Part shown: positions 1 through 64,000 of the stretch, in pieces
Position numbering within the stretch: position 1 is the stretch's first letter
Layout of the letters: each line of letters begins with the position of its first letter
From: a virus
Taxonomy: Duplodnaviria; Caudoviricetes
DNA length: 64,000 bases
Strand: one strand, 5' to 3'
IMG/VR virus record: IMGVR_UViG_3300029288_000139
Span: 1-64,000 of that record
Made by a program: the position numbers and the translations under genes
The notes under the pieces: model-generated
Seen by the model: only the letters and a program-made list of their open reading frames with translations
Told to the model about the DNA's origin: nothing
Databases searched by the model: none

Positions 1-16
1 CAACGCCGCAGACATC

Positions 17-205
17 TTGAACCGGATGAAAGAGTTTTGCGAGGAGGAAAGGTATATAGAGTTTATGTTGTCCTTTACCTCCTTTACGGATTCAAGAGGC
101 TACACAACGTATATGTCTCCAATAACTTTTGTGAACAATTACATCCTCAACCCTTCTGCCCTTTTGCGGAAGGCCGTGGAATTTCTGGTGGGAGAAACCG
201 CTTGA
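17..205 (+). CDS. hypothetical protein (start uncertain, window edge)
   Basis: 62-aa ORF whose stop overlaps the next start; no motif recognised. Confidence 0.45.
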   Translation: MNRMKEFCEEERYIEFMLSFTSFTDSRGYTTYMSPITFVNNYILNPSALLRKAVEFLVGETA

Positions 206-378
206 ATAATTACATTTATGGATGGAAAAATAACAGCAAACGAAAAACACTTTACGGGAGAAAGTGCAGAGTTGTGAAGCGGTTAAAGATGAATAGTGCG
301 ATTGTGTTATTTATAGACAACGGACAATTTGAAGTAATCAGCAGAAACGCTTTAAGGAGGAAAGATGAAAGAGATTGA
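202..378 (+). CDS. small hypothetical phage protein (58 aa, TTG start)
   Basis: GGAG then TTG at 202; this is the 3' part of track ORF 37..378 and overlaps both neighbours. Confidence 0.5.
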   Translation: MNNYIYGWKNNSKRKTLYGRKCRVVKRLKMNSAIVLFIDNGQFEVISRNALRRKDERD

Positions 379-622
379 AGAATTGTTAGCAAAGCTTGAC
401 GACGGGGATAATCAGGACATACACGAGGCTATCCTGAAAGCCCTTGCCGAGAAGGACAAGCGGATTGCCGAACTGGAGGCAAAAATCAAAAAGATGGAAT
501 ATTGGTGGGAAGAATTATCTGGCAGAAGGAGAATAAATAAATCAAGGGCGTGTGGCGTTAGCCATGAGATATTAGCTAAGCAGAGTATTACAAAACATCG
601 TAATCTTAAAAGCAATTCGTAG
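365..622 (+). CDS. hypothetical coiled-coil protein
   Basis: AGGAGG upstream; heptad-like KDKRIAELEAKIKK. Confidence 0.6.
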   Translation: MKEIEELLAKLDDGDNQDIHEAILKALAEKDKRIAELEAKIKKMEYWWEELSGRRRINKSRACGVSHEILAKQSITKHRNLKSNS

Positions 623-662
623 AAGTCAAATCTGCCACGCCCGAACAAGGAGGAGGTGAACT

Positions 663-1421
663 ATGTGTCAGTTTTTCAGTTGTGTTAGTAACGGAGACGG
701 AAAGGCATTATACTTTAATGCAGAGCAAAGGGAGAAAATCAAGACAAAGGAATTACGTTATGAGAACGGGGACTCCCATACATCAATTGCTGACTTTTTT
801 GGTTACACAAGTCTGTTGGAGGATAAGCTCAATAAATATGAGTTTAATCCTTTAACAAAAATTTTTACGATTGACCAATTAAATAATTTGGTTGATGATT
901 CGGAACAGATTGAATATTTTTGTAAGAATTTGGATTTTAAAACGATTGTTCCTCAGTTGATTATTAAGCCAATCATTAACCCTTTCATGGATGTAAAAAA
1001 CAGTAAAGTCACCCCAGAGGATTTGTTGTTATTGAAACATTTTTCTTCTGTTAGGAATTCTGTTTGGGATTCTGTTAGGGATTCTGTTTGGGATTCTGTT
1101 TGGGATTCTGTTTGGGATTCTGTTGGGGCTTCTGTTAGGAATTCTGTTTGGGATTCTGTTGGGAATTCTGTTTGGGATTCTGTTTGGGCTTCTGTTTGGG
1201 ATTCTGTTGAGGATTCTGTTTGGGATTCTGTTGGGGCTTATATAAGCTCTTTCTTTGATATACAGTATCCTTTTGACTTTTCCCCTTGCGTAAAATTATG
1301 GGAAAAAGGACTTGTACCGTCATTTGACGGTACACTATGGAGGCTACATGGAGCTAAAGGGAAAGTCTTGTGGGAAGGTGAAATAAAAGAGTCGAGCTTG
1401 AGGCACAGGTCGAGAAGATAA
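663..1421 (+). CDS. SVWD tetrapeptide-repeat protein
   Basis: AGGAGG RBS; 252-aa ORF with 16 SVxx units. Confidence 0.85.
   Translation: MCQFFSCVSNGDGKALYFNAEQREKIKTKELRYENGDSHTSIADFFGYTSLLEDKLNKYEFNPLTKIFTIDQLNNLVDDSEQIEYFCKNLDFKTIVPQLIIKPIINPFMDVKNSKVTPEDLLLLKHFSSVRNSVWDSVRDSVWDSVWDSVWDSVGASVRNSVWDSVGNSVWDSVWASVWDSVEDSVWDSVGAYISSFFDIQYPFDFSPCVKLWEKGLVPSFDGTLWRLHGAKGKVLWEGEIKESSLRHRSRR
1047..1238 (+). repeat. 16 x 12-bp tandem repeat TCTGTT-NNG-NNT
   Basis: units read directly (TCTGTTTGGGAT most common). Confidence 0.95.
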
Positions 1422-1490
1422 TGGGAAAAGAAGAAGTAAACAGATACTTAGTTGCAGTAAATATTATAAAACGATGGCGTTCTATTGTTA

Positions 1491-1640
1491 ATGAATGAAC
1501 CTAGACGCGAGGCGGCTTATCGCGTCGCATTGATGTTTGGTAACATCAAACACGAGTACACCCGTGGAGGGAAAAACAAAGAATGTTTAATTGGTGAGAT
1601 TGAAGAAATACTGAATGAATATCGGTCTGGAAAAGGCTGA
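1491..1640 (+). CDS. small hypothetical protein (49 aa)
   Basis: ORF MNEPRREAAY...RSGKG read by hand; below the track cutoff. Confidence 0.4.
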   Translation: MNEPRREAAYRVALMFGNIKHEYTRGGKNKECLIGEIEEILNEYRSGKG

Positions 1641-1650
1641 AGGAGGCAAA

Positions 1651-1965
1651 ATGATTCTCGAAAAAAAGAAAACATATTATGTGAATAAAAAAGTTGTGGC
1701 TTTTAATTATACCAAGTTTTACGGTTTTGTATGGTTTATTATAATTTTATTCTGTGCAGGAGTGGGATATTTGTCTACAAAATATTTTATGGAAAAGTTT
1801 GCAGATAAAGCTCCGATAATGATAGAAATAAAATCAGAGGAAGTTATTCGTTTAACAGATTTGTTGGTAAAAAATAAAATAGGAAATGGCTCTTTATTAC
1901 AAGGTTATGAAGGTAATTGGTCGGCGAATATAGATGGCTCATTAATAAAATTGGAGTCTAAATGA
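1651..1965 (+). CDS. hypothetical single-TM membrane protein
   Basis: AGGAGG before ATG 1651; hydrophobic FYGFVWFIIILFCAGVGYL. Confidence 0.7.
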   Translation: MILEKKKTYYVNKKVVAFNYTKFYGFVWFIIILFCAGVGYLSTKYFMEKFADKAPIMIEIKSEEVIRLTDLLVKNKIGNGSLLQGYEGNWSANIDGSLIKLESK

Positions 1966-2192
1966 AAACAGAAAGAGAAATATTAATTGAAATTCAAAAG
2001 ATAATAGATAGTTCTCTAATTCAGAAAGAGAAATATCTTTGTATTAAAAAATTGGTAGAGGAGTACAACATGGGATTTAAAAATAAAAAGAAGAAACCAG
2101 ATGTTCCGGAACCCGTGGGACTAATCATTCATAAATCAGAAGAAGGAAAGACTAAATCGTTTTTCAAAAGAATTTTTAGAATAAGAGAGTAG
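1962..2192 (+). CDS. hypothetical protein
   Basis: ATGA overlap with the previous gene. Confidence 0.6.
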   Translation: MKTEREILIEIQKIIDSSLIQKEKYLCIKKLVEEYNMGFKNKKKKPDVPEPVGLIIHKSEEGKTKSFFKRIFRIRE

Positions 2193-2195
2193 AAG

Positions 2196-2411
2196 ATGTT
2201 TAGGCCGATACCGGATTATTATACTTGGGAGTTAATGGAAAATTCTCCTCGCGAAATTGTTGCTCTTGGTTTTGTCTCTGGCGATAGATTGTTTGATATT
2301 AGAGCAACAGTAGAACGATTATCAAATGGGGAGTGGCTATATCTTATAGCTAATACTGATCGTTATGGCATTGAACCGTCAAAAAAAAGAAGCGATGAAA
2401 GCAGTGTCTAA
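2196..2411 (+). CDS. hypothetical protein
   Basis: tightly packed ORF in the plus-strand run. Confidence 0.5.
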   Translation: MFRPIPDYYTWELMENSPREIVALGFVSGDRLFDIRATVERLSNGEWLYLIANTDRYGIEPSKKRSDESSV

Positions 2412-2449
2412 AATTATAAAAGCTGTAAGTTTTAAAGAGGAAACAAAAA

Positions 2450-2692
2450 ATGGATAAGAAAAATAGAAAAGAATTGATAGATTGGAAGAAAGAACTTGAG
2501 GTTAGGTTTACTTCTCCGGTTAAAGTAAATTTAACAATTGAAGGCTTGGAAGAAATTGAAAAAATGGATTTATCTGTTATTGAAGTGGTGACAGGAAGAA
2601 ATGATATTGTGATTCAAGAAAAGATAAATGAAATAATTGATAAAGTTAATTTATTAATTAAGATAAAAACCGAAGAAATAAATAAACTTTAA
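2450..2692 (+). CDS. hypothetical protein
   Basis: GAGG RBS, 80-aa ORF. Confidence 0.6.
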   Translation: MDKKNRKELIDWKKELEVRFTSPVKVNLTIEGLEEIEKMDLSVIEVVTGRNDIVIQEKINEIIDKVNLLIKIKTEEINKL

Positions 2693-2704
2693 GGAGGAAA
2701 CAAA

Positions 2705-3223
2705 ATGGTAGGAGAAATGAGAAAGATTAAGTATGGATCGGTGCAGTCAATGAATATGATTGCAGGCAAAATGATGAGAGTTGCTTTACCTGTTCAAGCA
2801 GCGTATTGGTTAAAGAGGAATATTGAAAGTATTGCTCAGGCTTGTAAAGATTTAGATGGTGAAAGAGCTGAACTGATTAAGAAGTATGGAACAAAAGAAT
2901 CTGAGTATTTGAAAAAACTTATCGCTGAAATGCCTGAAGAAAAGAATGAGCAAGGTAATAAAGATCTTGAATCCTATGAAAAAAGGATAAAAGAATTAGA
3001 AAGCAATAAAGGAGCTGATGAAGGTTATCGTATTCCAAATGATAGTGAAGAATTTATAAATTTGTGGGAAGCTCTTTTGAATAGGGAAATAGAGGTTATG
3101 ATTAATCCCATAAATTTAAAATTGTTGGGGGATGTAAAGTTGACAGTCTCCGAAGTAAGTGTTTTGGATTTTATGTTTGTTGAGGACAGCATGATTGTAA
3201 AGCCGACTAATTTGGTTAGTTAA
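2705..3223 (+). CDS. hypothetical helical protein, last gene of the plus-strand arm
   Basis: AAGGAGG RBS, 172-aa ORF ending at convergent hairpins. Confidence 0.75.
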   Translation: MVGEMRKIKYGSVQSMNMIAGKMMRVALPVQAAYWLKRNIESIAQACKDLDGERAELIKKYGTKESEYLKKLIAEMPEEKNEQGNKDLESYEKRIKELESNKGADEGYRIPNDSEEFINLWEALLNREIEVMINPINLKLLGDVKLTVSEVSVLDFMFVEDSMIVKPTNLVS

Positions 3224-3231
3224 AATAAAAA

Positions 3232-3320
3232 GTGGGGGTGATTATGAGCAAAAAGGAAAAAATCTCAAATCACCCCCACCCCACAAGAGTAAAAAGATGG
3301 GCATTTTACTCTTGTGTTAT
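3232..3320. terminator. two adjacent hairpins at the convergent junction (likely bidirectional terminator)
   Basis: perfect inverted repeats: GTGGGGGTGATT 3232-3243 / 3267-3278 and CACAAGAGTAAAA 3281-3293 / 3303-3315. Confidence 0.8.
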
Positions 3321-5020
3321 TTGTGTCGTATTGGTGATCTAATATTAGATCGTAACACTCCCCTATGATTCGGACCAACTGCTGTTCTTCTTGCAACTGT
3401 TGATGTTATATTTGTCCTGACGGATTTAGGAACTTCCATTTTGCTTTTCAAAACAGGAGCCGTCTCAGGAATATTAATCAATTGATTATTTGTATTGATT
3501 TGCTCCTCTACAATTTCTTTAGGAAGCTCCTTCCATGAAAGAACCCCTATATAAGTTTCTAAATCTTCCTGTTTTTTAACCCACTTTTTAAGAATCGTTA
3601 AATTAATATCTTTCTGGCCAATTCCTTTATGACCCGAACCAATTCCAAATCTTCCTGGCATTCCTTTCATTCCAACATACAAACTATTAGCTCCATCATT
3701 GAAAATATATCCTCTTTTATTTGGGGTAATATATTCTTGAAGTCCTGTTTCATTCAAACTAACTTTCCCAGGATTAATTAAAGACCAGATTCTAATATCC
3801 AAAAAACTATCCCCATTTAAGATATTGGTAAACTCTTTTAAAAAAGATTTTCGGAACGCTGTCTGAGCTAAAGAAGCGTGCCCCATATTTGCATGCTGAT
3901 GATAAGTATTTTTTGGCAAGTAATAATATTTACTCCTCCCTATTCCTACAACTTCATATCCTGCCAATTTTTTAACCATCTCTTGAATGTAAGCTGGAGC
4001 ATAATATTCATCATCTTCCATTATAAAAATATTATTGGCTGTTACATGTTTTACAGCTTCTTGAAGATTGATAATCATCGTATGTTTTGGATCTCCTTGC
4101 TTGGGCTCTCTCCGGATATATTTTACAAAAGAAACTTTTGGAATATTCTCCATTGGAACTTTACCATCATCAACTATAATCCATTCCTGCGGTTTTACAA
4201 TCTGATTCATCATCCACTTTTTACACAAATAAAATGCGACAGGTCTATCTCCAGTACAAGTTATTGCACAAACATTAGAAGAAGGCGGTTGAATTATTTT
4301 AGGTTCTTTTATTTTATCCCATGCTCCTTCTATTTCCATTTTCCCTTTTGATTTCTTTTTAAGCACATCTCTTGTTCCTCTTGTGTCATGCCTAATATAT
4401 TCTTTCGGAGATCCCTTCCACGTCCAACCTGAACTTAAGGTATGTCCCAACCCTGGAAATTCTTTCAATACAGTATCTGATAATCCATTTTTATAAATAT
4501 CGTACATTATTTGAACTGCAGGAGCACCATGATGAATGAAAGGAGAATACTTTTGATATTCTTTGTATTGAATCAAACAGAAATAAGGATGCATATATTT
4601 CATAGAACCATACTGCATTTTCTCTTTTCTTGATCCCCATTCATGGCCACCTAAATCTGTTCTCTCTATATACCCAACTCCCCAAGTATTGTTTTCCATC
4701 ATCTTTAGCATATCACTAACTGGTGATTTAAACATTTCAATATCAGAATCAAAAATAAGAATGTAGGGAGTTTGAACGGTCTTGATTCCAAGACATAATC
4801 CTTTCCCGTGCCCTATATTTTTATCAACATGCAGCACTTGAGTATTTGGACTTCTTAATGTCAGAACAAATTGATAACAAGGATCATGCCTATCTGAAGA
4901 GTCCACAATTACTATTTTCATTCCTGGATGATGTTTTCTAATAGAGAAATAAGCTCTGGCTATCAACTCCTTTGTATTATGACAAACTGTTATCCCTGTT
5001 ACAACTTCTTCAACATTCAT
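3317..5020 (-). CDS. two-domain GT-A (GT2-like) glycosyltransferase
   Basis: ITVCHNT...IVIVDSS, ILIFDSD; second domain AITCTGDRP...WIIVDDG...IFIMEDDEYY. Confidence 0.8.
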   Translation of the reverse strand: MNVEEVVTGITVCHNTKELIARAYFSIRKHHPGMKIVIVDSSDRHDPCYQFVLTLRSPNTQVLHVDKNIGHGKGLCLGIKTVQTPYILIFDSDIEMFKSPVSDMLKMMENNTWGVGYIERTDLGGHEWGSRKEKMQYGSMKYMHPYFCLIQYKEYQKYSPFIHHGAPAVQIMYDIYKNGLSDTVLKEFPGLGHTLSSGWTWKGSPKEYIRHDTRGTRDVLKKKSKGKMEIEGAWDKIKEPKIIQPPSSNVCAITCTGDRPVAFYLCKKWMMNQIVKPQEWIIVDDGKVPMENIPKVSFVKYIRREPKQGDPKHTMIINLQEAVKHVTANNIFIMEDDEYYAPAYIQEMVKKLAGYEVVGIGRSKYYYLPKNTYHQHANMGHASLAQTAFRKSFLKEFTNILNGDSFLDIRIWSLINPGKVSLNETGLQEYITPNKRGYIFNDGANSLYVGMKGMPGRFGIGSGHKGIGQKDINLTILKKWVKKQEDLETYIGVLSWKELPKEIVEEQINTNNQLINIPETAPVLKSKMEVPKSVRTNITSTVARRTAVGPNHRGVLRSNIRSPIRHK

Positions 5021-6204
5021 TTTATCTCTTCTCCTTCTTTGATAAATTTATCTTCTGGAGATCCTTTTCCAACCATTAAAGTTTTAGTATAAACCTTATC
5101 ATGCCAAACAACATTTTTAGCCTTTTTATAAACTGTATTTATGAAATTGAAGTCTCCTGTTTGTATCTCAGAAAAATGGTTTATGTTTTCTTTCCATAAA
5201 GACTGTTTAACCACTACATTCGCTGTATCAATATGGTTGACAAGCAAATTGGGTTTCTTCCACGTTTCTGGTAGAGGGTGTATCATACCTCCAAGATTTG
5301 ATCTTATAAAAATCAAATCTGGATTTTTCTCTTTTATAATTACTTTCATATCTCCAATAAACATATTATCTATTAGAATATTATCATCATCCAGCATAAA
5401 CACATACTTTCCTTTTATCTTATCTTTGTTGGCAAAGAATAAACCATTTGCTTTTAGTGATCCAATTCCTATCTCATCTTTTATTATAATATGTTCATAA
5501 TTTTTTACCAGTTGAGAGTCTACACTTTCACAACATTTTTTAAACATTCTTGGTCTTTTTACATAATGTCTGGTAACAATTGAAAATAAAGGTTCTACAT
5601 AAGAAGAAGGTGTCCATAAATAAGGAGGAGGAACTCTATCACTCTCTTTATGGTTGGCATTATGAGCTCTGACTTCTAAATGAAGATGATTTACAATTAT
5701 ACTTTTAGAAGGATTCGTTACATTGTACCCCAGAGTTTTCAACTCATGTGCAACTCTGTTGTCACATCCTAAATAACCCAAACCAAAATCATACTCTAAT
5801 TTTTTAATCTTTCCTTTGAATGCCCAAGCATCTTGACTGTCGGGATGATCCCAATGAAATTTTCCTATTCTATCTTTCTTTACTTCCCACCTTGATAATA
5901 CATAACAATCATCCTCATCTAGATATTCCATATATTTAATTGTATCATCAAAATAAACATCGGAGTTAGTAACAACACTGATATCTCCATTAAGTTTATT
6001 AGCCTCTTCAAAAAATACATTATAAGTAGGTCTTCGAGAAACTCGAACTCCTATTATTTTTTCATGGATTGGAAATTCGGTATTATCTTCACAGATAAGG
6101 ACTATTTTATCTATAAAAGGATTTTTTAAATTTTTCTGTAAGCATTCCATATTTTCATCATTTCTATAAGAAGAATACCAACCTGTTAATAAATTTATTT
6201 TCAT
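5017..6204 (-). CDS. two-domain glycosyltransferase (C-terminal GT2-like)
   Basis: VTNSDVYFD in the N-domain; SIVTRHY...YVFMLDDDN...GDFNF in the C-domain. Confidence 0.75.
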   Translation of the reverse strand: MKINLLTGWYSSYRNDENMECLQKNLKNPFIDKIVLICEDNTEFPIHEKIIGVRVSRRPTYNVFFEEANKLNGDISVVTNSDVYFDDTIKYMEYLDEDDCYVLSRWEVKKDRIGKFHWDHPDSQDAWAFKGKIKKLEYDFGLGYLGCDNRVAHELKTLGYNVTNPSKSIIVNHLHLEVRAHNANHKESDRVPPPYLWTPSSYVEPLFSIVTRHYVKRPRMFKKCCESVDSQLVKNYEHIIIKDEIGIGSLKANGLFFANKDKIKGKYVFMLDDDNILIDNMFIGDMKVIIKEKNPDLIFIRSNLGGMIHPLPETWKKPNLLVNHIDTANVVVKQSLWKENINHFSEIQTGDFNFINTVYKKAKNVVWHDKVYTKTLMVGKGSPEDKFIKEGEEIK

Positions 6205-6297
6205 ATCTTTTCCTTTTTAGAGGTGGGTGGCACTTTCTTTTCATAAGGAGGTAGCCTTTACCCTTAATCCAAGAAAGTTTCCACCACCCACCCGAAG

Positions 6298-6432
6298 CTA
6301 TTCTTTTCTTTTTAAAAAATTTCTATTTCCACAATCTTCTAAAACAACTAATTGTTTCTTGTCAAAAACTTCATTAACAATTTTTGTTTTATCTGGTCTA
6401 TTATATAAAATTAATAGTACAGGAGTTTTCAT
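6298..6432 (-). pseudogene. 44-aa remnant resembling a GT-A nucleotide-diphospho-sugar transferase
   Basis: MKTPVLLILYNRPDKTK...LVVLEDC read by hand; start overlaps the upstream stop. Confidence 0.5.
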
Positions 6433-7118
6433 ATTACTTCTCCAATTAAAGTCATATCTTCCTCAAAACAGCCATTACAAGAAGATATTATTTTTATCCC
6501 TAATTCACTAAATAAGTGTCTAATGGATTCTTCTGTAAAGATATATTGATGTGCAATACTTATAAAACTTTTGGTTTTGTTTCCTCCTCTATAAACTGGT
6601 ATCTGAATCATAATATATTTTCCCAACAATTTCATTTTGTTCAGAGCAAGAACAGGATCTATTAAATGTTCTATCACATCAAATCCGCACACCAAATCAA
6701 ATTCTCGTTTTATATCTACATCGGGGAAAGTCCCGCATAAAATATCAAGACCAAATTCTTTTCTTGCAAAATCACAAGTCCCTTCTGATATTTCAATACC
6801 CAAACATTCTTCCACCCCATTACTTTTACAATAATGTAAAAAACCACCATGACCACAACCTATTTCCAACACAGACCTTATTTCTAGATTTTTAATTCTC
6901 TCCCACCAAAAAGGAATTCTATTAAAGAAATCTAGTTTTGCTCTTTTTTCTATATTGGGGTGTCCATTTACTTCTTCTTGTCTTTCATACCAAAACTTTT
7001 TAAAATCATAAAAGTCTTGGGGAGTATTATTTCTAGATACAAACGTTCCACAAGAAGAACATCTAAAATACTCATTATGAAAACATCTATATAATTTCCC
7101 ATTGCACCAACAGTTCAT
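6429..7118 (-). CDS. class I SAM-dependent methyltransferase with N-terminal Cys cluster
   Basis: VLEIGCGHGGFL, FDVIEHLIDP; CxC...CxxC at the N-terminus. Confidence 0.85.
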   Translation of the reverse strand: MNCWCNGKLYRCFHNEYFRCSSCGTFVSRNNTPQDFYDFKKFWYERQEEVNGHPNIEKRAKLDFFNRIPFWWERIKNLEIRSVLEIGCGHGGFLHYCKSNGVEECLGIEISEGTCDFARKEFGLDILCGTFPDVDIKREFDLVCGFDVIEHLIDPVLALNKMKLLGKYIMIQIPVYRGGNKTKSFISIAHQYIFTEESIRHLFSELGIKIISSCNGCFEEDMTLIGEVI

Positions 7119-8101
7119 CCCATGAACTCCTTAAATATTTCTATTTGTTCAACCCATTCTTTAGCAATATTATAATTGGACTTGTATTTTTTATTGGAAA
7201 ACTCTTCTATCTCTGATAGATTTATTTCTGATGGTTTTATAGCTTTAGCATTTAAAAGTTTTACAGCTTCTTGTCTTGAGTCAAATCCTATGCTTAATAC
7301 CTCTGCCCCTGCTGCTGCAGAACAAATCGCCCCATGAACCCTATTACCTATAAAGCACTCTGCTTGACTATACAATCCAACCAATTCTTCAGGTCTTCCT
7401 GATTTATAAAATACAATGTTTTCATTAATTTTCCATCCTAAAGAAACTGCAAATTCTTTTTCTTTAACGGAGTGAGCCACAAATAAAAAATTATTTTTTA
7501 ACAAAATATCCGAGATTTGATTTACTTTCGTTTTCCAAATCTTACTTTCCTCTATACCAAAATCATCATAGTGAGCTCCGATAGGCATAAGATTGCACAA
7601 TTTGTATTTTTTAGACAATCCTTGAGTTACTGCAAAAGAAGCTGGACAAATTCTAACTTCAAAAGGAATATCTGTTATTTGAACAGCTATTGGATCTCTT
7701 ACATATATTTTCCAATAAAAGTTATTCAATTCTCTTGCTTTAGACTTTAGTTTTTCAGGATCCGATACTCTTAAATTTTTATCCCACCAGCAGAAACTAC
7801 CAGCACCAACAACCATAGAATTTCTTTTACTTTTAATCCCAAGACTTAATAGATAAGACCACCAGTCTATATTGTAACATTTATTTTCTCCATTAGACCA
7901 GAACAAAGGCATTCCACACCAAACCACTTTATCAAATTTATAGGAACTTCTACGTTCTACTTCTATTTCTTTATCTATAAGTATAAACTCACAAGTTTTA
8001 TCCACTTCTCGTATTAATTTCTGAACTCCAATCCTAATGAATTCATCTCCTGGATTTTTACCTTTTGTCGTTACCAATAGCCATTTCATTTTATCACCCA
8101 A
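7115..8101 (-). CDS. polysaccharide pyruvyl transferase family protein (start may be 8089)
   Basis: NPGDEFI N-motif; FIGNRVHGAI (RxH) C-motif. Confidence 0.75.
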   Translation of the reverse strand: MGDKMKWLLVTTKGKNPGDEFIRIGVQKLIREVDKTCEFILIDKEIEVERRSSYKFDKVVWCGMPLFWSNGENKCYNIDWWSYLLSLGIKSKRNSMVVGAGSFCWWDKNLRVSDPEKLKSKARELNNFYWKIYVRDPIAVQITDIPFEVRICPASFAVTQGLSKKYKLCNLMPIGAHYDDFGIEESKIWKTKVNQISDILLKNNFLFVAHSVKEKEFAVSLGWKINENIVFYKSGRPEELVGLYSQAECFIGNRVHGAICSAAAGAEVLSIGFDSRQEAVKLLNAKAIKPSEINLSEIEEFSNKKYKSNYNIAKEWVEQIEIFKEFMG

Positions 8102-8748
8102 TTATTAATCAGTATTGTTTTATCCCACAAATTGGGAACTTTAGATGTGGGATAATAGTATTTAGAAGTTGTGAGAGCTTCAGGTAGAACTTCAACAAAG
8201 TTTGCCAAACAGCTATCAATACAATGTATTTCTTTTGCTAAAATCAAAACTTTATACCAATCAAAAATATTATAATCCTCTATTGGTTCAAACAAGACTT
8301 TATTCTTGACATCTATCTTCATTGCAAAATCATGTGTCTTTTCTTGAACAACTACATAATCTTTACCATACTTTGAAATAACCTTATTAAATAACAATTC
8401 TTCTTTTTCTATATTCCTTTTCCATTCTAACTTCCATCTATATAATAAAGGAACGCTTGCAATAATATATTTTGCAATTATAAAACTTTGGAAAGTATTC
8501 TGTTTAGTCATCCACCATTTATGTAAAGCTGTGTTTGTGTTCAAACCAAAACTTAAATCAATTGTTTTATTATATTGCTGTTTTATTTCTGATACGGGTT
8601 TGCAGTAAGAAATATTTCTGAATAAGTTATGATACTGTTGAGGACAAAACCAAGAAATTTCAAACTTCTGAGAATACCATTTTGCAATAGGTAAACAGAT
8701 TAATATGTCTCCAAACCTTCCTGGCTGATTAATTAAAAGACTTTCCAT
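8086..8748 (-). CDS. GT-B (GT9-like) glycosyltransferase-like protein
   Basis: NQPGRFGDIL N-motif; IHCIDSCLAN near the C-terminus. Confidence 0.55.
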   Translation of the reverse strand: MESLLINQPGRFGDILICLPIAKWYSQKFEISWFCPQQYHNLFRNISYCKPVSEIKQQYNKTIDLSFGLNTNTALHKWWMTKQNTFQSFIIAKYIIASVPLLYRWKLEWKRNIEKEELLFNKVISKYGKDYVVVQEKTHDFAMKIDVKNKVLFEPIEDYNIFDWYKVLILAKEIHCIDSCLANFVEVLPEALTTSKYYYPTSKVPNLWDKTILINNWVIK

Positions 8749-8771
8749 TCCTTTTTGGATTCCTTTTATTT

Positions 8772-9356
8772 TTATTTTTTACATATAAAAATATACCTAT
8801 GTAATGATTCCTTGCTCTGTATAAATTCTACAGAACTCCAATATTTTTCAAATTCTATTTGCCACTCCTCTTTGTTCTTTTTTACTGTGGTCATCTCCAT
8901 ACCTAATCTCTTATCTGACAAATCATACATTTCAGCTATCAAATTATCACAAGTGTTTCTAATATTTTTAAGAACAACATTCAATTTATCAGCCTGAACC
9001 GTCATTAGAACATTAATGCAAAATCCCCAATCTGCTTTAGGAACCACAGAAGACATATTAGATAAATCCTCTTCAAAGAATTTTATATTTCTATTATTTT
9101 CAATAATGGAAATTATTTTCTCTTCTAAACATTCTTTTGTAATATCTATCATATTTATTTTCTGATGAGGTCTCGCTACAACCCACCACACTTCTAATCT
9201 TCCTGTTCCACAACCGTAATCATTAATTACCACTTCAGGAGAAACTCTTGAAAAAAGAAATTCTCTCATTCTATCTGCTGTTGAACCATTCCTATAATTT
9301 CCTTGAAGCCATACATTAATAAATTTTTCTTGATGTTTCTTATCTATATCAGTCAT
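8772..9356 (-). CDS. class I SAM-dependent methyltransferase
   Basis: INDYGCGTGR motif I; MIDI acidic strand 2. Confidence 0.8.
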   Translation of the reverse strand: MTDIDKKHQEKFINVWLQGNYRNGSTADRMREFLFSRVSPEVVINDYGCGTGRLEVWWVVARPHQKINMIDITKECLEEKIISIIENNRNIKFFEEDLSNMSSVVPKADWGFCINVLMTVQADKLNVVLKNIRNTCDNLIAEMYDLSDKRLGMEMTTVKKNKEEWQIEFEKYWSSVEFIQSKESLHRYIFICKK

Positions 9357-9870
9357 TCAACCACTCCTTTGTAGGATACCCCAAAAATATTTTAGTCCAC
9401 CCGGACATAGATCTTGTGTAATTAATTACTTCTTCCCTTCTTTTTTCCCACCCTCTTTGAAAATGATTATACGAACGTGTATCTTCTTGATTACGTCCTT
9501 CTAAAGGACAACCGCACAGAATTATTTTCTGATAACCTAATCTTATAGCAGCAGCAGTTCCAAGAAGAGACGAAGACCCGGAAGGATCTTTATGAGGCTC
9601 TACAATATCAACTTCTTCTATTAAAATATTTTTTGGTGTCTTTTTTACATGACTTATACTAAGAAATTTCGTACTCAATCCATTCTTTTTTCTTTTCTTA
9701 ATATATTCTTTTATATCTTTATAATGATAAGTAACTAAATATTGTACTTCTCCTTCATATGGACAATCCATACCAACTGCCATGACATCAAACTCAGGAC
9801 AAAGTTTTTTAATTTCTTCTAATCCGGAACTCCAACAAATTGCTCTTCCAATCAAAACAATAGGCTTCAT
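9349..9870 (-). CDS. Rossmann-like protein, possibly sialyltransferase/Maf-like glycosyltransferase fold
   Basis: VLIGRA; GSSSLLGTAAAIRLGYQKIILCGCPL resembles the SG..A...LGY.KI.L.G pattern. Confidence 0.45.
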   Translation of the reverse strand: MKPIVLIGRAICWSSGLEEIKKLCPEFDVMAVGMDCPYEGEVQYLVTYHYKDIKEYIKKRKKNGLSTKFLSISHVKKTPKNILIEEVDIVEPHKDPSGSSSLLGTAAAIRLGYQKIILCGCPLEGRNQEDTRSYNHFQRGWEKRREEVINYTRSMSGWTKIFLGYPTKEWLND

Positions 9871-10187
9871 ATTTCAGAGCTTCTCCTCTCGAAAAAAGCC
9901 TCTATAAAATCTACTCCACAATATCCTGCTGCCATGATAGCAATCACATCAGTTCCTTTTAAAGGAGAAGAGTAAATTAAACTCAAAAGACCTCCAACAA
10001 AAGCACCAATAAACAGTCCCAAAAGACATCGAACAGAATCAAATTTATCACCTCTTCTTATCCCATCTCTCCGGGCTACTTTCTTGTACATTCCTATCCC
10101 CAGATGAAATAATTGTCCTGCAAATCCTAAAAATATGCAAAATAAAACAAACTTCACAGTTAACCCTTCAATTGAAACCATAATCAA
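9867..10187 (-). CDS. small multi-TM membrane protein, putative holin
   Basis: 2-3 hydrophobic segments, charged C-terminus, near lysis genes. Confidence 0.5.
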   Translation of the reverse strand: MIMVSIEGLTVKFVLFCIFLGFAGQLFHLGIGMYKKVARRDGIRRGDKFDSVRCLLGLFIGAFVGGLLSLIYSSPLKGTDVIAIMAAGYCGVDFIEAFFERRSSEI

Positions 10188-10621
10188 CCATCCTTTCTAT
10201 CCCAAGAATAATTTATAACACCATGAGGAGACTCCCTATACTCATCAGGTCTTTCATAATTATATTGCTCAGAAGGAATATTAACCACTAAAGCTTCTTT
10301 TTCGGAAATGCACTTAAATCCATGCCATATAAAGGGAGGAATATGTACTAATACAAGATTATTCTCTCCTGCAAATATTTCATTTATTTCTCTTGTAAAA
10401 GGGCTGTACAAAACAATTTTCATCATTCCTTTAATAACAGCCATATTGTCTTCTTGAATTTTATGATAATGCCATCCTTTTACAACTCCCGGGTAAGCTG
10501 TAGTCATATAAACCTGCCCAAACTTTTTAAAAAAAGAATCGTCCAATCTCAAAATCTCCATTAATCTGCCACGCTCATCAGGAATGACCTTTAATTTTTT
10601 AACAATAACTCCTTCTATCAT
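10184..10621 (-). CDS. rmlC: dTDP-4-dehydrorhamnose 3,5-epimerase family (cupin)
   Basis: IPDERGRLME, GVVKGWHYH, IPPFIWHGF; start moved to MIEGV (10621). Confidence 0.85.
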   Translation of the reverse strand: MIEGVIVKKLKVIPDERGRLMEILRLDDSFFKKFGQVYMTTAYPGVVKGWHYHKIQEDNMAVIKGMMKIVLYSPFTREINEIFAGENNLVLVHIPPFIWHGFKCISEKEALVVNIPSEQYNYERPDEYRESPHGVINYSWDRKDG

Positions 10622-10637
10622 ATTACTATCCTCTCTA

Positions 10638-11060
10638 TTACAATAAAAGAACTGCGCAAGCCAAAAATCCAACTACACTTCCGGAAGCACCCCAACCAAG
10701 TTTATCAAAGAAACTAGGTTTCTCTTCTTCAATCTTTTTCTCATAAGCTTCTTTTTGAACTACAATAGTTCTTTCCAAAGAATCAACTGTTTGTTCAAGC
10801 TGGGATATTCTTATCGTCTGCAATTTATTTATTTCTGTAAGATTAACAATCTTTTTATTCAGTTCTTTGTTTTCTTCTTTTAAAGAAGAAATAATTACTT
10901 TCCTTGTTTCATTATCTTCCAAAGAAACTACAATTACAGATGATTCTTCTTCAGTGAATCCCACATCAGCGTGAACAGGGACAACAATCAAAAGGGTGAA
11001 AATTAAGAGCGTTAAACCGATTAAAAAGTTCTTTCTTTGAAGTAGGTTTTTTGTTTTCAT
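10638..11060 (-). CDS. spanin-like coiled-coil protein (signal peptide plus C-terminal TM)
   Basis: N-terminal hydrophobic segment ending VHA, coiled coil, C-terminal hydrophobic segment; overlaps the upstream gene. Confidence 0.45.
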   Translation of the reverse strand: MKTKNLLQRKNFLIGLTLLIFTLLIVVPVHADVGFTEEESSVIVVSLEDNETRKVIISSLKEENKELNKKIVNLTEINKLQTIRISQLEQTVDSLERTIVVQKEAYEKKIEEEKPSFFDKLGWGASGSVVGFLACAVLLL

Positions 11061-11331
11061 CTATACTACCCTCCAATTTTTTAATCTTACTATTCAATCT
11101 TGCTATGATTTTATCTGCTTCTTTATTTCTCTTTTGTAATAAATCAATATCCTTTTTAAGCTGCTCTCTCTCTGCTTTATCTTTTTCCATAATTGTTTGA
11201 ACCTGATTTTTTATCATATCAGAGATAATTTCATTATCATAATCTTTTGGACTAAAGAAAACATAGAATAAAAGGAAGAGAATTACAAATATCACTCCCA
11301 CTCCTATAACTTTCCATTGTGTGGTAAACAT
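10966..11331 (-). CDS. i-spanin-like protein
   Basis: N-terminal TM, coiled coil, C-terminal CCPC; directly after the endolysin. Confidence 0.55.
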   Translation of the reverse strand: MFTTQWKVIGVGVIFVILFLLFYVFFSPKDYDNEIISDMIKNQVQTIMEKDKAEREQLKKDIDLLQKRNKEADKIIARLNSKIKKLEGSIDENKKPTSKKELFNRFNALNFHPFDCCPCSR

Positions 11332-11352
11332 ATCAAGCTCCTTTAGTTTTTA

Positions 11353-11961
11353 TTATACTTTTAAACCATCTCTAGCTATTACAGAATCTAATTCTGCTTC
11401 TGTAATAGGTTTTGTCTCGAAGGTTCTAGTAGCACCACCACCTCCAGAAGTACCGCCTTCAAAGAACCCTCTTGGCTCTTCCCAATGTTGAGGGTCATAC
11501 TTCTTTCCCTTCCAATCTCCACCCCAAATCATTCCAGGATCAATCATCTTCCCAATAATCCCAATCTGCTTAAAATCAATCTTCTTGTCTTTATTTGTAT
11601 CAGCATTAGCATCAGCAACGTAATGACCATTCTTATCTTTGATACCAAGATCAACAGCATGAGATTTATCATCTGTTGTAGTATCGTTTTCAAGATTCAC
11701 GATATGACGAGAATCCATAGTCCATGTAATAGCTATTTTATTTTGAGCCTCTGTTATTGGTGGCAAACCAGCTCTTTTACGAAGCTTATTTACCACAAAA
11801 AGAGGTTCTCTTGACTGAGCATAGTATGCAACTTGAACATCAAATGGGCGGTCAACCTCTATTGGAAAAATGGTTATTCCTAAAATTCTTTTTACATCTG
11901 ATATTAATTTCTCTGAAAAATTCTTTACTCTTAATGTCGCTTTATTTAGGTCTCTGGACAT
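11353..11961 (-). CDS. endolysin, M15 family peptidase
   Basis: R..DVQ..YY.Q.R, SRH, HAVD, IWGGDW, DPQHWE motifs. Confidence 0.85.
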   Translation of the reverse strand: MSRDLNKATLRVKNFSEKLISDVKRILGITIFPIEVDRPFDVQVAYYAQSREPLFVVNKLRKRAGLPPITEAQNKIAITWTMDSRHIVNLENDTTTDDKSHAVDLGIKDKNGHYVADANADTNKDKKIDFKQIGIIGKMIDPGMIWGGDWKGKKYDPQHWEEPRGFFEGGTSGGGGATRTFETKPITEAELDSVIARDGLKV

Positions 11962-12002
11962 TTCCTTTTCTCCTTTTTTAAAAATAGATAGATAGGTTTC
12001 AT

Positions 12003-12308
12003 TTAAATTTTTTCTACTGTTTTACCTTCATCATTCATAATATAAATTGGTGAATGTGCTAAAATTTGTTTCAGTACATCACCGTTCTTATGTAACCACA
12101 CTTGAACAAAATCACTAGCTACTCTCATTCCCCTTCCACCTGTTATCGCTGGCATGTTTTCTTCTATTTTTTCTTCCATTTTTAGAAAAACCAAGCAATC
12201 TGCCCGAACTCCAATTACTGCATCCTTTTTTGTGTATTCATAATGAATTTCATCAAATCCATCAAATAACACATCGTTACCTCCAGCATTTTTACATTTT
12301 AATATCAT
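12003..12308 (-). CDS. hypothetical protein
   Basis: AGGAGG RBS; ends YIMNDEGKTVEKI. Confidence 0.7.
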   Translation of the reverse strand: MILKCKNAGGNDVLFDGFDEIHYEYTKKDAVIGVRADCLVFLKMEEKIEENMPAITGGRGMRVASDFVQVWLHKNGDVLKQILAHSPIYIMNDEGKTVEKI

Positions 12309-12381
12309 ATCTTTTTCCTCCTGTTTATCTGCCTTCCTGTCTATCTATCTTTTTCTATGTAATTTTATTTTTAATTTACTA

Positions 12382-12522
12382 CTATTTTTGGTCAGAACTG
12401 TTTTTCTTGGAACGAAAGAATTCTTTAATCTTCCCAACGATCAATATAAACTTTTCTTTTACCGTTTTTCTAAAAACACCAACAACATAACCTAAACCAA
12501 ATCCAAATGAAAATTCTAACAT
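12382..12522 (-). CDS. small membrane peptide (46 aa)
   Basis: AAGGAGG then MLEFSFGFGLGYVVGVF..., read by hand. Confidence 0.45.
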   Translation of the reverse strand: MLEFSFGFGLGYVVGVFRKTVKEKFILIVGKIKEFFRSKKNSSDQK

Positions 12523-12541
12523 AATTTTTCCTCCTTACTTT

Positions 12542-13087
12542 TTAAATTTTTTTAATCATCACAGGTTCGTCCCTATACTCTCTTTCCTTACCATCTTCTT
12601 TAACCATAAATTTTTTAGAAAAGATGGAGTATATCTTTGTATTAAAAGGATTATTTCTATATGTCAATTGTACTGCCATATAATGTTCCCCAGCTTTTGC
12701 TGTATTTGGAAATTGAATCCTTGCTAAAGCAACATCCCAATAATTTTTATCTTTTACTTTTTCTGCATCTGTTTTCTTAATATTTGAAAAATACACGGGA
12801 TAAGAAGTTATAAACTTATTAACAATAGAGACTCTAATTTCGCTGGGCAAATCATAGTATTTTCTGAGTTTAAGTTTATAGCAAACATCCTGTCCAGGAA
12901 GAACTTCAGTAATTACATTTCCTTCTATATCTGTCACTTCAACAGATTTTAAATCCAATATCTTGCCTGGAACATTCATCATCCAAAGTACCACCAGTAA
13001 CAATACTGTAGAAACTATCATCATCCAAAGTCCAATGATCTTTTGAAATATTTTCCAAAAACCTTCTTCAAAATCGCAGTTTCTCAT
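12542..13087 (-). CDS. N-anchored membrane protein with a beta-rich domain
   Basis: one TM segment then an Ig-like strand pattern. Confidence 0.6.
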   Translation of the reverse strand: MRNCDFEEGFWKIFQKIIGLWMMIVSTVLLLVVLWMMNVPGKILDLKSVEVTDIEGNVITEVLPGQDVCYKLKLRKYYDLPSEIRVSIVNKFITSYPVYFSNIKKTDAEKVKDKNYWDVALARIQFPNTAKAGEHYMAVQLTYRNNPFNTKIYSIFSKKFMVKEDGKEREYRDEPVMIKKI

Positions 13088-13392
13088 ATTATTTCGCCTC
13101 CTTCCACTTTACCGCTTTCTTTTGAGTGTTTATGATTTCCATAAAATCTTTTTAATTTTTCCACATCTTCTTTTATCTTTTTTATGTCAGAGCAAACTCC
13201 TTCCTGACAAGCATCCGCTTTTAAATCTTCCTGGAGTATTAAAGCCTTCATTCGTTCCTTGCAATCTTTTTCTCTAACACATTCTTTTATATTATCTGTT
13301 TTTGTTTTAGAATCAGCTCTCCAAAAGAAAGTGAAACCAGTTATCCACATAACATTTAAACCTAAAACAACTTCAGTAATCGTTACATTCAT
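13084..13392 (-). CDS. single-TM coiled-coil protein (holin/antiholin-like position)
   Basis: N-terminal TM; lies between fibre and lysis genes. Confidence 0.5.
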   Translation of the reverse strand: MNVTITEVVLGLNVMWITGFTFFWRADSKTKTDNIKECVREKDCKERMKALILQEDLKADACQEGVCSDIKKIKEDVEKLKRFYGNHKHSKESGKVEGGEII

Positions 13393-13403
13393 TATTTTTC
13401 TCC

Positions 13404-14501
13404 TCAGGTTTTAATAATATAGTAAATCGGCTTATTAATAGGTCTTGTTTCTCCTTCTCCATTATCATAAGCTCCTCCATCCTCTACAGTTACTGGGAAA
13501 CTTGTTATCGTTGCTGAAGCATCAGTTTTTTCCCATTCAGGATGTAAAGTACTGCTGTCTCCATTTTCTATCATATCAAAAGAAGCAGTATGAGTATGGT
13601 CAGGGATTACAATTTTAGCTGCATCAGCTTGCACATCATTCATAGCTCTTACTCCATCAGGGTCAACTCCACCACCAGCACCTCTTAAGAAATAACCTCT
13701 AAAATCAGGAACTTTAAAATTTGGGGAAACACCTCCATAAGAATTTCCTATTACAGCAAACAAATTTGCATATGCAGGAAGAGCTCCATTATACGTTGAT
13801 CCATCACATAGTAAATAACCAGGAATTGGAACTGAATATTCTGCCACTGGTAATACTACACCGGGAGGGATAATAGGAGCCGAAATAGTATTAGCTATTT
13901 TACAACCATACCACTTAGCTCCACTAGCATCCCAGTACACATACATCATTTCATATTGGGATAAAGTTGGGTTAGCTTGCCCATTTACAGTTCCTTGAAT
14001 AGTTAATGTTCCGGTATTAATATTTTCAAAAATAACCCAACCCCCATCAATAGCAGGAGTTGCAGGTAAATAAATATTTTTAGCTGATACACTATTCATC
14101 TGGATCGTAGAATAATAATCTGTTACTAACATAGAATAATCCGTTGTTTTTGTTTTCACAGAATTGATAGGAGTATATCCAAGCAAACTAGCATTCGTAG
14201 CATATGGAGTCATATCTTTTCTTGTCATTATATTATGAAGATTCCTTTTAAGAAGAGATAAACTTATATCACTCATTGTATAAATATCGTATGCAGAAGG
14301 TAGTGTTCCAACTCCTTTTTCTTCCATCATTTGAGCAAGAGCTGTAACCATAGTTGTGACTTGGTACATCAATTTATTAAAATCTGAAGAAGAAACTTTT
14401 CCTCTTGTCCCTCCGTTTAGTCTGAAAGCGGAAGCACTCCATACTCCATCCGTCACCAAATTATTTTTGTAAGGATCAAACTGTAAAAAATTTGTAGCCA
14501 T
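13404..14501 (-). CDS. tail fibre protein with collar domain
   Basis: FNKLMYQVT fibre N-terminus; GYLLCDGS...LFAVIG..YG...FKVPDFRGYFLRG collar motif. Confidence 0.85.
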   Translation of the reverse strand: MATNFLQFDPYKNNLVTDGVWSASAFRLNGGTRGKVSSSDFNKLMYQVTTMVTALAQMMEEKGVGTLPSAYDIYTMSDISLSLLKRNLHNIMTRKDMTPYATNASLLGYTPINSVKTKTTDYSMLVTDYYSTIQMNSVSAKNIYLPATPAIDGGWVIFENINTGTLTIQGTVNGQANPTLSQYEMMYVYWDASGAKWYGCKIANTISAPIIPPGVVLPVAEYSVPIPGYLLCDGSTYNGALPAYANLFAVIGNSYGGVSPNFKVPDFRGYFLRGAGGGVDPDGVRAMNDVQADAAKIVIPDHTHTASFDMIENGDSSTLHPEWEKTDASATITSFPVTVEDGGAYDNGEGETRPINKPIYYIIKT

Positions 14502-14515
14502 AACTCCTCCTTTTA

Positions 14516-17500
14516 TCAAATCTCCCAATAGGCGACATCAAATCCGCCATAATCAGGCTCAATAATTTCATAATCTAGAGCAAATATTTTAACATCTCTA
14601 GGACTCCACACATAATTAATCATGACTCCTTGCGGTCTCGGAATTATCATATCATGCTCAATCATATCTTTAATCAGTTCATCCATATAACCTGTAACTG
14701 ATACTGTTATGGTCATATCTTGATTATCAGTAATCACTATATTAGTTCCGGGAAATATTCGTAACCATTTTTCTTGAATACTTCCTAACTGACCATCCCA
14801 ATGATTCAAAGCTATTCTTGATTTTAAAACTCTTCTATAAATTTCATCATCATAAAGAACAGGAAGATAAGCAGGATCTGAGGGGGTAAACCCTAAAGTT
14901 CTACTCTGACCAACAATTTCCCCAATTGCATCTAATTGAACTCCAATAGCTAATTCAATGTCAAAATCATAATTTAATTGATTAGCGCAAGTCATGGTGT
15001 CTTGTAAATAAACACAAACAACAGAACGTAACCATGCTTTAAATTTCTCTGCTAATTGATATTCAGAGGTCAATAGTTTTATATACCATTCACAAGTATG
15101 GTAATTTGCAGGATAAAAATCAGGAGGATAATAACCTTCATAAGCTACACAGAAAGCTTCATTTGAAGGATCTGATTCGATTCCATTTTCTACAGAGCAT
15201 ACAATATAATAATACCATTCTCCAACTGTTACATCTTCATGGAGATAATAAGGTTCCAAAACTCCTTCTATCTTATTTCCTGTCTCAACTGTAACTCCGG
15301 GAGCATTCGCCCAATATATGTTATAAGATTCATGATATGGAGTCGTGCCTGTCCATGTTAATTCATTTCCTTCTTTCTTTGGAAAAGCTGTGAGAATCAA
15401 TGGAATAAAACTGATTTTAATAACTGCTAAACCTGAACCACCAACTCCAGCATAAATATTATCTTCATCAGGAGCGAAATCAACTCTAGGAAATGACCCA
15501 CAACCTCCACCACCCGTTCCTGGTAAAGAATCATTATAAGTTCCCCAATAAGCAGGATTTAAAAACACCCACCTACTCATTGTAGAATCTCCATGACCTC
15601 CATTACCTTTCCCTACGACACCTACTCTTGAGCACCCACCTCCACCATACCAAAAAGATTCCCCTACAACATTTAATAAAATGCCATTTCCTCCATTCCC
15701 TACAACACCAGGAGCTCCTGCTCCTCCACCGCCACCGCCATCATCAGCTCCATCATTTCCTTGCCCAGAAACTCCTGCTCCTCCACCAGAAGTAAAATTA
15801 CCTCCGCCACCTGAACCTCCATCATTACCAAACTGATATACAGTACCTCCTCCACCGTAAGCTACCAATCCAAAAGCTTCTGAATTTTCTCCATCTATTG
15901 CTCCAATAGGATTTCCTCCATTACCAACAGTGATTGTATGAAGTCCTTGAGGGAGTATAATTTCTTCAGAATGAATAACTCCGCCAGCTCCTCCGCCAGC
16001 TGAACGAAATATATTAGGTAGTCCAGCTCCTCCACCTGCAATTAATAATACTTCAGCAACCGCAGAAGCTTTTAAATACATTGTTCCTGAACGATTAAAA
16101 ATCCAATGTTTAAACCCACTTTCATAGGGAATTGGAGAAGGATTTAACCCATCATAATCCGTATAAACGATTAAACCAGTACTAGGAGTTTTAGTCAATG
16201 CATATCGAACTTTATCTGAAACCCCAACAGCATAACTATTTTTTGCAAAAGCTCTTACTAAATGTACTTCGTTTTTTCTTAGTCCTGTCACTTCTAATGA
16301 ATATTCCCCAACTGAAAAAGAACCTGTTTCACTAATTGTATGAACAGGATTACCTGACCAATATCCAAATCCTGCACCAATTTTTACACCAAGCACTCTC
16401 ATTGTCTTACCAGTGCCTGTAAAAGAAATAGTAATTCCTGTAGGAGTGCCATATGAGCAGGTATTACTTCCATATAAACCATAAAATTCTCTCGCTGTCA
16501 CAGGTCTATCATCATTCATACCTTGATACATCAATAACATATTCATATCATACTGAATATTAATTATCCATTTCTGTCGTTCATTTAAAGGAAATTTATT
16601 TGGGTATGCTGTCACCCAATAGGGACCATTTTTAAATTGATAACCTATATCGGTTCCTACTCTAAAACAAAAAGCAAATTCTTGATCTGTTTCTAACAAT
16701 ACTGTAAAATATTCTCCAGCAACCATCGTATCTGCATCACCAAACTCAGTTTCCACTTCAATTGTAAATGTTCTGGGGATAAATCCTAAAGCTTGGTATA
16801 TTTGAGCTGTTCCTCCATCACCCGTATAAAAAACAAAAGAATCTCCAATAGCTGTTACAGAGGCAGGAGGAGAAACTGCTGTTGTACTTTGATCTGTCCA
16901 ATCACTTAAATCAGAACAATCTTCATCTAACACATCTGGAAATAAAGTATCTCCTTCTATTCCTTCAATATAAACAAAACCTCTTTCAGTTATAACATCT
17001 CCAACTCCTCCCGTTGTTGAAACTTCTGCTCTTAAAGTTATAGACTCCTCTCCTATATCTTCTTCTGCAATCCTTCCCATAAGAACTCTAGGAGAATCTT
17101 TTGCAGTATGAACTGTAATAGTAGATCCATATACTATTCCGTCAATTGTATACGTAAAAGCTCTTATTCTGTAATCTGTATCTCTTAATCCGGGACCTGT
17201 TCCTTCTGAACCTCCTGAACCTCTAGGGGAATTCAAAACCCATAAATTTACTTCATACGGATACGCCGACCTATTTGTATCATCTGTAATAACAAAATCA
17301 TCATTAACATTTGGAATTCCAGACGAAGCTTGTCTATAACAAAAACCATCTCTTGACGGAGGATTACTTCCAGCAGCAGTCACGTCCGAATGCCCCATAA
17401 AATAATACTGACGTATATGCCTTGCGTATGTATGAACTATAGTAGGCATCAAAGGAGGACTTGTTAATGTATTTACAACACTTCCTAAAACAGGAGTTGT

Positions 17501-18424
17501 CCCATCCATTATATATGCTCTTGTTCTATAATTTGTTGCACTATTTAATTTATCTACTAATAAAGAATAAGCTCCTACTCCAAAAGGGGCTCCAACAGAG
17601 GTTGATTCTATTCCAGCAAGATCTCCTAAAACAGAACCTCCTCTAAAAAAATCTAGTTTGGCATAACCTTCATCATTCCAAATACCAGTTGTCCCTCCTG
17701 TAACATAGACAAATGCATTTTCTCCCACAGGATTAAAAGAACTAGTATAAGCAGCAGACCCCACTAACGTAAAAGTTGTCTCCGTATCATCATTTCTTAA
17801 ATAAACTTGAATTAATCCAGGAGTAATATTTATTTTCCACGTTTGGTAATAACCATTTGTTTGGGGATAAGTTCTATTGTCTACAAATTCTGTAGTTCTA
17901 ATTAAAAAATTCCCTATATTTGTATAATTATTACATTTTAAATTTTTAGTAAGCCAACTCCCAGTTTTTGCTGCAGGATCTAAAATAAACACCCCATTTG
18001 TCCCTAATAATAAAATATCCATTATAGAAACAAATCTTCCGGTAATAGTCCCATCTCCAGCTATATCAACTGTAAGAGTATGAAAACACTTTGTCCTACA
18101 TCGAATAGATACAGTAGAACCCATCCCTACTATATTTTTTACTATTCCAGAACTCTTAGGAGTTCCAAGATCATAACAAGCACCAAGAACTCCCTTAAAT
18201 TCAGAAGAAAAAGTAACTCCTTGATTTCCGTAGTTACTAAAGCCAGACCAAGCATCTCCTTCAAAATCAAAAAGATCAGGTCTTATAGGTGTTGCAGAAG
18301 CGTCTTCAAGGAATAAAAATCCTCTTTCTGTTATTGCACCCCCTGTCCCAGAAACAGAACCATTTCCGGTAAAATCTGTAGAATTTATTAATGAGGAAGT
18401 ATTTGTTGTTACTGTATAAGCCAT
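14516..18424 (-). CDS. baseplate wedge (DUF2612-like) C-terminus fused to FN3-like, lectin-like and Gly-rich domains
   Basis: C-terminal AIGVQLDAIGEIVG...YRRVLKSRIALNHWDG...DNQDMT...PRPQGV; N-terminal ITERGF/RAY repeats. Confidence 0.75.
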   Translation of the reverse strand: MAYTVTTNTSSLINSTDFTGNGSVSGTGGAITERGFLFLEDASATPIRPDLFDFEGDAWSGFSNYGNQGVTFSSEFKGVLGACYDLGTPKSSGIVKNIVGMGSTVSIRCRTKCFHTLTVDIAGDGTITGRFVSIMDILLLGTNGVFILDPAAKTGSWLTKNLKCNNYTNIGNFLIRTTEFVDNRTYPQTNGYYQTWKINITPGLIQVYLRNDDTETTFTLVGSAAYTSSFNPVGENAFVYVTGGTTGIWNDEGYAKLDFFRGGSVLGDLAGIESTSVGAPFGVGAYSLLVDKLNSATNYRTRAYIMDGTTPVLGSVVNTLTSPPLMPTIVHTYARHIRQYYFMGHSDVTAAGSNPPSRDGFCYRQASSGIPNVNDDFVITDDTNRSAYPYEVNLWVLNSPRGSGGSEGTGPGLRDTDYRIRAFTYTIDGIVYGSTITVHTAKDSPRVLMGRIAEEDIGEESITLRAEVSTTGGVGDVITERGFVYIEGIEGDTLFPDVLDEDCSDLSDWTDQSTTAVSPPASVTAIGDSFVFYTGDGGTAQIYQALGFIPRTFTIEVETEFGDADTMVAGEYFTVLLETDQEFAFCFRVGTDIGYQFKNGPYWVTAYPNKFPLNERQKWIINIQYDMNMLLMYQGMNDDRPVTAREFYGLYGSNTCSYGTPTGITISFTGTGKTMRVLGVKIGAGFGYWSGNPVHTISETGSFSVGEYSLEVTGLRKNEVHLVRAFAKNSYAVGVSDKVRYALTKTPSTGLIVYTDYDGLNPSPIPYESGFKHWIFNRSGTMYLKASAVAEVLLIAGGGAGLPNIFRSAGGGAGGVIHSEEIILPQGLHTITVGNGGNPIGAIDGENSEAFGLVAYGGGGTVYQFGNDGGSGGGGNFTSGGGAGVSGQGNDGADDGGGGGGAGAPGVVGNGGNGILLNVVGESFWYGGGGCSRVGVVGKGNGGHGDSTMSRWVFLNPAYWGTYNDSLPGTGGGGCGSFPRVDFAPDEDNIYAGVGGSGLAVIKISFIPLILTAFPKKEGNELTWTGTTPYHESYNIYWANAPGVTVETGNKIEGVLEPYYLHEDVTVGEWYYYIVCSVENGIESDPSNEAFCVAYEGYYPPDFYPANYHTCEWYIKLLTSEYQLAEKFKAWLRSVVCVYLQDTMTCANQLNYDFDIELAIGVQLDAIGEIVGQSRTLGFTPSDPAYLPVLYDDEIYRRVLKSRIALNHWDGQLGSIQEKWLRIFPGTNIVITDNQDMTITVSVTGYMDELIKDMIEHDMIIPRPQGVMINYVWSPRDVKIFALDYEIIEPDYGGFDVAYWEI

Positions 18425-18435
18425 CTATAATCTCC

Positions 18436-19641
18436 TTACGGTGATTCTATTGTTATATTGATATTTTCTTCTGACAGATTTCCTAATTGACTAAATGTCA
18501 ATATCAAATCTGTATTGTCTACAGGGGTAGGAGTAAAACCCATGTATAAAGTTTGTATTGTAACTACTGGTTTATATGGATCTTCGTTGACTTCCATTCC
18601 TGCTGCTATTAAAGAACTTGCTGCAATATCTTCTCCTATCTGTAGAGAATCAACAAAATTTACAAACGCAGTTTTCATATCATCTATAACTGCTGTTGAG
18701 AATCCGGGTAAAGAACCATTAACTGTTACTTCCATATAAATATCACGATACTCAGGTCTGTAGAATCTCATCACTGAAACAATCCCTGTAACAGAATCTG
18801 TAATATCTACTTCAACGTCTCCATTGACATAACATCCCAATCCTCTGTTATCATAAATTGCTTGAGCAATATCTTCATCTGTTGCTCCTTCAACAACACA
18901 GGTTATTGAATGCTCTGGATTTCCCCACTCATCGGGAGCGTCAGTATAATTCTCGACTATGTTATATCTTCCAACATTATCTAAAGCTGCAATTGCTGCT
19001 ATTGTTCCTTCAAGAAGATTTAACGAAGGTCTCGTAACACTTATTCTTTGTCTTGCTCTTAATTCTGCATCCGTCTCAACTGCATCACCTTCGTTAGCTG
19101 CCACCAAATTTTCTACAGCTGTCCATCCACTGGTTGGAGTTGAAATAACATTAATATCTCCAATCTTTGCAGGAATTTCTCCTATCGTCTGGCAGGTTGC
19201 TATCACTGTTGCTGTTCCACTCTCGGGAGACTCTCCATCACTTACAAGAGTCACGGTTGCAGGTAAATCCCAACTATAATTACTAACATCAGAAACAACA
19301 CCATTACTTATAACAGTTTCCACTTCTCCTGTCAGAGTAACTAAACAAGTGGAATATGTAGCAGTCTTTCTTCTTATTCCATTTAGAGCAACGATTTGAT
19401 CCAACCCAGATCCAACTGCTGTATTAGGAGACCTATTATTATAAGCCAATTGAACAGATTGAATGGCATGGAACATTCGTAAAGAAACTATAGAAATCCA
19501 CTGGTAATCAGCAGAATCTTGTTCTAAATAGCAATCCTGGCCATAGATTTCTTTATATGATTCCAATATATCTTCTCTGATATCCACATATGTTGGAAGG
19601 ACTAATCCGGCTGATGTTACTTCAGGTGCTGAATAACTCAT
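18436..19641 (-). CDS. baseplate J-like protein
   Basis: GSGLDQIVALNGIRR, ETDAELRAR, position in the baseplate cluster. Confidence 0.9.
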   Translation of the reverse strand: MSYSAPEVTSAGLVLPTYVDIREDILESYKEIYGQDCYLEQDSADYQWISIVSLRMFHAIQSVQLAYNNRSPNTAVGSGLDQIVALNGIRRKTATYSTCLVTLTGEVETVISNGVVSDVSNYSWDLPATVTLVSDGESPESGTATVIATCQTIGEIPAKIGDINVISTPTSGWTAVENLVAANEGDAVETDAELRARQRISVTRPSLNLLEGTIAAIAALDNVGRYNIVENYTDAPDEWGNPEHSITCVVEGATDEDIAQAIYDNRGLGCYVNGDVEVDITDSVTGIVSVMRFYRPEYRDIYMEVTVNGSLPGFSTAVIDDMKTAFVNFVDSLQIGEDIAASSLIAAGMEVNEDPYKPVVTIQTLYMGFTPTPVDNTDLILTFSQLGNLSEENINITIESP

Positions 19642-20018
19642 CTTTGTATTTCTCCTTGTGCATTAGTTAATACAGTTCTGCCATATATTGTGTTAATCAC
19701 AGCATAGAATTGATATGCTCTTGAATCTCGATTAAATACAGAAGCCAATTGATCAATATTAAAAACTCCAGTTGTGTCTAAAATTTCTTTCTGTATCACT
19801 CTATCAATAACATCTTTTCTTGCTCCGACCACCCCAAGAATTTCTTGCCACATAGGAATCCCAAAGTAAATATCTTCCCACCATTCTCCACGAAACAATT
19901 TCAATCTTGTCATAACAGCTTGTCCAACAGCTTCAACATCTATTAAAAAATCTTGCTTTCCTCTTCCATAAACAGGTTCATTTTCAACACCTTCTAATCT
20001 TCTATATCTCATTGTCAT
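19638..20018 (-). CDS. baseplate gp25-like sheath-initiator protein
   Basis: QAVMTRLKLFRGEWW...GIP; position. Confidence 0.75.
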   Translation of the reverse strand: MTMRYRRLEGVENEPVYGRGKQDFLIDVEAVGQAVMTRLKLFRGEWWEDIYFGIPMWQEILGVVGARKDVIDRVIQKEILDTTGVFNIDQLASVFNRDSRAYQFYAVINTIYGRTVLTNAQGEIQR

Positions 20019-20022
20019 ACTA

Positions 20023-21015
20023 TTATCCTCCTGCTGTCACAGAAATGCTCCCGGTGGTAATTGTTCCTTTTCCTTCATGAGTGCTCGGATCTACAGAAAC
20101 GGTAACAGTATCTCCAACTCTTGCAACTCCCATAATGCCACTATTCAGCGAAACAATAGCTCCATCAACTGTGACCATACCTCCTGTAATGGCAACATTC
20201 CCTGTCCCTTCTACAGAAACATTCCCTGCTCCTTTTACTTCCACATTAGAATTTCCATCAATTGTAATATCGCCGATTCCTGTAATATCGATTAGACCAT
20301 CACTTTCTATTGTCATATTACTTCCGCTTTCTAAATTTACTGTAGAATCCCCATGAATCGTCATAGCGTTAGCACTATTAATATCCATTGTGCCAGTGCT
20401 TTCAACAGTCATATTCCCAGAGCTATTTACATTAATTGTGTCTGTACTTACTATATTAATCTGACCATCCTTAACTTCAATATATGTGTTTGTGTTTACA
20501 AATATTTTAATAAGATCGTCTTTAACCTGTATTTTATTAGCTCCATCAAGAGTTCGTATCTCAAATGCATCAGTTACATAATCTTCTATAACATTCGGCT
20601 GACTCCATATTCCACAAATAGCAAAAGCGTCTGATAAATCATGCCTTCTGGAAACTATCTGCTCATTATCTTCTCCTCCGTTCTGCCACCAAGCATCAGT
20701 GCACGTATCTGCAAAAACAACAAGACATTCGTCTCCTTCTTTAATAGGAGTTGTCATGATGAAATTTCCTGACCGTGGCAGAACAATAGGGACAACTAAT
20801 AATTCAGGAACTTTTAATGATTCTAAAATCCCATCAATCACCACTCTTTCTTTTGTTACCAATTGAACTGAAACAGTTTGTTTAACAGCATCAAAAGATT
20901 TTATAATGGCAGGAGCTGTACAACGAATTTCAAACTTTATTTTATCCATAATAAAGTTCATAAACTCTATTTCATTTCCTAATCTTCTTAGTAATGATTG
21001 GGAATACTGTCCCAT
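20023..21015 (-). CDS. baseplate central spike (Gp138-like N-terminus plus beta-helix)
   Basis: PIKEGDECLVVFAD...RRHDLSDAFAI; repeated I/V-x-S/G strands; AGGAG before ATG 21015. Confidence 0.85.
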   Translation of the reverse strand: MGQYSQSLLRRLGNEIEFMNFIMDKIKFEIRCTAPAIIKSFDAVKQTVSVQLVTKERVVIDGILESLKVPELLVVPIVLPRSGNFIMTTPIKEGDECLVVFADTCTDAWWQNGGEDNEQIVSRRHDLSDAFAICGIWSQPNVIEDYVTDAFEIRTLDGANKIQVKDDLIKIFVNTNTYIEVKDGQINIVSTDTINVNSSGNMTVESTGTMDINSANAMTIHGDSTVNLESGSNMTIESDGLIDITGIGDITIDGNSNVEVKGAGNVSVEGTGNVAITGGMVTVDGAIVSLNSGIMGVARVGDTVTVSVDPSTHEGKGTITTGSISVTAGG

Positions 21016-21016
21016 T

Positions 21017-22132
21017 CTACTCTCCTGAATTCGCTGTCGGTCTATTGACCGGATTATCATATCTTGTAGCTATACCTCTATCAGCCAACTGATCTGGATT
21101 TACCCATGCTTCGACATCTGAATACCATTCTTGACCCCTTGTATCTCCAGAATGAGTAACCGAAATTACTCTATATCTTCCATATTCATCCATCCACTCA
21201 GGAATAACTCCATACATTTGAGGCATAGCTTTTATTTCTGAATTATCTATCCTCACATTCATTGGAGGAATATCATATATCAACCTTGAATCTAAAAGAG
21301 TCCTAAAAGAAATTCCTTTCATAACTTGTGTCGGAATCCCTATTAATCCTGATGACGGAGAAATTACTATCTCAACACTTCCTATGTCTGTAATAATATT
21401 TGAAATACAATATTTTCCTTCCTTGTCTGCTGTTCTTTGACATCCATATGTTTTTGCCTCATCATGCAAATATCTTTCAGGATTTCCAAAATATAATTGA
21501 GGTTTTGTTAATTTTGCTTTTTCTTTTGTAAGAGTTTCTGTTTCTTTAAGCTCTATTTTCATTTGTTTTGTTAAATATGTTACTCTATCTTGCATTGTTT
21601 TGCCAGTCACCTCTGTAAGAGTTCCAGAAATAAAAGAAGGAGCAATAACATCTTTACCACCCATGCAATGTAGAAGCAAAACTTTATCGGTTACATTCTC
21701 CCTATATTCCATAAACGAAAACAGATTCCCATTCCAGATAATACCATAGTTACCATTTCTGTATCCAGCCATTACAACTACTCTAGCACCTTCTTTTGTA
21801 ATTCTAGAAACTGTTTTTTCATTCAGGTTGTAAACTGTTATATCTCCATAAGTAGGAACAGTTTGAGCAGAGGTCACTTTAAATTTTACACGAAGAGCAG
21901 CTTCTCCATAAAGACTGTCACTTAACACAATAGCATCTTCTTCATTGTATTTTTCTCCCTGATCATCAGTTCCAGTAAAAGCTCTTCTAGGAATAACTAC
22001 AATCTGCCATCTTCTCTCATACAAACTATATTTCTTATACGGAGAAGGAATCCCAGCATTCAAGTTTGGATCTACCTTAAATTCTTGATACCGGCTTTTT
22101 TTACTTATTCTATCCCAAGCATCATTCGACAT
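21017..22132 (-). CDS. baseplate hub protein
   Basis: ITVYNL, AGY..GNYG.I..G, SGLIGIP, HSGDTRGQEWYS. Confidence 0.8.
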   Translation of the reverse strand: MSNDAWDRISKKSRYQEFKVDPNLNAGIPSPYKKYSLYERRWQIVVIPRRAFTGTDDQGEKYNEEDAIVLSDSLYGEAALRVKFKVTSAQTVPTYGDITVYNLNEKTVSRITKEGARVVVMAGYRNGNYGIIWNGNLFSFMEYRENVTDKVLLLHCMGGKDVIAPSFISGTLTEVTGKTMQDRVTYLTKQMKIELKETETLTKEKAKLTKPQLYFGNPERYLHDEAKTYGCQRTADKEGKYCISNIITDIGSVEIVISPSSGLIGIPTQVMKGISFRTLLDSRLIYDIPPMNVRIDNSEIKAMPQMYGVIPEWMDEYGRYRVISVTHSGDTRGQEWYSDVEAWVNPDQLADRGIATRYDNPVNRPTANSGE

Positions 22133-22454
22133 AATTATTCCACGCCCATAGAAAATCTGTTCCTAAATTTGTATCATCAAAATCATCGGGATTCTTATCA
22201 CTCATATTTAAAATAACACTACTTCCAATTCCTAAATATTCATACTGAGTTAGTAAATCCTGTCCTACCAATAAAGGCATAGAAGATATAACCATTTCAT
22301 CTTTTGCCAAATCTTTAATTGAACAGACCCAATAACCAGCCATTTTATTAAACTCAAGAAATATTTCAAGATTCTTAATCTCTTCTTCTATTTCAACAGC
22401 TGTGGTTATTTTCTGATTGTATTCATTTTTAATGTCTAATATTTGAACAGCCAT
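22122..22454 (-). CDS. small baseplate protein
   Basis: PLLVGQDLL.QY.YLGIG motif; position. Confidence 0.65.
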   Translation of the reverse strand: MAVQILDIKNEYNQKITTAVEIEEEIKNLEIFLEFNKMAGYWVCSIKDLAKDEMVISSMPLLVGQDLLTQYEYLGIGSSVILNMSDKNPDDFDDTNLGTDFLWAWNNYVE

Positions 22455-22468
22455 TTTAATCTCCCTAA

Positions 22469-23347
22469 TTAATAATACTGAGGAGGATTTAACAAACCTC
22501 TTCCATAACCAATACTATAAAGGAAAGAAGTATCGTTTACAAGAGTTGTTTTTTTCATAGGATTATTTGAATCATTACCTACATAAGTAGCTTCAGGGTA
22601 CAATGATTTTTGTACCTTTCCAACTTCTCCTATAAATATTTGTTTAAATGTAATCGTTGCTCTTAATGCTGTATATGTCTTATTACTATCCTCTGCTTGA
22701 ATATATTGTATAATCATATTTTTATACTCATTCAAATGAGTTTGCAAATCAATCGGCTGCCCTGTTTTCTGCAAATCAACAAACATTTGATAAGCGTTAA
22801 CAGACTTTCCCATTCCCGTGTCTTTTCTATACATTAAATCATCAAAGGATTGCATAGCATCACTCATGCCAATTTGCAATACAACTTGCGCTGGCAATTG
22901 ATAAGAGTGGTCAGCAATAGCAGCTCCCCACTGAACTGGATGCTCTGTTATTTGTCTTGTCGTTGTATGCTCAGCTAAAAACACAGCATCAAAATAATAA
23001 TTTTTTTGAGTTTCTTGCCCATCGTAAGAAGCGACATAATCTGTACTATCAGCATTTTCTTTACTATACAATTTTTCATCATATTTAATTGTCATATAAG
23101 TAAGATTATAATAAGTATCATCTGCAATTCGTCTTCTTAGTTGATTCCGACTCCATTCTGGAGGTCTCCACGGTTTGCTAGTTTGATAACCTACAGTATT
23201 TGTTATTGAACTGATTGCCTGAATTGAATTTGCAACTTGAATAGGATTAGGTACATTCATTAAAGAAGCAGCTGCACTAAAATTTCCTGCTAAAGATTGC
23301 AATCTCTCTATCGGTAATTGCCTTATAACTTGAGGAGCTGATAACAT
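22469..23347 (-). CDS. Dit-like baseplate/tail-initiation protein
   Basis: FDAVF..EH....ITEHPVQ.GA.IADH. Confidence 0.75.
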   Translation of the reverse strand: MLSAPQVIRQLPIERLQSLAGNFSAAASLMNVPNPIQVANSIQAISSITNTVGYQTSKPWRPPEWSRNQLRRRIADDTYYNLTYMTIKYDEKLYSKENADSTDYVASYDGQETQKNYYFDAVFLAEHTTTRQITEHPVQWGAAIADHSYQLPAQVVLQIGMSDAMQSFDDLMYRKDTGMGKSVNAYQMFVDLQKTGQPIDLQTHLNEYKNMIIQYIQAEDSNKTYTALRATITFKQIFIGEVGKVQKSLYPEATYVGNDSNNPMKKTTLVNDTSFLYSIGYGRGLLNPPQYY

Positions 23348-23348
23348 A

Positions 23349-25019
23349 TCAACCTCCCATTCCAGCGACTTTATTTTTTGCTAATTGTTTCATCTTTTCT
23401 ACCACATCATCAAAATTCAAAGCATAAATATTGGCATTTTCAATACGAACATCATATCCTCTTAAACCTGTAGCTGTTTCTTCTACAACCGGAGGATATT
23501 TCCCTCCACTTTCAAGCCCTACTGCTTTAAGTGCTGCATCATATTTTGTCTTTTCTTCCTGAGTCATCATATCTGTTGTGTAAGGAGGAACTCTTTTATC
23601 AACTTTAGAAGGAGTTTTTCTTATTTGAGCTCCCGTTGCTCTCACTTCACCACTTTTAAATTCTCTATCTAATACTTCTTTTCTTTTCCTTCTTTGATCT
23701 GCAACATAGGTGTCTGTATCAAAAGTCATGGAGACGAATTTATTCATCCTCTCTCCTACTTTTCCTTTCCAATCTTCTGCACCAATTTCTTTACTATATC
23801 TCAAATCCTCTCTTGCTTTTGCTTTCATCCAAGATTCATAATTTTCTTCTGCTTCTCTTTTACTCCCAGCTTTTGTTAAATCATACGTTTTTTCTAATTT
23901 TTTAAGAACCTCTCTATGTTTTGCTTCTTGTTCAGGTGTTCCTGTTTTTGGACCACCAATTTGTGTTGCTATTTGAAAAGCTGTAAATAATAATCCAATT
24001 CCTCCTATCAATTCAATTATAGATTTTTTAACATTATCCAACAGAAAAACAAACGTCTTCCACCAGCTAAAATCTCCCCCAGGATTCAAAACATCCCCCA
24101 TAACATTTTTTAATTCTTTAAGAGGAGCAAACAAATCAGACAACCCTTCAAACATACCTCCAAAAATAGTATATGTTTTATAGCCATGTTTTTTCCCTTC
24201 ACTCCAAACCCACCATTCATGAAGTAAACCAAACAAAAGAGTTAAACTTGCTATTACAGGATTTAACATGAAAGCTCCTGCAATAGCAGCCCCAAAAGCT
24301 ATAATAGCACCTACTCCGGTAGGTAAATAATTTATGAAATCTTTCACAAGACCATATAATTTTTTCCCTATCTCATATGCAGCTCTTACAACATTTATAA
24401 CTACAGTAATCCCTCCTGCAATCCACTTTGTCCAAACTTGTATATTGTCTTTTAACCATTTGGTTATATCACTTAATTTATTTTTAGCTCCTTCAAGACT
24501 GCCACCAAACACATTTGCTAAATGATAAACAATCCATTCCATCCCCTGTCCAATTATAACTTTCATCTTAGTAAATTCAAACATAATACTACGAATCTGT
24601 TTTAAGGCAGCAGAATCAGGACTAGTTGATTGAACAATACCTTTAAGCTCTTTATACTGGGCTCTTAATTCTGGAATCCAAGCAATTTCTTCAAGAGAAG
24701 CGTTCAAAGCTTTTTGAGCAATAGTAACCGCCTTGGCAGCATCTTTGGTCATATGCATCCGTAAAGCCAATTTCTGATATTCCATATCAGCATTAGCCAC
24801 TTTTGCAGCCATTGCTCCGGTAGCAGCTATAACCGTTCCAATAGCTCCTGCATAAGCAAGCATACCATGAGTCAAAACTTTAGCAGACTTATTTGAAGCT
24901 AGTTTATCAAGCTGCTTCTCAATCTCTCCCAAAGCTTGTCTTATCTTCATTTGAGCTGAACTATCTACAGAAAATCCAAGCTTAACTAAATATTCTTTTA
25001 GTATATCGGTTGCTGCCAT
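23349..25019 (-). CDS. tape measure protein
   Basis: ILKEYLVKLGF start; long helical A/G-rich ORF after the chaperone. Confidence 0.8.
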   Translation of the reverse strand: MAATDILKEYLVKLGFSVDSSAQMKIRQALGEIEKQLDKLASNKSAKVLTHGMLAYAGAIGTVIAATGAMAAKVANADMEYQKLALRMHMTKDAAKAVTIAQKALNASLEEIAWIPELRAQYKELKGIVQSTSPDSAALKQIRSIMFEFTKMKVIIGQGMEWIVYHLANVFGGSLEGAKNKLSDITKWLKDNIQVWTKWIAGGITVVINVVRAAYEIGKKLYGLVKDFINYLPTGVGAIIAFGAAIAGAFMLNPVIASLTLLFGLLHEWWVWSEGKKHGYKTYTIFGGMFEGLSDLFAPLKELKNVMGDVLNPGGDFSWWKTFVFLLDNVKKSIIELIGGIGLLFTAFQIATQIGGPKTGTPEQEAKHREVLKKLEKTYDLTKAGSKREAEENYESWMKAKAREDLRYSKEIGAEDWKGKVGERMNKFVSMTFDTDTYVADQRRKRKEVLDREFKSGEVRATGAQIRKTPSKVDKRVPPYTTDMMTQEEKTKYDAALKAVGLESGGKYPPVVEETATGLRGYDVRIENANIYALNFDDVVEKMKQLAKNKVAGMGG

Positions 25020-25264
25020 TACTCATTTCCTCTTAAAGATTCCTGGTACTCTCTCAATATTCTTTCATTTTCATTCTTTACAGCTTGCATTTCATGCCAA
25101 TCCAATAAATCATCATAAATGTATGTTCCATCCCACACTTCATGTTGCTGCCAGGCTCCTGCCATAACTGGAGCATAAGCATAAGTATCAATGTTTACAC
25201 ATTGGGTAAATTCAATTGGGAAAAACTCTTCTGAAACATTTCCAATGTGTTTTCGTCGAAAAAA
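25019..25264 (-). CDS. -1 frameshift extension of the tail assembly chaperone (79 extra aa)
   Basis: slippery T TTT TTC at 25258-25264; -1 frame open to a TAA overlapping the TMP ATG. Confidence 0.75.
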   Translation of the reverse strand, partial: FFRRKHIGNVSEEFFPIEFTQCVNIDTYAYAPVMAGAWQQHEVWDGTYIYDDLLDWHEMQAVKNENERILREYQESLRGNE

Positions 25265-25632
25265 CTTTGCAAATTGTACCCCAACACTTGTGTAGTAAGG
25301 ATCAAAGCTAATGGAGCATCATTTTTTATATCTTCAACACCCCATCTACCGTCTGCCAACATAACCGGAATAGGAAGAACAACATCTCCTTCAGGTCTTA
25401 TTTCTGAACAAGCTCGTAAACAATCCTTTTGGATTTCTATAAATTCATCTTTGGTCATGGTTGGAAGATTCTTATTTTGTGAATCTTCCAATCCTTCAAC
25501 CTGTTTACCTAAACCCATCGGAAGAATTTTAGTCATAACTGTATAAACAATGTATGACCCTGTTAAAGCATCAAACTTATGGATACGAAACTTCCTGTTG
25601 CTAATCTCAACATCTTTAAATGTTTCTCTCAT
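25195..25632 (-). CDS. tail assembly chaperone
   Basis: between tube and TMP; ends ...YNLQSFF... Confidence 0.8.
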   Translation of the reverse strand: MRETFKDVEISNRKFRIHKFDALTGSYIVYTVMTKILPMGLGKQVEGLEDSQNKNLPTMTKDEFIEIQKDCLRACSEIRPEGDVVLPIPVMLADGRWGVEDIKNDAPLALILTTQVLGYNLQSFFDENTLEMFQKSFSQLNLPNV

Positions 25633-25666
25633 TTCCTTTTCTCCTTTTTAAGAAAAATCAATTATT

Positions 25667-26110
25667 TTAAGCGTTCATACTTGAAATATCAGCTGCCCAC
25701 AAAGTCCAAGTAACTCTTTCTCCAGCAGACTTATAGGCTTTATCTGCTTTCTTTCCAAAGCTGACTCCAGTACAAATATGACTTGTCCCATCAGATATAT
25801 TCCTTAAAGCAATTGCAATCATAGCCCACTGACTAGTATCTGCTTGCCACACATAATTAAACAAATTAAGTAAATACTTATGAACAAGAGAAGTCTGCTG
25901 GCACTCAATAGATATTTGCCCGTTATTACCAGCAATTTTTGAAATCATAATACTACCATCAGCTGCAACATCATGAGCAGTTCTATCCGTGCTCATAGCT
26001 ACACTTATACTTCCAACACCTTCTCCGGTAAATTGAAACACACCCAAAGGAAAAAAGGGATGTGCAATTGCACCAGCCAAATCTAAAAAACTGTAAGTTG
26101 AATGTCTCAT
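25667..26110 (-). CDS. tail tube protein (DUF3277-like)
   Basis: TYSFLD...GDGVG-like start, DGS.MISK, Q.S..HKYL; follows the sheath. Confidence 0.8.
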   Translation of the reverse strand: MRHSTYSFLDLAGAIAHPFFPLGVFQFTGEGVGSISVAMSTDRTAHDVAADGSIMISKIAGNNGQISIECQQTSLVHKYLLNLFNYVWQADTSQWAMIAIALRNISDGTSHICTGVSFGKKADKAYKSAGERVTWTLWAADISSMNA

Positions 26111-26137
26111 ATTTTATCCTCCTCCAAAAGGTTTTTA

Positions 26138-27259
26138 TTATCTATTCACGTAAATACCAATCACAACACTATGAACTGCACCAGCTTCCTTAATCGCTAT
26201 GTAAATTGGCATAGCCTTTCTTGCTTCTCGATCTGCCTGAGTCTGTTCACTATAAGATTCTGATTGACACAAATATCCTTTGGGCAGTGTATCACCATAG
26301 CTCAGATTTAATACTTGAACACCAGTCCATGTTCCAGGGGCAAGAAATCCTCTATCAACTGCAAGTTCACAAGCCTGATCACAGGCAAGCAATAACTGAT
26401 TCTGACCTGCATTCGTTTGAGGAACTTTTGTGGTCTGATAAAGAACATCCATAACATTTAACTGAACATCATTTCTCAGCATATCCAAATTAATTACTTC
26501 ATCAAAGAAATAACCATTTGCCATTTTTCCTTGCTGAAAAATGTTGTAATAGTTTGCATAATTGACATAAACATTTCCATATTTACTATCAATATAACCA
26601 GCCTGAGTTTGAGTCAAATCTTCAACAGCAATGCCAACTTCACCTTTGAATTTCAACGTGTATGCTGAATTTGCCAATCCATTATTTGCACCCATAGCAA
26701 ATCCCATAATGGCACAAATTGCTAATGCATCATCAGTTGAATATTGACCAATTGTTCTCTTATAAGATAGTGCTTTCAACTGACTAAAAATATCTGTATC
26801 AACACTTGTTATTACTCTTGCATCACTGGTTGTAAAAGCATACACCATAGTCGGAGTAGCAGATTCCGCAAAAGCAGCACATTCCAAATGATCGGCTTCA
26901 ACAGCATCCAAACAAACTGCTACATACCAAGAAGCCTCTGCAACTCTACACGCCAACAATGCTTCAGCACACGTTTCTGCAGGACTTGCTCCTTGTGCTC
27001 CAACCCAAATCTTAAAAGGAGCAGGAGACTGAGAAAAATACATCTGGGCTGCAAGATATTCTTTATCAGTATTCGTAAAACCATCTGATAACATATCAGC
27101 AGCACTTGTGTATTCCCTAATCCTTTCTGTCGTGTCAATTACTCCTGCAGTTCCTATGACAAGCATTTCATTGAATGTCTGTCTCGGAGCTGACAAAGGA
27201 GAAATATATTCACTAATACTAACAATCTGATTCAAATTCAAAGTTCCCATATTTTCCAC
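26138..27259 (-). CDS. tail sheath protein (DUF3383-like, short form)
   Basis: EY.AA..YFSQSP, TLKFK...G, G.MANG.FFDE...LD.L, EAGAVHSV. Confidence 0.85.
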   Translation of the reverse strand: MENMGTLNLNQIVSISEYISPLSAPRQTFNEMLVIGTAGVIDTTERIREYTSAADMLSDGFTNTDKEYLAAQMYFSQSPAPFKIWVGAQGASPAETCAEALLACRVAEASWYVAVCLDAVEADHLECAAFAESATPTMVYAFTTSDARVITSVDTDIFSQLKALSYKRTIGQYSTDDALAICAIMGFAMGANNGLANSAYTLKFKGEVGIAVEDLTQTQAGYIDSKYGNVYVNYANYYNIFQQGKMANGYFFDEVINLDMLRNDVQLNVMDVLYQTTKVPQTNAGQNQLLLACDQACELAVDRGFLAPGTWTGVQVLNLSYGDTLPKGYLCQSESYSEQTQADREARKAMPIYIAIKEAGAVHSVVIGIYVNR

Positions 27260-27273
27260 CTCTCATTTTATTT

Positions 27274-27852
27274 TTATCTGTTTATTTCAAAATTATCAAC
27301 TTCACCATATTCCTCTTTAGTAATGGTGACTTCTACACTATCAACTCTATTAACAGGTGCTTCGAGTACAATTAATTCATAAAAATACAAGGACATATCA
27401 ACTCTTTCCCACCATTGAGCTTGAAATAATTCAGGTACTCTCCTAGGCTCAACTGTATTTGGAACATAATAAATCTTTTCTCTAGCTAATCTCTCTCTAG
27501 GAATTTGATCAAACATTCCAAATTTCAAAGCCATAGCAATGGACATTCCATTCGGACCATAAATAGAACAATCGAGTTTCATTATTCTAGTAGATCCAAC
27601 TGATTTTCTTAAATCAGTGTTAAAGTCTTCCATCCCAACATCATGCTGCTTGTTATACGGTTCTTCTGTCGGTGTTGCTGTGATGAAAACCATGTCCTCT
27701 GTTATTTTCCATGCTGGAGCTCCTTCTCTTTGCCATCCAATTCTTACATTGTTTGTTCTAGGAGGAACTGTTACATCCCATCCAAGAATATATAAGAATA
27801 ATCTTTGAAAAAGATCTTCAAATTCAACTACTGTTAAATCGATGTTGGCCAT
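27274..27852 (-). CDS. neck/tail terminator protein
   Basis: VRIGWQ..GAP; PELF..QWWERVD; position. Confidence 0.7.
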   Translation of the reverse strand: MANIDLTVVEFEDLFQRLFLYILGWDVTVPPRTNNVRIGWQREGAPAWKITEDMVFITATPTEEPYNKQHDVGMEDFNTDLRKSVGSTRIMKLDCSIYGPNGMSIAMALKFGMFDQIPRERLAREKIYYVPNTVEPRRVPELFQAQWWERVDMSLYFYELIVLEAPVNRVDSVEVTITKEEYGEVDNFEINR

Positions 27853-27853
27853 C

Positions 27854-28219
27854 TTAATCTCCCACCATTCTTTCTCCGATAGCTTTACAAAAGCCATAAT
27901 CCATATAATTCTCTACACTAACAACTTTGTAGTATTCATTTCTCCACATAATCTTATCGGAGAGACCAGAAGTGCCTTCATTATGAGTAACATAAATCAA
28001 TTGCGTAGAATGGAACATCATGGCTCCTCTTATTCTATCTCCTTCAAGTTTCTGTGACATATCCTTTTCTCTAGCAACTTGAATAACTCCACGCATTGTT
28101 ATTTGAGTTGGAGTTCCTTCCACCCATCTCCCATTAACCCATTCTCCATTCGAACGATACACAACAAAATCTTGAGCATAAGCTGCATTCAATATAACTT
28201 CAGCCATTTGAAAAGGCAT
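27854..28219 (-). CDS. head-closure protein
   Basis: F.V.R..G.WV.GRWV, D.I.WRNE.YKV. Confidence 0.7.
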   Translation of the reverse strand: MPFQMAEVILNAAYAQDFVVYRSNGEWVNGRWVEGTPTQITMRGVIQVAREKDMSQKLEGDRIRGAMMFHSTQLIYVTHNEGTSGLSDKIMWRNEYYKVVSVENYMDYGFCKAIGERMVGD

Positions 28220-28716
28220 TATTCTTCTCCTTCAGAAATTACATAAGTGATAGCATTTCTCATTTGACCTGTATCTATAAGTATTGCATTAGATCCTTTC
28301 GCTTTAATTGTAGCAGGTTTTAATGGAGGCCATCCATTCTTAGGATTTTCAAACCATGCATGAACTCTATTCATAACATCATTACCTGTTGTTTTCATCA
28401 AACTTTCTGCTTTACTAAATTCTTCATCCATAATTGCTTCTGCAATAAGTTTTAAATCAACTGCAATAGCTATTTGATTTTCTTTGTCATCCAATGCCGC
28501 TTCAATAACAGGTCTTGAAGGAATATTCATCAGAGGAGAACCATGAGTATGAATATAAAGCAAAGTAGGATTATTCATTTCTCCTTCTTTCCTTTCAGCA
28601 TTTTCTTCAGGAATACCAACAAGAATTTCTTTTCTTTTCAGCTTCTTTATTGTTTCAATTAATTTCTGCTCTTTTTTCATAGCAGCTAAATGTTCTTTTA
28701 CTTCAAAATTTATCAT
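28219..28716 (-). CDS. neck/virion morphogenesis protein
   Basis: VGIP, IH..G....IP.RP, LIDTGQMRNAITY; start moved to MINFEV. Confidence 0.75.
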   Translation of the reverse strand: MINFEVKEHLAAMKKEQKLIETIKKLKRKEILVGIPEENAERKEGEMNNPTLLYIHTHGSPLMNIPSRPVIEAALDDKENQIAIAVDLKLIAEAIMDEEFSKAESLMKTTGNDVMNRVHAWFENPKNGWPPLKPATIKAKGSNAILIDTGQMRNAITYVISEGEE

Positions 28717-29150
28717 ACTTGATAACCACCTGTTCCAACAAGTCTTACATAAAATAAAAATCTTCGTCCATAGGTTGTTAAATTCCATTCCCCAGCATGA
28801 TCTTCCATAAAAGAACCAAGGTCATAGCCAACAGAAACTCCACCAACAGATTTATTACTTATATTTCCAAGAGGAGTTCCGGTAAAATTTCCTGCTGCAA
28901 AAGCTAATTGCTGATTCTTTTCTATTAGTAAATTATGAGCTACAAACAATTCCAGCCCTTCATTATAAATATCATGCCATCTTTTTTCTGTTAACAACTT
29001 AACCGCAAATTGATACCAGAAAGTAATTTGATTGTCTGTAAAATTCTCTGGCAAAGCATGGGCAAACTCTGTATAATGAACTCTAAAATTTTCTATCCAA
29101 AGGTCAATATCTTCTGTTCTGCTTCCTAATCCTTCCCAATCTGAAGCCAT
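28713..29150 (-). CDS. head-tail adaptor (DUF4054-like)
   Basis: LFVAHNL, KSVGGVSVGYD, WNLTTYGRRF. Confidence 0.85.
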   Translation of the reverse strand: MASDWEGLGSRTEDIDLWIENFRVHYTEFAHALPENFTDNQITFWYQFAVKLLTEKRWHDIYNEGLELFVAHNLLIEKNQQLAFAAGNFTGTPLGNISNKSVGGVSVGYDLGSFMEDHAGEWNLTTYGRRFLFYVRLVGTGGYQV

Positions 29151-29151
29151 T

Positions 29152-29802
29152 TTATATCTCCTCTATATCAGGATTAACAAAATCAAATCCTGTTTTAAAT
29201 CTCCATAAATAAACTGTTGTTCCTATCGGCAGATTAACATGAAAAGTTATTTGACCAATAGCATTAGTCCTTCCTGAATGTATCATATTTTTTCTTTCGG
29301 GATCTGTTGACATAATCACCAACACATCTGCAATAGCGGGAGAATTATCACAATACTTTAGAGAATACACATGTTCAACAATTCCAGTTCCAACAGACAT
29401 AGCATCAACGGTTTGCCAAACATTATCTAACATACTACCTGATTCTTCTAGACTATCTCTTATCTCTTTATTTGAAGGAAAATTAACAAAAGTATCGTTC
29501 TCACAAATAAACTCTTCAATAGCAATAATCAATCCATCGACTTGGCAGTATCTTGCTATATATCTACCATCATCCCAAGGCATTCTGCTTTCCCATACTT
29601 CATAAACACCTTCTAATAAAGGGTTCTCAACCATAGGAAGTCTTTTATCTGTAACCAATTCTTCTGAATAAAACATTCCAGGGACATTTCCACCAGCATC
29701 AGAGTTTTCCATTATGAATCCTTCTTCATCAATTCGACGAATCCATACATAATTTCCAACCATTCCTGTCATATCTTCAACTGCAAATTTTTTGATTGCC
29801 AT
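29152..29802 (-). CDS. hypothetical virion-associated protein
   Basis: tightly packed in the structural arm; beta-rich C-terminus. Confidence 0.6.
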   Translation of the reverse strand: MAIKKFAVEDMTGMVGNYVWIRRIDEEGFIMENSDAGGNVPGMFYSEELVTDKRLPMVENPLLEGVYEVWESRMPWDDGRYIARYCQVDGLIIAIEEFICENDTFVNFPSNKEIRDSLEESGSMLDNVWQTVDAMSVGTGIVEHVYSLKYCDNSPAIADVLVIMSTDPERKNMIHSGRTNAIGQITFHVNLPIGTTVYLWRFKTGFDFVNPDIEEI

Positions 29803-29803
29803 A

Positions 29804-32800
29804 TTATTTACTCACTTTTTTGATCGTTAAAATAGTTGACGGGGTAGCTGGTCTTGTCGGACTTACTTGTGCAGCTACCGCCAAAATCCTATCATTTGTG
29901 CTACTCCCCACCCAGAACATTTCTATTTCGTCTCCTACAATTAAATCCAAAATAATATCAGCGATACTAATAACCACATTGCTTGCTGTCGCTATTTGGA
30001 CTCTCGTATTCGACCTGTCTACGTCTACTCCGTTTTTCCTAAACCAAATATCTACTGTTGTTCCATTCCCTGAAGTACAATCGCAAAGAGTAGAAAAGAT
30101 AAATCCATAAGTCCCTGCTGTCCCAATAGTAAAAATAGAGATATTGGTTGCGGTATGAGTTCCGCTTTGAGTATCGGAAGTATTGATTGCAGCTCCTTGA
30201 GGAGTCGCTGAAACCTGAAAACTATCCACTCCAAATCCAGCAGAGATTACATAGTATCTGGTTCCTGCCGTGAGACCTGTCGGCAAAGCTCCGTCAGTAG
30301 TAAAGACTACTTCACTGTCTACATTTAACCCATGCCCTGTCCAGCTTATTACTGCTGGAGAAGCTATGCTGATTGTAACCTCTCCTGATTTTCCATGAGT
30401 GATATGAGTATCAGATATTTCTTCTGTGTCAAATGTCATTGCCCAAGGAACCGTTGTAGAAGTAATTGTTTGCGTCGTGCTATCGGAATATACAGCATGG
30501 ATAGTCCCTATGTCCGCTAAAGTAGCCGTAACTGTATCGAATGTCGGAGAGCCATCGCTATGTAACTCTTCTAATTGAGCGTTAACATCAGTCAAAGCAT
30601 CATAATCAATTTTATCTAAATGATAGTAACTTTCAGGAGAACCTCCTCCTCCTTCTAATCCTAATAAATCGTTATGTGTAAAATCTTCTGATGACTGATC
30701 TCCTGTATTTACTCCACTTGTATTTTGAACGACTACGTGTTCAGCGGAAGTCAGATGATAATACTCTTCCGGAGAAACAGAACCACCTTGTAAATTTCCT
30801 ATTAAATTATGATCTAACTCCGTTTCATCAACTAAAACTCTACCTTCTTCATTAATATCTATTCCATTTCCAATAAGAACTACAATTTCTCCCTCAGCTA
30901 ATCCTAAACCACCTCCTAAAGGAACTGAAACAACTCCTTCTCCAGTAATAGTTAAACCAGTCCCTATCTGGACAAGTCCTAAACTAGATTCAGAAGCTAC
31001 AGAAGTCGCATTTAAATATTGTTCTGCAGTTAAATGATAATATTCTTCAGGAGAAGAACTTCCACCTTGCAATCCATGAAGGTTATTATGAGAAAGAATA
31101 GCCTCTGTTTCTGCTAAAGATTTTCTACTCCAATATAAATCTCCACTTGCAATCCCATCACCAACTCTAATACTTGGTAACACATATCCTTCTGTACTTT
31201 CACAAGCTTCAAATTGGAAAAAAGGTACTACAAAAGCATTCACAGGAGTATCAAAAGTACTTACAAGAGTACCATTCTTATAAAATGACACAGACCCATT
31301 AATTGAATCAAATTCTATTTTCCACGTAGTATCATTATAATCATTATCACAAATTTTATACATCACAAAAGATGGATTAAATGTCCAGATACCATCCTGA
31401 CACCAAAATATATCTAATAAATAACTACTATCAAATGCCCAATACATCCTAAAATCAGCTGAATTCTCATGATCATCCAAAGATATAAACTCAGTTCTAA
31501 TTTCAAGAGTTGCTGTAAGACCAGCAAAAGTTATAGAAGGATTTGGAAGTAAAGCACCACTATCTCCTATATTATTAAAGTAAAACCCCCCGCCGGCCAA
31601 ACTCCATACATTATTATCATAAGTCCATCCAGATAAAGAAGTACAATCATCATCTATTAAATTATAATCAACACTACCTCCAGCACCAACTAAAAAATCA
31701 TAATTATCTACAGGTTCAGGTATAGAACTTAAAAAAGTATACTCAGACTGAGTTAAATGATAATATTCTTCAGGAGAAGCACTCCCGCCTTGAAGATTAA
31801 TTAATCCATTATGATCATATACTCCCAAATTATCATATTGATCTTTTGTTAAATGATAAAATTCTTCGGGAAAAACTGACCCTCCTTGTAATCCTGATAA
31901 AGTATTATGCTCCCCAGTCCCTAAATTATTATATTGATCTAGAGTTAAATGATAAAATTCATCTAATACTTCAGAACCACCCTGCTTGTGCAAAGTATCA
32001 TTATGCTCAGGGGTTGAAGCTCCAAATAAATAAGAAAAAGCTGAATCTACTTCAACTGGGTCATCATTTCTTTTATCTATAATAATTCTTCCCACAAATA
32101 TTCCAAACGAAACAAAAATAGGAGGAATATTTGCATATGTCGGAGGAGTAGTTGCTTGTGCATCAGATAATTTATTATAATCATCATTTCCAAAAATATA
32201 ACCTGCAACAGTTCCAAGAGGATCAGTTGTTGACAATTTTCTATAAACCCAAATTACACCATAATTATTTACTAAAGGAGTTTTACCAGAAGCTCCTTGA
32301 TAACTCTTATTATCATATTCAGAAACTATAGAAGGAGACCAATTACCACCACCATCCTTAACCCATTCACGAAGAACACAATCTCCTACACCAGTTTCAA
32401 ACAAATCATAATTAATTCTTGATAATCCATACCATCTATTTCCACCAGTTATCTTTATTTTTCTTGTATCAAAAACTGATAACTGAAAAACACCATCTTC
32501 AACACCATTTGTACCTGCAAATAAAAATCTTAATTTAGTATTACTAGCTACGGCCTTTGCTTGTTCTCCCCAATCAATAATATCAAATGCATTTGGAGAA
32601 GTTACAACATTATAACAAATAATAAGTATAGGAATAATAGTTGTTCCATTTATAGAAGAATAATCCTCAATACATTGCATAACCGGAGTTCCACCATTAT
32701 AATTTACAACAATATAATGAGGAATTGGATTACTTGCATCAAACGTCCCTCCATCAACAGTATATGAACGAATAAAACCACCACCATCAACAGAATCATG

Positions 32801-33094
32801 AAGATGATAAACACCACCATTACCAATAGTTATCGTTCCATCATGATTATCAATAACAGAGGGAGAGGTGTAGACACCAGCAGACAGGTAATCATTTACA
32901 GCTATCCATCTGGTGTCTCCACCATTAGTGGTAGATAAAGTCTTGATGTGATCTATTGTCTGACCACTATTTGGTACATAAGCATAGTGATGACCAGTTT
33001 CTTCCACATAACATTTTTCTCTTGGTCTCCCATGAGATTCAGCATCACTTACTGTATCAAAATACAAATTTTTTATCTGGTTTTGATTTAACAT
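29804..33094 (-). CDS. large head/neck fibre-like protein with six HN..LQGG..YHL repeats
   Basis: repeats read directly; lies between capsid and adaptor genes. Confidence 0.7.
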   Translation of the reverse strand: MLNQNQIKNLYFDTVSDAESHGRPREKCYVEETGHHYAYVPNSGQTIDHIKTLSTTNGGDTRWIAVNDYLSAGVYTSPSVIDNHDGTITIGNGGVYHLHDSVDGGGFIRSYTVDGGTFDASNPIPHYIVVNYNGGTPVMQCIEDYSSINGTTIIPILIICYNVVTSPNAFDIIDWGEQAKAVASNTKLRFLFAGTNGVEDGVFQLSVFDTRKIKITGGNRWYGLSRINYDLFETGVGDCVLREWVKDGGGNWSPSIVSEYDNKSYQGASGKTPLVNNYGVIWVYRKLSTTDPLGTVAGYIFGNDDYNKLSDAQATTPPTYANIPPIFVSFGIFVGRIIIDKRNDDPVEVDSAFSYLFGASTPEHNDTLHKQGGSEVLDEFYHLTLDQYNNLGTGEHNTLSGLQGGSVFPEEFYHLTKDQYDNLGVYDHNGLINLQGGSASPEEYYHLTQSEYTFLSSIPEPVDNYDFLVGAGGSVDYNLIDDDCTSLSGWTYDNNVWSLAGGGFYFNNIGDSGALLPNPSITFAGLTATLEIRTEFISLDDHENSADFRMYWAFDSSYLLDIFWCQDGIWTFNPSFVMYKICDNDYNDTTWKIEFDSINGSVSFYKNGTLVSTFDTPVNAFVVPFFQFEACESTEGYVLPSIRVGDGIASGDLYWSRKSLAETEAILSHNNLHGLQGGSSSPEEYYHLTAEQYLNATSVASESSLGLVQIGTGLTITGEGVVSVPLGGGLGLAEGEIVVLIGNGIDINEEGRVLVDETELDHNLIGNLQGGSVSPEEYYHLTSAEHVVVQNTSGVNTGDQSSEDFTHNDLLGLEGGGGSPESYYHLDKIDYDALTDVNAQLEELHSDGSPTFDTVTATLADIGTIHAVYSDSTTQTITSTTVPWAMTFDTEEISDTHITHGKSGEVTISIASPAVISWTGHGLNVDSEVVFTTDGALPTGLTAGTRYYVISAGFGVDSFQVSATPQGAAINTSDTQSGTHTATNISIFTIGTAGTYGFIFSTLCDCTSGNGTTVDIWFRKNGVDVDRSNTRVQIATASNVVISIADIILDLIVGDEIEMFWVGSSTNDRILAVAAQVSPTRPATPSTILTIKKVSK

Positions 33095-33106
33095 TTTTAC
33101 CTCTTT

Positions 33107-34030
33107 TTATAGGGCTGGACATTCAACTTCAAAAACATCTCCAACATCCATAACGTAATTTATACTAAATGATCCAGAAGATTCCCATTCAGCTTCAACA
33201 TTTCTTTGTAATTCAACACCATTTAATCTTATTTTATAAAGATTATTATTATTCCACAAGTCTTCTGTTACAGGCAGAACTATCGTGCTACCAGAAGGAA
33301 TAACAGTTGGCGTTGCTCTTCCACTTCCAGACCCATTTCCAGTTGTTATTGTTACAACTTCCCCACTAGCATAAGCAACAGTAACGACATAAGAACTTAC
33401 CAAAGAAGTTACATTCTTTGGCTCCACTACCATTTCTTCACTTCTTCCACCTTCCATCAACACATCAGGTTGCTGACTTTCAATATAAACTTTATTCACA
33501 CAAAAGTCAATTGTCTCTGATATTGCAGTCAATGTAAGAGTTCCATCTCCCGCAACATAAACAAAGGAAATCTGAGTATTTTCTGCACCACTTGCTCCAA
33601 TTGCAGCACCTTCAGAAGATCCACTTGCACATTGAATTAATCCATAAACTGTAAATTCTTCACCACCCACATTACAAGTAATTTCATTGTGAGTAAAAGA
33701 ATCTCTTATAGGAACTAAATTGAGAATGTTCCCAACAGAATCTGAATAATTCGCTGTAGAAGCTCCTAAAGGACCAGCCAATAAAGCTGCACAAACACCT
33801 TGATTCGTTGTTAATGTTACAGGAGGAGTCGCAGTAAGAACGGCTAATCTGACTCCTGGTAAGTGAGTAGTAGAGTCAATTCTTGCAAATTGTTCAGCAC
33901 TCACAGATACAGACTGGACTTCTTTCCAAGGGAAAGCCAAAACTCTTTTTCTATTCATATACTGATCAAGAGTCGTCCATGTTCCAGCAGAATTAGGTCT
34001 TAAAATATTAACCTGCCTAGCATTAATCAT
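33107..34030 (-). CDS. hypothetical virion protein
   Basis: C-terminal I.LNGV...W.S..SF domain shared with 34027..34362. Confidence 0.65.
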   Translation of the reverse strand: MINARQVNILRPNSAGTWTTLDQYMNRKRVLAFPWKEVQSVSVSAEQFARIDSTTHLPGVRLAVLTATPPVTLTTNQGVCAALLAGPLGASTANYSDSVGNILNLVPIRDSFTHNEITCNVGGEEFTVYGLIQCASGSSEGAAIGASGAENTQISFVYVAGDGTLTLTAISETIDFCVNKVYIESQQPDVLMEGGRSEEMVVEPKNVTSLVSSYVVTVAYASGEVVTITTGNGSGSGRATPTVIPSGSTIVLPVTEDLWNNNNLYKIRLNGVELQRNVEAEWESSGSFSINYVMDVGDVFEVECPAL

Positions 34031-34362
34031 ATTAATCCTCCTAAAATTATAATTTCGTCTCCATTATCAACAGTTAAATTTAGCTCAAAACTAACAGACG
34101 AAAGCCAAACGACCTCAGTTCCTTTAACAAGATAAACACCATTTAGATAAATACTTGATTCAGGACTGGTGTTAAATTCTGCAGCATCAGAAAGTATATA
34201 TCCATCTGCTCCAGACTTTGTGTAATTCGGACCACCACTTGTCGTTGAATAAGTAGAACCTGAAGGTATCTGTCCTGTCATAGCTAACTTGGTTATGGTC
34301 TTAGCTATTGGCAAATCATCTATATAGGTTTTTATTGCTAATCCCGTATATCGTCTGTTCAT
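34027..34362 (-). CDS. hypothetical virion protein
   Basis: IYLNGVYL...WLSSVSFELN, paralogous to the C-terminus of 33107..34030. Confidence 0.65.
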   Translation of the reverse strand: MNRRYTGLAIKTYIDDLPIAKTITKLAMTGQIPSGSTYSTTSGGPNYTKSGADGYILSDAAEFNTSPESSIYLNGVYLVKGTEVVWLSSVSFELNLTVDNGDEIIILGGLI

Positions 34363-34378
34363 AATTATACCATCATTT

Positions 34379-34828
34379 CTACTTTCTTCGTCTTATTTTT
34401 TTTATAACAGGAGCTTTTTCCACTTCCACAGGCCATCCTTCTGGAGGAGGTATTTCTTCCTGTTCCTCCGGACTGTTATTTTCAGAAGAAGGAGCATTCT
34501 CAGGAATTTCTATTTCAAACTTTTCTTCCTCTGAAATAACTTCTTCTTTTGAAATTTTAGTCGGAACAGCTTCTTTTGCGTCTGCCTCTTTCTGAACAGG
34601 CTTTGGAACTGGCTTAGGCTCTGTTACTTTCTTAGGAAGTACATTTCCTGACGGTTTTAAAGTCCGAACAGAGCTGGCAATATCTTTAATAACAATATCA
34701 CCAGCTATGATCAGACCTTTTATAAACCAATCAGAAAAGAATTTGTCTTCCACCAAATGCTCTCCTGGTTTCAAAATTGTTTTTGTTCCCGGAAGTTGTA
34801 TCGTCCTCTTTAATTCAATCTTCTTCAT
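34379..34828 (-). CDS. hypothetical protein after the capsid gene (low-complexity P/E/K C-terminus)
   Basis: AGAGG RBS, ORF. Confidence 0.6.
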   Translation of the reverse strand: MKKIELKRTIQLPGTKTILKPGEHLVEDKFFSDWFIKGLIIAGDIVIKDIASSVRTLKPSGNVLPKKVTEPKPVPKPVQKEADAKEAVPTKISKEEVISEEEKFEIEIPENAPSSENNSPEEQEEIPPPEGWPVEVEKAPVIKKIRRRK

Positions 34829-34861
34829 AATGTTACCTCTCCTTTTTTATAATGTTAAAGA

Positions 34862-35836
34862 TTAAATGCCATCGGCATAATACATCGTTTCCGGATACAC
34901 GATTTCAACTACACCAAGACGACCGAAATAAGTCGTCAAATGGTAAATCGAACGATACTCCAACGGAGTTCTCTGCAATGGAACCAACGGATAACGAACA
35001 CGATTCTTGTCCTGAGTATAAACAATCATACGATCAGTTGCTACTGCAGGAGAACCAGCCGGAGTTCCTCTTCCTACCAACCATTTGCAAGGCTGAATAT
35101 CAAGTTTCTTACCATTGATCTTCAGAGCAATACAATTATCTTCCAAGAAGGACAGAATGCTTATGTTGCCTGCATCAGAAACTTTTTGAGAAGTAATATA
35201 GGCAAACTGTGCCGGAGGAAGAAGAAGTTTGGAGGGACACACTGCGTATGCTGCTGCCGCCCAACATGCCTGGATAAGACTGTTAACATCTTCCAGAATT
35301 TCATCAGGCGTTTTTTCTGTCCACAGAGTACTACCAGCAGCACCAGTCGCAACTGAGGCAGAGGTAACATTGGGATTATTCAGCATTCCATATCTGGAAA
35401 GAATATCATCCCCAATATATACCATTTCATCAACATCCATCTGGTATTTAATCTGCATGGCCTGATATTTCTGAGCATCAACCGGACGACCTAACTGCTG
35501 AGCAGAAATCAACTCCGGAATGGTGTAAGAAATTTCAATGCCCCACAGATACAAAGGTGAACTGGTCTTCCCAATATCAAGAGCAGGACCAGGAATAGCA
35601 TTGGAATTTTTACCAATCCAGTTTTTACCATTGGTCTCAGGGGCACCAGCAGTCGCAAAAGAGCTGTTGGTGAAACTGGAAACTTCATCAGCGATGCTAA
35701 CATCTTCTCTTAAATCAATATCACGACCCCACGTGACATTGTAAAGGGGTTCATGCAGATTCTGGTCTAATCTTTCAAGCTCTCCAATCAGGAAAGCACC
35801 CGTACTATCAATTGTATATTTGTCGTATGTCAACAT
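34862..35836 (-). CDS. major capsid protein (DUF2184-like)
   Basis: GAFLIGELERLD, YTIPEL..AQQLGRP.D.QK, TPDEIL.D, YFGRLG.VE..YP. Confidence 0.9.
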   Translation of the reverse strand: MLTYDKYTIDSTGAFLIGELERLDQNLHEPLYNVTWGRDIDLREDVSIADEVSSFTNSSFATAGAPETNGKNWIGKNSNAIPGPALDIGKTSSPLYLWGIEISYTIPELISAQQLGRPVDAQKYQAMQIKYQMDVDEMVYIGDDILSRYGMLNNPNVTSASVATGAAGSTLWTEKTPDEILEDVNSLIQACWAAAAYAVCPSKLLLPPAQFAYITSQKVSDAGNISILSFLEDNCIALKINGKKLDIQPCKWLVGRGTPAGSPAVATDRMIVYTQDKNRVRYPLVPLQRTPLEYRSIYHLTTYFGRLGVVEIVYPETMYYADGI

Positions 35837-35869
35837 ATTTTATAACCTCCGTTTAATTTATTTTGTTAA

Positions 35870-36331
35870 TTAAATATTAAAAGAAATTTCAACATTACCA
35901 TTATCGTCAGCTGCACCTTCAAATTTAGCTCCCGTCACAGCAGTAGCTCCTGTAGCATCAGCCTGAATCAATCCAGTTGTGTTATTGACATAAACCGCTC
36001 CATCGATAGCTGGAGTTCCCAACGTATTCAGAACAGTCATATAACCAGAACGGAGAATATCACAGGTCTGATTAACTGAAGGAGTTCCACCACCCAAACT
36101 CTGATTGGTAATATTTTCCATCTGAGTCGGATAAGGACGGACCAGAAATCCAAGGATTGTACCGGAACCAGCGTAAGGCTGAATCTTACCAGCAACTTTA
36201 ACAACCGGAACACCATAAACGGTAACCGGAGTATCAGGATCCATAACATTGGGTTCAATTTTCGCAACTTCCAACCGTGTCACCGCACCAGCAATTCCAG
36301 CCGGCATTCTATACAAAAACGCATTACTCAT
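35870..36331 (-). CDS. capsid decoration/cement protein
   Basis: AFLYRMPAGIAG, GFLVRPYP, LRSGYM.V; precedes the MCP. Confidence 0.8.
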   Translation of the reverse strand: MSNAFLYRMPAGIAGAVTRLEVAKIEPNVMDPDTPVTVYGVPVVKVAGKIQPYAGSGTILGFLVRPYPTQMENITNQSLGGGTPSVNQTCDILRSGYMTVLNTLGTPAIDGAVYVNNTTGLIQADATGATAVTGAKFEGAADDNGNVEISFNI

Positions 36332-36361
36332 AATTTTATCCTCCTATAAATTTGTTTATTT

Positions 36362-37837
36362 TTACTTTCTTTTCCAAAACTCTTTGTTTTTCTGATTGAT
36401 GTCTCTGATAGAAGAAACACTTTCAGCAGTATTTGAAATGACAGAATCTTTTACGAATCTGTTATTTCTATCTTTGACTGAATTTGTTACAGCAACAAAG
36501 GCAATACCCAATGAAGTTCTGTCAAGCTTATCAATATCCGTTTTCTTGATGATCGAACCAACGACATCAGCATCAGAAGTAAATGCAGCCTTCAAAGCTT
36601 TTCTCTTAATCTTGTCTAAAGAATTCAAGTGATCTTTTGTAGGCTTAGAAATTCTGATGCCAGGACAAAGCAAGTCCGCTCTATAAGCCACATCATGAAA
36701 CATTGAATCTGCTGTCATTGCTTCTTCTTTTTCCCGCTCTTCCTTCTCATCAGGATCTTCATCTTCTGTTTCGTCTTCTTTTTTCTTTTCAATCTCTTCA
36801 TTTTCAGAATTAACCACAAAAGACTTTCTGATTAAAGAACCTCCCAAAGGACTCAAAGCTCCTGTTCCTTCAGCATCATTTTCAAAAGCTTTGTTCTCTT
36901 TTTCAAGAACTTCTTCTGTGTTAACTGTATCAGCATCTCCTGCAACTCCAGAAGCAGACTTTACAAAAGCTTCAATAATACCTATCAGTCTATTGATATT
37001 GTTATTTAACATTCCAATAGTTACTTCTGACTCTGAAACTCCCTGATTAACAGGCTCCTTAGCAATTTCTTCTCCTTCCTTAGGTATTATGGCTTCTTCA
37101 GAAGAAGAATTTCCAGCTTCTTCTTCGATCTGATCAGAAGCTACCTCCACTAGCTTATCAGCTTTCTCTTCTTCGGACAACTCTACAAAATCATCATCCT
37201 TGATGAGTCTTCGATAGGCTTTTTTCAACTTGTCTTTAAATTTCATAGCATCTTTTTCCTCCTTATCATTTGTATTATTACAAGTACATTTACCACAATT
37301 GGTACACGCCTTATCTCCTATTGCACACCTATGCCCTGCCCTCCCTCTCATTACTAAAGCAATATGATTACCAATTATATTTTTTTGGATACCTATTCCA
37401 GTTTCCAACTGTTCATAATCAGCATCATACCCACAAGAAATTTCTCTCATACCATTTTTAACCAATTCAATAGCCTTCTTAGTTGTCACAACAATATCTC
37501 CAATAAGAAGATCTAATTTTTCTCGTGCTCCCCTTCTTACATTGGTTAAAAAACCATGAGCTAAATCTCCCCAATTTTCAGGGGTGACTATTTCATCTGG
37601 GTGGTCAATTGTGAATGGTTTCCCTTCAAAAGATGAGATTGCTTCTGGTTTGAAAACCTCATCCTCTGTTCTTTTGATAAGAACCAATCCATCACGATTA
37701 GGTTCTATAGGAACTTCGTCTCCTTTATATGTTTGTTCCCCAATCTTTGCAATGGGAACATCATAACAAATTAAAAACCCTTCTGGAGTCTCTCCAATAT
37801 GTTCGCTTATCTTTTCTGCAACATAAAATCTTTTCAT
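36362..37837 (-). CDS. prohead protease/scaffold (DUF2213-like)
   Basis: TPEGFLIC.DVPIA, FEGKPFTIDHP, EISCGYDA, NHIALV.RGRAG..C.IGD; acidic C-terminal scaffold. Confidence 0.9.
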   Translation of the reverse strand: MKRFYVAEKISEHIGETPEGFLICYDVPIAKIGEQTYKGDEVPIEPNRDGLVLIKRTEDEVFKPEAISSFEGKPFTIDHPDEIVTPENWGDLAHGFLTNVRRGAREKLDLLIGDIVVTTKKAIELVKNGMREISCGYDADYEQLETGIGIQKNIIGNHIALVMRGRAGHRCAIGDKACTNCGKCTCNNTNDKEEKDAMKFKDKLKKAYRRLIKDDDFVELSEEEKADKLVEVASDQIEEEAGNSSSEEAIIPKEGEEIAKEPVNQGVSESEVTIGMLNNNINRLIGIIEAFVKSASGVAGDADTVNTEEVLEKENKAFENDAEGTGALSPLGGSLIRKSFVVNSENEEIEKKKEDETEDEDPDEKEEREKEEAMTADSMFHDVAYRADLLCPGIRISKPTKDHLNSLDKIKRKALKAAFTSDADVVGSIIKKTDIDKLDRTSLGIAFVAVTNSVKDRNNRFVKDSVISNTAESVSSIRDINQKNKEFWKRK

Positions 37838-37848
37838 ATTTTCAATCC

Positions 37849-39120
37849 TTACATCACAACTATCATTTGTGGTTTAAATGATGAAACAGGCGGAACTGGT
37901 GTTTCTGTCGCACTAATTAACGCTCCTGCCGTTCCATTCTCCCTGCCATATCCAGTGGGGCCTGCTGGAGCCTTTAAAACATAATAAGTGAAACTAACTA
38001 TATCACTTGTAGGAAGAAGTGTAGTATCACATCCATATACAATTTGCATACCACCACCCAAATCAATAGTATACTCACCACTTACAGAGCAGTCAAAGGG
38101 GATGGAATTAATTGTAACAACTTTAGTCGTTGCGTTCCATGAACTCCCCTCCACAGGATCTATGCCATAAGGTAGGCCTAACTCTTCTGTCATCGATACG
38201 AGCCAAAATCCAGCTAAACCAAAACCATCATAACTAACTGAATCACCTATCTGAACATCATTAGGACTTGGTGTATCAGTAAGAGACCCCTGATTCCAAG
38301 TTGATTGAATGGTTACTTTATTTAATCCAACTCCAGCAATACTCCCTGTTCCATCACATTGCTGTGCGCCTACTGATGTTACGTTGGTTAATGAAGCAGT
38401 TGAATCATTGGCATTAAAATCATATCCTTTACTCCAGACCGTACAACAATTTAACTTTCCAGAAGTTATGGTTGGATGGTATAACTCTGTAAGATGAGTA
38501 AGTGTTAAGTTTTCAACCTTCCCTCCAGTAAGTCGAAATTTATTCATTAATAAATGGTCTCTCATACCTAACAGTCGAACAGAAGATGAAACGTCTACAT
38601 GATCACCAATCCATGATAAGTCTTCATCAATTATTGATTCATAGACAAGAACAACACACTCTGTTTCAAACGAACCTCCGTAAACAATAGCATAATATGA
38701 CTGTGTCCATGTTGTAAGGTCTTTCCCAGTACCCAGTGTAAAATAACCACCTGTATAAGGTGCACCTTCAACTGTTATAGTTCCTGAAAAGGTACTAGAA
38801 AGAGTAGCAAATGTAACAGTGTCTCCATAGAAAATTTCTTCTGTTACAGAGTCTTTTCCAAAAGCTCTGACAGAATAAGTTATTCCCGGCATACAGCCAT
38901 ACATCGGAGTAGTTTCTGTTGTGTTCTTTATATAAGCTCCAACAGCTAAATCGCTTAACACTTTTTGAGTATTAGCGTCATAAACAGGTGTTCCTGTGCC
39001 TTTCATCCAACAAAAGCCATATTCACTAAGAGCATTGTCTTTTGAAACAAGAGTTCCGTTGAAAGTAAAACCAAACTTTCCTATATTAGTTGGAGCCTGT
39101 GTTGTTATTACATTAGCCAT
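37849..39120 (-). CDS. FN3-like-domain virion protein
   Basis: EYGFCW...TYSVRAF...YGDTVTFAT, the same repeat type as in 14516..18424. Confidence 0.65.
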   Translation of the reverse strand: MANVITTQAPTNIGKFGFTFNGTLVSKDNALSEYGFCWMKGTGTPVYDANTQKVLSDLAVGAYIKNTTETTPMYGCMPGITYSVRAFGKDSVTEEIFYGDTVTFATLSSTFSGTITVEGAPYTGGYFTLGTGKDLTTWTQSYYAIVYGGSFETECVVLVYESIIDEDLSWIGDHVDVSSSVRLLGMRDHLLMNKFRLTGGKVENLTLTHLTELYHPTITSGKLNCCTVWSKGYDFNANDSTASLTNVTSVGAQQCDGTGSIAGVGLNKVTIQSTWNQGSLTDTPSPNDVQIGDSVSYDGFGLAGFWLVSMTEELGLPYGIDPVEGSSWNATTKVVTINSIPFDCSVSGEYTIDLGGGMQIVYGCDTTLLPTSDIVSFTYYVLKAPAGPTGYGRENGTAGALISATETPVPPVSSFKPQMIVVM

Positions 39121-39123
39121 TTA

Positions 39124-40860
39124 TTACTCCTGAATCTCAAACCAAATATTCAATCCCTTTGCTGGGGTGGTATGAACATAATCAACATTAAATGTAATTA
39201 TATCTCCTTTAACAACGGCAGGATTTGAAATCTCTGTTTGAGGCGAATTATTCCTTGAAGTCTTTTCTCCACTATTTATTTCTATCCTAACATCAGGTGA
39301 ATCTTGAAAAATGGTTGTTCCATTGACTAATATATCAACAGTCATGGGTTCTTCAGGACTGTTTGAATCACTTCCTGCTATTGTATTGTAAGCACCACAA
39401 GCAACTATATTACCAGTTATTGGACATTCAAAGTCTCCTCCCAAACTTGTTCCTATTGAACAATTAGTGTCATGAGCAACTAAAATAACTGTAACAGATC
39501 TTATAGCCGATGCCATGCTTTGAACAGCTGAAAGTTCTGCAGCAGTTAAGTGATATCTTTGTCCAGCCTGACCTCCTTGCAAAGAACTTAAATCATTGTG
39601 AGTAAAATCAGAAGAAGATTGGTCTCCTGTATTACTACCTGATGTATTTTCAATAACTGTTTTCTCTGCACTTGTTACATGATAGTATTCTTCAGGAGAA
39701 ATTGACCCTCCCTGTAAATCTGATATATTATTATGAGAAATATCGGAAGTTAAGTTATGAGTATTCTGTAAACTGTTATGGTCAAAGTCACTAGAATCTT
39801 GATCTCCTGTATTACTACCGCTAGTGTTCTGAACTACTGTATGTTCTGCAGAAGTCAAATGATAATATTCCAACGGCGAATCTGAACCACCTTGTAACAT
39901 GTTTAAATAATTATGATCAGTCTGAGGTTCATCAACAGTAAGAACTCCACCAGCTGTTATAGTCAATCCATCCCCAACAATCACCCTTCCTAAAGCACCT
40001 GTCGTTGCAATATTCGCACTCCATGAAGCATTACCTTGAGTATCAGAAATAAGAATACTTCCTGCAGCTCCACCTGTATATAATCTTATGGTTGCAAACG
40101 TCGGAGAACCATCTCTCTGCAAATTTTCCAACTGAGCCATAGCATCAGTCAGATATCCATAATCAGCAGCATTCAAATGATACATATAACTATTTATAGT
40201 ATCACCACCTTGTAAAGATTGCAGATTATTATGCTCAATATCTCCTTCAAGTATTGCTCCGGTTTCGGCCAATGTTTTCTTTGACCATCTTACGGGAGAA
40301 CTATCGCCAATAAGAAAATCATTTTCATCAACTGGATAATCAATATCCCAATTCGCTTGAACAACATCCCAATAAGCTCCAACGGCAGTTTCATCTCCAA
40401 CAGGCGTTCCGTCATGATTACAAAATATAGTGTCTCCAACTTCTACAACCTTTCCATTGACTCCACCTATTCTACCAGCAACAGAAACTTTCCATGCCCA
40501 TCCAGCATCAGCAGCAGGATAATTTGGATTCGCTGAGCAATCAATAACTCCTTTATACTCGAACACATCATGAAGACCAATGTCTTCCGGTATTAATGTA
40601 ATGTCTCCTGTCAAAGCATGACCATTAATTTTTGTTGTCTTTGGTACAAAAATAGCTTCAAACGGAGTCATATCTAATGGTAGTCCTGAAACAATTGAAC
40701 CGTCAGGCAATAACCATTTTGCTGGAAACCATTGATGTTTTACATACCAATCAGCTCTTTTTGCATCTGCTGGAGCCCACATAGCACCAGCAAAGGTTTG
40801 TATTGAACCATCGGGCATCAAGAACTTATTTGGAAAAGGTATTTCATTAACGTATGACAT
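39124..40860 (-). CDS. head fibre-like protein with HN..LQGG..YHL repeats
   Basis: four full and one partial repeat; several segments shared with 29804..33094. Confidence 0.7.
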   Translation of the reverse strand: MSYVNEIPFPNKFLMPDGSIQTFAGAMWAPADAKRADWYVKHQWFPAKWLLPDGSIVSGLPLDMTPFEAIFVPKTTKINGHALTGDITLIPEDIGLHDVFEYKGVIDCSANPNYPAADAGWAWKVSVAGRIGGVNGKVVEVGDTIFCNHDGTPVGDETAVGAYWDVVQANWDIDYPVDENDFLIGDSSPVRWSKKTLAETGAILEGDIEHNNLQSLQGGDTINSYMYHLNAADYGYLTDAMAQLENLQRDGSPTFATIRLYTGGAAGSILISDTQGNASWSANIATTGALGRVIVGDGLTITAGGVLTVDEPQTDHNYLNMLQGGSDSPLEYYHLTSAEHTVVQNTSGSNTGDQDSSDFDHNSLQNTHNLTSDISHNNISDLQGGSISPEEYYHVTSAEKTVIENTSGSNTGDQSSSDFTHNDLSSLQGGQAGQRYHLTAAELSAVQSMASAIRSVTVILVAHDTNCSIGTSLGGDFECPITGNIVACGAYNTIAGSDSNSPEEPMTVDILVNGTTIFQDSPDVRIEINSGEKTSRNNSPQTEISNPAVVKGDIITFNVDYVHTTPAKGLNIWFEIQE

Positions 40861-40872
40861 TATAATTGCTCC

Positions 40873-41856
40873 TTATAACATTGTTTTGAAAGAAAACTTT
40901 AAAGCTTCATAAATATCTCTACCTTGAGCTTTTGCATCATAATATATTTCTTTTGCTTTCTCATAAGTAATGTCCTTGCCATATACATTCTTGGCTGTTG
41001 CTTGTATAAATCTTATTTGAGTGTCTTCTGATTTATTATATTCATCATCTTTTGTTTTGGAGTCTTTTACTTTATTCTGGTCAATTAATCTTCGTGCTGT
41101 TGTTCTTGCTCCAAGCAAAGTTTCTTGAACTCCTTTATAAATCTCCCTACCATTTTTCTGTATTGTAAATTCAAAAACATCTTTCCCATACTCTCTAACA
41201 GAAATTTTATAGTCTCTGTAATCGTCGATCCACACGTCTTTTGTTTTGGAGTCTTTGCTTTCTCTAAATCTCTTTGCAACTTCCTTCTGGCCATCATTAA
41301 ATCCGTCATTCCAAGAATCTTTCAAATCTGCGTAACCAGATCTTGAAACATTTGTATATGGATTCGCAGAAGAAGACTTACCCATCAATGCAGCTTCATG
41401 ACCTTCATCATACGCTTCTTCGGAACGAGAATCATCTTTTGTTTTGGAATCTTCAACCCAAACCTGCTCTGTTTTACCATTTGGATATCTGATTTCTATG
41501 TGTTGTCTTGGTTTGGGGTCACTCCAATATTCAAATTGACCTTCTTTAGCTTTTTTCTTTAACTCTTCAATTGTCATGGATTTTGTACCAAAAGAAGATG
41601 TCCCTGCATCTTTTGTTTTGGAGTCTTTTGATAGATTATTATCTATTCTCTTTTCAATTTCTTCTAAGGTAAGATATTGAATTTTATCTCCTGCACTACC
41701 AATATAATAATATCTGGTCTGTCCAATATGACTATCCACATCTTTAAAAATATCGACTCCCTTATAAGTCAAAAACTTTTCACTATCTAACACCAATTCT
41801 CTTTGTCCTGAAATTATTCTTCCATTCTTAATGTCTTTGATTTTGTGAAGTAACAT
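40873..41856 (-). CDS. modular polyprotein E (leader plus 5 modules joined by DSKTKD)
   Basis: four DSKTKD linkers; leader MLLHKIKDIKNGRII. Confidence 0.85.
   Translation of the reverse strand: MLLHKIKDIKNGRIISGQRELVLDSEKFLTYKGVDIFKDVDSHIGQTRYYYIGSAGDKIQYLTLEEIEKRIDNNLSKDSKTKDAGTSSFGTKSMTIEELKKKAKEGQFEYWSDPKPRQHIEIRYPNGKTEQVWVEDSKTKDDSRSEEAYDEGHEAALMGKSSSANPYTNVSRSGYADLKDSWNDGFNDGQKEVAKRFRESKDSKTKDVWIDDYRDYKISVREYGKDVFEFTIQKNGREIYKGVQETLLGARTTARRLIDQNKVKDSKTKDDEYNKSEDTQIRFIQATAKNVYGKDITYEKAKEIYYDAKAQGRDIYEALKFSFKTML
41046..41625 (-). repeat. four copies of the 19-bp linker GAYTCCAAAACAAAAGAYG
   Basis: copies at 41046-41064, 41235-41253, 41433-41451, 41607-41625. Confidence 0.95.
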
Positions 41857-41867
41857 TTTATCCTCCC

Positions 41868-42773
41868 TTATGCTGCTTTCAAAAATTCTTGTTCTGATAT
41901 TTTCATAAATTCTCTTTTATTCATTCTGACAATTTTTCCACCAACATGTACTCTTGCTGGCCAACTCACATCATCAAGCCTAATAAGCGGAGCTGCATAA
42001 CAACGACAATTGAACGTAGCTCCCGGCAAATAATCCCCATACGGTTTTGCCTTTCGATCAGGAAACAAAGCTTCTGGATTTGGAGGATCATTCCATGTAC
42101 ATAAAACATTATCCATCTTCCTATGAGCACTTCTTGTTCTTCCATCTCCAGAATATCCCCCCGTAGCTTTCCATACAAACCAATTTAATCCGATCTCTTC
42201 TGCCCTTGCCTTCACCATATTTGTAACCATCTTTGAAGTTTCTGTTCTGGCAATAAGCATGGCTCGGGATTTTGTAACTATTCCTGTTTGTGACAACTCC
42301 TTAGCAACTGTTTCCGCTCTTGTCCCTGTAGTTAAATTATTTCTAACAATTTCTTGTATTCTTTCCGCAGCACTTAATGGAAGAGAAGTGATTAACTTAA
42401 CATTATCTCGTATAAAAGCATCCATTGCTTCTTTTATATTTGCTCTTGCTAATTCTCTCTTCATTTCCTCACTCATTCGTTCTGAATGCTGTTCCCATTC
42501 CTTTATATCTTCATTCTTCAAACTATAAACAAGCTTTGTTACTGTTTGCTGTGCCCAATCTTTTAATCTAACAGAATAATCATGTAATCTATTTTGAACA
42601 TTCTCAATATCTTCCAATGTAACTTTGTCTTTATTTGTATCTAATTTCTTAGTAAAGTCTTTCACAATACTATCAACTTCACGACCAACATTAGCAAGGT
42701 TTCTAGCATACTCTTGTTCAATTCTTTTAGTAAGTTTCTTGCTTACTATTCTGTTGGGTTTCTTCTCATCCAT
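41868..42773 (-). CDS. minor head protein (Mu gpF / SPP1 gp7-like)
   Basis: RAMLIARTETSK, W.A.G...TRSAH..MD, PG..FNCRC.A.P. Confidence 0.9.
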   Translation of the reverse strand: MDEKKPNRIVSKKLTKRIEQEYARNLANVGREVDSIVKDFTKKLDTNKDKVTLEDIENVQNRLHDYSVRLKDWAQQTVTKLVYSLKNEDIKEWEQHSERMSEEMKRELARANIKEAMDAFIRDNVKLITSLPLSAAERIQEIVRNNLTTGTRAETVAKELSQTGIVTKSRAMLIARTETSKMVTNMVKARAEEIGLNWFVWKATGGYSGDGRTRSAHRKMDNVLCTWNDPPNPEALFPDRKAKPYGDYLPGATFNCRCYAAPLIRLDDVSWPARVHVGGKIVRMNKREFMKISEQEFLKAA

Positions 42774-44522
42774 TTACGTTTCCTTTGTAAAAAACTTTTT
42801 TGCTACTTCTTTTGCTGCATTTTGTATCTTTTCTTTCATCCCAGAAAAATTCAAGTTTATCTTTAAAGGACTTACTACTTCACTAATTGATTTCACTCCG
42901 GGTATTGCATTAGGAACTTCGTCTCTCTGGCTTTCTTTTTCCTTTTCAGAGATTGATTGAGCTTTACCAACAATTGGAGACATAGTTGATTGAGCCTTCA
43001 TTTCTTCCGGTGTTGGAGATGATAAACTAACACCTCCTCCTGAAATTCCTACATCTTCCTCTTCTTCTTTATTTTGAGAAGAGGGTTCTACTTCAGACTC
43101 TGGGACAGAAGGAGACGGCATCCCCTCAGAAGGAATCCCAGAAGGAGGCTCATTCTCATCATCTTTCTTGGCCTTATTAATATCATCTTCAGTTAAATTC
43201 GTAAAGCGTCCTGTGATTCTAGATGATTGAATTAATTCTTTTGTTGCTATTTCTTTACTTACTAATCCTCCTGAATAAGCAGCATTAATTGTTGTCATAT
43301 CGGAGGTTGCTATTTCAGCCATCTCTTTATCGCTCATCTGCCATAATGAATTGAACTTATACTCAAAATCAGGAGGCAATCTCTTTCCTAACTCCGAAAC
43401 TGAAAGAACTTCTAACAATTTTGTCATGGAAGGACGTAATTTATTTTCTTGCTCACGATAAACATTGTCGTAGTAATTTCTTAAATCAGTTTCCCCAGTA
43501 TTGAATCCTGCAGGAGATTGTCCAAATAATCTAACCAATGGTATTCCTGTAGCTCCAGAAACTTGCTGTCCTAATTCTTGTAGTAAATCAGCAGCCCCAC
43601 TAATCGCTGAATTCGCATGAGGTACAAAATCGTCTAGCCCATCAAGCATTGTTATTCCTTCGTTTGTTTGCATCTGTCTAATATAATCCCATTGCTTAAT
43701 GATGGCGTTCTCTTCTCTCCCACCTAACGCCAATGCTTCTCTTAATCCGTTAATCTTAACAACTCTTAAGTATGCTCTGTACATTAACTGACTAGCTCCA
43801 AGAGTCGCTGAATCATAAGCAATCAGTCTGTCATATATTCTCTCTACAATAGAAAGTCCCCAATGATTTTCCATCAACCTTTGATAATAAGGAAGGGTAA
43901 TTCCATCAAATCTTAATACACGACTATAATGAATTTTAATGTTAGGAAGTTTTGAACCACCGACGGATGTGTGAACTCGATAGAATTTTGGTTTCCCAAA
44001 ATCTTTATTAAGGTCGGTTATTAAATTGGATAGGTCTGGTTCACACATCCATCGATCTAACACCAATAACCCTCTAAAAGTTTTTTGTCCTATCTTGTCG
44101 TAATCAATTGGCTTACTATAATCTGCTCCGTCAATAAGCATAATGGCAATAGCACCGCCATATAATCTTGCCCATCTTATTGTATTACCTAATGATTCCC
44201 AAACATCAAAATCAGACATAGCAACATACAACTTTTTAACTTCATCAGGGGACAATTTTGATAAAATGTCAATACCCATCTTTGTCATATCTTCAGCAAT
44301 AACATCAACAGCCTGTCCAATTAACCATGAGCTTCTATATCCTGCCTCTAGAGTAACTCTTTGTCTACTCATTAAATTATTTAATGAGTAAGTGGCTTGA
44401 GACATTGGATTATCAGTTCCATATCCAACTCTGTGCATGAAATTGGAGAAGGAGTCTTCTGTAAATTTCCCTCCAACTTTCTTATCCATTGTAGAAGTTC
44501 TTGTAAAATTTACTTTTGCCAT
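42774..44522 (-). CDS. portal protein (DUF1073-like)
   Basis: YRSSWL...VD..AEDMT..G, WARLYGGA, GATGIPLVRLFGQSPAG..TGE.D..NYYD. Confidence 0.9.
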   Translation of the reverse strand: MAKVNFTRTSTMDKKVGGKFTEDSFSNFMHRVGYGTDNPMSQATYSLNNLMSRQRVTLEAGYRSSWLIGQAVDVIAEDMTKMGIDILSKLSPDEVKKLYVAMSDFDVWESLGNTIRWARLYGGAIAIMLIDGADYSKPIDYDKIGQKTFRGLLVLDRWMCEPDLSNLITDLNKDFGKPKFYRVHTSVGGSKLPNIKIHYSRVLRFDGITLPYYQRLMENHWGLSIVERIYDRLIAYDSATLGASQLMYRAYLRVVKINGLREALALGGREENAIIKQWDYIRQMQTNEGITMLDGLDDFVPHANSAISGAADLLQELGQQVSGATGIPLVRLFGQSPAGFNTGETDLRNYYDNVYREQENKLRPSMTKLLEVLSVSELGKRLPPDFEYKFNSLWQMSDKEMAEIATSDMTTINAAYSGGLVSKEIATKELIQSSRITGRFTNLTEDDINKAKKDDENEPPSGIPSEGMPSPSVPESEVEPSSQNKEEEEDVGISGGGVSLSSPTPEEMKAQSTMSPIVGKAQSISEKEKESQRDEVPNAIPGVKSISEVVSPLKINLNFSGMKEKIQNAAKEVAKKFFTKET

Positions 44523-44954
44523 TTATCTGAACTCCAGTGTCTCTTTAAATAAGTACATTTGCATTTCTGTTATCTCACCTAAATATTCTTGGCTTTGATA
44601 ATGAGCTAAAAAAGCATCACGTGCTGATTCTTTGTTGTCAAATCCCAACATAATCTTTTCTTCACGATCATCTTTACCGAGTCTAATAATATAAACGGAA
44701 GAAGCGTAAGGATTATGACCGACAAAACAATCAATGCACTCACCATCAACGCCGACCGTCCCATCAATGTAGCCGTATCGATAGAACATAGTGGTTTTTC
44801 CCGTCTGTCCTTCATTATTCTTCCATCTCCTAACACTGCCTTCATCATTCTCCACAGTAATAGGCAGTCCTTGAAATGTTAATTTACTTGTTCCACCTTT
44901 TTCATTCTTTGGAACTACTGTTCCATTTACAATATCAACTTCTGAAAATAACAT
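44523..44954 (-). CDS. ORF D: leader plus inorganic pyrophosphatase-like (InPase) domain
   Basis: I.VEN..GS.R, YGYI.GT.G.DG...D.FVG, E.K.MLGF.....A..AF..HY; start moved to MLFSEV. Confidence 0.75.
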   Translation of the reverse strand: MLFSEVDIVNGTVVPKNEKGGTSKLTFQGLPITVENDEGSVRRWKNNEGQTGKTTMFYRYGYIDGTVGVDGECIDCFVGHNPYASSVYIIRLGKDDREEKIMLGFDNKESARDAFLAHYQSQEYLGEITEMQMYLFKETLEFR

Positions 44955-44959
44955 AAATT

Positions 44960-45184
44960 TTATTTCTCTTTGTCTTTTTCTACCCAAAAATTATCTATCT
45001 TCTGTTTCAAATCTTCCCAAGAAGAAGAATTAAATCTTTTATTCTCTTCTCTTCCTAAACCAACAAACTCTCCCTCAGATTGTGATATTTGAAAACCTTT
45101 ATAAATTAAAGGAGGAATTTCATAAGCGTCTTCCGTCTTCCTTCTAATCATTCCATTTTCAACTGTGACTTCATTACTTAACAT
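44960..45184 (-). CDS. ORF C: leader plus one small module
   Basis: AAGGAG RBS; MLSNEVTVENGMIRRKTED. Confidence 0.75.
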   Translation of the reverse strand: MLSNEVTVENGMIRRKTEDAYEIPPLIYKGFQISQSEGEFVGLGREENKRFNSSSWEDLKQKIDNFWVEKDKEK

Positions 45185-45185
45185 T

Positions 45186-47240
45186 TTATTCTCCTTTAGC
45201 TGTCTTCTCTTCATCCACCGCTTCCTGCTTCGTACTTTGTAATCTGTCCGGTGGATGATTCGGAGGACTGTATAATGTATACAGTTTCAAAGGTTCTTCT
45301 CCAATATTTTTTATATTGTGTTGAGTCCCAGCTTTAATCACAATAGAAGAACCATCTTGAAGAAGTTGCTTTCCTTGGCCTTTTACTTCTAATATTCCTT
45401 CTCCTTTTTCAATGCGGAAAAACTGGTCAACATCAGCATGAACTTCCATACCAATATCTTCCTCCGGAAGTAATGACATCAAAACCAATTGAATATTCTT
45501 GCCAGTAAAAAGAACTTTTCTAAAAGCATTATTCTCAACTGTTTCCTTTTCAATATTCCTTACATCAAACTCAGGAGTCTTTTCAAAAACAGTATTACCA
45601 AAGCTTTCATAACTTTCATGAGTTGGTTCAGGGTCTACGTCTTTAACCATTCCAACATGCTCGGTAACAATCTTGTAAATCTCTTCTTCCAGTTTATGAG
45701 GATCAATACCATTCTGTTCTGCAAAAGCGTGAACCTTATCATCACCAGGATTAGGATTTGCTTTAAAGAACGCAATAAGTTTTTCTTTGATGTTGTCTTG
45801 ATCTTTCGTTTTCTTGTCCCCTGTCTTTACTTTCTTCACTTCAACATTATTTTTACTTCCATCAAATTCATTCTGTAAAGAACCTTTTACTTTTCCTGCT
45901 TTCAATTCCAATGAAGAAACACATTTTGTTCTTGCTACATCTGGAGTCGGAGCATCTATATTATGGTAATAATGATTTTCACCTTTGAGATTCAAAGTTA
46001 CATCATACAATTCGTCTTTTATTTTCTTATCAACATTACCTACTCTTTCATTTGGTTCTGCTTTTCTTGTCCCTTGTATCTCAGCATTATTACTTTCAAC
46101 CCATTTCATCATCTCAGTTCTGTTGCTAAAAATACGACGCCATTTTGTATTACTATTTCCTTTTACTCCATAAGCTTCTATTTTTTCATTGTCTTGATCC
46201 TTCGTCTTTCTCTTCACAGCTTTCTTCAATGAGTCAAGTGCTCTTAATGCTGTATCTTTTGCTATGCTTCTTTTTAAATTTTTTATTTGCTTTAAGGCAA
46301 CTGTTGCTGCGTCTTTTGTTTTGGAGTCTGTCACTGTGTTTAATGCTTTGCGGCGAAAAGCTTCTAAGTTCTGAATCATGAATTTAAGACGAATACTTCC
46401 AATTGGTGATGTTTTTAACTTTTCAATCTCTTCATCAGCATGAGAATTAATTTCATTTCTCGTTGCTTCTTCATAAAAACGTTTATTGCATATAGGGCAT
46501 ATATTAACAATTGCATCTCTCGTCTTCATGTCTACAGTTCCTTCCTTCTCATGTATTTCTTTGACCAAATGACCAACAGCTTCTTCTTCAGTACCTTCCA
46601 CTACAGTATAGGTTTTTCCATTATATTTAGCTGATGCAGCAAAATACCCATTTTTACCCTGATTTACTGTCATGTTAATTCCATAAATGGATACTGAATG
46701 AGAATCACCAACACCAGCTCTTATACTTTCAATTTGTTGTTTCACAGCTTTTATCTCCTCTTCTGTTTCCCGAAACTCTTCTAGGTCTCCTGTAATTCTA
46801 CAATTGATTTTATATCTTTCTAATTGATCAATTCTTTTTTTCAAAGTCTCAACATTTGGATTATCATCTCTCAATGTAATTCTTCCGTCACAATGGGGGC
46901 AATGTTTTGTGGTGTAAAAGGAAGATTGATCTTTTCCCCATTTCCTCATTCTTGGTCTTATTACATCTCTTTGGAACTGAGCATTACATTTGGGACAGGC
47001 GATAAGATCCTGGTCTTTTGTAATGGAAACAACATAGGGTCTATCTATCCTACCACATCTGGGGCAGGAAATCATAGGACCAGCAATGATTCTGTTTCCT
47101 TCAATTGTATAATCATTAGAGGAAATTGTCCATCTATGTTTACATCTAACATCATTACATTCAACTACAATATTATTTTCCTCAGAGTCTCTTACAATGA
47201 TTCTGTTGTCTTTTATTTCTTTTACTTCAGAGAGTAACAT
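45186..47240 (-). CDS. modular polyprotein B (leader, about 10 mini-modules, C-terminal cupin)
   Basis: AGGAGAG RBS; CxxC modules; TKD/TRD linkers; cupin IGMEVH..VDQFFRIEKG...IKAGTQHN...LYTLYSPP.H. Confidence 0.85.
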   Translation of the reverse strand: MLLSEVKEIKDNRIIVRDSEENNIVVECNDVRCKHRWTISSNDYTIEGNRIIAGPMISCPRCGRIDRPYVVSITKDQDLIACPKCNAQFQRDVIRPRMRKWGKDQSSFYTTKHCPHCDGRITLRDDNPNVETLKKRIDQLERYKINCRITGDLEEFRETEEEIKAVKQQIESIRAGVGDSHSVSIYGINMTVNQGKNGYFAASAKYNGKTYTVVEGTEEEAVGHLVKEIHEKEGTVDMKTRDAIVNICPICNKRFYEEATRNEINSHADEEIEKLKTSPIGSIRLKFMIQNLEAFRRKALNTVTDSKTKDAATVALKQIKNLKRSIAKDTALRALDSLKKAVKRKTKDQDNEKIEAYGVKGNSNTKWRRIFSNRTEMMKWVESNNAEIQGTRKAEPNERVGNVDKKIKDELYDVTLNLKGENHYYHNIDAPTPDVARTKCVSSLELKAGKVKGSLQNEFDGSKNNVEVKKVKTGDKKTKDQDNIKEKLIAFFKANPNPGDDKVHAFAEQNGIDPHKLEEEIYKIVTEHVGMVKDVDPEPTHESYESFGNTVFEKTPEFDVRNIEKETVENNAFRKVLFTGKNIQLVLMSLLPEEDIGMEVHADVDQFFRIEKGEGILEVKGQGKQLLQDGSSIVIKAGTQHNIKNIGEEPLKLYTLYSPPNHPPDRLQSTKQEAVDEEKTAKGE
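46310..46328 (-). repeat. 19-bp DSKTKD linker copy
   Basis: GACTCCAAAACAAAAGACG on the minus strand. Confidence 0.9.
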
Positions 47241-47321
47241 TTTATTTTGTCTCTCCTCTTTTAAACTGATCTGCTCTTTCAAACAATCTTCTTATTGCTG
47301 CATTACTCCAACCGTCATCTT

Positions 47322-47714
47322 TTAAGGACTCTGTCGTATGTCGGAAAACGTTTTAAATTTCTGCAGATATTCTATTTTTAACGCTCTTATTTGCTCCATA
47401 AGGTTTTTCTCTTCTTGACTGCCTACGGCAGTTTTTCCAAGTTGGTCATCCAACTTTTTAATCTTATTTTCTAAATCTTCTCTTTCTCCGTCTTTTGTTT
47501 TGGAATCTCTTTGTCCTTTTAAAATCAAATCTTGAATTTCTTTTTCAAGCTGTTTAATCTCATATTCAACATCCCCAGTTTCTCTTCCTTCGTTTTTCCA
47601 ATCCTGCAATCTTCTTTTTGCATCAGAAAGCTCTTCTCTTAAATCAGATAGTTCACTATCTTTTGTCTTTATTCTTACCATACCATTAACAACATCAACG
47701 TCTTTGGATAACAT
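47322..47714 (-). CDS. modular protein A (leader plus two coiled-coil modules)
   Basis: MLSKDVDVVNGMVRIKTKD...RDSKTKD. Confidence 0.8.
   Translation of the reverse strand: MLSKDVDVVNGMVRIKTKDSELSDLREELSDAKRRLQDWKNEGRETGDVEYEIKQLEKEIQDLILKGQRDSKTKDGEREDLENKIKKLDDQLGKTAVGSQEEKNLMEQIRALKIEYLQKFKTFSDIRQSP
47489..47507 (-). repeat. 19-bp DSKTKD linker copy
   Basis: GATTCCAAAACAAAAGACG on the minus strand. Confidence 0.9.
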
Positions 47715-47732
47715 TTTTATTCTCCTTACAAA

Positions 47733-47930
47733 TTACAAATTATTAAGATGCAGAGAATAAGAAGCTTTCTGTCTTCTTACTTTTGTATCTGCTGTATTTA
47801 AACTACAACTTTCAATTCTAGTGGCAAAAGACAAATGCTCTTTACAAAAGAAATAACTATTTTTATCCAACTTCTTACCACAAACTTGTCCTGATAAATA
47901 TTCCCATCGGCAAGTTCTTCTCTTATCCAT
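47733..47930 (-). CDS. small C3H zinc-finger-like protein
   Basis: C...C...CKEH; start overlaps the terL stop. Confidence 0.55.
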   Translation of the reverse strand: MDKRRTCRWEYLSGQVCGKKLDKNSYFFCKEHLSFATRIESCSLNTADTKVRRQKASYSLHLNNL

Positions 47931-49134
47931 TTGCCGCCCTCCCATAAACAAAATCAGCAAAAGAAGGTTTGCTGTTGATATAACCATCTAAAGCATATCT
48001 CAATCCATCAATACAATGATTATTCTTATCAATAATGACCGGAAGGATTTCTCCTGTTTTGGAATCTTGTTTATAGGAATAGGATTTCATTTCATTCAAT
48101 GTATGTTTACATCTTGGATGAATAACAATCTCTTCAAATTTCTTTAAGTAAGCAATTCCATCTTCAACACTGCCTTGCCACTTTCTTGCAGCCTCAACTC
48201 TTAATCCATGTTTTTTTCTTAAATAGGAAATTGTTTCAGGCCTGCTGTTGTCTGCTTTAATTGGCCATTTTTCTGCAGACGAAACTGAATTTTTAAATAA
48301 GGCAGGAATCTCATCAAGCTCAACTCCAATACCGTATGCCTCCCCATCAACAAACAGTTTATTATCTTGGATAAAGCATCTAATTAATGTTGTTGGATCA
48401 TTACTAAATCCCCAGTCAGCTCCATGAAAGAATCGTGCATCTTCTGGCGTCTCAAAAACATCTTCTTTAAACTTGCCTTTAAAGATTGATGCATTGGAAA
48501 TTGATAATGGCTCTCCTTCCCATATATGAAGGTATGAATCATAATCAACTCTTTTTAAATAATCTTTCTCTCTTAATAATGTTTCTGGTAAGTATGGATT
48601 GTCTAACCAGGATACTTTCTTAGTAAAGCAATTGTCGGGAGGATTTAAAACAAATCTTTGATATGTGGGATCTTTAATTTCTCCTGTATTGAATGTAATG
48701 ATAATACAGCTTGCTTCTTTCCGAATGGTTGGTATTAATATTGACCAAGATAATTCTGATGTTGATTGTGCCTCTTCCACCCAGCATATATCAACACCCT
48801 CAAGAGATTTTATTTCATTAATGTTATGTTTGAGTCCTTTGAATAAGAATTCACTACCAGAGTAACTTGTAATTGATGCTTTTGTTATATTATAATAAGA
48901 TTGAAGAGAAAGGAACTCTATTTGATCACAAAGAAGTTTATAAACTGAATCTGTAATTGATGTTTGCAATTCTCTTGTGCATAATATTCTTAACTTCATA
49001 TAAGAAGCTATTGCTACTAGAAATCTTGCAACTGCCCATGACTTAGCTCCTCCACGTCCACCCCAGTAAACAAGATATCTATAAGTGAATAAAGCAAGTT
49101 CTTTATATGCAGAAGGTATAGACACCTTTATCAT
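47923..49134 (-). CDS. terL: terminase large subunit (PBSX-type)
   Basis: WGGRGGAKS, RELQTSI, WVEEAQ, DWGFSNDP, NHCIDGLRYA. Confidence 0.95.
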   Translation of the reverse strand: MIKVSIPSAYKELALFTYRYLVYWGGRGGAKSWAVARFLVAIASYMKLRILCTRELQTSITDSVYKLLCDQIEFLSLQSYYNITKASITSYSGSEFLFKGLKHNINEIKSLEGVDICWVEEAQSTSELSWSILIPTIRKEASCIIITFNTGEIKDPTYQRFVLNPPDNCFTKKVSWLDNPYLPETLLREKDYLKRVDYDSYLHIWEGEPLSISNASIFKGKFKEDVFETPEDARFFHGADWGFSNDPTTLIRCFIQDNKLFVDGEAYGIGVELDEIPALFKNSVSSAEKWPIKADNSRPETISYLRKKHGLRVEAARKWQGSVEDGIAYLKKFEEIVIHPRCKHTLNEMKSYSYKQDSKTGEILPVIIDKNNHCIDGLRYALDGYINSKPSFADFVYGRAANG

Positions 49135-49136
49135 TA

Positions 49137-49718
49137 TCAGTCTTTCTCCAATTCGGCTTTAATTCCATTCCCAAAATCAATTAAAATCTGTTGAGGCACC
49201 AAAGGACTTCCATCAACTCCTGTCACTTCCACTTTACTATTATCTCCATACTTCCTTGGCAGCAAATGAGCAGCTATCCATTTTCTTGATTCGACTCTTA
49301 ATCTGCTTCTTTGGACATATTCTTGGTCAACTTTAATATATTTCTTTCCACTCTTATCTTCCAATTCCATAAAGTCATTTGTACCATCATCGGATATATC
49401 AATTATACTATCAACCAAACATTGTGCTTGTTGTTCTCTGGCTGCCATGTAGGACTTTAAAAATTCTTCCCTATACCATTTTGATCCTTTCCATAACCAT
49501 CTCATAATTGTTGGGTATGTAGGGTTTCCATCTTGTTTACAAAAAGAAGTTAATGATCTTCCTAAAGACAACCATTCACAGATTTCATTCCCTAATTGTT
49601 CTGTATATGTTTGAGGTCTCCCAGGTAATCTTTCCTCTGGTTCTTTCTTGGGTCTTCCTCTAGGACGTTTTTTCAGTGTTTCTTCTTCTTCTATGAATTT
49701 GTAGGTTATCTTATTCAT
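49137..49718 (-). CDS. terS: terminase small subunit
   Basis: GRPQTYT....EICE.L..GRSL, Y.AARE.QA, RSRLRVESRKWIAA.LLPRKYG. Confidence 0.9.
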   Translation of the reverse strand: MNKITYKFIEEEETLKKRPRGRPKKEPEERLPGRPQTYTEQLGNEICEWLSLGRSLTSFCKQDGNPTYPTIMRWLWKGSKWYREEFLKSYMAAREQQAQCLVDSIIDISDDGTNDFMELEDKSGKKYIKVDQEYVQRSRLRVESRKWIAAHLLPRKYGDNSKVEVTGVDGSPLVPQQILIDFGNGIKAELEKD

Positions 49719-50071
49719 GAATTCTATCTATATTTTCCTTATTTTCCTTGAAAAAAATAAATACCTTCTATGTATATAAACGGTTTTCTTGGATGTGAAA
49801 AATTTTTTATTTTATGTATCTTTTTTCTTTTAAAAAAATGATATGTAAGTTTATAAAATCATTAATTAATCAAGTAAAAAATTCATTCGTGTTTCTCTGT
49901 CTTCATCATTAGTTCATGATCCTTCTCATTCACCATTGTTTTATTGATCTTTTGTCAAATATTTTGAGAAAATCTTATTAAATTGAATATCTTTTTAAAA
50001 CTTTTTTAAAACTATCTTGGTTTACTTAATAATATTAGATAGATTAATTTTTAAAAATATTTAAAAAAAGC

Positions 50072-50099
50072 TTGACTTTTTAAAAAAAGTATATATAAT
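50072..50099 (+). promoter_or_regulatory. sigma70-type early promoter
   Basis: TTGACT (50072-50077), 16-bp spacer, TATAAT (50094-50099), AT-rich upstream region. Confidence 0.75.
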
Positions 50100-50105
50100 A
50101 TGATC

Positions 50106-50520
50106 ATAGGAGGAGATAACACTTAGACAGAAACGAGAGCTTAAATACCTGAAACCGAGCTCAATTTAAAAACTCAATATCCAAACTAGAGAGCAGAAGC
50201 AAAGCCTTCATCATTTACACCAAGCGAGCTCACGAAATGGAAATGCCTTAGAGCTGAGCTAAAAGAAAATCAACTCGAACTTATCGAAAGGAAGCAAGAG
50301 GACATCACAAGCATCCATCTGAGGGACTTTCGATACGGATTGCGAACTTGAAAAAGCGAGTGATGATAACGCATGAACCATCAAGCGATTCTATGAAACG
50401 CATGACCATAGAGCGGCCAATAAAAAAGATTCATCTAATTAATACTTTTAGAAAGAGAGATTATCAACTATAAACAACTTTCGACCTCCTCTCCAATCTC
50501 TCTTCCAATAAATTACTAAT
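50106..50520 (+). ncRNA. candidate structured leader or ncRNA
   Basis: no long ORF; higher GC than the upstream flank; twin hairpins sharing loop AACGCATGA; 3' inverted repeat GAGAGATT/AATCTCTC. Confidence 0.4.
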
Positions 50521-50540
50521 TATAAAAGGAGACTATAAAA

Positions 50541-52019
50541 ATGAAAGAACAATTTAAAGCCGCCAGGAGAGCTGCCGTACCTATTATAGCTATAGAAACG
50601 TCAGACCAACAATCAACTATCAGAAACATTTCCAGATGCAACGATAACATCCCCGTCATTCAATGGGATATTATTTCTGGACTCTCTGCACTAAACCAAC
50701 TTGGAGTTGACTTAGTTAACAAAATTTGCGAAAAAGACGACCCAGCAATATCTACTGGAAACCCCGCAGAAATGTTATCTAAGATTAAAAACGTTCCCCA
50801 AAAAACAATTATCTTTATGAACAACGCACACAGATTTATATCAAACGAAAGCGTCTCTCAAGGAATTTGCAATCTCAGAGACATTTATAAATCATCTGGA
50901 TCCTCTTTGGTTCTCGTAGCCCCAGCAATTCAACTTCCTTCAGAATTAGAACAGGATATTATGATTATCACAGACAAACTTCCCAATAACGAAGAATTAA
51001 AGAAAATCATTCTCAGCATATGCGAAGATGCTGGAATAGAAACACCAGACGAAACAACAACAAATAAGATAACAGATACTTTAATTGGATTATCTTCTTT
51101 TTGTGCTGAGCAAACCTTAGCAACATGCGTCAAAAAAATAGATAATAAAATCACTATTGATCAGAAAATGCTATGGGATCGGAAATGCAAAGCCGTAGAA
51201 CAAACACCCGGACTTAGCATTTGGAAAGGAGGAGAAACTTTTGATGACATTGGAGGATGCGATAATATCAAAAACTTTACAAACGCCATCATCAAAGGAA
51301 AAGACAATCCTAGAGCCATAGTATTTATGGATGAAATTGAAAAAGCCTTTGCCGGATCATCTAATGACTCAAGCGGAGTTAGCCAAGACCAACTTGGATC
51401 GATTTTATCGTTTATGCAGGATAAAGAAGTTGATGGAATGATTTTTATAGGACCTCCCGGAGCTGCTAAATCAGCTATAGCAAAAGCCACTGGAAACGTT
51501 GGAAATATACCAACCATATCATTTGACTTAGGAGCGATGAAAAATAGTTTGGTTGGAAAATCAGGAGAACAAACACGAAAAGCCCTTCAAGTTATTGAAG
51601 CTATTTCAAAAGGAAGAGTTTTATTCATTGCTACCTGCAACAATATAACCACTTTACCTCCAGAACTTCGTAGACGATTCACGATGGGAACCTTCTTTTT
51701 CGATCTTCCAACAGAAAATGAAAGAAAAATGATTTGGGAAATTTACAAACAGAAATATCAAATTTCAGACCAAGATTTACCTGATGACGAAGGATGGACT
51801 GGAGCGGAAATTAGACAATGCTCCAAATTATCTTCCAAACTAAATATCACACTAAAAGATGCTTCTAATTACATCGTACCCGTTGCTAAATCAGCCACAG
51901 ACCAAATTGAATCTTTGAGAAGATTGGCATCTGGAAAATTTATCAATGCCAATGAAAAAGGAATTTATCAAATGAAGATTAATAAAACACAGACTGAAAC
52001 TAGACGTCAATTTTCATAG
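50541..52019 (+). CDS. Ycf46-like AAA+ ATPase with permuted Walker B / Walker A order
   Basis: FDDIGG; IVFMDEIEKAF (51318-) precedes GPPGAAKS (51450-); FIATCNN, LPPELRR, FFFDLP. Confidence 0.85.
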   Translation: MKEQFKAARRAAVPIIAIETSDQQSTIRNISRCNDNIPVIQWDIISGLSALNQLGVDLVNKICEKDDPAISTGNPAEMLSKIKNVPQKTIIFMNNAHRFISNESVSQGICNLRDIYKSSGSSLVLVAPAIQLPSELEQDIMIITDKLPNNEELKKIILSICEDAGIETPDETTTNKITDTLIGLSSFCAEQTLATCVKKIDNKITIDQKMLWDRKCKAVEQTPGLSIWKGGETFDDIGGCDNIKNFTNAIIKGKDNPRAIVFMDEIEKAFAGSSNDSSGVSQDQLGSILSFMQDKEVDGMIFIGPPGAAKSAIAKATGNVGNIPTISFDLGAMKNSLVGKSGEQTRKALQVIEAISKGRVLFIATCNNITTLPPELRRRFTMGTFFFDLPTENERKMIWEIYKQKYQISDQDLPDDEGWTGAEIRQCSKLSSKLNITLKDASNYIVPVAKSATDQIESLRRLASGKFINANEKGIYQMKINKTQTETRRQFS

Positions 52020-52030
52020 GAGGAAAAATT

Positions 52031-52336
52031 ATGCCTTGCTACACAATAACAACCGTAACATTGGAATTTAAAAATGCCAACATGGAATTACTGAAAAAAG
52101 CCATCAAAGCTTCTCTTGGAATAGACGCAGAGATTTACAATCTCGGAGTCAAATGGAATGGAGGATATTATAACAAAATAATGGGAGAAATAACATTAAA
52201 CAAAAAAACTGCGGAGGATGACATCAAACTCATCAAAAGAGCTTACAGTGCGGAAATTGTAAAAGACCAAGCGAAAAGATTTGGATGGAACCTAAAACAA
52301 ACTTCAGAATTCAAATATGAAATTTCAAAGAGGTGA
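52031..52336 (+). CDS. DUF1257/Ycf35-like protein
   Basis: T....EFKN..LL.KA, Y..E.V...A...GW; follows a Ycf46-like ATPase. Confidence 0.55.
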   Translation: MPCYTITTVTLEFKNANMELLKKAIKASLGIDAEIYNLGVKWNGGYYNKIMGEITLNKKTAEDDIKLIKRAYSAEIVKDQAKRFGWNLKQTSEFKYEISKR

Positions 52337-52536
52337 TAATTATGGACAAAATGGAAATTGAAATTTTGGAAGATGGAACAATTAAAACCAGCACAGACAA
52401 AATATCAATGCCTAACCACGGAGGAGCAGAGATGCTAATCAAAGAAATGGTTAAATCAGCTGGAGGCACAGAGACGAGAATTAGGAAAGCCAATCATACT
52501 CTTCATGAGCATAATGGACATTTCCACACACATTAA
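52333..52536 (+). CDS. DUF2997-like protein
   Basis: MEIEILEDGTIK; C-terminal HxHxH. Confidence 0.55.
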   Translation: MIIMDKMEIEILEDGTIKTSTDKISMPNHGGAEMLIKEMVKSAGGTETRIRKANHTLHEHNGHFHTH

Positions 52537-52569
52537 CTAATTAACCCTATAACAAAAAGGAGAAAAAAG

Positions 52570-53238
52570 ATGAACATAGAAATTAAAAACAGATTTACAA
52601 ACAAGATTATTTTGTGTGGAGAATACGAATCAATTAAGGATTGCTTGGAAAAAAATAGAGGAACAAACCTCGAAGGCGCAGACCTCAGAGGAACAAACCT
52701 CGAAGGCGCATATCTCAGAGGCGCATATCTCGAAGGCGCATACCTCGAAGGCGCATATCTCAGAGGCGCATATCTCGAAGGCGCATATCTCGAAGGCGCA
52801 TATCTCAGAGGCGCATATCTCAGAGGCGCATATCTCAGAGGCGCATATCTCGAAGGCGCATATCTCGAAGGCGCATATCTCGAAGGCGCAAATCTCAGAG
52901 GCGCATATCTCGAAGGCGCATATCTCGGAGGCGCATATCTCGAAGGCGAAAATCTCAGAGGCGCATATCTCGAAGGCGCAAAAAACATAACATTTCCAAT
53001 TTTAAATATTCAAGGCACGCAACATCATCTGTTTTATATGTCCGGCAAAATCTCTATTGGTTGTGAAAATCACACCATTGATAAGTGGATTAAGGATTAC
53101 AAAACCATCGGAGAAGAACATGGATATACGGATGAACAAATCAAGGAATATTTTGGTTACATTAAAATCTGTAAAAAGTTAGCAGAGGACAACAAGAAAG
53201 AGAAAAAAGATGGACTTTTAAACAAAAAAGGAGAATGA
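52570..53238 (+). CDS. pentapeptide-repeat protein
   Basis: 21 GAYL(E/R)-type units. Confidence 0.9.
   Translation: MNIEIKNRFTNKIILCGEYESIKDCLEKNRGTNLEGADLRGTNLEGAYLRGAYLEGAYLEGAYLRGAYLEGAYLEGAYLRGAYLRGAYLRGAYLEGAYLEGAYLEGANLRGAYLEGAYLGGAYLEGENLRGAYLEGAKNITFPILNIQGTQHHLFYMSGKISIGCENHTIDKWIKDYKTIGEEHGYTDEQIKEYFGYIKICKKLAEDNKKEKKDGLLNKKGE
52660..52974 (+). repeat. 21 x 15-bp tandem repeat
   Basis: GGCGCATATCTC(GAA/AGA) units. Confidence 0.95.
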
Positions 53239-54131
53239 AAATGAAAAAGGAAATTAAAAACACTTTGAGAGTAACAAACGCCGCAATGCTGATTTTCACC
53301 ACCCACGCATGGGGAAACAGAAAGAAAGTCGATACCAAAAATATTGAAGCAAAAGCGGAAAAGAGCTTTTTATCCGTAAGTAAAAAATTGATCGATTCGC
53401 AGGAATACAAAGACATTCTCAACTATCAAACAGAGGTTTATGATTGGATCAACAGAAACTCTGTCCCTTCTTTCTATCTCAGAGGCTCTTATCTTTTCAG
53501 CATGAATTTTGTCGACGAAGTTGAGGAATATATCAAATCGGCACAGGAAACACTGAAAAAGATGATTGAACCTTTAATATTAGAATATCAAAAGAAAATG
53601 GACGATGCTCAAGAAAGACTTGGAGATTTATGGAATCCAAACGATTATCCCAGCATTCAAAAACTGGAAGGTTCTTTCAGCTTCGAGAAAAGATGGGTAA
53701 AATTCGATATCCCGGAAGAATTACCTTCTGCTATTTTTAAAGAAGAACAAATTAAAGCTGAAAATATGTGGAAAGAATCAGCAGAACAAATAAGCCTCTG
53801 TCTTCGTCAAGCCTTTGTCGAATTAATCAAACACGCCAATGAAGTTCTTCAGCCAGATGCCAACGGAAAGACTAAAGGATTCAAAAATTCTTCTTTCGAT
53901 AAAATTGACGAATTTATTGCCACATTCAAAAACAGAAATATCGTCAACGACAAAGACCTTGAAGAATTAGTACAAAAAGCCAATAACATTTTAAAGACCG
54001 TTGACGACCCGCAAGAACTCAAGAAGGATGCCGAAATGAGAAACATCGTTAGCAACAACTTCAAGGAAATTACTGATAAATTAAATACGATGATTGAAAC
54101 CAAACCATCAAGAAAATTTGACCTTGAATAA
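53235..54131 (+). CDS. DUF3150-like protein
   Basis: WG.RK, SKKLID, Y....N..DYP, F..F..RNI..D..LE.LV. Confidence 0.6.
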   Translation: MKMKKEIKNTLRVTNAAMLIFTTHAWGNRKKVDTKNIEAKAEKSFLSVSKKLIDSQEYKDILNYQTEVYDWINRNSVPSFYLRGSYLFSMNFVDEVEEYIKSAQETLKKMIEPLILEYQKKMDDAQERLGDLWNPNDYPSIQKLEGSFSFEKRWVKFDIPEELPSAIFKEEQIKAENMWKESAEQISLCLRQAFVELIKHANEVLQPDANGKTKGFKNSSFDKIDEFIATFKNRNIVNDKDLEELVQKANNILKTVDDPQELKKDAEMRNIVSNNFKEITDKLNTMIETKPSRKFDLE

Positions 54132-54136
54132 ATAAA

Positions 54137-54164
54137 CGTCCTGAGTATGACGAAAAACTGCTCA
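54137..54164 (+). promoter_or_regulatory. compact H-type pseudoknot upstream of an RBS
   Basis: CGTC 54137-40 / GACG 54149-52; loop TGAGTA 54142-47 / TGCTCA 54159-64. Confidence 0.45.
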
Positions 54165-54181
54165 AAAAGAAAGGAGAATTT

Positions 54182-54322
54182 ATGAACAGGCGAAAAAACA
54201 AATTTGATAAATTTATTGATATCATAAACGCAAATCCAGAAAAAAATCTTACAACAATTGTTTGTATTTTTGGAATCTCTTTTGCTTTAATTATAATGAT
54301 TTTATCAACAATATACTTTTAA
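54182..54322 (+). CDS. small membrane protein (46 aa)
   Basis: AAGGAG RBS; hydrophobic C-half. Confidence 0.55.
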   Translation: MNRRKNKFDKFIDIINANPEKNLTTIVCIFGISFALIIMILSTIYF

Positions 54323-54338
54323 TAAGGAGAAAACAAAC

Positions 54339-54530
54339 ATGAAAACAAAAAAAGTAGTACAGGGTTCATACATATCTATTGAGGCAAAACGTCTTTTATT
54401 TCAAGAGGCTTTAAGACAGGATAAAAAAATAGCAACTTTGACATCCGAAATTTTAGAAAAAGAGGCAAAAAAGATACAGAGAAAAGAATTCTATAAAGGA
54501 GAAACAATCGATGAAAGTAAACAAATTTGA
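54339..54530 (+). CDS. small DNA-binding-like protein (possible ribbon-helix-helix)
   Basis: short strand then two amphipathic helices; AAGGAG RBS. Confidence 0.45.
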   Translation: MKTKKVVQGSYISIEAKRLLFQEALRQDKKIATLTSEILEKEAKKIQRKEFYKGETIDESKQI

Positions 54531-54891
54531 CCATCTCTGTAACAAAACCGAAGAAACACTACCCTCTGGTAACCCAATCATTATTTCTTTTCCAAATAAA
54601 ACATTAATTTGGGATTATGAAAAACAGGACTGGAAGATTAAACAAAAGATAAATGGAAAGTGGATTCTTCTAAAAAAAGAAGATAAAATATCGATCCAAT
54701 TAATTGAAACATGTAATATTTGTAAAGGAAGTCTCCACATAGTCAAAAAAACAAACCCTTCTCTGTTAGATATAAACATGAGAAAGACAACTATTGAAAA
54801 ATTTAAAAGACAACATTATAAATGTGGAAAGAAAAAACAAAACCCACATATAGATTCAATAAAATTTATTATAGAGGAGGAAAATCCATGA
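54511..54891 (+). CDS. hypothetical protein with CxxC
   Basis: TCNICK...HYKC. Confidence 0.55.
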   Translation: MKVNKFDHLCNKTEETLPSGNPIIISFPNKTLIWDYEKQDWKIKQKINGKWILLKKEDKISIQLIETCNICKGSLHIVKKTNPSLLDINMRKTTIEKFKRQHYKCGKKKQNPHIDSIKFIIEEENP

Positions 54892-55110
54892 TTAAATCAA
54901 TAAAAGAAAAAGAAAACAGGCGAGATTGAAATAGATCTTACCGGACCAGAAGGAAACGCATTTTATTTATTGTCATTAGCAAAAGACCTTTCCAAACAAT
55001 TAGGAAAAGATGATAAAAAGATTACAGAGGAGATGAAATCAGGAAATTATGAAAATCTTCTCAAAGTCTTTGACCGAGAATTTGGAAACTTTGTTACATT
55101 ATATCGATAA
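54888..55110 (+). pseudogene. frameshifted small phage gene (IDLTGPEGNAF type)
   Basis: the RBS-backed ATG frame stops at 54927; the +1 frame encodes EIDLTGPEGNAFYLL...FGNFVTLYR. Confidence 0.65.
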
Positions 55111-55125
55111 GGAGGAAAAATAATA

Positions 55126-55551
55126 ATGAAAGGATTAAATTGTTTTGAACAAGCGTTAATTATGATGCATAATTTTAATGACTCCGTTGACATCGACCCT
55201 TTTCAAACACTAGAAACAAATGATTTTAGGGATATAGAGAAAAAAATATCAATAGAACTTAATATCCAAGACCCTGAATCTATTCTAATCGAAAAAGATA
55301 TGGAAAGAAATAAAGAAAAGTTATTCGATTCTCTTTCTGACGAAGCAAAAGATATTATCAAAATAATAATCGATTGTCCAGAAGAACTCAAAGAAATATG
55401 CTTTGCGGGCAAATTAGATAAAGTAAGTATCCCTAGACTTTTGAGTTTAATGAGAAAACAAAGAAAAGAAAGAAAAACTGTAAAAACTTTATTCTCTGAA
55501 GTAGTATGGTACGCCAACAAAATCAAGTTTCTTAATAAATGTGAGGTATGA
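55126..55551 (+). CDS. hypothetical protein
   Basis: AAGGAGG RBS, 141 aa. Confidence 0.65.
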   Translation: MKGLNCFEQALIMMHNFNDSVDIDPFQTLETNDFRDIEKKISIELNIQDPESILIEKDMERNKEKLFDSLSDEAKDIIKIIIDCPEELKEICFAGKLDKVSIPRLLSLMRKQRKERKTVKTLFSEVVWYANKIKFLNKCEV

Positions 55552-56984
55552 AAATGAGAATAGAAATAATAGACCCTGTCTGGAGTAGAATCATCGATAA
55601 AGAAGACATCAATAAGGCAACATCCTGTCTTTCATATCAAAAGGAAATATGGAAACAAGGACAATATTCTAAAGAGAAGAGTAAAAACGAAGCATATATG
55701 ATTAATCGTGGTAGTGGAAAATTCTTGACAGGGTTAATTCCAAGGATCGTCAAATCAAACCCAACAGAAAAAATTGAGGTCGAATACCCAGATTATTATA
55801 AATATTTTCCAGAGAAGAATGAACCTTATCTTCCTAACTTTACATTTCGTGATGACCAAATACAAACTGTCTTATCTGTTGTCAAAAATCAAAGAGGAAT
55901 GATTAAAAACGCAACGGGAACAGGAAAAACTGTAATCGCTGGAGCGATATGTTCTGTTTATCCATCTTCTCACATTGTCTTTTTATGTCATACTCTTGAT
56001 TTATTACAACAAGCCAAAAGGGCTTTTACAAATCAATTCGGATTCAAAAATGTAATAACTTTAGGAGGAGGCTCAAATCAATTTGAATGGAATGACGAAC
56101 CAACTATTGTTATTTCTACAGTTCAAACTTTTAGAAATTTTGATTTATTACAACATTGTGATTGGATAGATATAATCATTATAGACGAAGCCCACCATCT
56201 AACAAAAAAAAACTCAATGATTGCCGAAGTTTTAAAACAAACATTAGCTCCAATTCGAATTGGTCTTAGCGCTGAATTACCCAAAACAGATCATGGCAAA
56301 TTAGTTCTCGAAGGCTACTTAGGTCCCATAATTGGAGAATTCACATACCAAGATGGAGTTAATGCAGGAGTATTGGCTATACCATTAATCAATTTAATTC
56401 CTGTCCCATATTCTGAAGACATTGGGGATGTTAATCACTATAACAACCGTACGGAACAAGGGAGAATTATCAAAGGAATGTACTCCAAAGGGATAATAGA
56501 AAATAAAGCTCGCAACAGACTTGCCTTATTAGAAGCGTCTCAAAGTATGAAAAAAGGAGAATCTGTCTTAATTCTAACAGGAAGGGATACTCAACATGGA
56601 CATATATTATCTAAAATGGCACGAGATATTTTTGATTTGGATATTCAATTCGTATATGGAGATACAGAAAAGCAATCAAGGCAAATAGCTCAAGATATGT
56701 TGGAAAACAAAACCATAAAATGTATCATATCAAATGTAGTTTGGAAAGAAGGAATTAATATTAAAAGTCTCAATCATGTTATAAACGTTGGAGGGGAAAA
56801 ATATCCAATTCAAATAATTGGTAGAGGGAGTAGAACTACAGATAACAAAAAGACAGTACATATAACCGATTTCTTAGATCCATTTCGGTGGCTCAGTCAT
56901 CATACAGTTTTACGATTAATTGCTTATGCTGAAAATGGTTGGTTGGATCAATATAATTTATATACCCAGATTTCTAAATTATAG
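55548..56984 (+). CDS. SF2 helicase (UvsW/ResIII-like)
   Basis: RDDQ, ATGTGKT, IIDEAHH, GLSA, KEGINIKSL, QIIGRGSR. Confidence 0.9.
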   Translation: MKMRIEIIDPVWSRIIDKEDINKATSCLSYQKEIWKQGQYSKEKSKNEAYMINRGSGKFLTGLIPRIVKSNPTEKIEVEYPDYYKYFPEKNEPYLPNFTFRDDQIQTVLSVVKNQRGMIKNATGTGKTVIAGAICSVYPSSHIVFLCHTLDLLQQAKRAFTNQFGFKNVITLGGGSNQFEWNDEPTIVISTVQTFRNFDLLQHCDWIDIIIIDEAHHLTKKNSMIAEVLKQTLAPIRIGLSAELPKTDHGKLVLEGYLGPIIGEFTYQDGVNAGVLAIPLINLIPVPYSEDIGDVNHYNNRTEQGRIIKGMYSKGIIENKARNRLALLEASQSMKKGESVLILTGRDTQHGHILSKMARDIFDLDIQFVYGDTEKQSRQIAQDMLENKTIKCIISNVVWKEGINIKSLNHVINVGGEKYPIQIIGRGSRTTDNKKTVHITDFLDPFRWLSHHTVLRLIAYAENGWLDQYNLYTQISKL

Positions 56985-57010
56985 TATATAATAATACAAA
57001 AGGAGATAAA

Positions 57011-57163
57011 ATGACACTTAATGAATTACTCAAAGAACATCCAGAATATGGAGATTTAGATGTAGCTATCTACAATATAATAAATGGGGATTATGATTTT
57101 TTAGGAGATGTAATTGACGTTTATACAGATGAACAACTTTTAATATTTTCTCAAGAAATATAA
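57011..57163 (+). CDS. small acidic hypothetical protein (50 aa)
   Basis: AAGGAG RBS; ORF read by hand. Confidence 0.5.
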   Translation: MTLNELLKEHPEYGDLDVAIYNIINGDYDFLGDVIDVYTDEQLLIFSQEI

Positions 57164-57164
57164 A

Positions 57165-58076
57165 ATGAATAATAATTTTGATATAAAATCTTATTTAGAA
57201 TCAAAAGATATACCTTACAAAACTTCTGGGAAGAATATTTCCAAAGGGTGGATTGGAACTTGCTGCATTCTCCCCAATTGTTTTGATTCGACAAATCATT
57301 TGGGTATTCATATAAAAAGTGGCATTTATAAATGTTGGATATGTGGAAGAAAAGGGCATGTAGTTAATCTAATTCAAATTATTGAAAAATGTTCAGAGGG
57401 AGTTGCCAAACAAATTATGAAGAGGTTCCCTTTAGACGAAATAGATTCTATATGGGACGAAGAAGAAAATACAGTAAAGAATACAAATTTAATTTTGCCT
57501 CCCGAAATAGAAAAAGAATGGCCTCAAATTCATCTTGAATATTTAAAATCTAGAAATTTTGACCCCCAGTATTTGATTAAAAAATATAAACTCATGCCAG
57601 TTTACACTATGGGTGTATATAGATTCAGAATAATAATACCAATATACATAAATCAAGTTATGGTGAGCTTCACCTCTATGGATATCCTACGTCAAGATAA
57701 ACGGCCTCACTACATAGATTGTCCAATAAACAAAGCTATTATTCCAGTTAAACATTGTTTGTACAATATAGATTGTGTAAAGGACAGGGTTGTTATTTAC
57801 GAAGGTGTAACAGGAGTTTGGCGTTTTGGAGAAGGCTCTATTTGTTCTTTTACATCAAACCTTACCAAAGAACAAATATCTTTATTGTTAAAGAAAAAAA
57901 TCAAAGAAGTTTTTATCTTGTTCGACCCAGATGCAGAAGAAAAGGGAAACAACATAGCAATTCAACTATCTGGAATCATCCGTTATGTCGAACAAATCAA
58001 ATTTAAAAATGGTGATCCAAAAGATTTGTCTATAAGTGAAGTTAATGATTTGAAAAGAGATTTAAAATTTATTTAG
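57165..58076 (+). CDS. DNA primase (Zn-binding plus TOPRIM)
   Basis: CC..PNC...H, YKCWICG.KG; IYEGVTG, FDPD, GDPKD. Confidence 0.85.
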   Translation: MNNNFDIKSYLESKDIPYKTSGKNISKGWIGTCCILPNCFDSTNHLGIHIKSGIYKCWICGRKGHVVNLIQIIEKCSEGVAKQIMKRFPLDEIDSIWDEEENTVKNTNLILPPEIEKEWPQIHLEYLKSRNFDPQYLIKKYKLMPVYTMGVYRFRIIIPIYINQVMVSFTSMDILRQDKRPHYIDCPINKAIIPVKHCLYNIDCVKDRVVIYEGVTGVWRFGEGSICSFTSNLTKEQISLLLKKKIKEVFILFDPDAEEKGNNIAIQLSGIIRYVEQIKFKNGDPKDLSISEVNDLKRDLKFI

Positions 58077-58164
58077 ATTTAAAATTTTTCAGGGCTATTT
58101 TTTTGGTTTATATATAGGAAAGGATAAAATTCCAATGGAAGTTTTCGGCAACACCATTGGATGT

Positions 58165-58280
58165 AAAACACAATGAACAAAAACTTAAAACTCTTTTTGT
58201 ATGGGATTGAGATTCGACTTTTTTCAAAGTTGTCTCTCATCCGAAAAATGAGATCAACTGTTATTTGTTCATTGTGTTTT
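58165..58280. repeat. perfect 17-bp inverted repeat enclosing 82 nt
   Basis: AAAACACAATGAACAAA 58165-58181 / TTTGTTCATTGTGTTTT 58264-58280. Confidence 0.85.
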
Positions 58281-58343
58281 TAGTTGAACTCAATCCCATA
58301 CAAAAAGAGTTTTTTATTGTCTAAAAAAAACAGGAGTTATGTT

Positions 58344-59639
58344 ATGGAAAACAAAGATCTTCTCAGCTTTATTGGTGGAGGGTATTGGCAAATTAGTAAA
58401 GAGATGAAAAAAGCATTTGGTATGATGGAATCTTTATGGATAACACATTTACTAGAATGGCAACAATATTTAATCTCAATCAAAAAAATAAAAGAAGATG
58501 AATATTTTTATTTGTCTCAAAAAGAAATACAAGAAGAAACTGGCATTCACCCAGATACACAAACTTCTTTTATTAAGAGATTTGTTGAAAGAGGGATACT
58601 TTATAAAAAAGAAAATATAGGACTCCCAGCAAGAAATTACTATTATATAAATGCAATAAAAATGATAGAAACAATTCGTAATATAAATAGAAACAATCAA
58701 GAACCAGTAACCGAGAATGATCTGGATCTAGCTCCCAAGGAGAGTATGGAGCCTTGTAATAACCCTAATTGTAATAACCCTAATTCCAATATCTCTAAAG
58801 AGATATTGGACGTTCCTTCAGAAAAGAAGGAACGCCATTTATCAACCGAATTTATAAATTTGAAACAAAATAAAAACATTTTGAAAGAAGTTGAGGAAAT
58901 ATTTGATTATTGGCGTAAATTTGGCAAACCTTTGTCTTCTCCATTTAAAAATCTTGAAAAACCAACAATAAAGTTACAAAATGTTTTTGTAGTTATATCA
59001 AAAGAATTGAAAAGGTTGTCTAAAAAGAAGATCAAAGATTCAATATATTTATATTATGAAATGTTGGTTAATACCGAAAAATACAATCTTAACTGTTCAG
59101 ACCCATTACACCTTGTTGATATTTCAGATTTTTTTAAATTCAATGACTATCTAAAAAAGAAACAAATGTCCGCCAGAGAAAACAATCCTGCTAAATATAT
59201 AAAATCTTGGTATTGGGAATGTGCCCAAGGTGAAAAATATCTATTTGAGAAATATGGGAGAAAACCAAAAGACAATTATAAAGAAAAGCCTGTAGAAATT
59301 GTTAATAGAGAACACGAAATGACAGTTTCGTCTATTAAACAATCATGGGAGAAATTTGGTTTTAAAAATGGGAAACCTCAAGATGAAAACTGTTTCAGAA
59401 AGGGAGCCTTAATGTTTATGGACTTTCTGAAAGAACATGAGAGAGATTGGGTATATGGCGCGTCAGGAGAATATCCAGATAAACCGTGGACTGTAGCAAA
59501 ACTATTGGTGAAATCAATTGAATTTAGTACAAAAGACAATTTAGAAATAGAAGTTACTCCAGCTTGGTTATGTACTAAATATCAGTTTGAAGAAAGACTT
59601 CCAAAGTATTTGAAATTCTACGGAGCTTTACCGGAATAA
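58344..59639 (+). CDS. replication initiator-like protein (N-terminal wHTH)
   Basis: E.F.LSQ.EIQEETG......Q...I....E.G.L.....G.PARNYY; between primase and helicase; start moved to ATG 58344 (AGGAG). Confidence 0.65.
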   Translation: MENKDLLSFIGGGYWQISKEMKKAFGMMESLWITHLLEWQQYLISIKKIKEDEYFYLSQKEIQEETGIHPDTQTSFIKRFVERGILYKKENIGLPARNYYYINAIKMIETIRNINRNNQEPVTENDLDLAPKESMEPCNNPNCNNPNSNISKEILDVPSEKKERHLSTEFINLKQNKNILKEVEEIFDYWRKFGKPLSSPFKNLEKPTIKLQNVFVVISKELKRLSKKKIKDSIYLYYEMLVNTEKYNLNCSDPLHLVDISDFFKFNDYLKKKQMSARENNPAKYIKSWYWECAQGEKYLFEKYGRKPKDNYKEKPVEIVNREHEMTVSSIKQSWEKFGFKNGKPQDENCFRKGALMFMDFLKEHERDWVYGASGEYPDKPWTVAKLLVKSIEFSTKDNLEIEVTPAWLCTKYQFEERLPKYLKFYGALPE

Positions 59640-59698
59640 TATTATTTCTCCATATTTTATAAAAATAACATACAATAAAAGAAAAAAGGAAAATTCAG

Positions 59699-61711
59699 AT
59701 GGATTATTCTCGTGTAGAAATATCAAACGATATAGAAAAACGTATTCTAACTGGCATGATTGTTCACACCCAATATCTACGAGATATTAGTACAATTATA
59801 CAGACAAAATTTTTTAAAATAGATTATATAAAGAAAATTGCAGGATGGGTTTTAGCATATTACAAACAGTACAAAGAAGCCCCTGGCAAAAATTTTGAAT
59901 CAATATTTTATTCCAAAACAGAAAAATTAAAATCAGCAGAAATTGAAATAATGGAGAATTTTCTTCAAGAAATTTCTGACCAATACATACTAGACAATCA
60001 AGATTCTTTCCCTTTTAATAAAGAATTATTATATGACCATACAGTAGAATTTTGCCGAGATAGGCAACTTGAAATACTTCAAAAAACAATAGAAGGACAT
60101 AGATTAAACAAAGATTTTTCCAAAGCTGAAGGTTTAGTAGCTGATTTTGGAAAAATATCACAACAAGTTAGCCAGTGGATAAACCCACTAGATTTTTTAG
60201 AAGTTGAAAAAACATTTGAAGATGAGGAGGAAAACAAACTTTTTAAATTGCCAGGAGCCTTAGGTGATCTTATCGGTTATATGCAAAGAGGGTGGTTAGT
60301 TGGCTTGATGGGACCGACAAAGAGGGGGAAATGCATATCAGGAGATTCAAAGGTTCTTCTGTCTAATGGCAAAGAAATTGAAATTCGTGAACTAGTAAAT
60401 AAAAAAATAAAAGAAAAAGTAGTTTCTTTTAATGAAAAAACTCAAAGATTTGAGTCTATTGAAATTTCTGAGTTTTTTAACAACGGAATAAAACCTTGTT
60501 GGACTATAACAACTAGAACAGGGAGAAAGATTTCGGCTACTATAAATCACAAATTTCTAACCCCCCTTGGTTGGAAAAAAATGAAAGAGATTTCTATAGG
60601 AGAACATATAGCTGTTAATAAGAAACAAAATAATAAGAAACAAAATCTCACAAGACAAAGATTCGAATGCGCTAAAGAAACCAAAGCTACTTATGAGAAA
60701 TATATAAACTCAGAAATTATGTGGGATAAAGTTAAAACAATAACATATGCAGGAGAAATTGATACTTACGATATTTCTATTCCCAAACTTCATAATTTTG
60801 TCACAGACAATTGTTTAGTACATAATAGTTTCTACGAAATGGAAATAGGATTTCATGCACTATGTGCAAAACTAAAGATTGCTATATTCTCTTTTGAAAT
60901 GAATAAAACAGTTTATAAAAAAAGAATCTATAAAAGAATGACGGCAATGGCTGAAAAAGGAGGCGAATATAAATACCCTGTATTTGATTGTCAATCCAAT
61001 CAAGATGGCTCTTGTCAGAAGGTTGAAAGAACAAATAGATCTTCTTTGATAGGGAGAGACGAAAAGGTAATGGATTACTCACCTACTTTGGGTTATAAAC
61101 CATGTGTTGCCTGTCGTGGAAAGAAAGATTTCTATCCTACGTCATGGTGGAGAACTCAGAACCAAAAAGAAGATTTATCCCCTTCTAATATTTCAAAGAA
61201 AATAAAAACATTTAAAAAATTATTTGGAGACAATTTACGAATTCGATGTTTCCCAGCTTTTACGGCAGGATTTGACGAAGCAATAGCAGAACTAGACAAT
61301 TTAAAATATCAGGGATTTGAACCAGATGTAATTCTGTTTGATTACTTTGATATTATGTCTTCCGAAGTTATGAATGAACTAGAAGACGAAAACCGTAAGT
61401 GGAAAAAAGGAAAAGGTTTAGCAGGAGAAAGGCATTGTTTAGTTATAAACTGTCATCAAGGAAATCGGGAATCTGAGGAAAGACAAAGTATAAAACAAAA
61501 ACACACTGGAGGAAGTATAAAGAAATTACAACACCTTGACCTTGATTTAACTTTAAATCAAACAGAAGAGGAAAAGAAACAAGGAAGAATGAGAATTCAA
61601 ATTTTAGTCAATCGGCATGAAGAAGGAATAGAAAAAGGGGAGGTAATTGTTTTACAACAATTAAAACTTGGACAACCATTTATTGATAGTGAATGGAGAA
61701 GAGAAAAATAA
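59699..61711 (+). CDS. DnaB-like replicative helicase with intein
   Basis: GPTKRGK[intein]S, FSFEM, ILFDYFD, HQGNRE. Confidence 0.85.
   Translation: MDYSRVEISNDIEKRILTGMIVHTQYLRDISTIIQTKFFKIDYIKKIAGWVLAYYKQYKEAPGKNFESIFYSKTEKLKSAEIEIMENFLQEISDQYILDNQDSFPFNKELLYDHTVEFCRDRQLEILQKTIEGHRLNKDFSKAEGLVADFGKISQQVSQWINPLDFLEVEKTFEDEEENKLFKLPGALGDLIGYMQRGWLVGLMGPTKRGKCISGDSKVLLSNGKEIEIRELVNKKIKEKVVSFNEKTQRFESIEISEFFNNGIKPCWTITTRTGRKISATINHKFLTPLGWKKMKEISIGEHIAVNKKQNNKKQNLTRQRFECAKETKATYEKYINSEIMWDKVKTITYAGEIDTYDISIPKLHNFVTDNCLVHNSFYEMEIGFHALCAKLKIAIFSFEMNKTVYKKRIYKRMTAMAEKGGEYKYPVFDCQSNQDGSCQKVERTNRSSLIGRDEKVMDYSPTLGYKPCVACRGKKDFYPTSWWRTQNQKEDLSPSNISKKIKTFKKLFGDNLRIRCFPAFTAGFDEAIAELDNLKYQGFEPDVILFDYFDIMSSEVMNELEDENRKWKKGKGLAGERHCLVINCHQGNRESEERQSIKQKHTGGSIKKLQHLDLDLTLNQTEEEKKQGRMRIQILVNRHEEGIEKGEVIVLQQLKLGQPFIDSEWRREK
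60332..60826 (+). mobile_element. 165-aa mini-intein in the Walker A motif
   Basis: starts CISGDS, block B TINHKF, ends YDI...HNF...VHN followed by Ser. Confidence 0.95.
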
Positions 61712-62421
61712 TGTCAGAAGATATTTTTGGGAATATAATAAAAAAGAAAGACCCTGTAGAAAGAGAAATATTAAAAGGTTGTCTCTATGATATTTTCAAA
61801 AACGTAACTCTAAAAGAATTTGTTTCTTTTTTAACTAACGAAATAGCCAGAAAAATATACAAAGGATTCCATCTTAATACAGAAAGTAAAATATTAGATC
61901 CTTGTGCTGGTTGGGGTGGTCGAATGTTGGGGGCATCTGTGGTAAGTAATTCATATACTTGTTTTGAACCTTCGAAAGAAACGTACAAAGGTCTCATTCT
62001 TTTATTGAAATTTATCAATAGGATGAATAAATCTTTTTGTTCATCGATAAATAACATCCCATTTGAAGAAAGTGAATTGAAAAAAGATTTTTATGATTTT
62101 GCTTTGACTTCACCTCCATATTATAACACTGAATTATATTCAGATGAAGAAAATAATTCATGTAATCGATATAAAACATTTGAATCTTGGGTGGACGGAT
62201 TCTTCTGCCCATTAATAGAAAAAACCATGCAAGCAATTAAACCTCATAGTACTTTTGTATTAAATATTGGAGATAGAAAATACCCTTTATCTTCGGCTCT
62301 TATAAATAATTTCAATAAGAAATACGATATTGAAAGAATGACAGATTTTCTTGCGGGTAATTCAGGAGGTCTTGGGAAAAGAGAAGGGAAAGGAGAGGCT
62401 TTTTATTCTATAAAAAAATAA
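61711..62421 (+). CDS. DNA amino-methyltransferase (N4C/N6A)
   Basis: ILDPCAGWGGR motif I and TSPPYY motif IV; TAATG overlap with the helicase. Confidence 0.8.
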   Translation: MSEDIFGNIIKKKDPVEREILKGCLYDIFKNVTLKEFVSFLTNEIARKIYKGFHLNTESKILDPCAGWGGRMLGASVVSNSYTCFEPSKETYKGLILLLKFINRMNKSFCSSINNIPFEESELKKDFYDFALTSPPYYNTELYSDEENNSCNRYKTFESWVDGFFCPLIEKTMQAIKPHSTFVLNIGDRKYPLSSALINNFNKKYDIERMTDFLAGNSGGLGKREGKGEAFYSIKK

Positions 62422-62513
62422 AAATTAACTCATCTATTTTTTTATTTATCATATATAATATAGTTATAGATGAAAAAAGAAATTAACAACAAACAAAAAA
62501 AGGAGAAAAAATC

Positions 62514-63074
62514 ATGGAAGTAAAAATTAAATTCAAAGTTTTACGAGAAGCAGTAATATCTCTTAATAAGAGTGGATTATTGAAAGAAGAAGACAAAATT
62601 CCTCTTGTTGGAATTGAACAAGAAGACATTTTAAAAATATTTATGGACAAGGTGAATGGTATCCCTGATGATAAAGATGGTAAATTCCCCGGCCCAGCAA
62701 ATGTTCTCTCTTTTTATAATTCCATTCTTGATCAAGAGGAAAAAATTACAAAAACAAAGGTAGCCCCGAATCCAAAAGAAAAAGAAACAACAAAGCCAAA
62801 AGAAAAAGAAAAGACAAAAGAAAAAGAAAAGACAAAAGAAAAGAAAACCCCTACTTTCACCAGAGTTGATTCCTTTAAGAAAGTCATATCAAACTCGGTT
62901 GAGAAAATTTTAGTGAAAGATTTACCAATTGAAGCCAACAAAGAATACGTCCTTCAGGGAGGAAAAGATAATCTGAATGAAAGTAAGTTCACTGGAGGAT
63001 ACGTTATCAAGACTTTGATATCCTTTGGAATTGCAACAATTGACAAAGAAGGAAGGATTACAATCAAAAAGTAA
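62514..63074 (+). CDS. Lys/Glu-rich hypothetical protein
   Basis: AAGGAG RBS; KEKEKT repeats. Confidence 0.65.
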   Translation: MEVKIKFKVLREAVISLNKSGLLKEEDKIPLVGIEQEDILKIFMDKVNGIPDDKDGKFPGPANVLSFYNSILDQEEKITKTKVAPNPKEKETTKPKEKEKTKEKEKTKEKKTPTFTRVDSFKKVISNSVEKILVKDLPIEANKEYVLQGGKDNLNESKFTGGYVIKTLISFGIATIDKEGRITIKK

Positions 63075-63946
63075 TGGATATTATACAAGACACTCCAACA
63101 GAATTAATAAAACTAAAAGATCTTCCCGTTTATGTTAAACGGGAAGATCTTGCTTGTCCTCCTCCAGGACCACCCTTTGCCAAGGTGAGAGGTTTATATC
63201 CCAGACTCTTATCTCTAAAACAGAAAGGAATTACAACCGTTGGTTATATGGATACAAGCGTATCTATGGCAACTTGGGGAATTTCTTATTTTGCCCAAAA
63301 GTTAGGAATGAAATCAGTAGTATTTTATCCTAAATATAAAGATGGATTAAAGTGCGAACAGGAAAAACAAATTGAGAAGTGGAAAAAATTTCATGCGGAA
63401 GTCATTTGTATAGAAAAGCCAAACAGACTCAAAATCAATTATTATCGAGCGAAAAAGATATTATTGGAAAGATTTCCACATTCTGAAATGCTGGAACAAG
63501 GTCTTCCGTTTAGTGAAACCATAACTCAAGTTACCCGACAAGTTTCTCTTTTGCCAAAAGAATCTTTAGGAGGAACAATCGTGATGTGCGTTGGTTCTGG
63601 AGTAATGACAGCAGGAGTTTTAAAAGGTTTATCATTAATGCTAAATAAAAATCAAAGTCAAACTGTCATTGGAATAATTGTCGCTCCTAAGAATTTAGAA
63701 ATGAAGAAAAAAGATATTATAAAAAAATCAGGGCTAATCATTGGACAAGGTTTTTTCTCAATAAACAACATTAAATTAGAATTAATTGATATAGGATACG
63801 AATATGAACAAACGGAAGAAATTGAATGTCCTTTCCCATGTAATAAATACTATGACAGAAAAGCGTGGAAATGGCTTTGTGATCATCTAATTAATTTAAC
63901 TCCTCCAATTGTTTTTTGGAACATAGGAGGAGATTACATATTATGA
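63074..63946 (+). CDS. PLP-dependent enzyme, fold type II (cysteine synthase/ACC deaminase-like)
   Basis: TEL...VYVKREDL....FAKVR, VMCVGSGVMTAG, YDRKAW, VFWNIG. Confidence 0.75.
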   Translation: MDIIQDTPTELIKLKDLPVYVKREDLACPPPGPPFAKVRGLYPRLLSLKQKGITTVGYMDTSVSMATWGISYFAQKLGMKSVVFYPKYKDGLKCEQEKQIEKWKKFHAEVICIEKPNRLKINYYRAKKILLERFPHSEMLEQGLPFSETITQVTRQVSLLPKESLGGTIVMCVGSGVMTAGVLKGLSLMLNKNQSQTVIGIIVAPKNLEMKKKDIIKKSGLIIGQGFFSINNIKLELIDIGYEYEQTEEIECPFPCNKYYDRKAWKWLCDHLINLTPPIVFWNIGGDYIL

Positions 63947-64000
63947 AAAGGAGAAAGAAATGAATAAATGTAAAAAACCTAAGAAAGAGATAAAGATAAT

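Follow-up and report, generated by a model that had tools for sequence, protein, structure and literature searches.

The head gene region of this phage raises the question of why five otherwise dissimilar open reading frames (ORFs), here called A to E, begin with related short peptides, and why some of them are chains of small domains separated by a six-residue linker. The window analysed consists of positions 1-64,000 of an 83.5 kb genome (an IMG/VR record). The genes are arranged in the order terS, terL, A-D, portal, MuF, E, two unknown genes, DUF2213 protease-scaffold, cement and capsid (Table 1), in agreement with the context of terL, portal and minor-head genes given in the initial annotation. 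All five leader ORFs are on the minus strand with good ribosome-binding sites upstream, and the true start of B is Met15 of a longer ORF. It appears moderately probable that A-E are head cargo, addressed by the leader, cut by the head protease and injected into the host, with the linker serving also as a recombination joint.

Table 1. Positions in the window of the leader genes, the linkers and the head genes compared with them
Feature	Position	Strand	Remarks
Gene A, 130 aa	47322..47714	-	Subtype-1 leader, then two coiled-coil modules
Gene B, 684 aa	45186..47240	-	Subtype-2 leader, then ~9-10 modules: zinc ribbons, helical units, C-terminal cupin
Gene C, 74 aa	44960..45184	-	Subtype-1 leader ending K-T-E-D, then one small module
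Gene D, 143 aa	44523..44954	-	Subtype-1 leader and InPase domain; no K/R-D site after the leader
Gene E, 327 aa	40873..41856	-	Subtype-2 leader and five modules; module 3 RMF-like
Leader of A, residues 1-19, ends K-T-K-D	47658..47714	-	22.3 bits
Leader of B, residues 1-18, ends V-R-D	47187..47240	-	
Leader of E, residues 1-24, ends V-L-D	41785..41856	-	Low pLDDT at residues 15-25
MuF-like minor head protein	41868..42773	-	Separates two cargo slots
Major capsid protein	34862..35836	-	Met1 exactly where the propeptide of relatives ends, after T-[KR]-D
Cement/decoration protein	35870..36331	-	Some relatives with an N-terminal extension ending T-R-D
Portal protein	42774..44522	-	
T21-E-D23-S24, portal N-terminus	44451..44462	-	T, D and S invariant in 7/7 aligned portals
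DSKTKD linker 1 of E, residues 78-83	41608..41625	-	Inside low-pLDDT stretch 77-90
DSKTKD linker 2 of E, residues 136-141	41434..41451	-	Low-confidence stretch
DSKTKD linker 3 of E, residues 202-207	41236..41253	-	Low-confidence stretch
DSKTKD linker 4 of E, residues 265-270	41047..41064	-	Low-confidence stretch
DSKTKD linker of A, residues 70-75	47490..47507	-	
DSKTKD linker of B, residues 305-310	46311..46328	-	
DUF2213 prohead protease (residues 1-176), acidic scaffold and conserved C-terminal domain	36362..37837	-	Presumed processing enzyme
Scaffold P-T-K-D site, immediately preceding the conserved C-terminal domain	36632..36643	-	Aligns with P-T-x-D in most aligned family members

The five related leaders are all present as originally quoted and fall into two subtypes. 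Leaders A, C and D have 7-10 of 16 residues in common, and B and E have 9 of 16. Between the subtypes the identity is 2-5 of 16, with the pattern ML..[DEK][VI]..[VI].[ND][GN] retained; when relatives are included, the consensus is ML..[DE][VI]..[VI].NG.[VI]. A leader HMM run against the whole genome gave exactly five matches, each at the start of an ORF and scoring 16-22 bits, the next-best match (9 bits) being outside any gene. The earlier claim that the sequences are unrelated after the leader also holds: no significant similarity was found among the bodies of the five ORFs, and the short matches are linkers only. A short N-terminal peptide is therefore common to otherwise unrelated proteins, five here and about 30 in relatives. 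Most leaders are closed by K/R-D, which matches the motif at the capsid propeptide junctions of relatives and would, by the cut rule inferred below, be a cleavage site. The endings of C (T-E-D) and E (V-L-D) and the lack of K/R-D in D mean, however, that leader removal cannot be universal or strictly dependent on T-K-D.

The likeness of the leaders is not that of conserved translation-initiation DNA, because only the ribosome-binding site and ATG-TTA are common at the DNA level; the downstream codons differ and the residue pattern is kept. A chance origin of leaders and linkers was rejected on the basis of shuffles, the genome-wide HMM scan and conservation in relatives.

The modules are of the kinds first described, namely coiled coils, ribbons, an RMF-like unit and a cupin, the last matching the Cupin_2 profile in B with an E-value of 2e-12. 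The initial annotation had counted five modules in E, as found here, and about ten in B, where x-K/R-D sites delimit about 9-10. It had also named the packing of the modules into one domain, with KTKD buried, as the observation that would speak against separate units. The AlphaFold2 model of E consists instead of five separate folds (pTM 0.31), and its four linkers fall within the four internal low-confidence stretches. Compared with the PDB by Foldseek, the complete E model had no match at E <=0.001, its weak local matches being to small alpha/beta proteins, MmoD and AcrF1 among them.

The families recognisable among the chain modules include RMF, cupin, InPase and DUF5661. Zinc-ribbon and RMF profile scores in this genome are under the Pfam thresholds, module 3 of E scoring 21.8 bits with the RMF profile PF04957 against a curated cut-off of 27.9. 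In a scan of 44 chain proteins, 10 match the RMF profile, the lowest E-value being 4e-13. Module 3 superimposes on RMF bound to the 70S ribosome (4V8G chain AV) with a Z value of 7.5 and an rmsd of 1.2 Å over 52/53 residues, a fold match that was weighed together with the profile matches because such Z values are common in that search. Modules 4 and 5 gave only generic small folds in a VIA-align search (Z 5-7.6), and no function was therefore assigned to them. The domain of D is an InPase (PF18823, E 6e-31), which in other phages is found inside minor head, virion and DarB-like proteins. Such fusions are in keeping with packaging, as is that of a topoisomerase IB to the portal C-terminus in the relative L007.

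The linkers form a family of their own. In six-frame translation DSKTKD occurs six times, always within A, B or E, and KTKD occurs nine times in these genes and once elsewhere; in A the K-T-K-D motif ends at residues 19 and 75. One and the same 14-mer, TCCAAAACAAAAGA, encodes each of the six DSKTKD copies, and the observed count was reached in 0 of 100 shuffles. Leader ORFs exceed the remaining ORFs at those loci about 10 times in the frequency of DSKTKD and about 5 times in that of [TS][KR]D. Lys and Asp abound in the chain proteins, and plain [KR]D is itself enriched 2.6 times in them, so that some of the counted sites may reflect composition only.

The conservation of the linker extends to its codons. 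Ser is encoded by TCC in 37 of 44 DSKTKD copies, compared with 7% of the Ser codons in the genome, a bias suggesting that the conservation may in part be due to recombination or gene conversion and not to selection of a protease site. The Asp codons and some of the Lys and Thr codons nevertheless vary while the peptide stays the same, and the diverged linkers K-T-R-D, R-K-T-K-D and I-T-K-D retain T-[KR]-D with other codons. Being nearly identical as DNA, the linker is probably also a microhomology joint for the swapping of modules. This recombination role would be a second one and did not form part of the initial annotation.

Outside this genome, 14 viral contigs related to it and a single MAG contain about 30 further distinct leader ORFs. 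They are on the head-gene strand, in the slots between terL and portal or after MuF, and the cargo behind the leader differs, comprising DUF3326, InPase, unknown modules and reshuffled ones. The leader is thus conserved in related phages at the same head-region location with different module content, as had been anticipated. Metagenomic homologues of E consist of a leader followed by DSKTKD-joined mosaics. The second module of A recurs in the relatives L037 and P0014; modules of B recur in L014, L020, L032, L033, L037 and L124, and that of C in L014, L037, L052 and P0013. Orthologues of D (in L045, L047 and L048) have a leader with T/S-K-D. Of the ends of similarity between phages, 29% coincide exactly with [TS][KR]D sites or termini; for random positions the figure is 2%. 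The 173 segments fall into 81 families, which recur at different ordinal positions, the family counts being rough since single-linkage clustering merged one cluster of 50 segments, some segments still containing two modules. No homologue of E came to light when 50,697 records of cultured phages were searched by tblastn, so that the authors know of no cultured model for the chain system. The hosts suggested by MAG bins (Omnitrophota, Caldisericales, Prolixibacteraceae) were set aside as unreliable for phage contigs.

The same motif recurs in the head proteins of relatives. Among 32 capsid proteins of wider relatives that have an N-terminal extension, 27 carry T-[KRT]-D at most 4 residues from the equivalent of Met1, and in the other five the motif is altered or lies further upstream. 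On the head strand there are 45 occurrences of the extended motif, 26 of them in capsid propeptides, 13 in protease-scaffold proteins, two at cement N-termini and four elsewhere. P-T-x-D is found at one aligned scaffold position in most aligned members of the DUF2213 family. The cultured Acinetobacter phage A785.1 has the same three sites (capsid, scaffold and portal), its portal reading K-F-T-R-D-S-F at the T-x-D-S position. The presence of T-[KR]-D at the capsid-propeptide, scaffold, cement and portal sites of relatives means that a cut after this motif is, by sequence comparison, well supported. The cut after T-x-D that was originally proposed is in this way independently supported in the form T-[KR]-D; the leader of D is followed by no such site. 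Since the DSKTKD joint corresponds to the apparent capsid trimming site of the family head protease, it is probable that the modules enter the capsid and are separated there by cleavage.

The candidate enzyme is the protease-scaffold protein. It matches the DUF2213 profile with an E-value of 9e-47 and is called a head maturation protease in PHROG families. The model of the DUF2213 domain (pLDDT 84) has the T4 gp21-like protease fold: its best match in the PDB is T4 gp21 (5JBL; E 1e-4, probability 1.0, TM 0.47-0.53), with the EBV, KSHV and HCMV proteases matching at weaker ranks. Residues H79, S134 and H158, invariant in 12-15 members of the family, are candidates for the catalytic residues. 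The family is present in 911 cultured-phage records. Searches of the literature on DUF2213, DUF2184 and the linker peptide turned up neither the cut site nor the system, and no cleavage specificity of a DUF2213 protease has been published.

Taken together, these observations lead us to infer the following sequence of events. The leader, a peptide of 16-20 residues in two subtypes and probably a beta-hairpin, would address A-E to the assembling prohead. There the scaffold-fused DUF2213 serine protease, of the gp21/assemblin fold, would cut after the Asp of T/S-[KR]-D, for which D-S-K-T-K-D may represent the optimal site. Cutting would strip most of the leaders and free the 40-130-residue modules of A, B and E. 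The freed RMF-like module, zinc ribbons, coiled coils and cupin, and the InPase enzyme, would remain in the capsid, enter the host together with the DNA and act there as effectors. The nearly identical linker DNA would probably provide a microhomology joint at which genes, and also different phages, exchange modules. A more specific proposal, that of a plug-and-play capsid cargo in which a new address peptide is combined with D-S-K-T-K-D as both a DUF2213 cut site and a 14-18-nt crossover word, is put forward tentatively, its chances being slightly short of even.

The conservation of the linker as DNA admits an explanation that requires no cutting, in which A-E are multi-domain ('polyvalent') head or accessory proteins and the linker is a flexible spacer kept as recombination microhomology. 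The six identical 14-mers, the preference for TCC in 37 of 44 copies against 7% and the shuffling of modules at linkers would all be accommodated, and phage polyvalent proteins with many shuffled domains are known (PMC5512222). This explanation would leave unaccounted for the same peptide motif at the capsid, scaffold, cement and portal sites of relatives, where there are no module chains. Moreover, the codons of the linker vary while the peptide stays, diverged linkers keep T-[KR]-D with other codons, and the leaders too end in K/R-D. Uncut proteins are unlikely. The roles of the linker as spacer or recombination joint and as protease site are compatible with each other.

Polyproteins that are cut by the head protease without being packaged would share the cut-site evidence of the favoured reading; their leader would be a docking (exosite) peptide or an inactivating propeptide, and the pieces would act late in the producing cell, where an RMF-like module could equally act on the ribosomes. 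Yet the protease is fused to the scaffold, and the leader genes are situated among the portal, MuF and protease genes. The prohead proteases of this fold in HK97, T4 and herpesviruses are co-assembled into the procapsid and are active there. The InPase is, in addition, physically fused to head-internal proteins in other phages. Cut but unpackaged polyproteins have a low probability, of roughly one chance in eight. It is very improbable that the chains are decoy or buffer substrates that regulate the protease or saturate host sensors of it. Cleavage by a prohead protease can activate CBASS enzymes of the host (PMC12991175), and each chain protein has many sites; modules that are folded, diverse, individually conserved across phages and assignable to recognisable families are, however, unexpected in mere decoys.

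The favoured reading, that of packaged and processed cargo, has partial parallels among known systems. In T4, cleavage by gp21 follows the rule L/I-x-E, with Glu at P1. Here P1 would be Asp, the leaders bear no sequence relation to the T4 peptide, and the DUF2213 protease is fused to the scaffold. Both systems have a short peptide common to unrelated proteins and a common protease fold: the T4 proteins IPI-III and Alt, encoded at a variable locus, share an N-terminal peptide ending at the gp21 cut motif and are packaged and injected (PMC9026906, PMC3012670). The T4 cargo consists of single proteins, whereas chains of up to about ten modules with a six-residue joint would be packaged here. In the giant phages phiKZ and SPN3US the prohead protease likewise processes many head-internal ejection and inner-body proteins, at a short motif whose last residue is acidic (PMC5694885, PMC7411985, PMC10052503). 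These proteases are, in contrast, of the T4 type and follow a Glu rule, the phage genomes exceed 200 kb, and neither a common leader nor a repeated near-invariant linker between exchangeable mini-domains is known to have been described for them.

Polyvalent proteins, as described by Iyer, Burroughs, Anand, de Souza and Aravind in 2017, contain two to 15 unrelated shuffled domains; the InPase is a hallmark domain, predicted to be packaged in the virion, and fusions to the portal were noted (PMC5512222). The chain proteins resemble them in having two or more unrelated shuffled small domains per polypeptide in a virion-gene context, in the predicted delivery with the DNA and in the InPase. That account proposes processing by an internal zincin-like MPTase and tethering to the head by MuF, portal or DarA fusion, and describes no conserved inter-domain joint. 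In the present system the leader would take the place of such fusions, and a scan of 44 chain proteins at an E-value of 1e-3 detected no peptidase family. The protease-scaffold gene is homologous to gp24 of the Pbunavirus Pa193 (E 5e-16), which stands in the same order with the cement and capsid genes. In the structural work on Pa193 (PDB 9B40), gp24 is annotated as scaffold only and 'possibly cleaved', the cut site not being given (PMC11456595). The difference is that cultured phages gave no homologue of the chain protein E.

If the proposal is correct, it provides a testable substrate rule for DUF2213 head proteases, whose status as proteases is itself unannotated in structural work. It would be the first such rule for the family and would apply to hundreds of cultured phages, Pbunavirus-like as well as many temperate enterobacterial and Acinetobacter phages. 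Protease-cut polyprotein effectors would then exist outside the T4-type and giant phages, with an exchangeable unit of 40-130 residues, and phage cargo would take the form of a virus-style polyprotein. Many anti-host factors, among them an RMF-like candidate for ribosome silencing, would be delivered in compact form. The natural address tag and cleavable joint could be used for loading foreign proteins into HK97-fold capsids. With conservation at both the peptide and the DNA level, the joint would show with unusual clarity how one sequence is selected for processing and evolvability together.

The virus record is linear, 83.5 kb long, with a G+C content of about 34%; the window comprises its first 64 kb. 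The head module lies on the minus strand in the order terS, terL, the leader-bearing ORFs A to D, portal, a MuF-like gene, the fifth leader-bearing ORF E, two unknown genes, the DUF2213 gene, cement and capsid. The 578-aa and 423-aa products of the two unknown genes gave zero matches in Pfam or PHROG. The 578-aa protein may be a head fibre. It has repeated motifs (L-Q-G-G-S-x-S-P-E-E-Y-Y-H-L-T and N-T-S-G-x-N-T-G-D-Q-S-S-x-D-F-T-H-N-D-L) in common with a 1096-aa fibre-like protein encoded further downstream. A small Cys-rich ORF without a leader, probably starting at an internal Met, is situated between terL and A and overlaps the 3' end of terL. Outside the module there is a pentapeptide-repeat protein with runs of G-A-Y-L-[ER]; its repeat maintains long ORFs in alternative frames and also on the complementary strand.

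Positions of the features discussed, in the window unless a related locus is named
Feature	Position	Strand
terS	49137-49718	minus
terL	47923-49134	minus
Small Cys-rich ORF	47733-47987	
A, module chain	47322-47714	minus
B, module chain	45186-47240	minus
C	44960-45184	minus
D, InPase domain	44523-44954	minus
Portal	42774-44522	minus
MuF-like protein	41868-42773	minus
E, module chain	40873-41856	minus
578-aa protein	39124-40860	minus
423-aa protein	37849-39120	minus
DUF2213 protein, 491 aa	36362-37837	minus
P-T-K-D in its scaffold part	36632-36643	minus
Cement protein	35870-36331	minus
Capsid protein	34862-35836	minus
1096-aa fibre-like protein	29804-33094	
Pentapeptide-repeat protein	52570-53238	
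ORFs left open by the repeat	52533-52988, 52616-52990	
Third-variant leader chain proteins	L052:4549-6594, L052:13050-13454, L029:1577-2842	
Portal-topoisomerase fusion	L007:9938-12913	

Each of the five ORF starts is preceded by a ribosome-binding site, and the leaders read as given in the initial annotation. Those of A, C and D (subtype 1) have 7-10 of 16 residues in common and those of B and E (subtype 2) nine of 16, with just 2-5 of 16 identical between the subtypes. Upon scanning the whole genome in six frames with an HMM of the leader, the five starts were found at 16-22 bits, and there was no other match inside a gene. Beyond residue 25 only short matches occur among A to E, all of them linkers, in agreement with the earlier description of the bodies as unrelated.

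Relatives were gathered by one scan with the linker DNA word, two with the portal and one with the capsid protein, giving more than 100 loci. All relatives with a portal identity of about 54% or more have the leader, placed exactly at the ORF Met on the head strand. About 30 distinct leader-tagged ORFs, from 14 contigs and one MAG contig, occupy the same slots as in the window (the terL-portal gap and immediately after MuF) while their cargo varies, so that the proposed conservation of leader and location with different module content is borne out. The leader precedes a DUF3326 protein and an unknown 307-aa protein in locus L007 and InPase in several related phages; others have chains of 600-1000 aa. 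Among 5.8 billion proteins only 16 clusters matched E, all unnamed metagenomic proteins consisting of a leader followed by a DSKTKD-joined mosaic; no E homologue was found among cultured phages. The leader/linker system forms a family and is not peculiar to this phage.

A third leader variant, M-L-[LV]-H-x-M-[LV]-K-x-V-K-[ND]-S ... [KR]-D, is found on chain proteins of some relatives, and in L032 the MuF protein itself opens with a short leader-like peptide ending in K-T-K-D. The L007 portal (66% identical) carries a C-terminal type IB topoisomerase domain (PF01028, E 6e-18), and the upstream cargo slot of this locus holds a phosphatidylserine-decarboxylase-like gene beside the leader-tagged DUF3326 gene. 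The nearest capsid homologues in prokaryote genome bins (L123, L124, L125) belong to contigs placed in bins of Omnitrophota (87% identity), Caldisericales (75%) and Prolixibacteraceae (77%), the binning of phage contigs being unreliable; L124 has a leader and DSKTKD chain after MuF.

The six copies of DSKTKD are confined to A, B and E, which also contain nine copies of K-T-K-D, with one elsewhere. In the AlphaFold2 model of E (mean pLDDT 74, pTM 0.31) five units are folded separately. The joints at residues 78-83, 136-141, 202-207 and 265-270 fall within its four internal low-confidence stretches, and the leader end within a fifth, upholding the initial view of separate modules whose linkers are not buried in one domain. 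Where similarity between phages breaks off, 29% of the ends coincide exactly with a terminus or a [TS][KR]D site and 44% are within two residues of one, compared with 2% and 8% for random positions. When 44 chain proteins were divided at these sites, 173 segments resulted (median 69 aa) in roughly 81 families, and the ordinal place of a family varies from chain to chain. The metagenomic homologue P0003 is 90% identical to E over modules 2-3 and differs on both sides of them.

Of the 44 chain proteins scanned, 10 matched RMF (best E 4e-13), five DUF5661, three CoiA_N-like zinc ribbons, two Cupin_2 and one DUF3326. Module 3 of E alone scores under the Pfam RMF threshold; its model superposes on ribosome-bound RMF with Z 7.5 and an rmsd of 1.2 Å for 52 of 53 residues. 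The presence of this RMF-like module suggests a predicted action on host ribosomes. The domain in D is InPase (E 6e-31), which in other phages is embedded within minor head, virion and DarB-like proteins and was predicted to be virion-packaged by Iyer et al. (PMC5512222).

The presumed processing enzyme gives hits to DUF2213 (E 9e-47) as well as to PHROG families annotated as head maturation protease. The best structural match to a model of residues 1-190 (pLDDT 84) is the T4 gp21 protease (5JBL, E 1e-4, probability 1.0), with herpesvirus proteases lower, and H79, S134 and H158 are invariant in the family members aligned. The sole solved homologue, Pa193 gp24, was termed just a scaffold, "possibly cleaved" (PMC11456595). 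A literature search found no published cut site for the DUF2213 family and no mention of the linker.

Prohead-protease sites of the HK97, T4 and phiKZ types are conserved short motifs at propeptide/mature junctions and in the scaffold. The main new evidence for a putative protease site is the occurrence of T-x-D in head proteins other than the cargo. Among 47 distinct capsid proteins of the wider family, whose portals are 45-50% identical and which includes many prophages, 32 are extended at the N-terminus by about 25-45 residues. T-[KRT]-D lies at most four residues from the position aligned to Met1 of the window capsid in 27 of these, the usual junction being R-A-R-T-R-D then M-x-T-F-D; the remaining five have F-T-D, F-K-D or a motif further upstream. 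In its extended form, [RK]-x-[RKQY]-T-[RK]-D, the motif has 45 copies on the head strand of these loci: 26 at capsid junctions, 13 in the protease-scaffold (for example K-K-K-T-K-D-S mid-scaffold, or just upstream of the protease domain), two in cement N-terminal extensions and four elsewhere. Most family members have P-T-x-D at one aligned scaffold position, just before the conserved C-terminal domain, and P-T-K-D of the window scaffold aligns with it. T21-x-D23-S24 is invariant in all seven aligned portals, and the cultured Acinetobacter phage A785.1 has the capsid, scaffold and portal sites. Capsid genes of the leader clade begin at the relatives' propeptide junction. Because the capsid and cement genes of this clade begin exactly after the relatives' T-[KR]-D extension junction, structural proteins seem to have shed their propeptides in the same lineage whose cargo proteins bear leaders. 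The subtype-1 leader ends (V-R-I-K-T-K-D) look like the relatives' capsid propeptide ends (I-R-A-R-T-R-D).

The joint is conserved also as DNA: the six window copies have an identical 14-mer, TCCAAAACAAAAGA. Its Ser codon is TCC in 37 of 44 DSKTKD copies from all loci, partly by ascertainment since many loci were found through that same DNA word, compared with a 7% share of TCC among all Ser codons of the genome; about 11 of 17 copies not used for locus finding have TCC (tally from codon lists). The flanking Asp codons are free to vary. Judged from these codons, peptide selection alone is insufficient for the conservation, and the joint is probably also a microhomology where modules recombine or are homogenised. 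This role is compatible with protease cleavage; diverged joints retain T-[KR]-D with changed codons. Part of the linker conservation may be attributable to recombination, and part of the K/R-D counts may reflect composition, since the chains are Lys/Asp-rich. These points count against the proposed mechanism, as do the missing site after the leader of D and the variant sites in C and E.

Of the proposed steps, cutting at the joints and at the ends of the leaders has the best support and, from the motifs, is quite probable. That the leader addresses proteins to the capsid is somewhat favoured, because of its analogy to the targeting sequence of T4, the gene position in the head module, and the InPase domain, which is fused to head-internal proteins elsewhere and leader-tagged here. 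Injection and effector roles are tentative, at slightly under an even chance. The T4 internal proteins and the protease-processed ejection proteins of giant phages follow the same logic as this predicted cargo, and the "polyvalent protein" concept overlaps with its chains. What is new is the combination of a leader family of its own, a proposed Asp-specific rule for the putative DUF2213 protease-scaffold, and a beads-on-a-string architecture whose six-residue joint is conserved both as peptide and as DNA.

Follow-up and report, generated by a model that had tools for sequence, protein, structure and literature searches.

To investigate the order of the catalytic motifs in a putative AAA ATPase of a phage, we analysed a stretch of 64,000 nucleotides (the window), which is part of an 83.5-kb uncultured virus record (IMGVR_UViG_3300029288_000139). 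The gene of interest is one open frame at 50541-52019 (+) encoding 492 aa, with a strong AAGGAG ribosome site 8 nt upstream, and the protein has a 100% match in its own virus record. The small and large terminase genes lie on the minus strand just upstream (49718-47923), while a helicase, a primase, a replication initiator and an intein-bearing DnaB-like helicase lie downstream on the plus strand. The ATPase gene is the first gene of this plus-strand block. The features of the locus are as follows.

50072..50099 (+): promoter-like site TTGACT-16-TATAAT upstream of the operon
50541..52019 (+): gene for the 492-aa permuted Ycf46-like AAA ATPase
50541..51215 (+): N-terminal domain (aa 1-225), degenerate and AAA-like, without a P-loop or DE motif
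51240..51305 (+): alpha0 region (FDDIGG..., aa 234-255), here leading into the Walker B strand instead of strand 1
51306..51431 (+): relocated block B (aa 256-297) with the Walker B strand, a loop and helix alpha3 ending FMQDK
51318..51335 (+): Walker B motif IVFMDE (aa 260-265)
51432..51611 (+): block A (aa 298-357) with strand 1, P-loop, alpha1, strand 2, the pore-loop region SLVGKSGE and alpha2
51450..51473 (+): Walker A motif GPPGAAKS (aa 304-311)
51615..51641 (+): sensor-1 strand VLFIATCN (aa 359-367), joined directly to alpha2; ATCN is aa 364-367
51669..51677 (+): arginine trio R377-R379 (second region of homology, presumed trans-acting fingers)
51714..51974 (+): C-terminal helical lid (aa 392-478) with the GWTGAEI motif
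52031..52336 (+): downstream 101-aa gene, weakly DUF1257 (Ycf35)-like
52333..52536 (+): 67-aa gene in the position where relatives carry DUF2997, homology not shown
53235..54131 (+): 298-aa DUF3150-like partner gene

The promoter-like site matches the consensus at 11 of 12 positions, but as the number of such sites in the region is not above the shuffled expectation it is only a lead. The match of the 101-aa gene to Pfam DUF1257 (E=0.01, 16.5 bits) is below the cutoff of 22.2. For the 101-aa and 67-aa genes, searches of Pfam, NCBIfam, PHROGs and PADLOC gave at best this sub-threshold DUF1257 hit, and homologues in the loci L034, L059 and L075 of our set also have no Pfam hit. The 67-aa protein has no Pfam hit and gave no BLASTP alignment to the DUF2997 protein of phage Tunturi_3; its homologues and DUF2997 homologues occur in different viral loci and never fall on the same ORF. 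Clear DUF1257 genes follow the ATPase in Tunturi_3, in Aeromonas phage HJ05, in Rhizobium phage vB_RleS_L338C (L338C) and in a further locus, L020. A homologue of the DUF3150-like gene lies downstream on the same strand in 59 of 83 genome and phage loci and in 49-51 of 57 viral loci, and the L020 homologue reaches the Pfam DUF3150 cutoff. In acidobacterial prophage-like loci the set sits with Gp157, an Rce1-like protease, a radical-SAM/4Fe-4S protein, SSB and a helicase.

Order of the motifs and its conservation

The original prediction described an AAA+ ATPase in which Walker B is placed before Walker A in one open frame, and this observation is confirmed. Along the chain the order is the FDDIGG helix (alpha0), the Walker B strand, a helix ending SFMQDK, Walker A, the SLVGKSGE helix, sensor 1 and the RRR arginines, so that Walker B lies 44 residues before Walker A. 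The motif coordinates of the prediction are correct; only the given start of the region, 51241, is one base into codon 234.

The order reflects non-collinear homology and not chance. A phmmer search against PDB aligns residues 252-305 of the protein to the Walker B region of VAT D2 (374-429) and residues 298-348 to the Walker A region of the same domain (321-371), and block A also aligns to the Walker A region of p97. Pfam AAA (PF00004) matches with E=2.7e-15 but in 3 stretches, thus not collinearly. The closest PHROG, phrog_8638, matches with E=6e-43 in 4 stretches, as it does for gp103 of Tunturi_3, whereas HJ05 gp65 (462 bits) and L338C gp050 (745 bits) match it in 1 full-length stretch. 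These two phage proteins have the normal order, namely the DIGG helix, a long linker, GPPGTGKS, the VG(S/Q)SE helix, Walker B, GDSGV...L(T)FMQE and then (T/S)AN.

To test the block swap in silico we exchanged aa 256-297 and aa 298-357 back. This raised the BLOSUM62 local score by +102 against HJ05 and +122 against L338C, and by +123, +73 and +79 against three chromosomal Ycf46-type proteins from Bryobacterales genomes. In contrast, 300 random swaps of the same sizes lowered the score on average and reached the same gain only if they hit the same borders. After re-ordering, block B is 37% and block A 42% identical between the two families, both higher than the flanking parts. The blocks are therefore the protein's own Walker A and Walker B modules in exchanged order. 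The consensus comparison further shows roughly 9-12 linker residues fewer between alpha0 and the core than in the normal-order forms.

The permuted order is neither an assembly error nor rare. The exact protein is seen on four contigs. A word-indexed search gave 2335 hits, of which the best 120, at 48-82% identity, each cover at least 81% of the query in one alignment. An exhaustive search of representatives gave 6215 hits at E<=0.001 and 1245 50%-identity clusters at E<=1e-30, and the 150 best, the only ones inspected, all match collinearly. Of 269 relatives collected, 244 read B-then-A by motif and none reads A-then-B, the rest being regex misses or intein-containing forms, while 118 of the 120 best HJ05 relatives read A-then-B. 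A tree on re-ordered sequences, without an outgroup, gives two clean clades. The permuted form occurs on 57 IMG/VR contigs and on 95 contigs of GTDB species genomes; these are mostly from Bryobacteraceae and Terriglobia, with bins labelled Planctomycetota, Nitrospirota, Dormibacterota and others. Bryobacterales genomes hold 1-4 full copies each, beside normal-order Ycf46-type paralogues. The same order is found in the complete genome of a cultured phage, the Tunturiibacter phage Tunturi_3, as gp103, which is annotated as ‘ATPase’.

The residues expected of a working AAA site are retained. In an alignment of 144 sequences at about 40-50% identity (mean column identity 30%) the invariant columns are G183, E265, L289, G307, K310, N367 and R379, and D264, D329, R377, R378 and the lid motif W419-T420-G421 are at least 90% conserved. 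The Walker A and Walker B motifs, the sensor-1 polar residue and the second-region-of-homology arginines of classical-clade AAA proteins are thus all present, and it is the collinear order of the motifs that deviates. This is the pattern expected of a working site, not of a relic.

Predicted fold of the permuted domain

The fold appears to be unchanged by the rearrangement. AlphaFold2 with this alignment gives a pLDDT of 95.8 (pTM 0.89) for the whole protein and of 95.1 for aa 227-492. In the model alpha0 forms a helix at 241-252, and the core contains exactly five strands (259-263, 298-303, 325-328, 360-366 and 384-386) followed by a four-helix lid. In a Foldseek search the full-length model aligns over both domains to D1-D2 of Rix7, NVL and p97 (TMq up to 0.53). 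The N-terminal 225 residues, with a beta-alpha-beta plus helical-lid secondary structure, are therefore regarded as a degenerate AAA-like domain, with ETSD where the P-loop would be and NN where DE would be; this domain is shared with the normal-order relatives and aligns with HJ05 and L338C.

The model of the AAA domain was compared with solved structures by VIA-align. It matches spastin (Z 16.3, 191 residues aligned, rmsd 2.4 A), NVL D2 (Z 16.1, 203 of 249 residues) and also Vps4, VAT and FtsH, and the alignments run to residue 240-249 of the domain model. About 45-55 residues remain unaligned by this sequential aligner, which is roughly the size of the moved block.

The topology was examined from sequences alone by mean-field direct-coupling analysis (DCA) on 333 permuted sequences (Meff 198). 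The strongest coupling in the whole domain is residue 259 (start of the Walker B strand) with residue 356 (end of alpha2), which are 97 residues apart here but adjacent in a normal AAA chain. Among the ten possible strand pairs the four best are b1-b5, b1-b4, bWB-b4 and bWB-b2, at ranks 22, 49, 54 and 66 of 30381, and all six others rank 165 or worse. This spells the sheet order 5-1-4-WB-2, in agreement with the published AAA+ order beta5-1-4-3-2 (PMC5039278), and the chance that a pre-specified four of ten pairs come out on top is 1 in 210. One must keep in mind that this evidence is indirect. The position of the Walker B strand next to the P-loop rests on DCA and on the count of aligned residues, not on model coordinates, and as AlphaFold uses the same alignment signal the two lines of evidence are not fully independent. 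Helix alpha3 also couples to alpha2, the sensor-1 strand and the pore-loop region, and 14 of the top 40 couplings tie the moved block to the rest of the core.

Interpretation and rival explanations

We regard this, with high confidence, as a natural, non-circular permutation of a classical AAA ATPase domain carried by a phage Ycf46-like protein. The unit of roughly 42 residues made of the Walker B strand and the following helix has moved from its normal place after helix alpha2 to a place between helix alpha0 and strand 1. The chain then runs alpha0, beta3(WB), alpha3, beta1(WA), alpha1, beta2, alpha2, beta4(sensor 1), alpha4, beta5, lid, while in space the sheet would keep the canonical order 5-1-4-3-2, and Lys310, Asp264/Glu265, Asn367 and the Arg377-379 fingers would form an ordinary AAA active site. 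The original prediction had interpreted the order as a swap of two internal blocks between fixed flanks, with retained catalytic residues and a fold that can be rebuilt with new connectivity, and our results support this interpretation in all three points. What the analysis itself demonstrates is the rearrangement, its conservation and the retention of the catalytic residues, together with coevolution and model evidence for the unchanged fold; that the protein hydrolyses ATP as an active ring (hexamer) with arginine fingers acting in trans, how it arose and what it does in the phage are inferences.

In the new connectivity all crossovers would move in the same direction across the sheet as the originals, with strand 3 to strand 1 instead of strand 3 to strand 4, and strand 2 to strand 4 instead of strand 2 to strand 3, so that by our inference the helices can stay on their usual face. 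The simplest origin is a single event, an internal tandem duplication of the A-B segment in a normal-order Ycf46-like ancestor followed by loss of the first A and the last B, the route accepted for circular permutations applied to an internal segment. As the tree has two clades and no outgroup, a single origin and its direction rest on parsimony. A motif search of 389 sequences for B-A-B or A-B-A-B intermediates flagged three, all of them regex artefacts in an intein, in strand 2 or in the N-domain.

The biological role is proposed from gene context only and with low confidence. DUF1257 and DUF2997 genes follow the ATPase in the normal-order phages HJ05 and L338C as well as in the permuted Tunturi_3, and we read the protein as an early-expressed remodelling ATPase, equivalent to the normal-order phage proteins, that may act with DUF1257-, DUF2997- and DUF3150-type partners near the replication genes. 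An unfoldase activity is uncertain, as the pore-loop position has Leu-Val-Gly rather than an aromatic residue. Membership in the IetA/IteA anti-phage ATPases was rejected on score, with 28.7 bits against a cutoff of 510 for the NCBIfam IteA model and 32 bits over aa 349-442 only for PADLOC IetA.

The window stems from an uncultured virus, so that a wrong joining of the two blocks in a metagenomic contig had to be considered. Such a misassembly, which had been named beforehand as a condition that would refute the finding, is excluded for all practical purposes, since hundreds of homologues from independent assemblies (JGI, ENA, NCBI, Logan) share the same order and junctions, as do the genome of the cultured phage and acidobacterial chromosomes with 1-4 copies each. 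It is also unlikely that the upstream DE motif is not the working Walker B and that block 256-297 is a separate subdomain or a relic, in a pseudo-ATPase or in an enzyme using other acidic residues such as D329 at the end of strand 2. The conservation of D329 could hint at this, and activity is inferred from sequence and models alone, without enzymology. However, D329 is also present in normal-order relatives, which have their own Walker B, and no acidic pair follows the strand after alpha2. E265 is invariant and D264 nearly so together with K310, N367 and R379, block B is homologous to the Walker B block of normal-order relatives including the family-specific SGV...LG..L.FMQ(D/E)K signature, and DCA places its strand between the sensor-1 strand and strand 2 and packs its helix on alpha2. 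A complex prediction with three copies of the AAA module scored 0.35 against a mark of 0.42, with controls at 0.00-0.02, and is not used as evidence either way.

A further possibility, which we consider rather unlikely, is that the order is real but already described, as the family is large and easy to find. Literature searches on permuted AAA+ proteins, Walker B before Walker A in AAA or P-loop ATPases, Ycf46 in phages, DUF1257/DUF2997 and non-circular permutation found nothing on this family, although most subscription journals were outside their scope and absence is not proof. Pfam, NCBIfam, PHROGs and PADLOC have no model that matches the protein end to end, no PDB chain matches better than E=7e-07, and source annotations read only ‘hypothetical protein’, ‘AAA family ATPase’ or ‘ATPase’. 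We think it more likely than not that this is the first recognised natural case in which the core of an AAA/ASCE P-loop ATPase has been rewired so that Walker B precedes Walker A, in an ancient lineage of over a thousand sequence clusters in phages and prophages of several bacterial phyla that would remain a working ATPase. This would show that the strand-3/helix-3 unit is a movable module of the fold, and might provide a natural template for rewired or split AAA motors and a test case for folding-order and permutation-by-duplication models.

Walker A before Walker B is treated as a fixed feature of AAA+ and related ATPases, and profile models and annotation pipelines assume it. A large, conserved lineage with the opposite order shows that the fold tolerates a non-circular change of connectivity without losing its catalytic residues, and explains why these proteins match Pfam and PHROG models only in pieces and receive vague names. 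As matched normal-order and permuted proteins occur with the same partner genes, and the permuted form is carried by a cultured phage, folding, ring assembly and mechanochemical coupling can be compared directly. The ATPase/DUF1257/DUF2997/DUF3150 module is itself uncharacterised, although widespread in phages, prophages, cyanobacteria and plastids.

Comparison with known systems

The closest systems are the normal-order Ycf46-type AAA ATPases of phages and bacteria (phrog_8638; HJ05 gp65, L338C gp050 and chromosomal Ycf46-like proteins of Bryobacterales), from which the permuted protein, in our view, descends and like which it would work. They share a length of about 500-555 aa, the degenerate AAA-like N-terminal domain, the DIGG helix, the SGV...LG..L.FMQ(D/E)K signature, sensor-1 (A/T)T(A/C)N, LPPEL and a lid with the GAEI(E/R) core, the full GWTGAEI form occurring in two of the chromosomal proteins (L086 and L087). 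They have DUF1257 and DUF2997 neighbours, which in the window correspond to a sub-threshold DUF1257 match and no detected DUF2997. They differ in having Walker A before Walker B and a longer alpha0-to-strand-1 linker, and identity is only about 24% after re-ordering.

Classical-clade AAA proteins with solved structures (spastin, Vps4, NVL/Rix7 D2, Pex1/6, VAT/p97, FtsH) have the same fold by structure search (Z 14-16, rmsd 2.4-3.2 A, 180-203 residues aligned, 19-25% identity, lid included), and the two-domain D1-D2 layout is matched by the full model. All solved relatives have the strands in the order 1, 2, 3, 4, 5 along the chain, whereas here strand 3 comes first, and the pore loop has Leu instead of an aromatic residue.

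The circularly permuted GTPases (YjeQ/RsgA, YlqF/RbgA, YqeH) are likewise P-loop NTPases with conserved nucleotide-binding motifs in a changed order along the chain and a preserved 3D site. Those are circular permutations (G4-G5-G1-G2-G3) of a GTPase domain in which Walker A still precedes Walker B (G3), while here an internal segment swap in an ASCE/AAA ATPase puts Walker B first and both termini of the domain stay in place. A non-circular permutation is found in the HK97 capsid fold of Bordetella phage BPP-1 (PMC3863775), also a phage protein in which a conserved fold is kept with a changed chain topology, but this is a structural protein and not an enzyme, so that no catalytic motif order is involved.

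Inteins at the catalytic motifs and in the replicative helicase

Several homologues of 650-900 aa carry inteins that are inserted exactly in the P-loop or at the sensor-1 motif. In the homologues P0125 and P0215 the insertion follows IAT of the ATCN motif, in P0136 and P0198 it follows GPPG, and in P0174 it follows GK. The normal-order homologue P0274 is interrupted after GPPG. Both the permuted and the normal-order families are hit. At the sensor-1 site, the conserved Cys of ATCN serves as the +1 residue. We further report an intein in the window itself, interrupting the DnaB-like replicative helicase at 59699-61711 (+). Here the Pfam model Intein_splicing matches aa 220-376 at E=5e-26, and the DnaB_C match comes after it.

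The N-terminal domain and the surroundings of the ATPase gene

The following features of the window were regarded in the context of the ATPase gene and its neighbors:

49719-50540, an 820-bp divergent intergenic region between the terminase small-subunit gene and the ATPase operon
50072-50099, a TTGACT-16-TATAAT site within this region
50541-51215, the N-terminal domain of the ATPase (aa 1-225)
52570-53238 (+), a gene for a pentapeptide-repeat protein
52533-52988 (-) and 52616-52990 (+), open frames overlapping this gene

The N-terminal domain is, in its predicted structure, itself an AAA-like alpha/beta domain plus lid that has lost both Walker motifs. The protein is thus a two-tier (D1-D2-like) AAA with an inactive first tier, as in the normal-order relatives. 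The promoter-like TTGACT-16-TATAAT site lies about 440 nt upstream of the start codon, which would leave a long 5' leader.

The pentapeptide-repeat protein (Pfam E=1e-33) sits between the 67-aa gene and the DUF3150-like gene. It is absent from nearly all related loci, as it was found in 1 of 57 viral loci and in 0 of 83 genome loci. The long overlapping ORFs in other frames are by-products of the repeat.

Related loci in bacterial genomes

One Bryobacterales genome (G003) holds fragmentary copies of the permuted gene (G003:C5:5574-7036 and 2434847-2436297). The two matches at 5574-7036 carry in-frame stops (1 and 6), while the pair at 2434847-2436297 is split into two stop-free pieces. The same genome has a normal-order 546-aa paralogue on another contig (locus L085, 2078-3718).

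In Bryobacteraceae and Solibacter contigs (loci L020 3511-9714, L006 1750-9074 and L035 10149-10559) the permuted ATPase lies in a conserved block, which consists of an SNF2/DEAD-like helicase or Gp157, an Rce1-like CAAX protease, the ATPase, DUF1257, a radical-SAM/4Fe-4S protein, DUF3150 and SSB. A hint towards a redox or Fe-S connection of the module, which on present evidence remains no more than a possibility, arises from the comparison with cyanobacteria, as these link DUF2997 and DUF1257 (ycf35) to the ferredoxin fed7 (PMC4284462).
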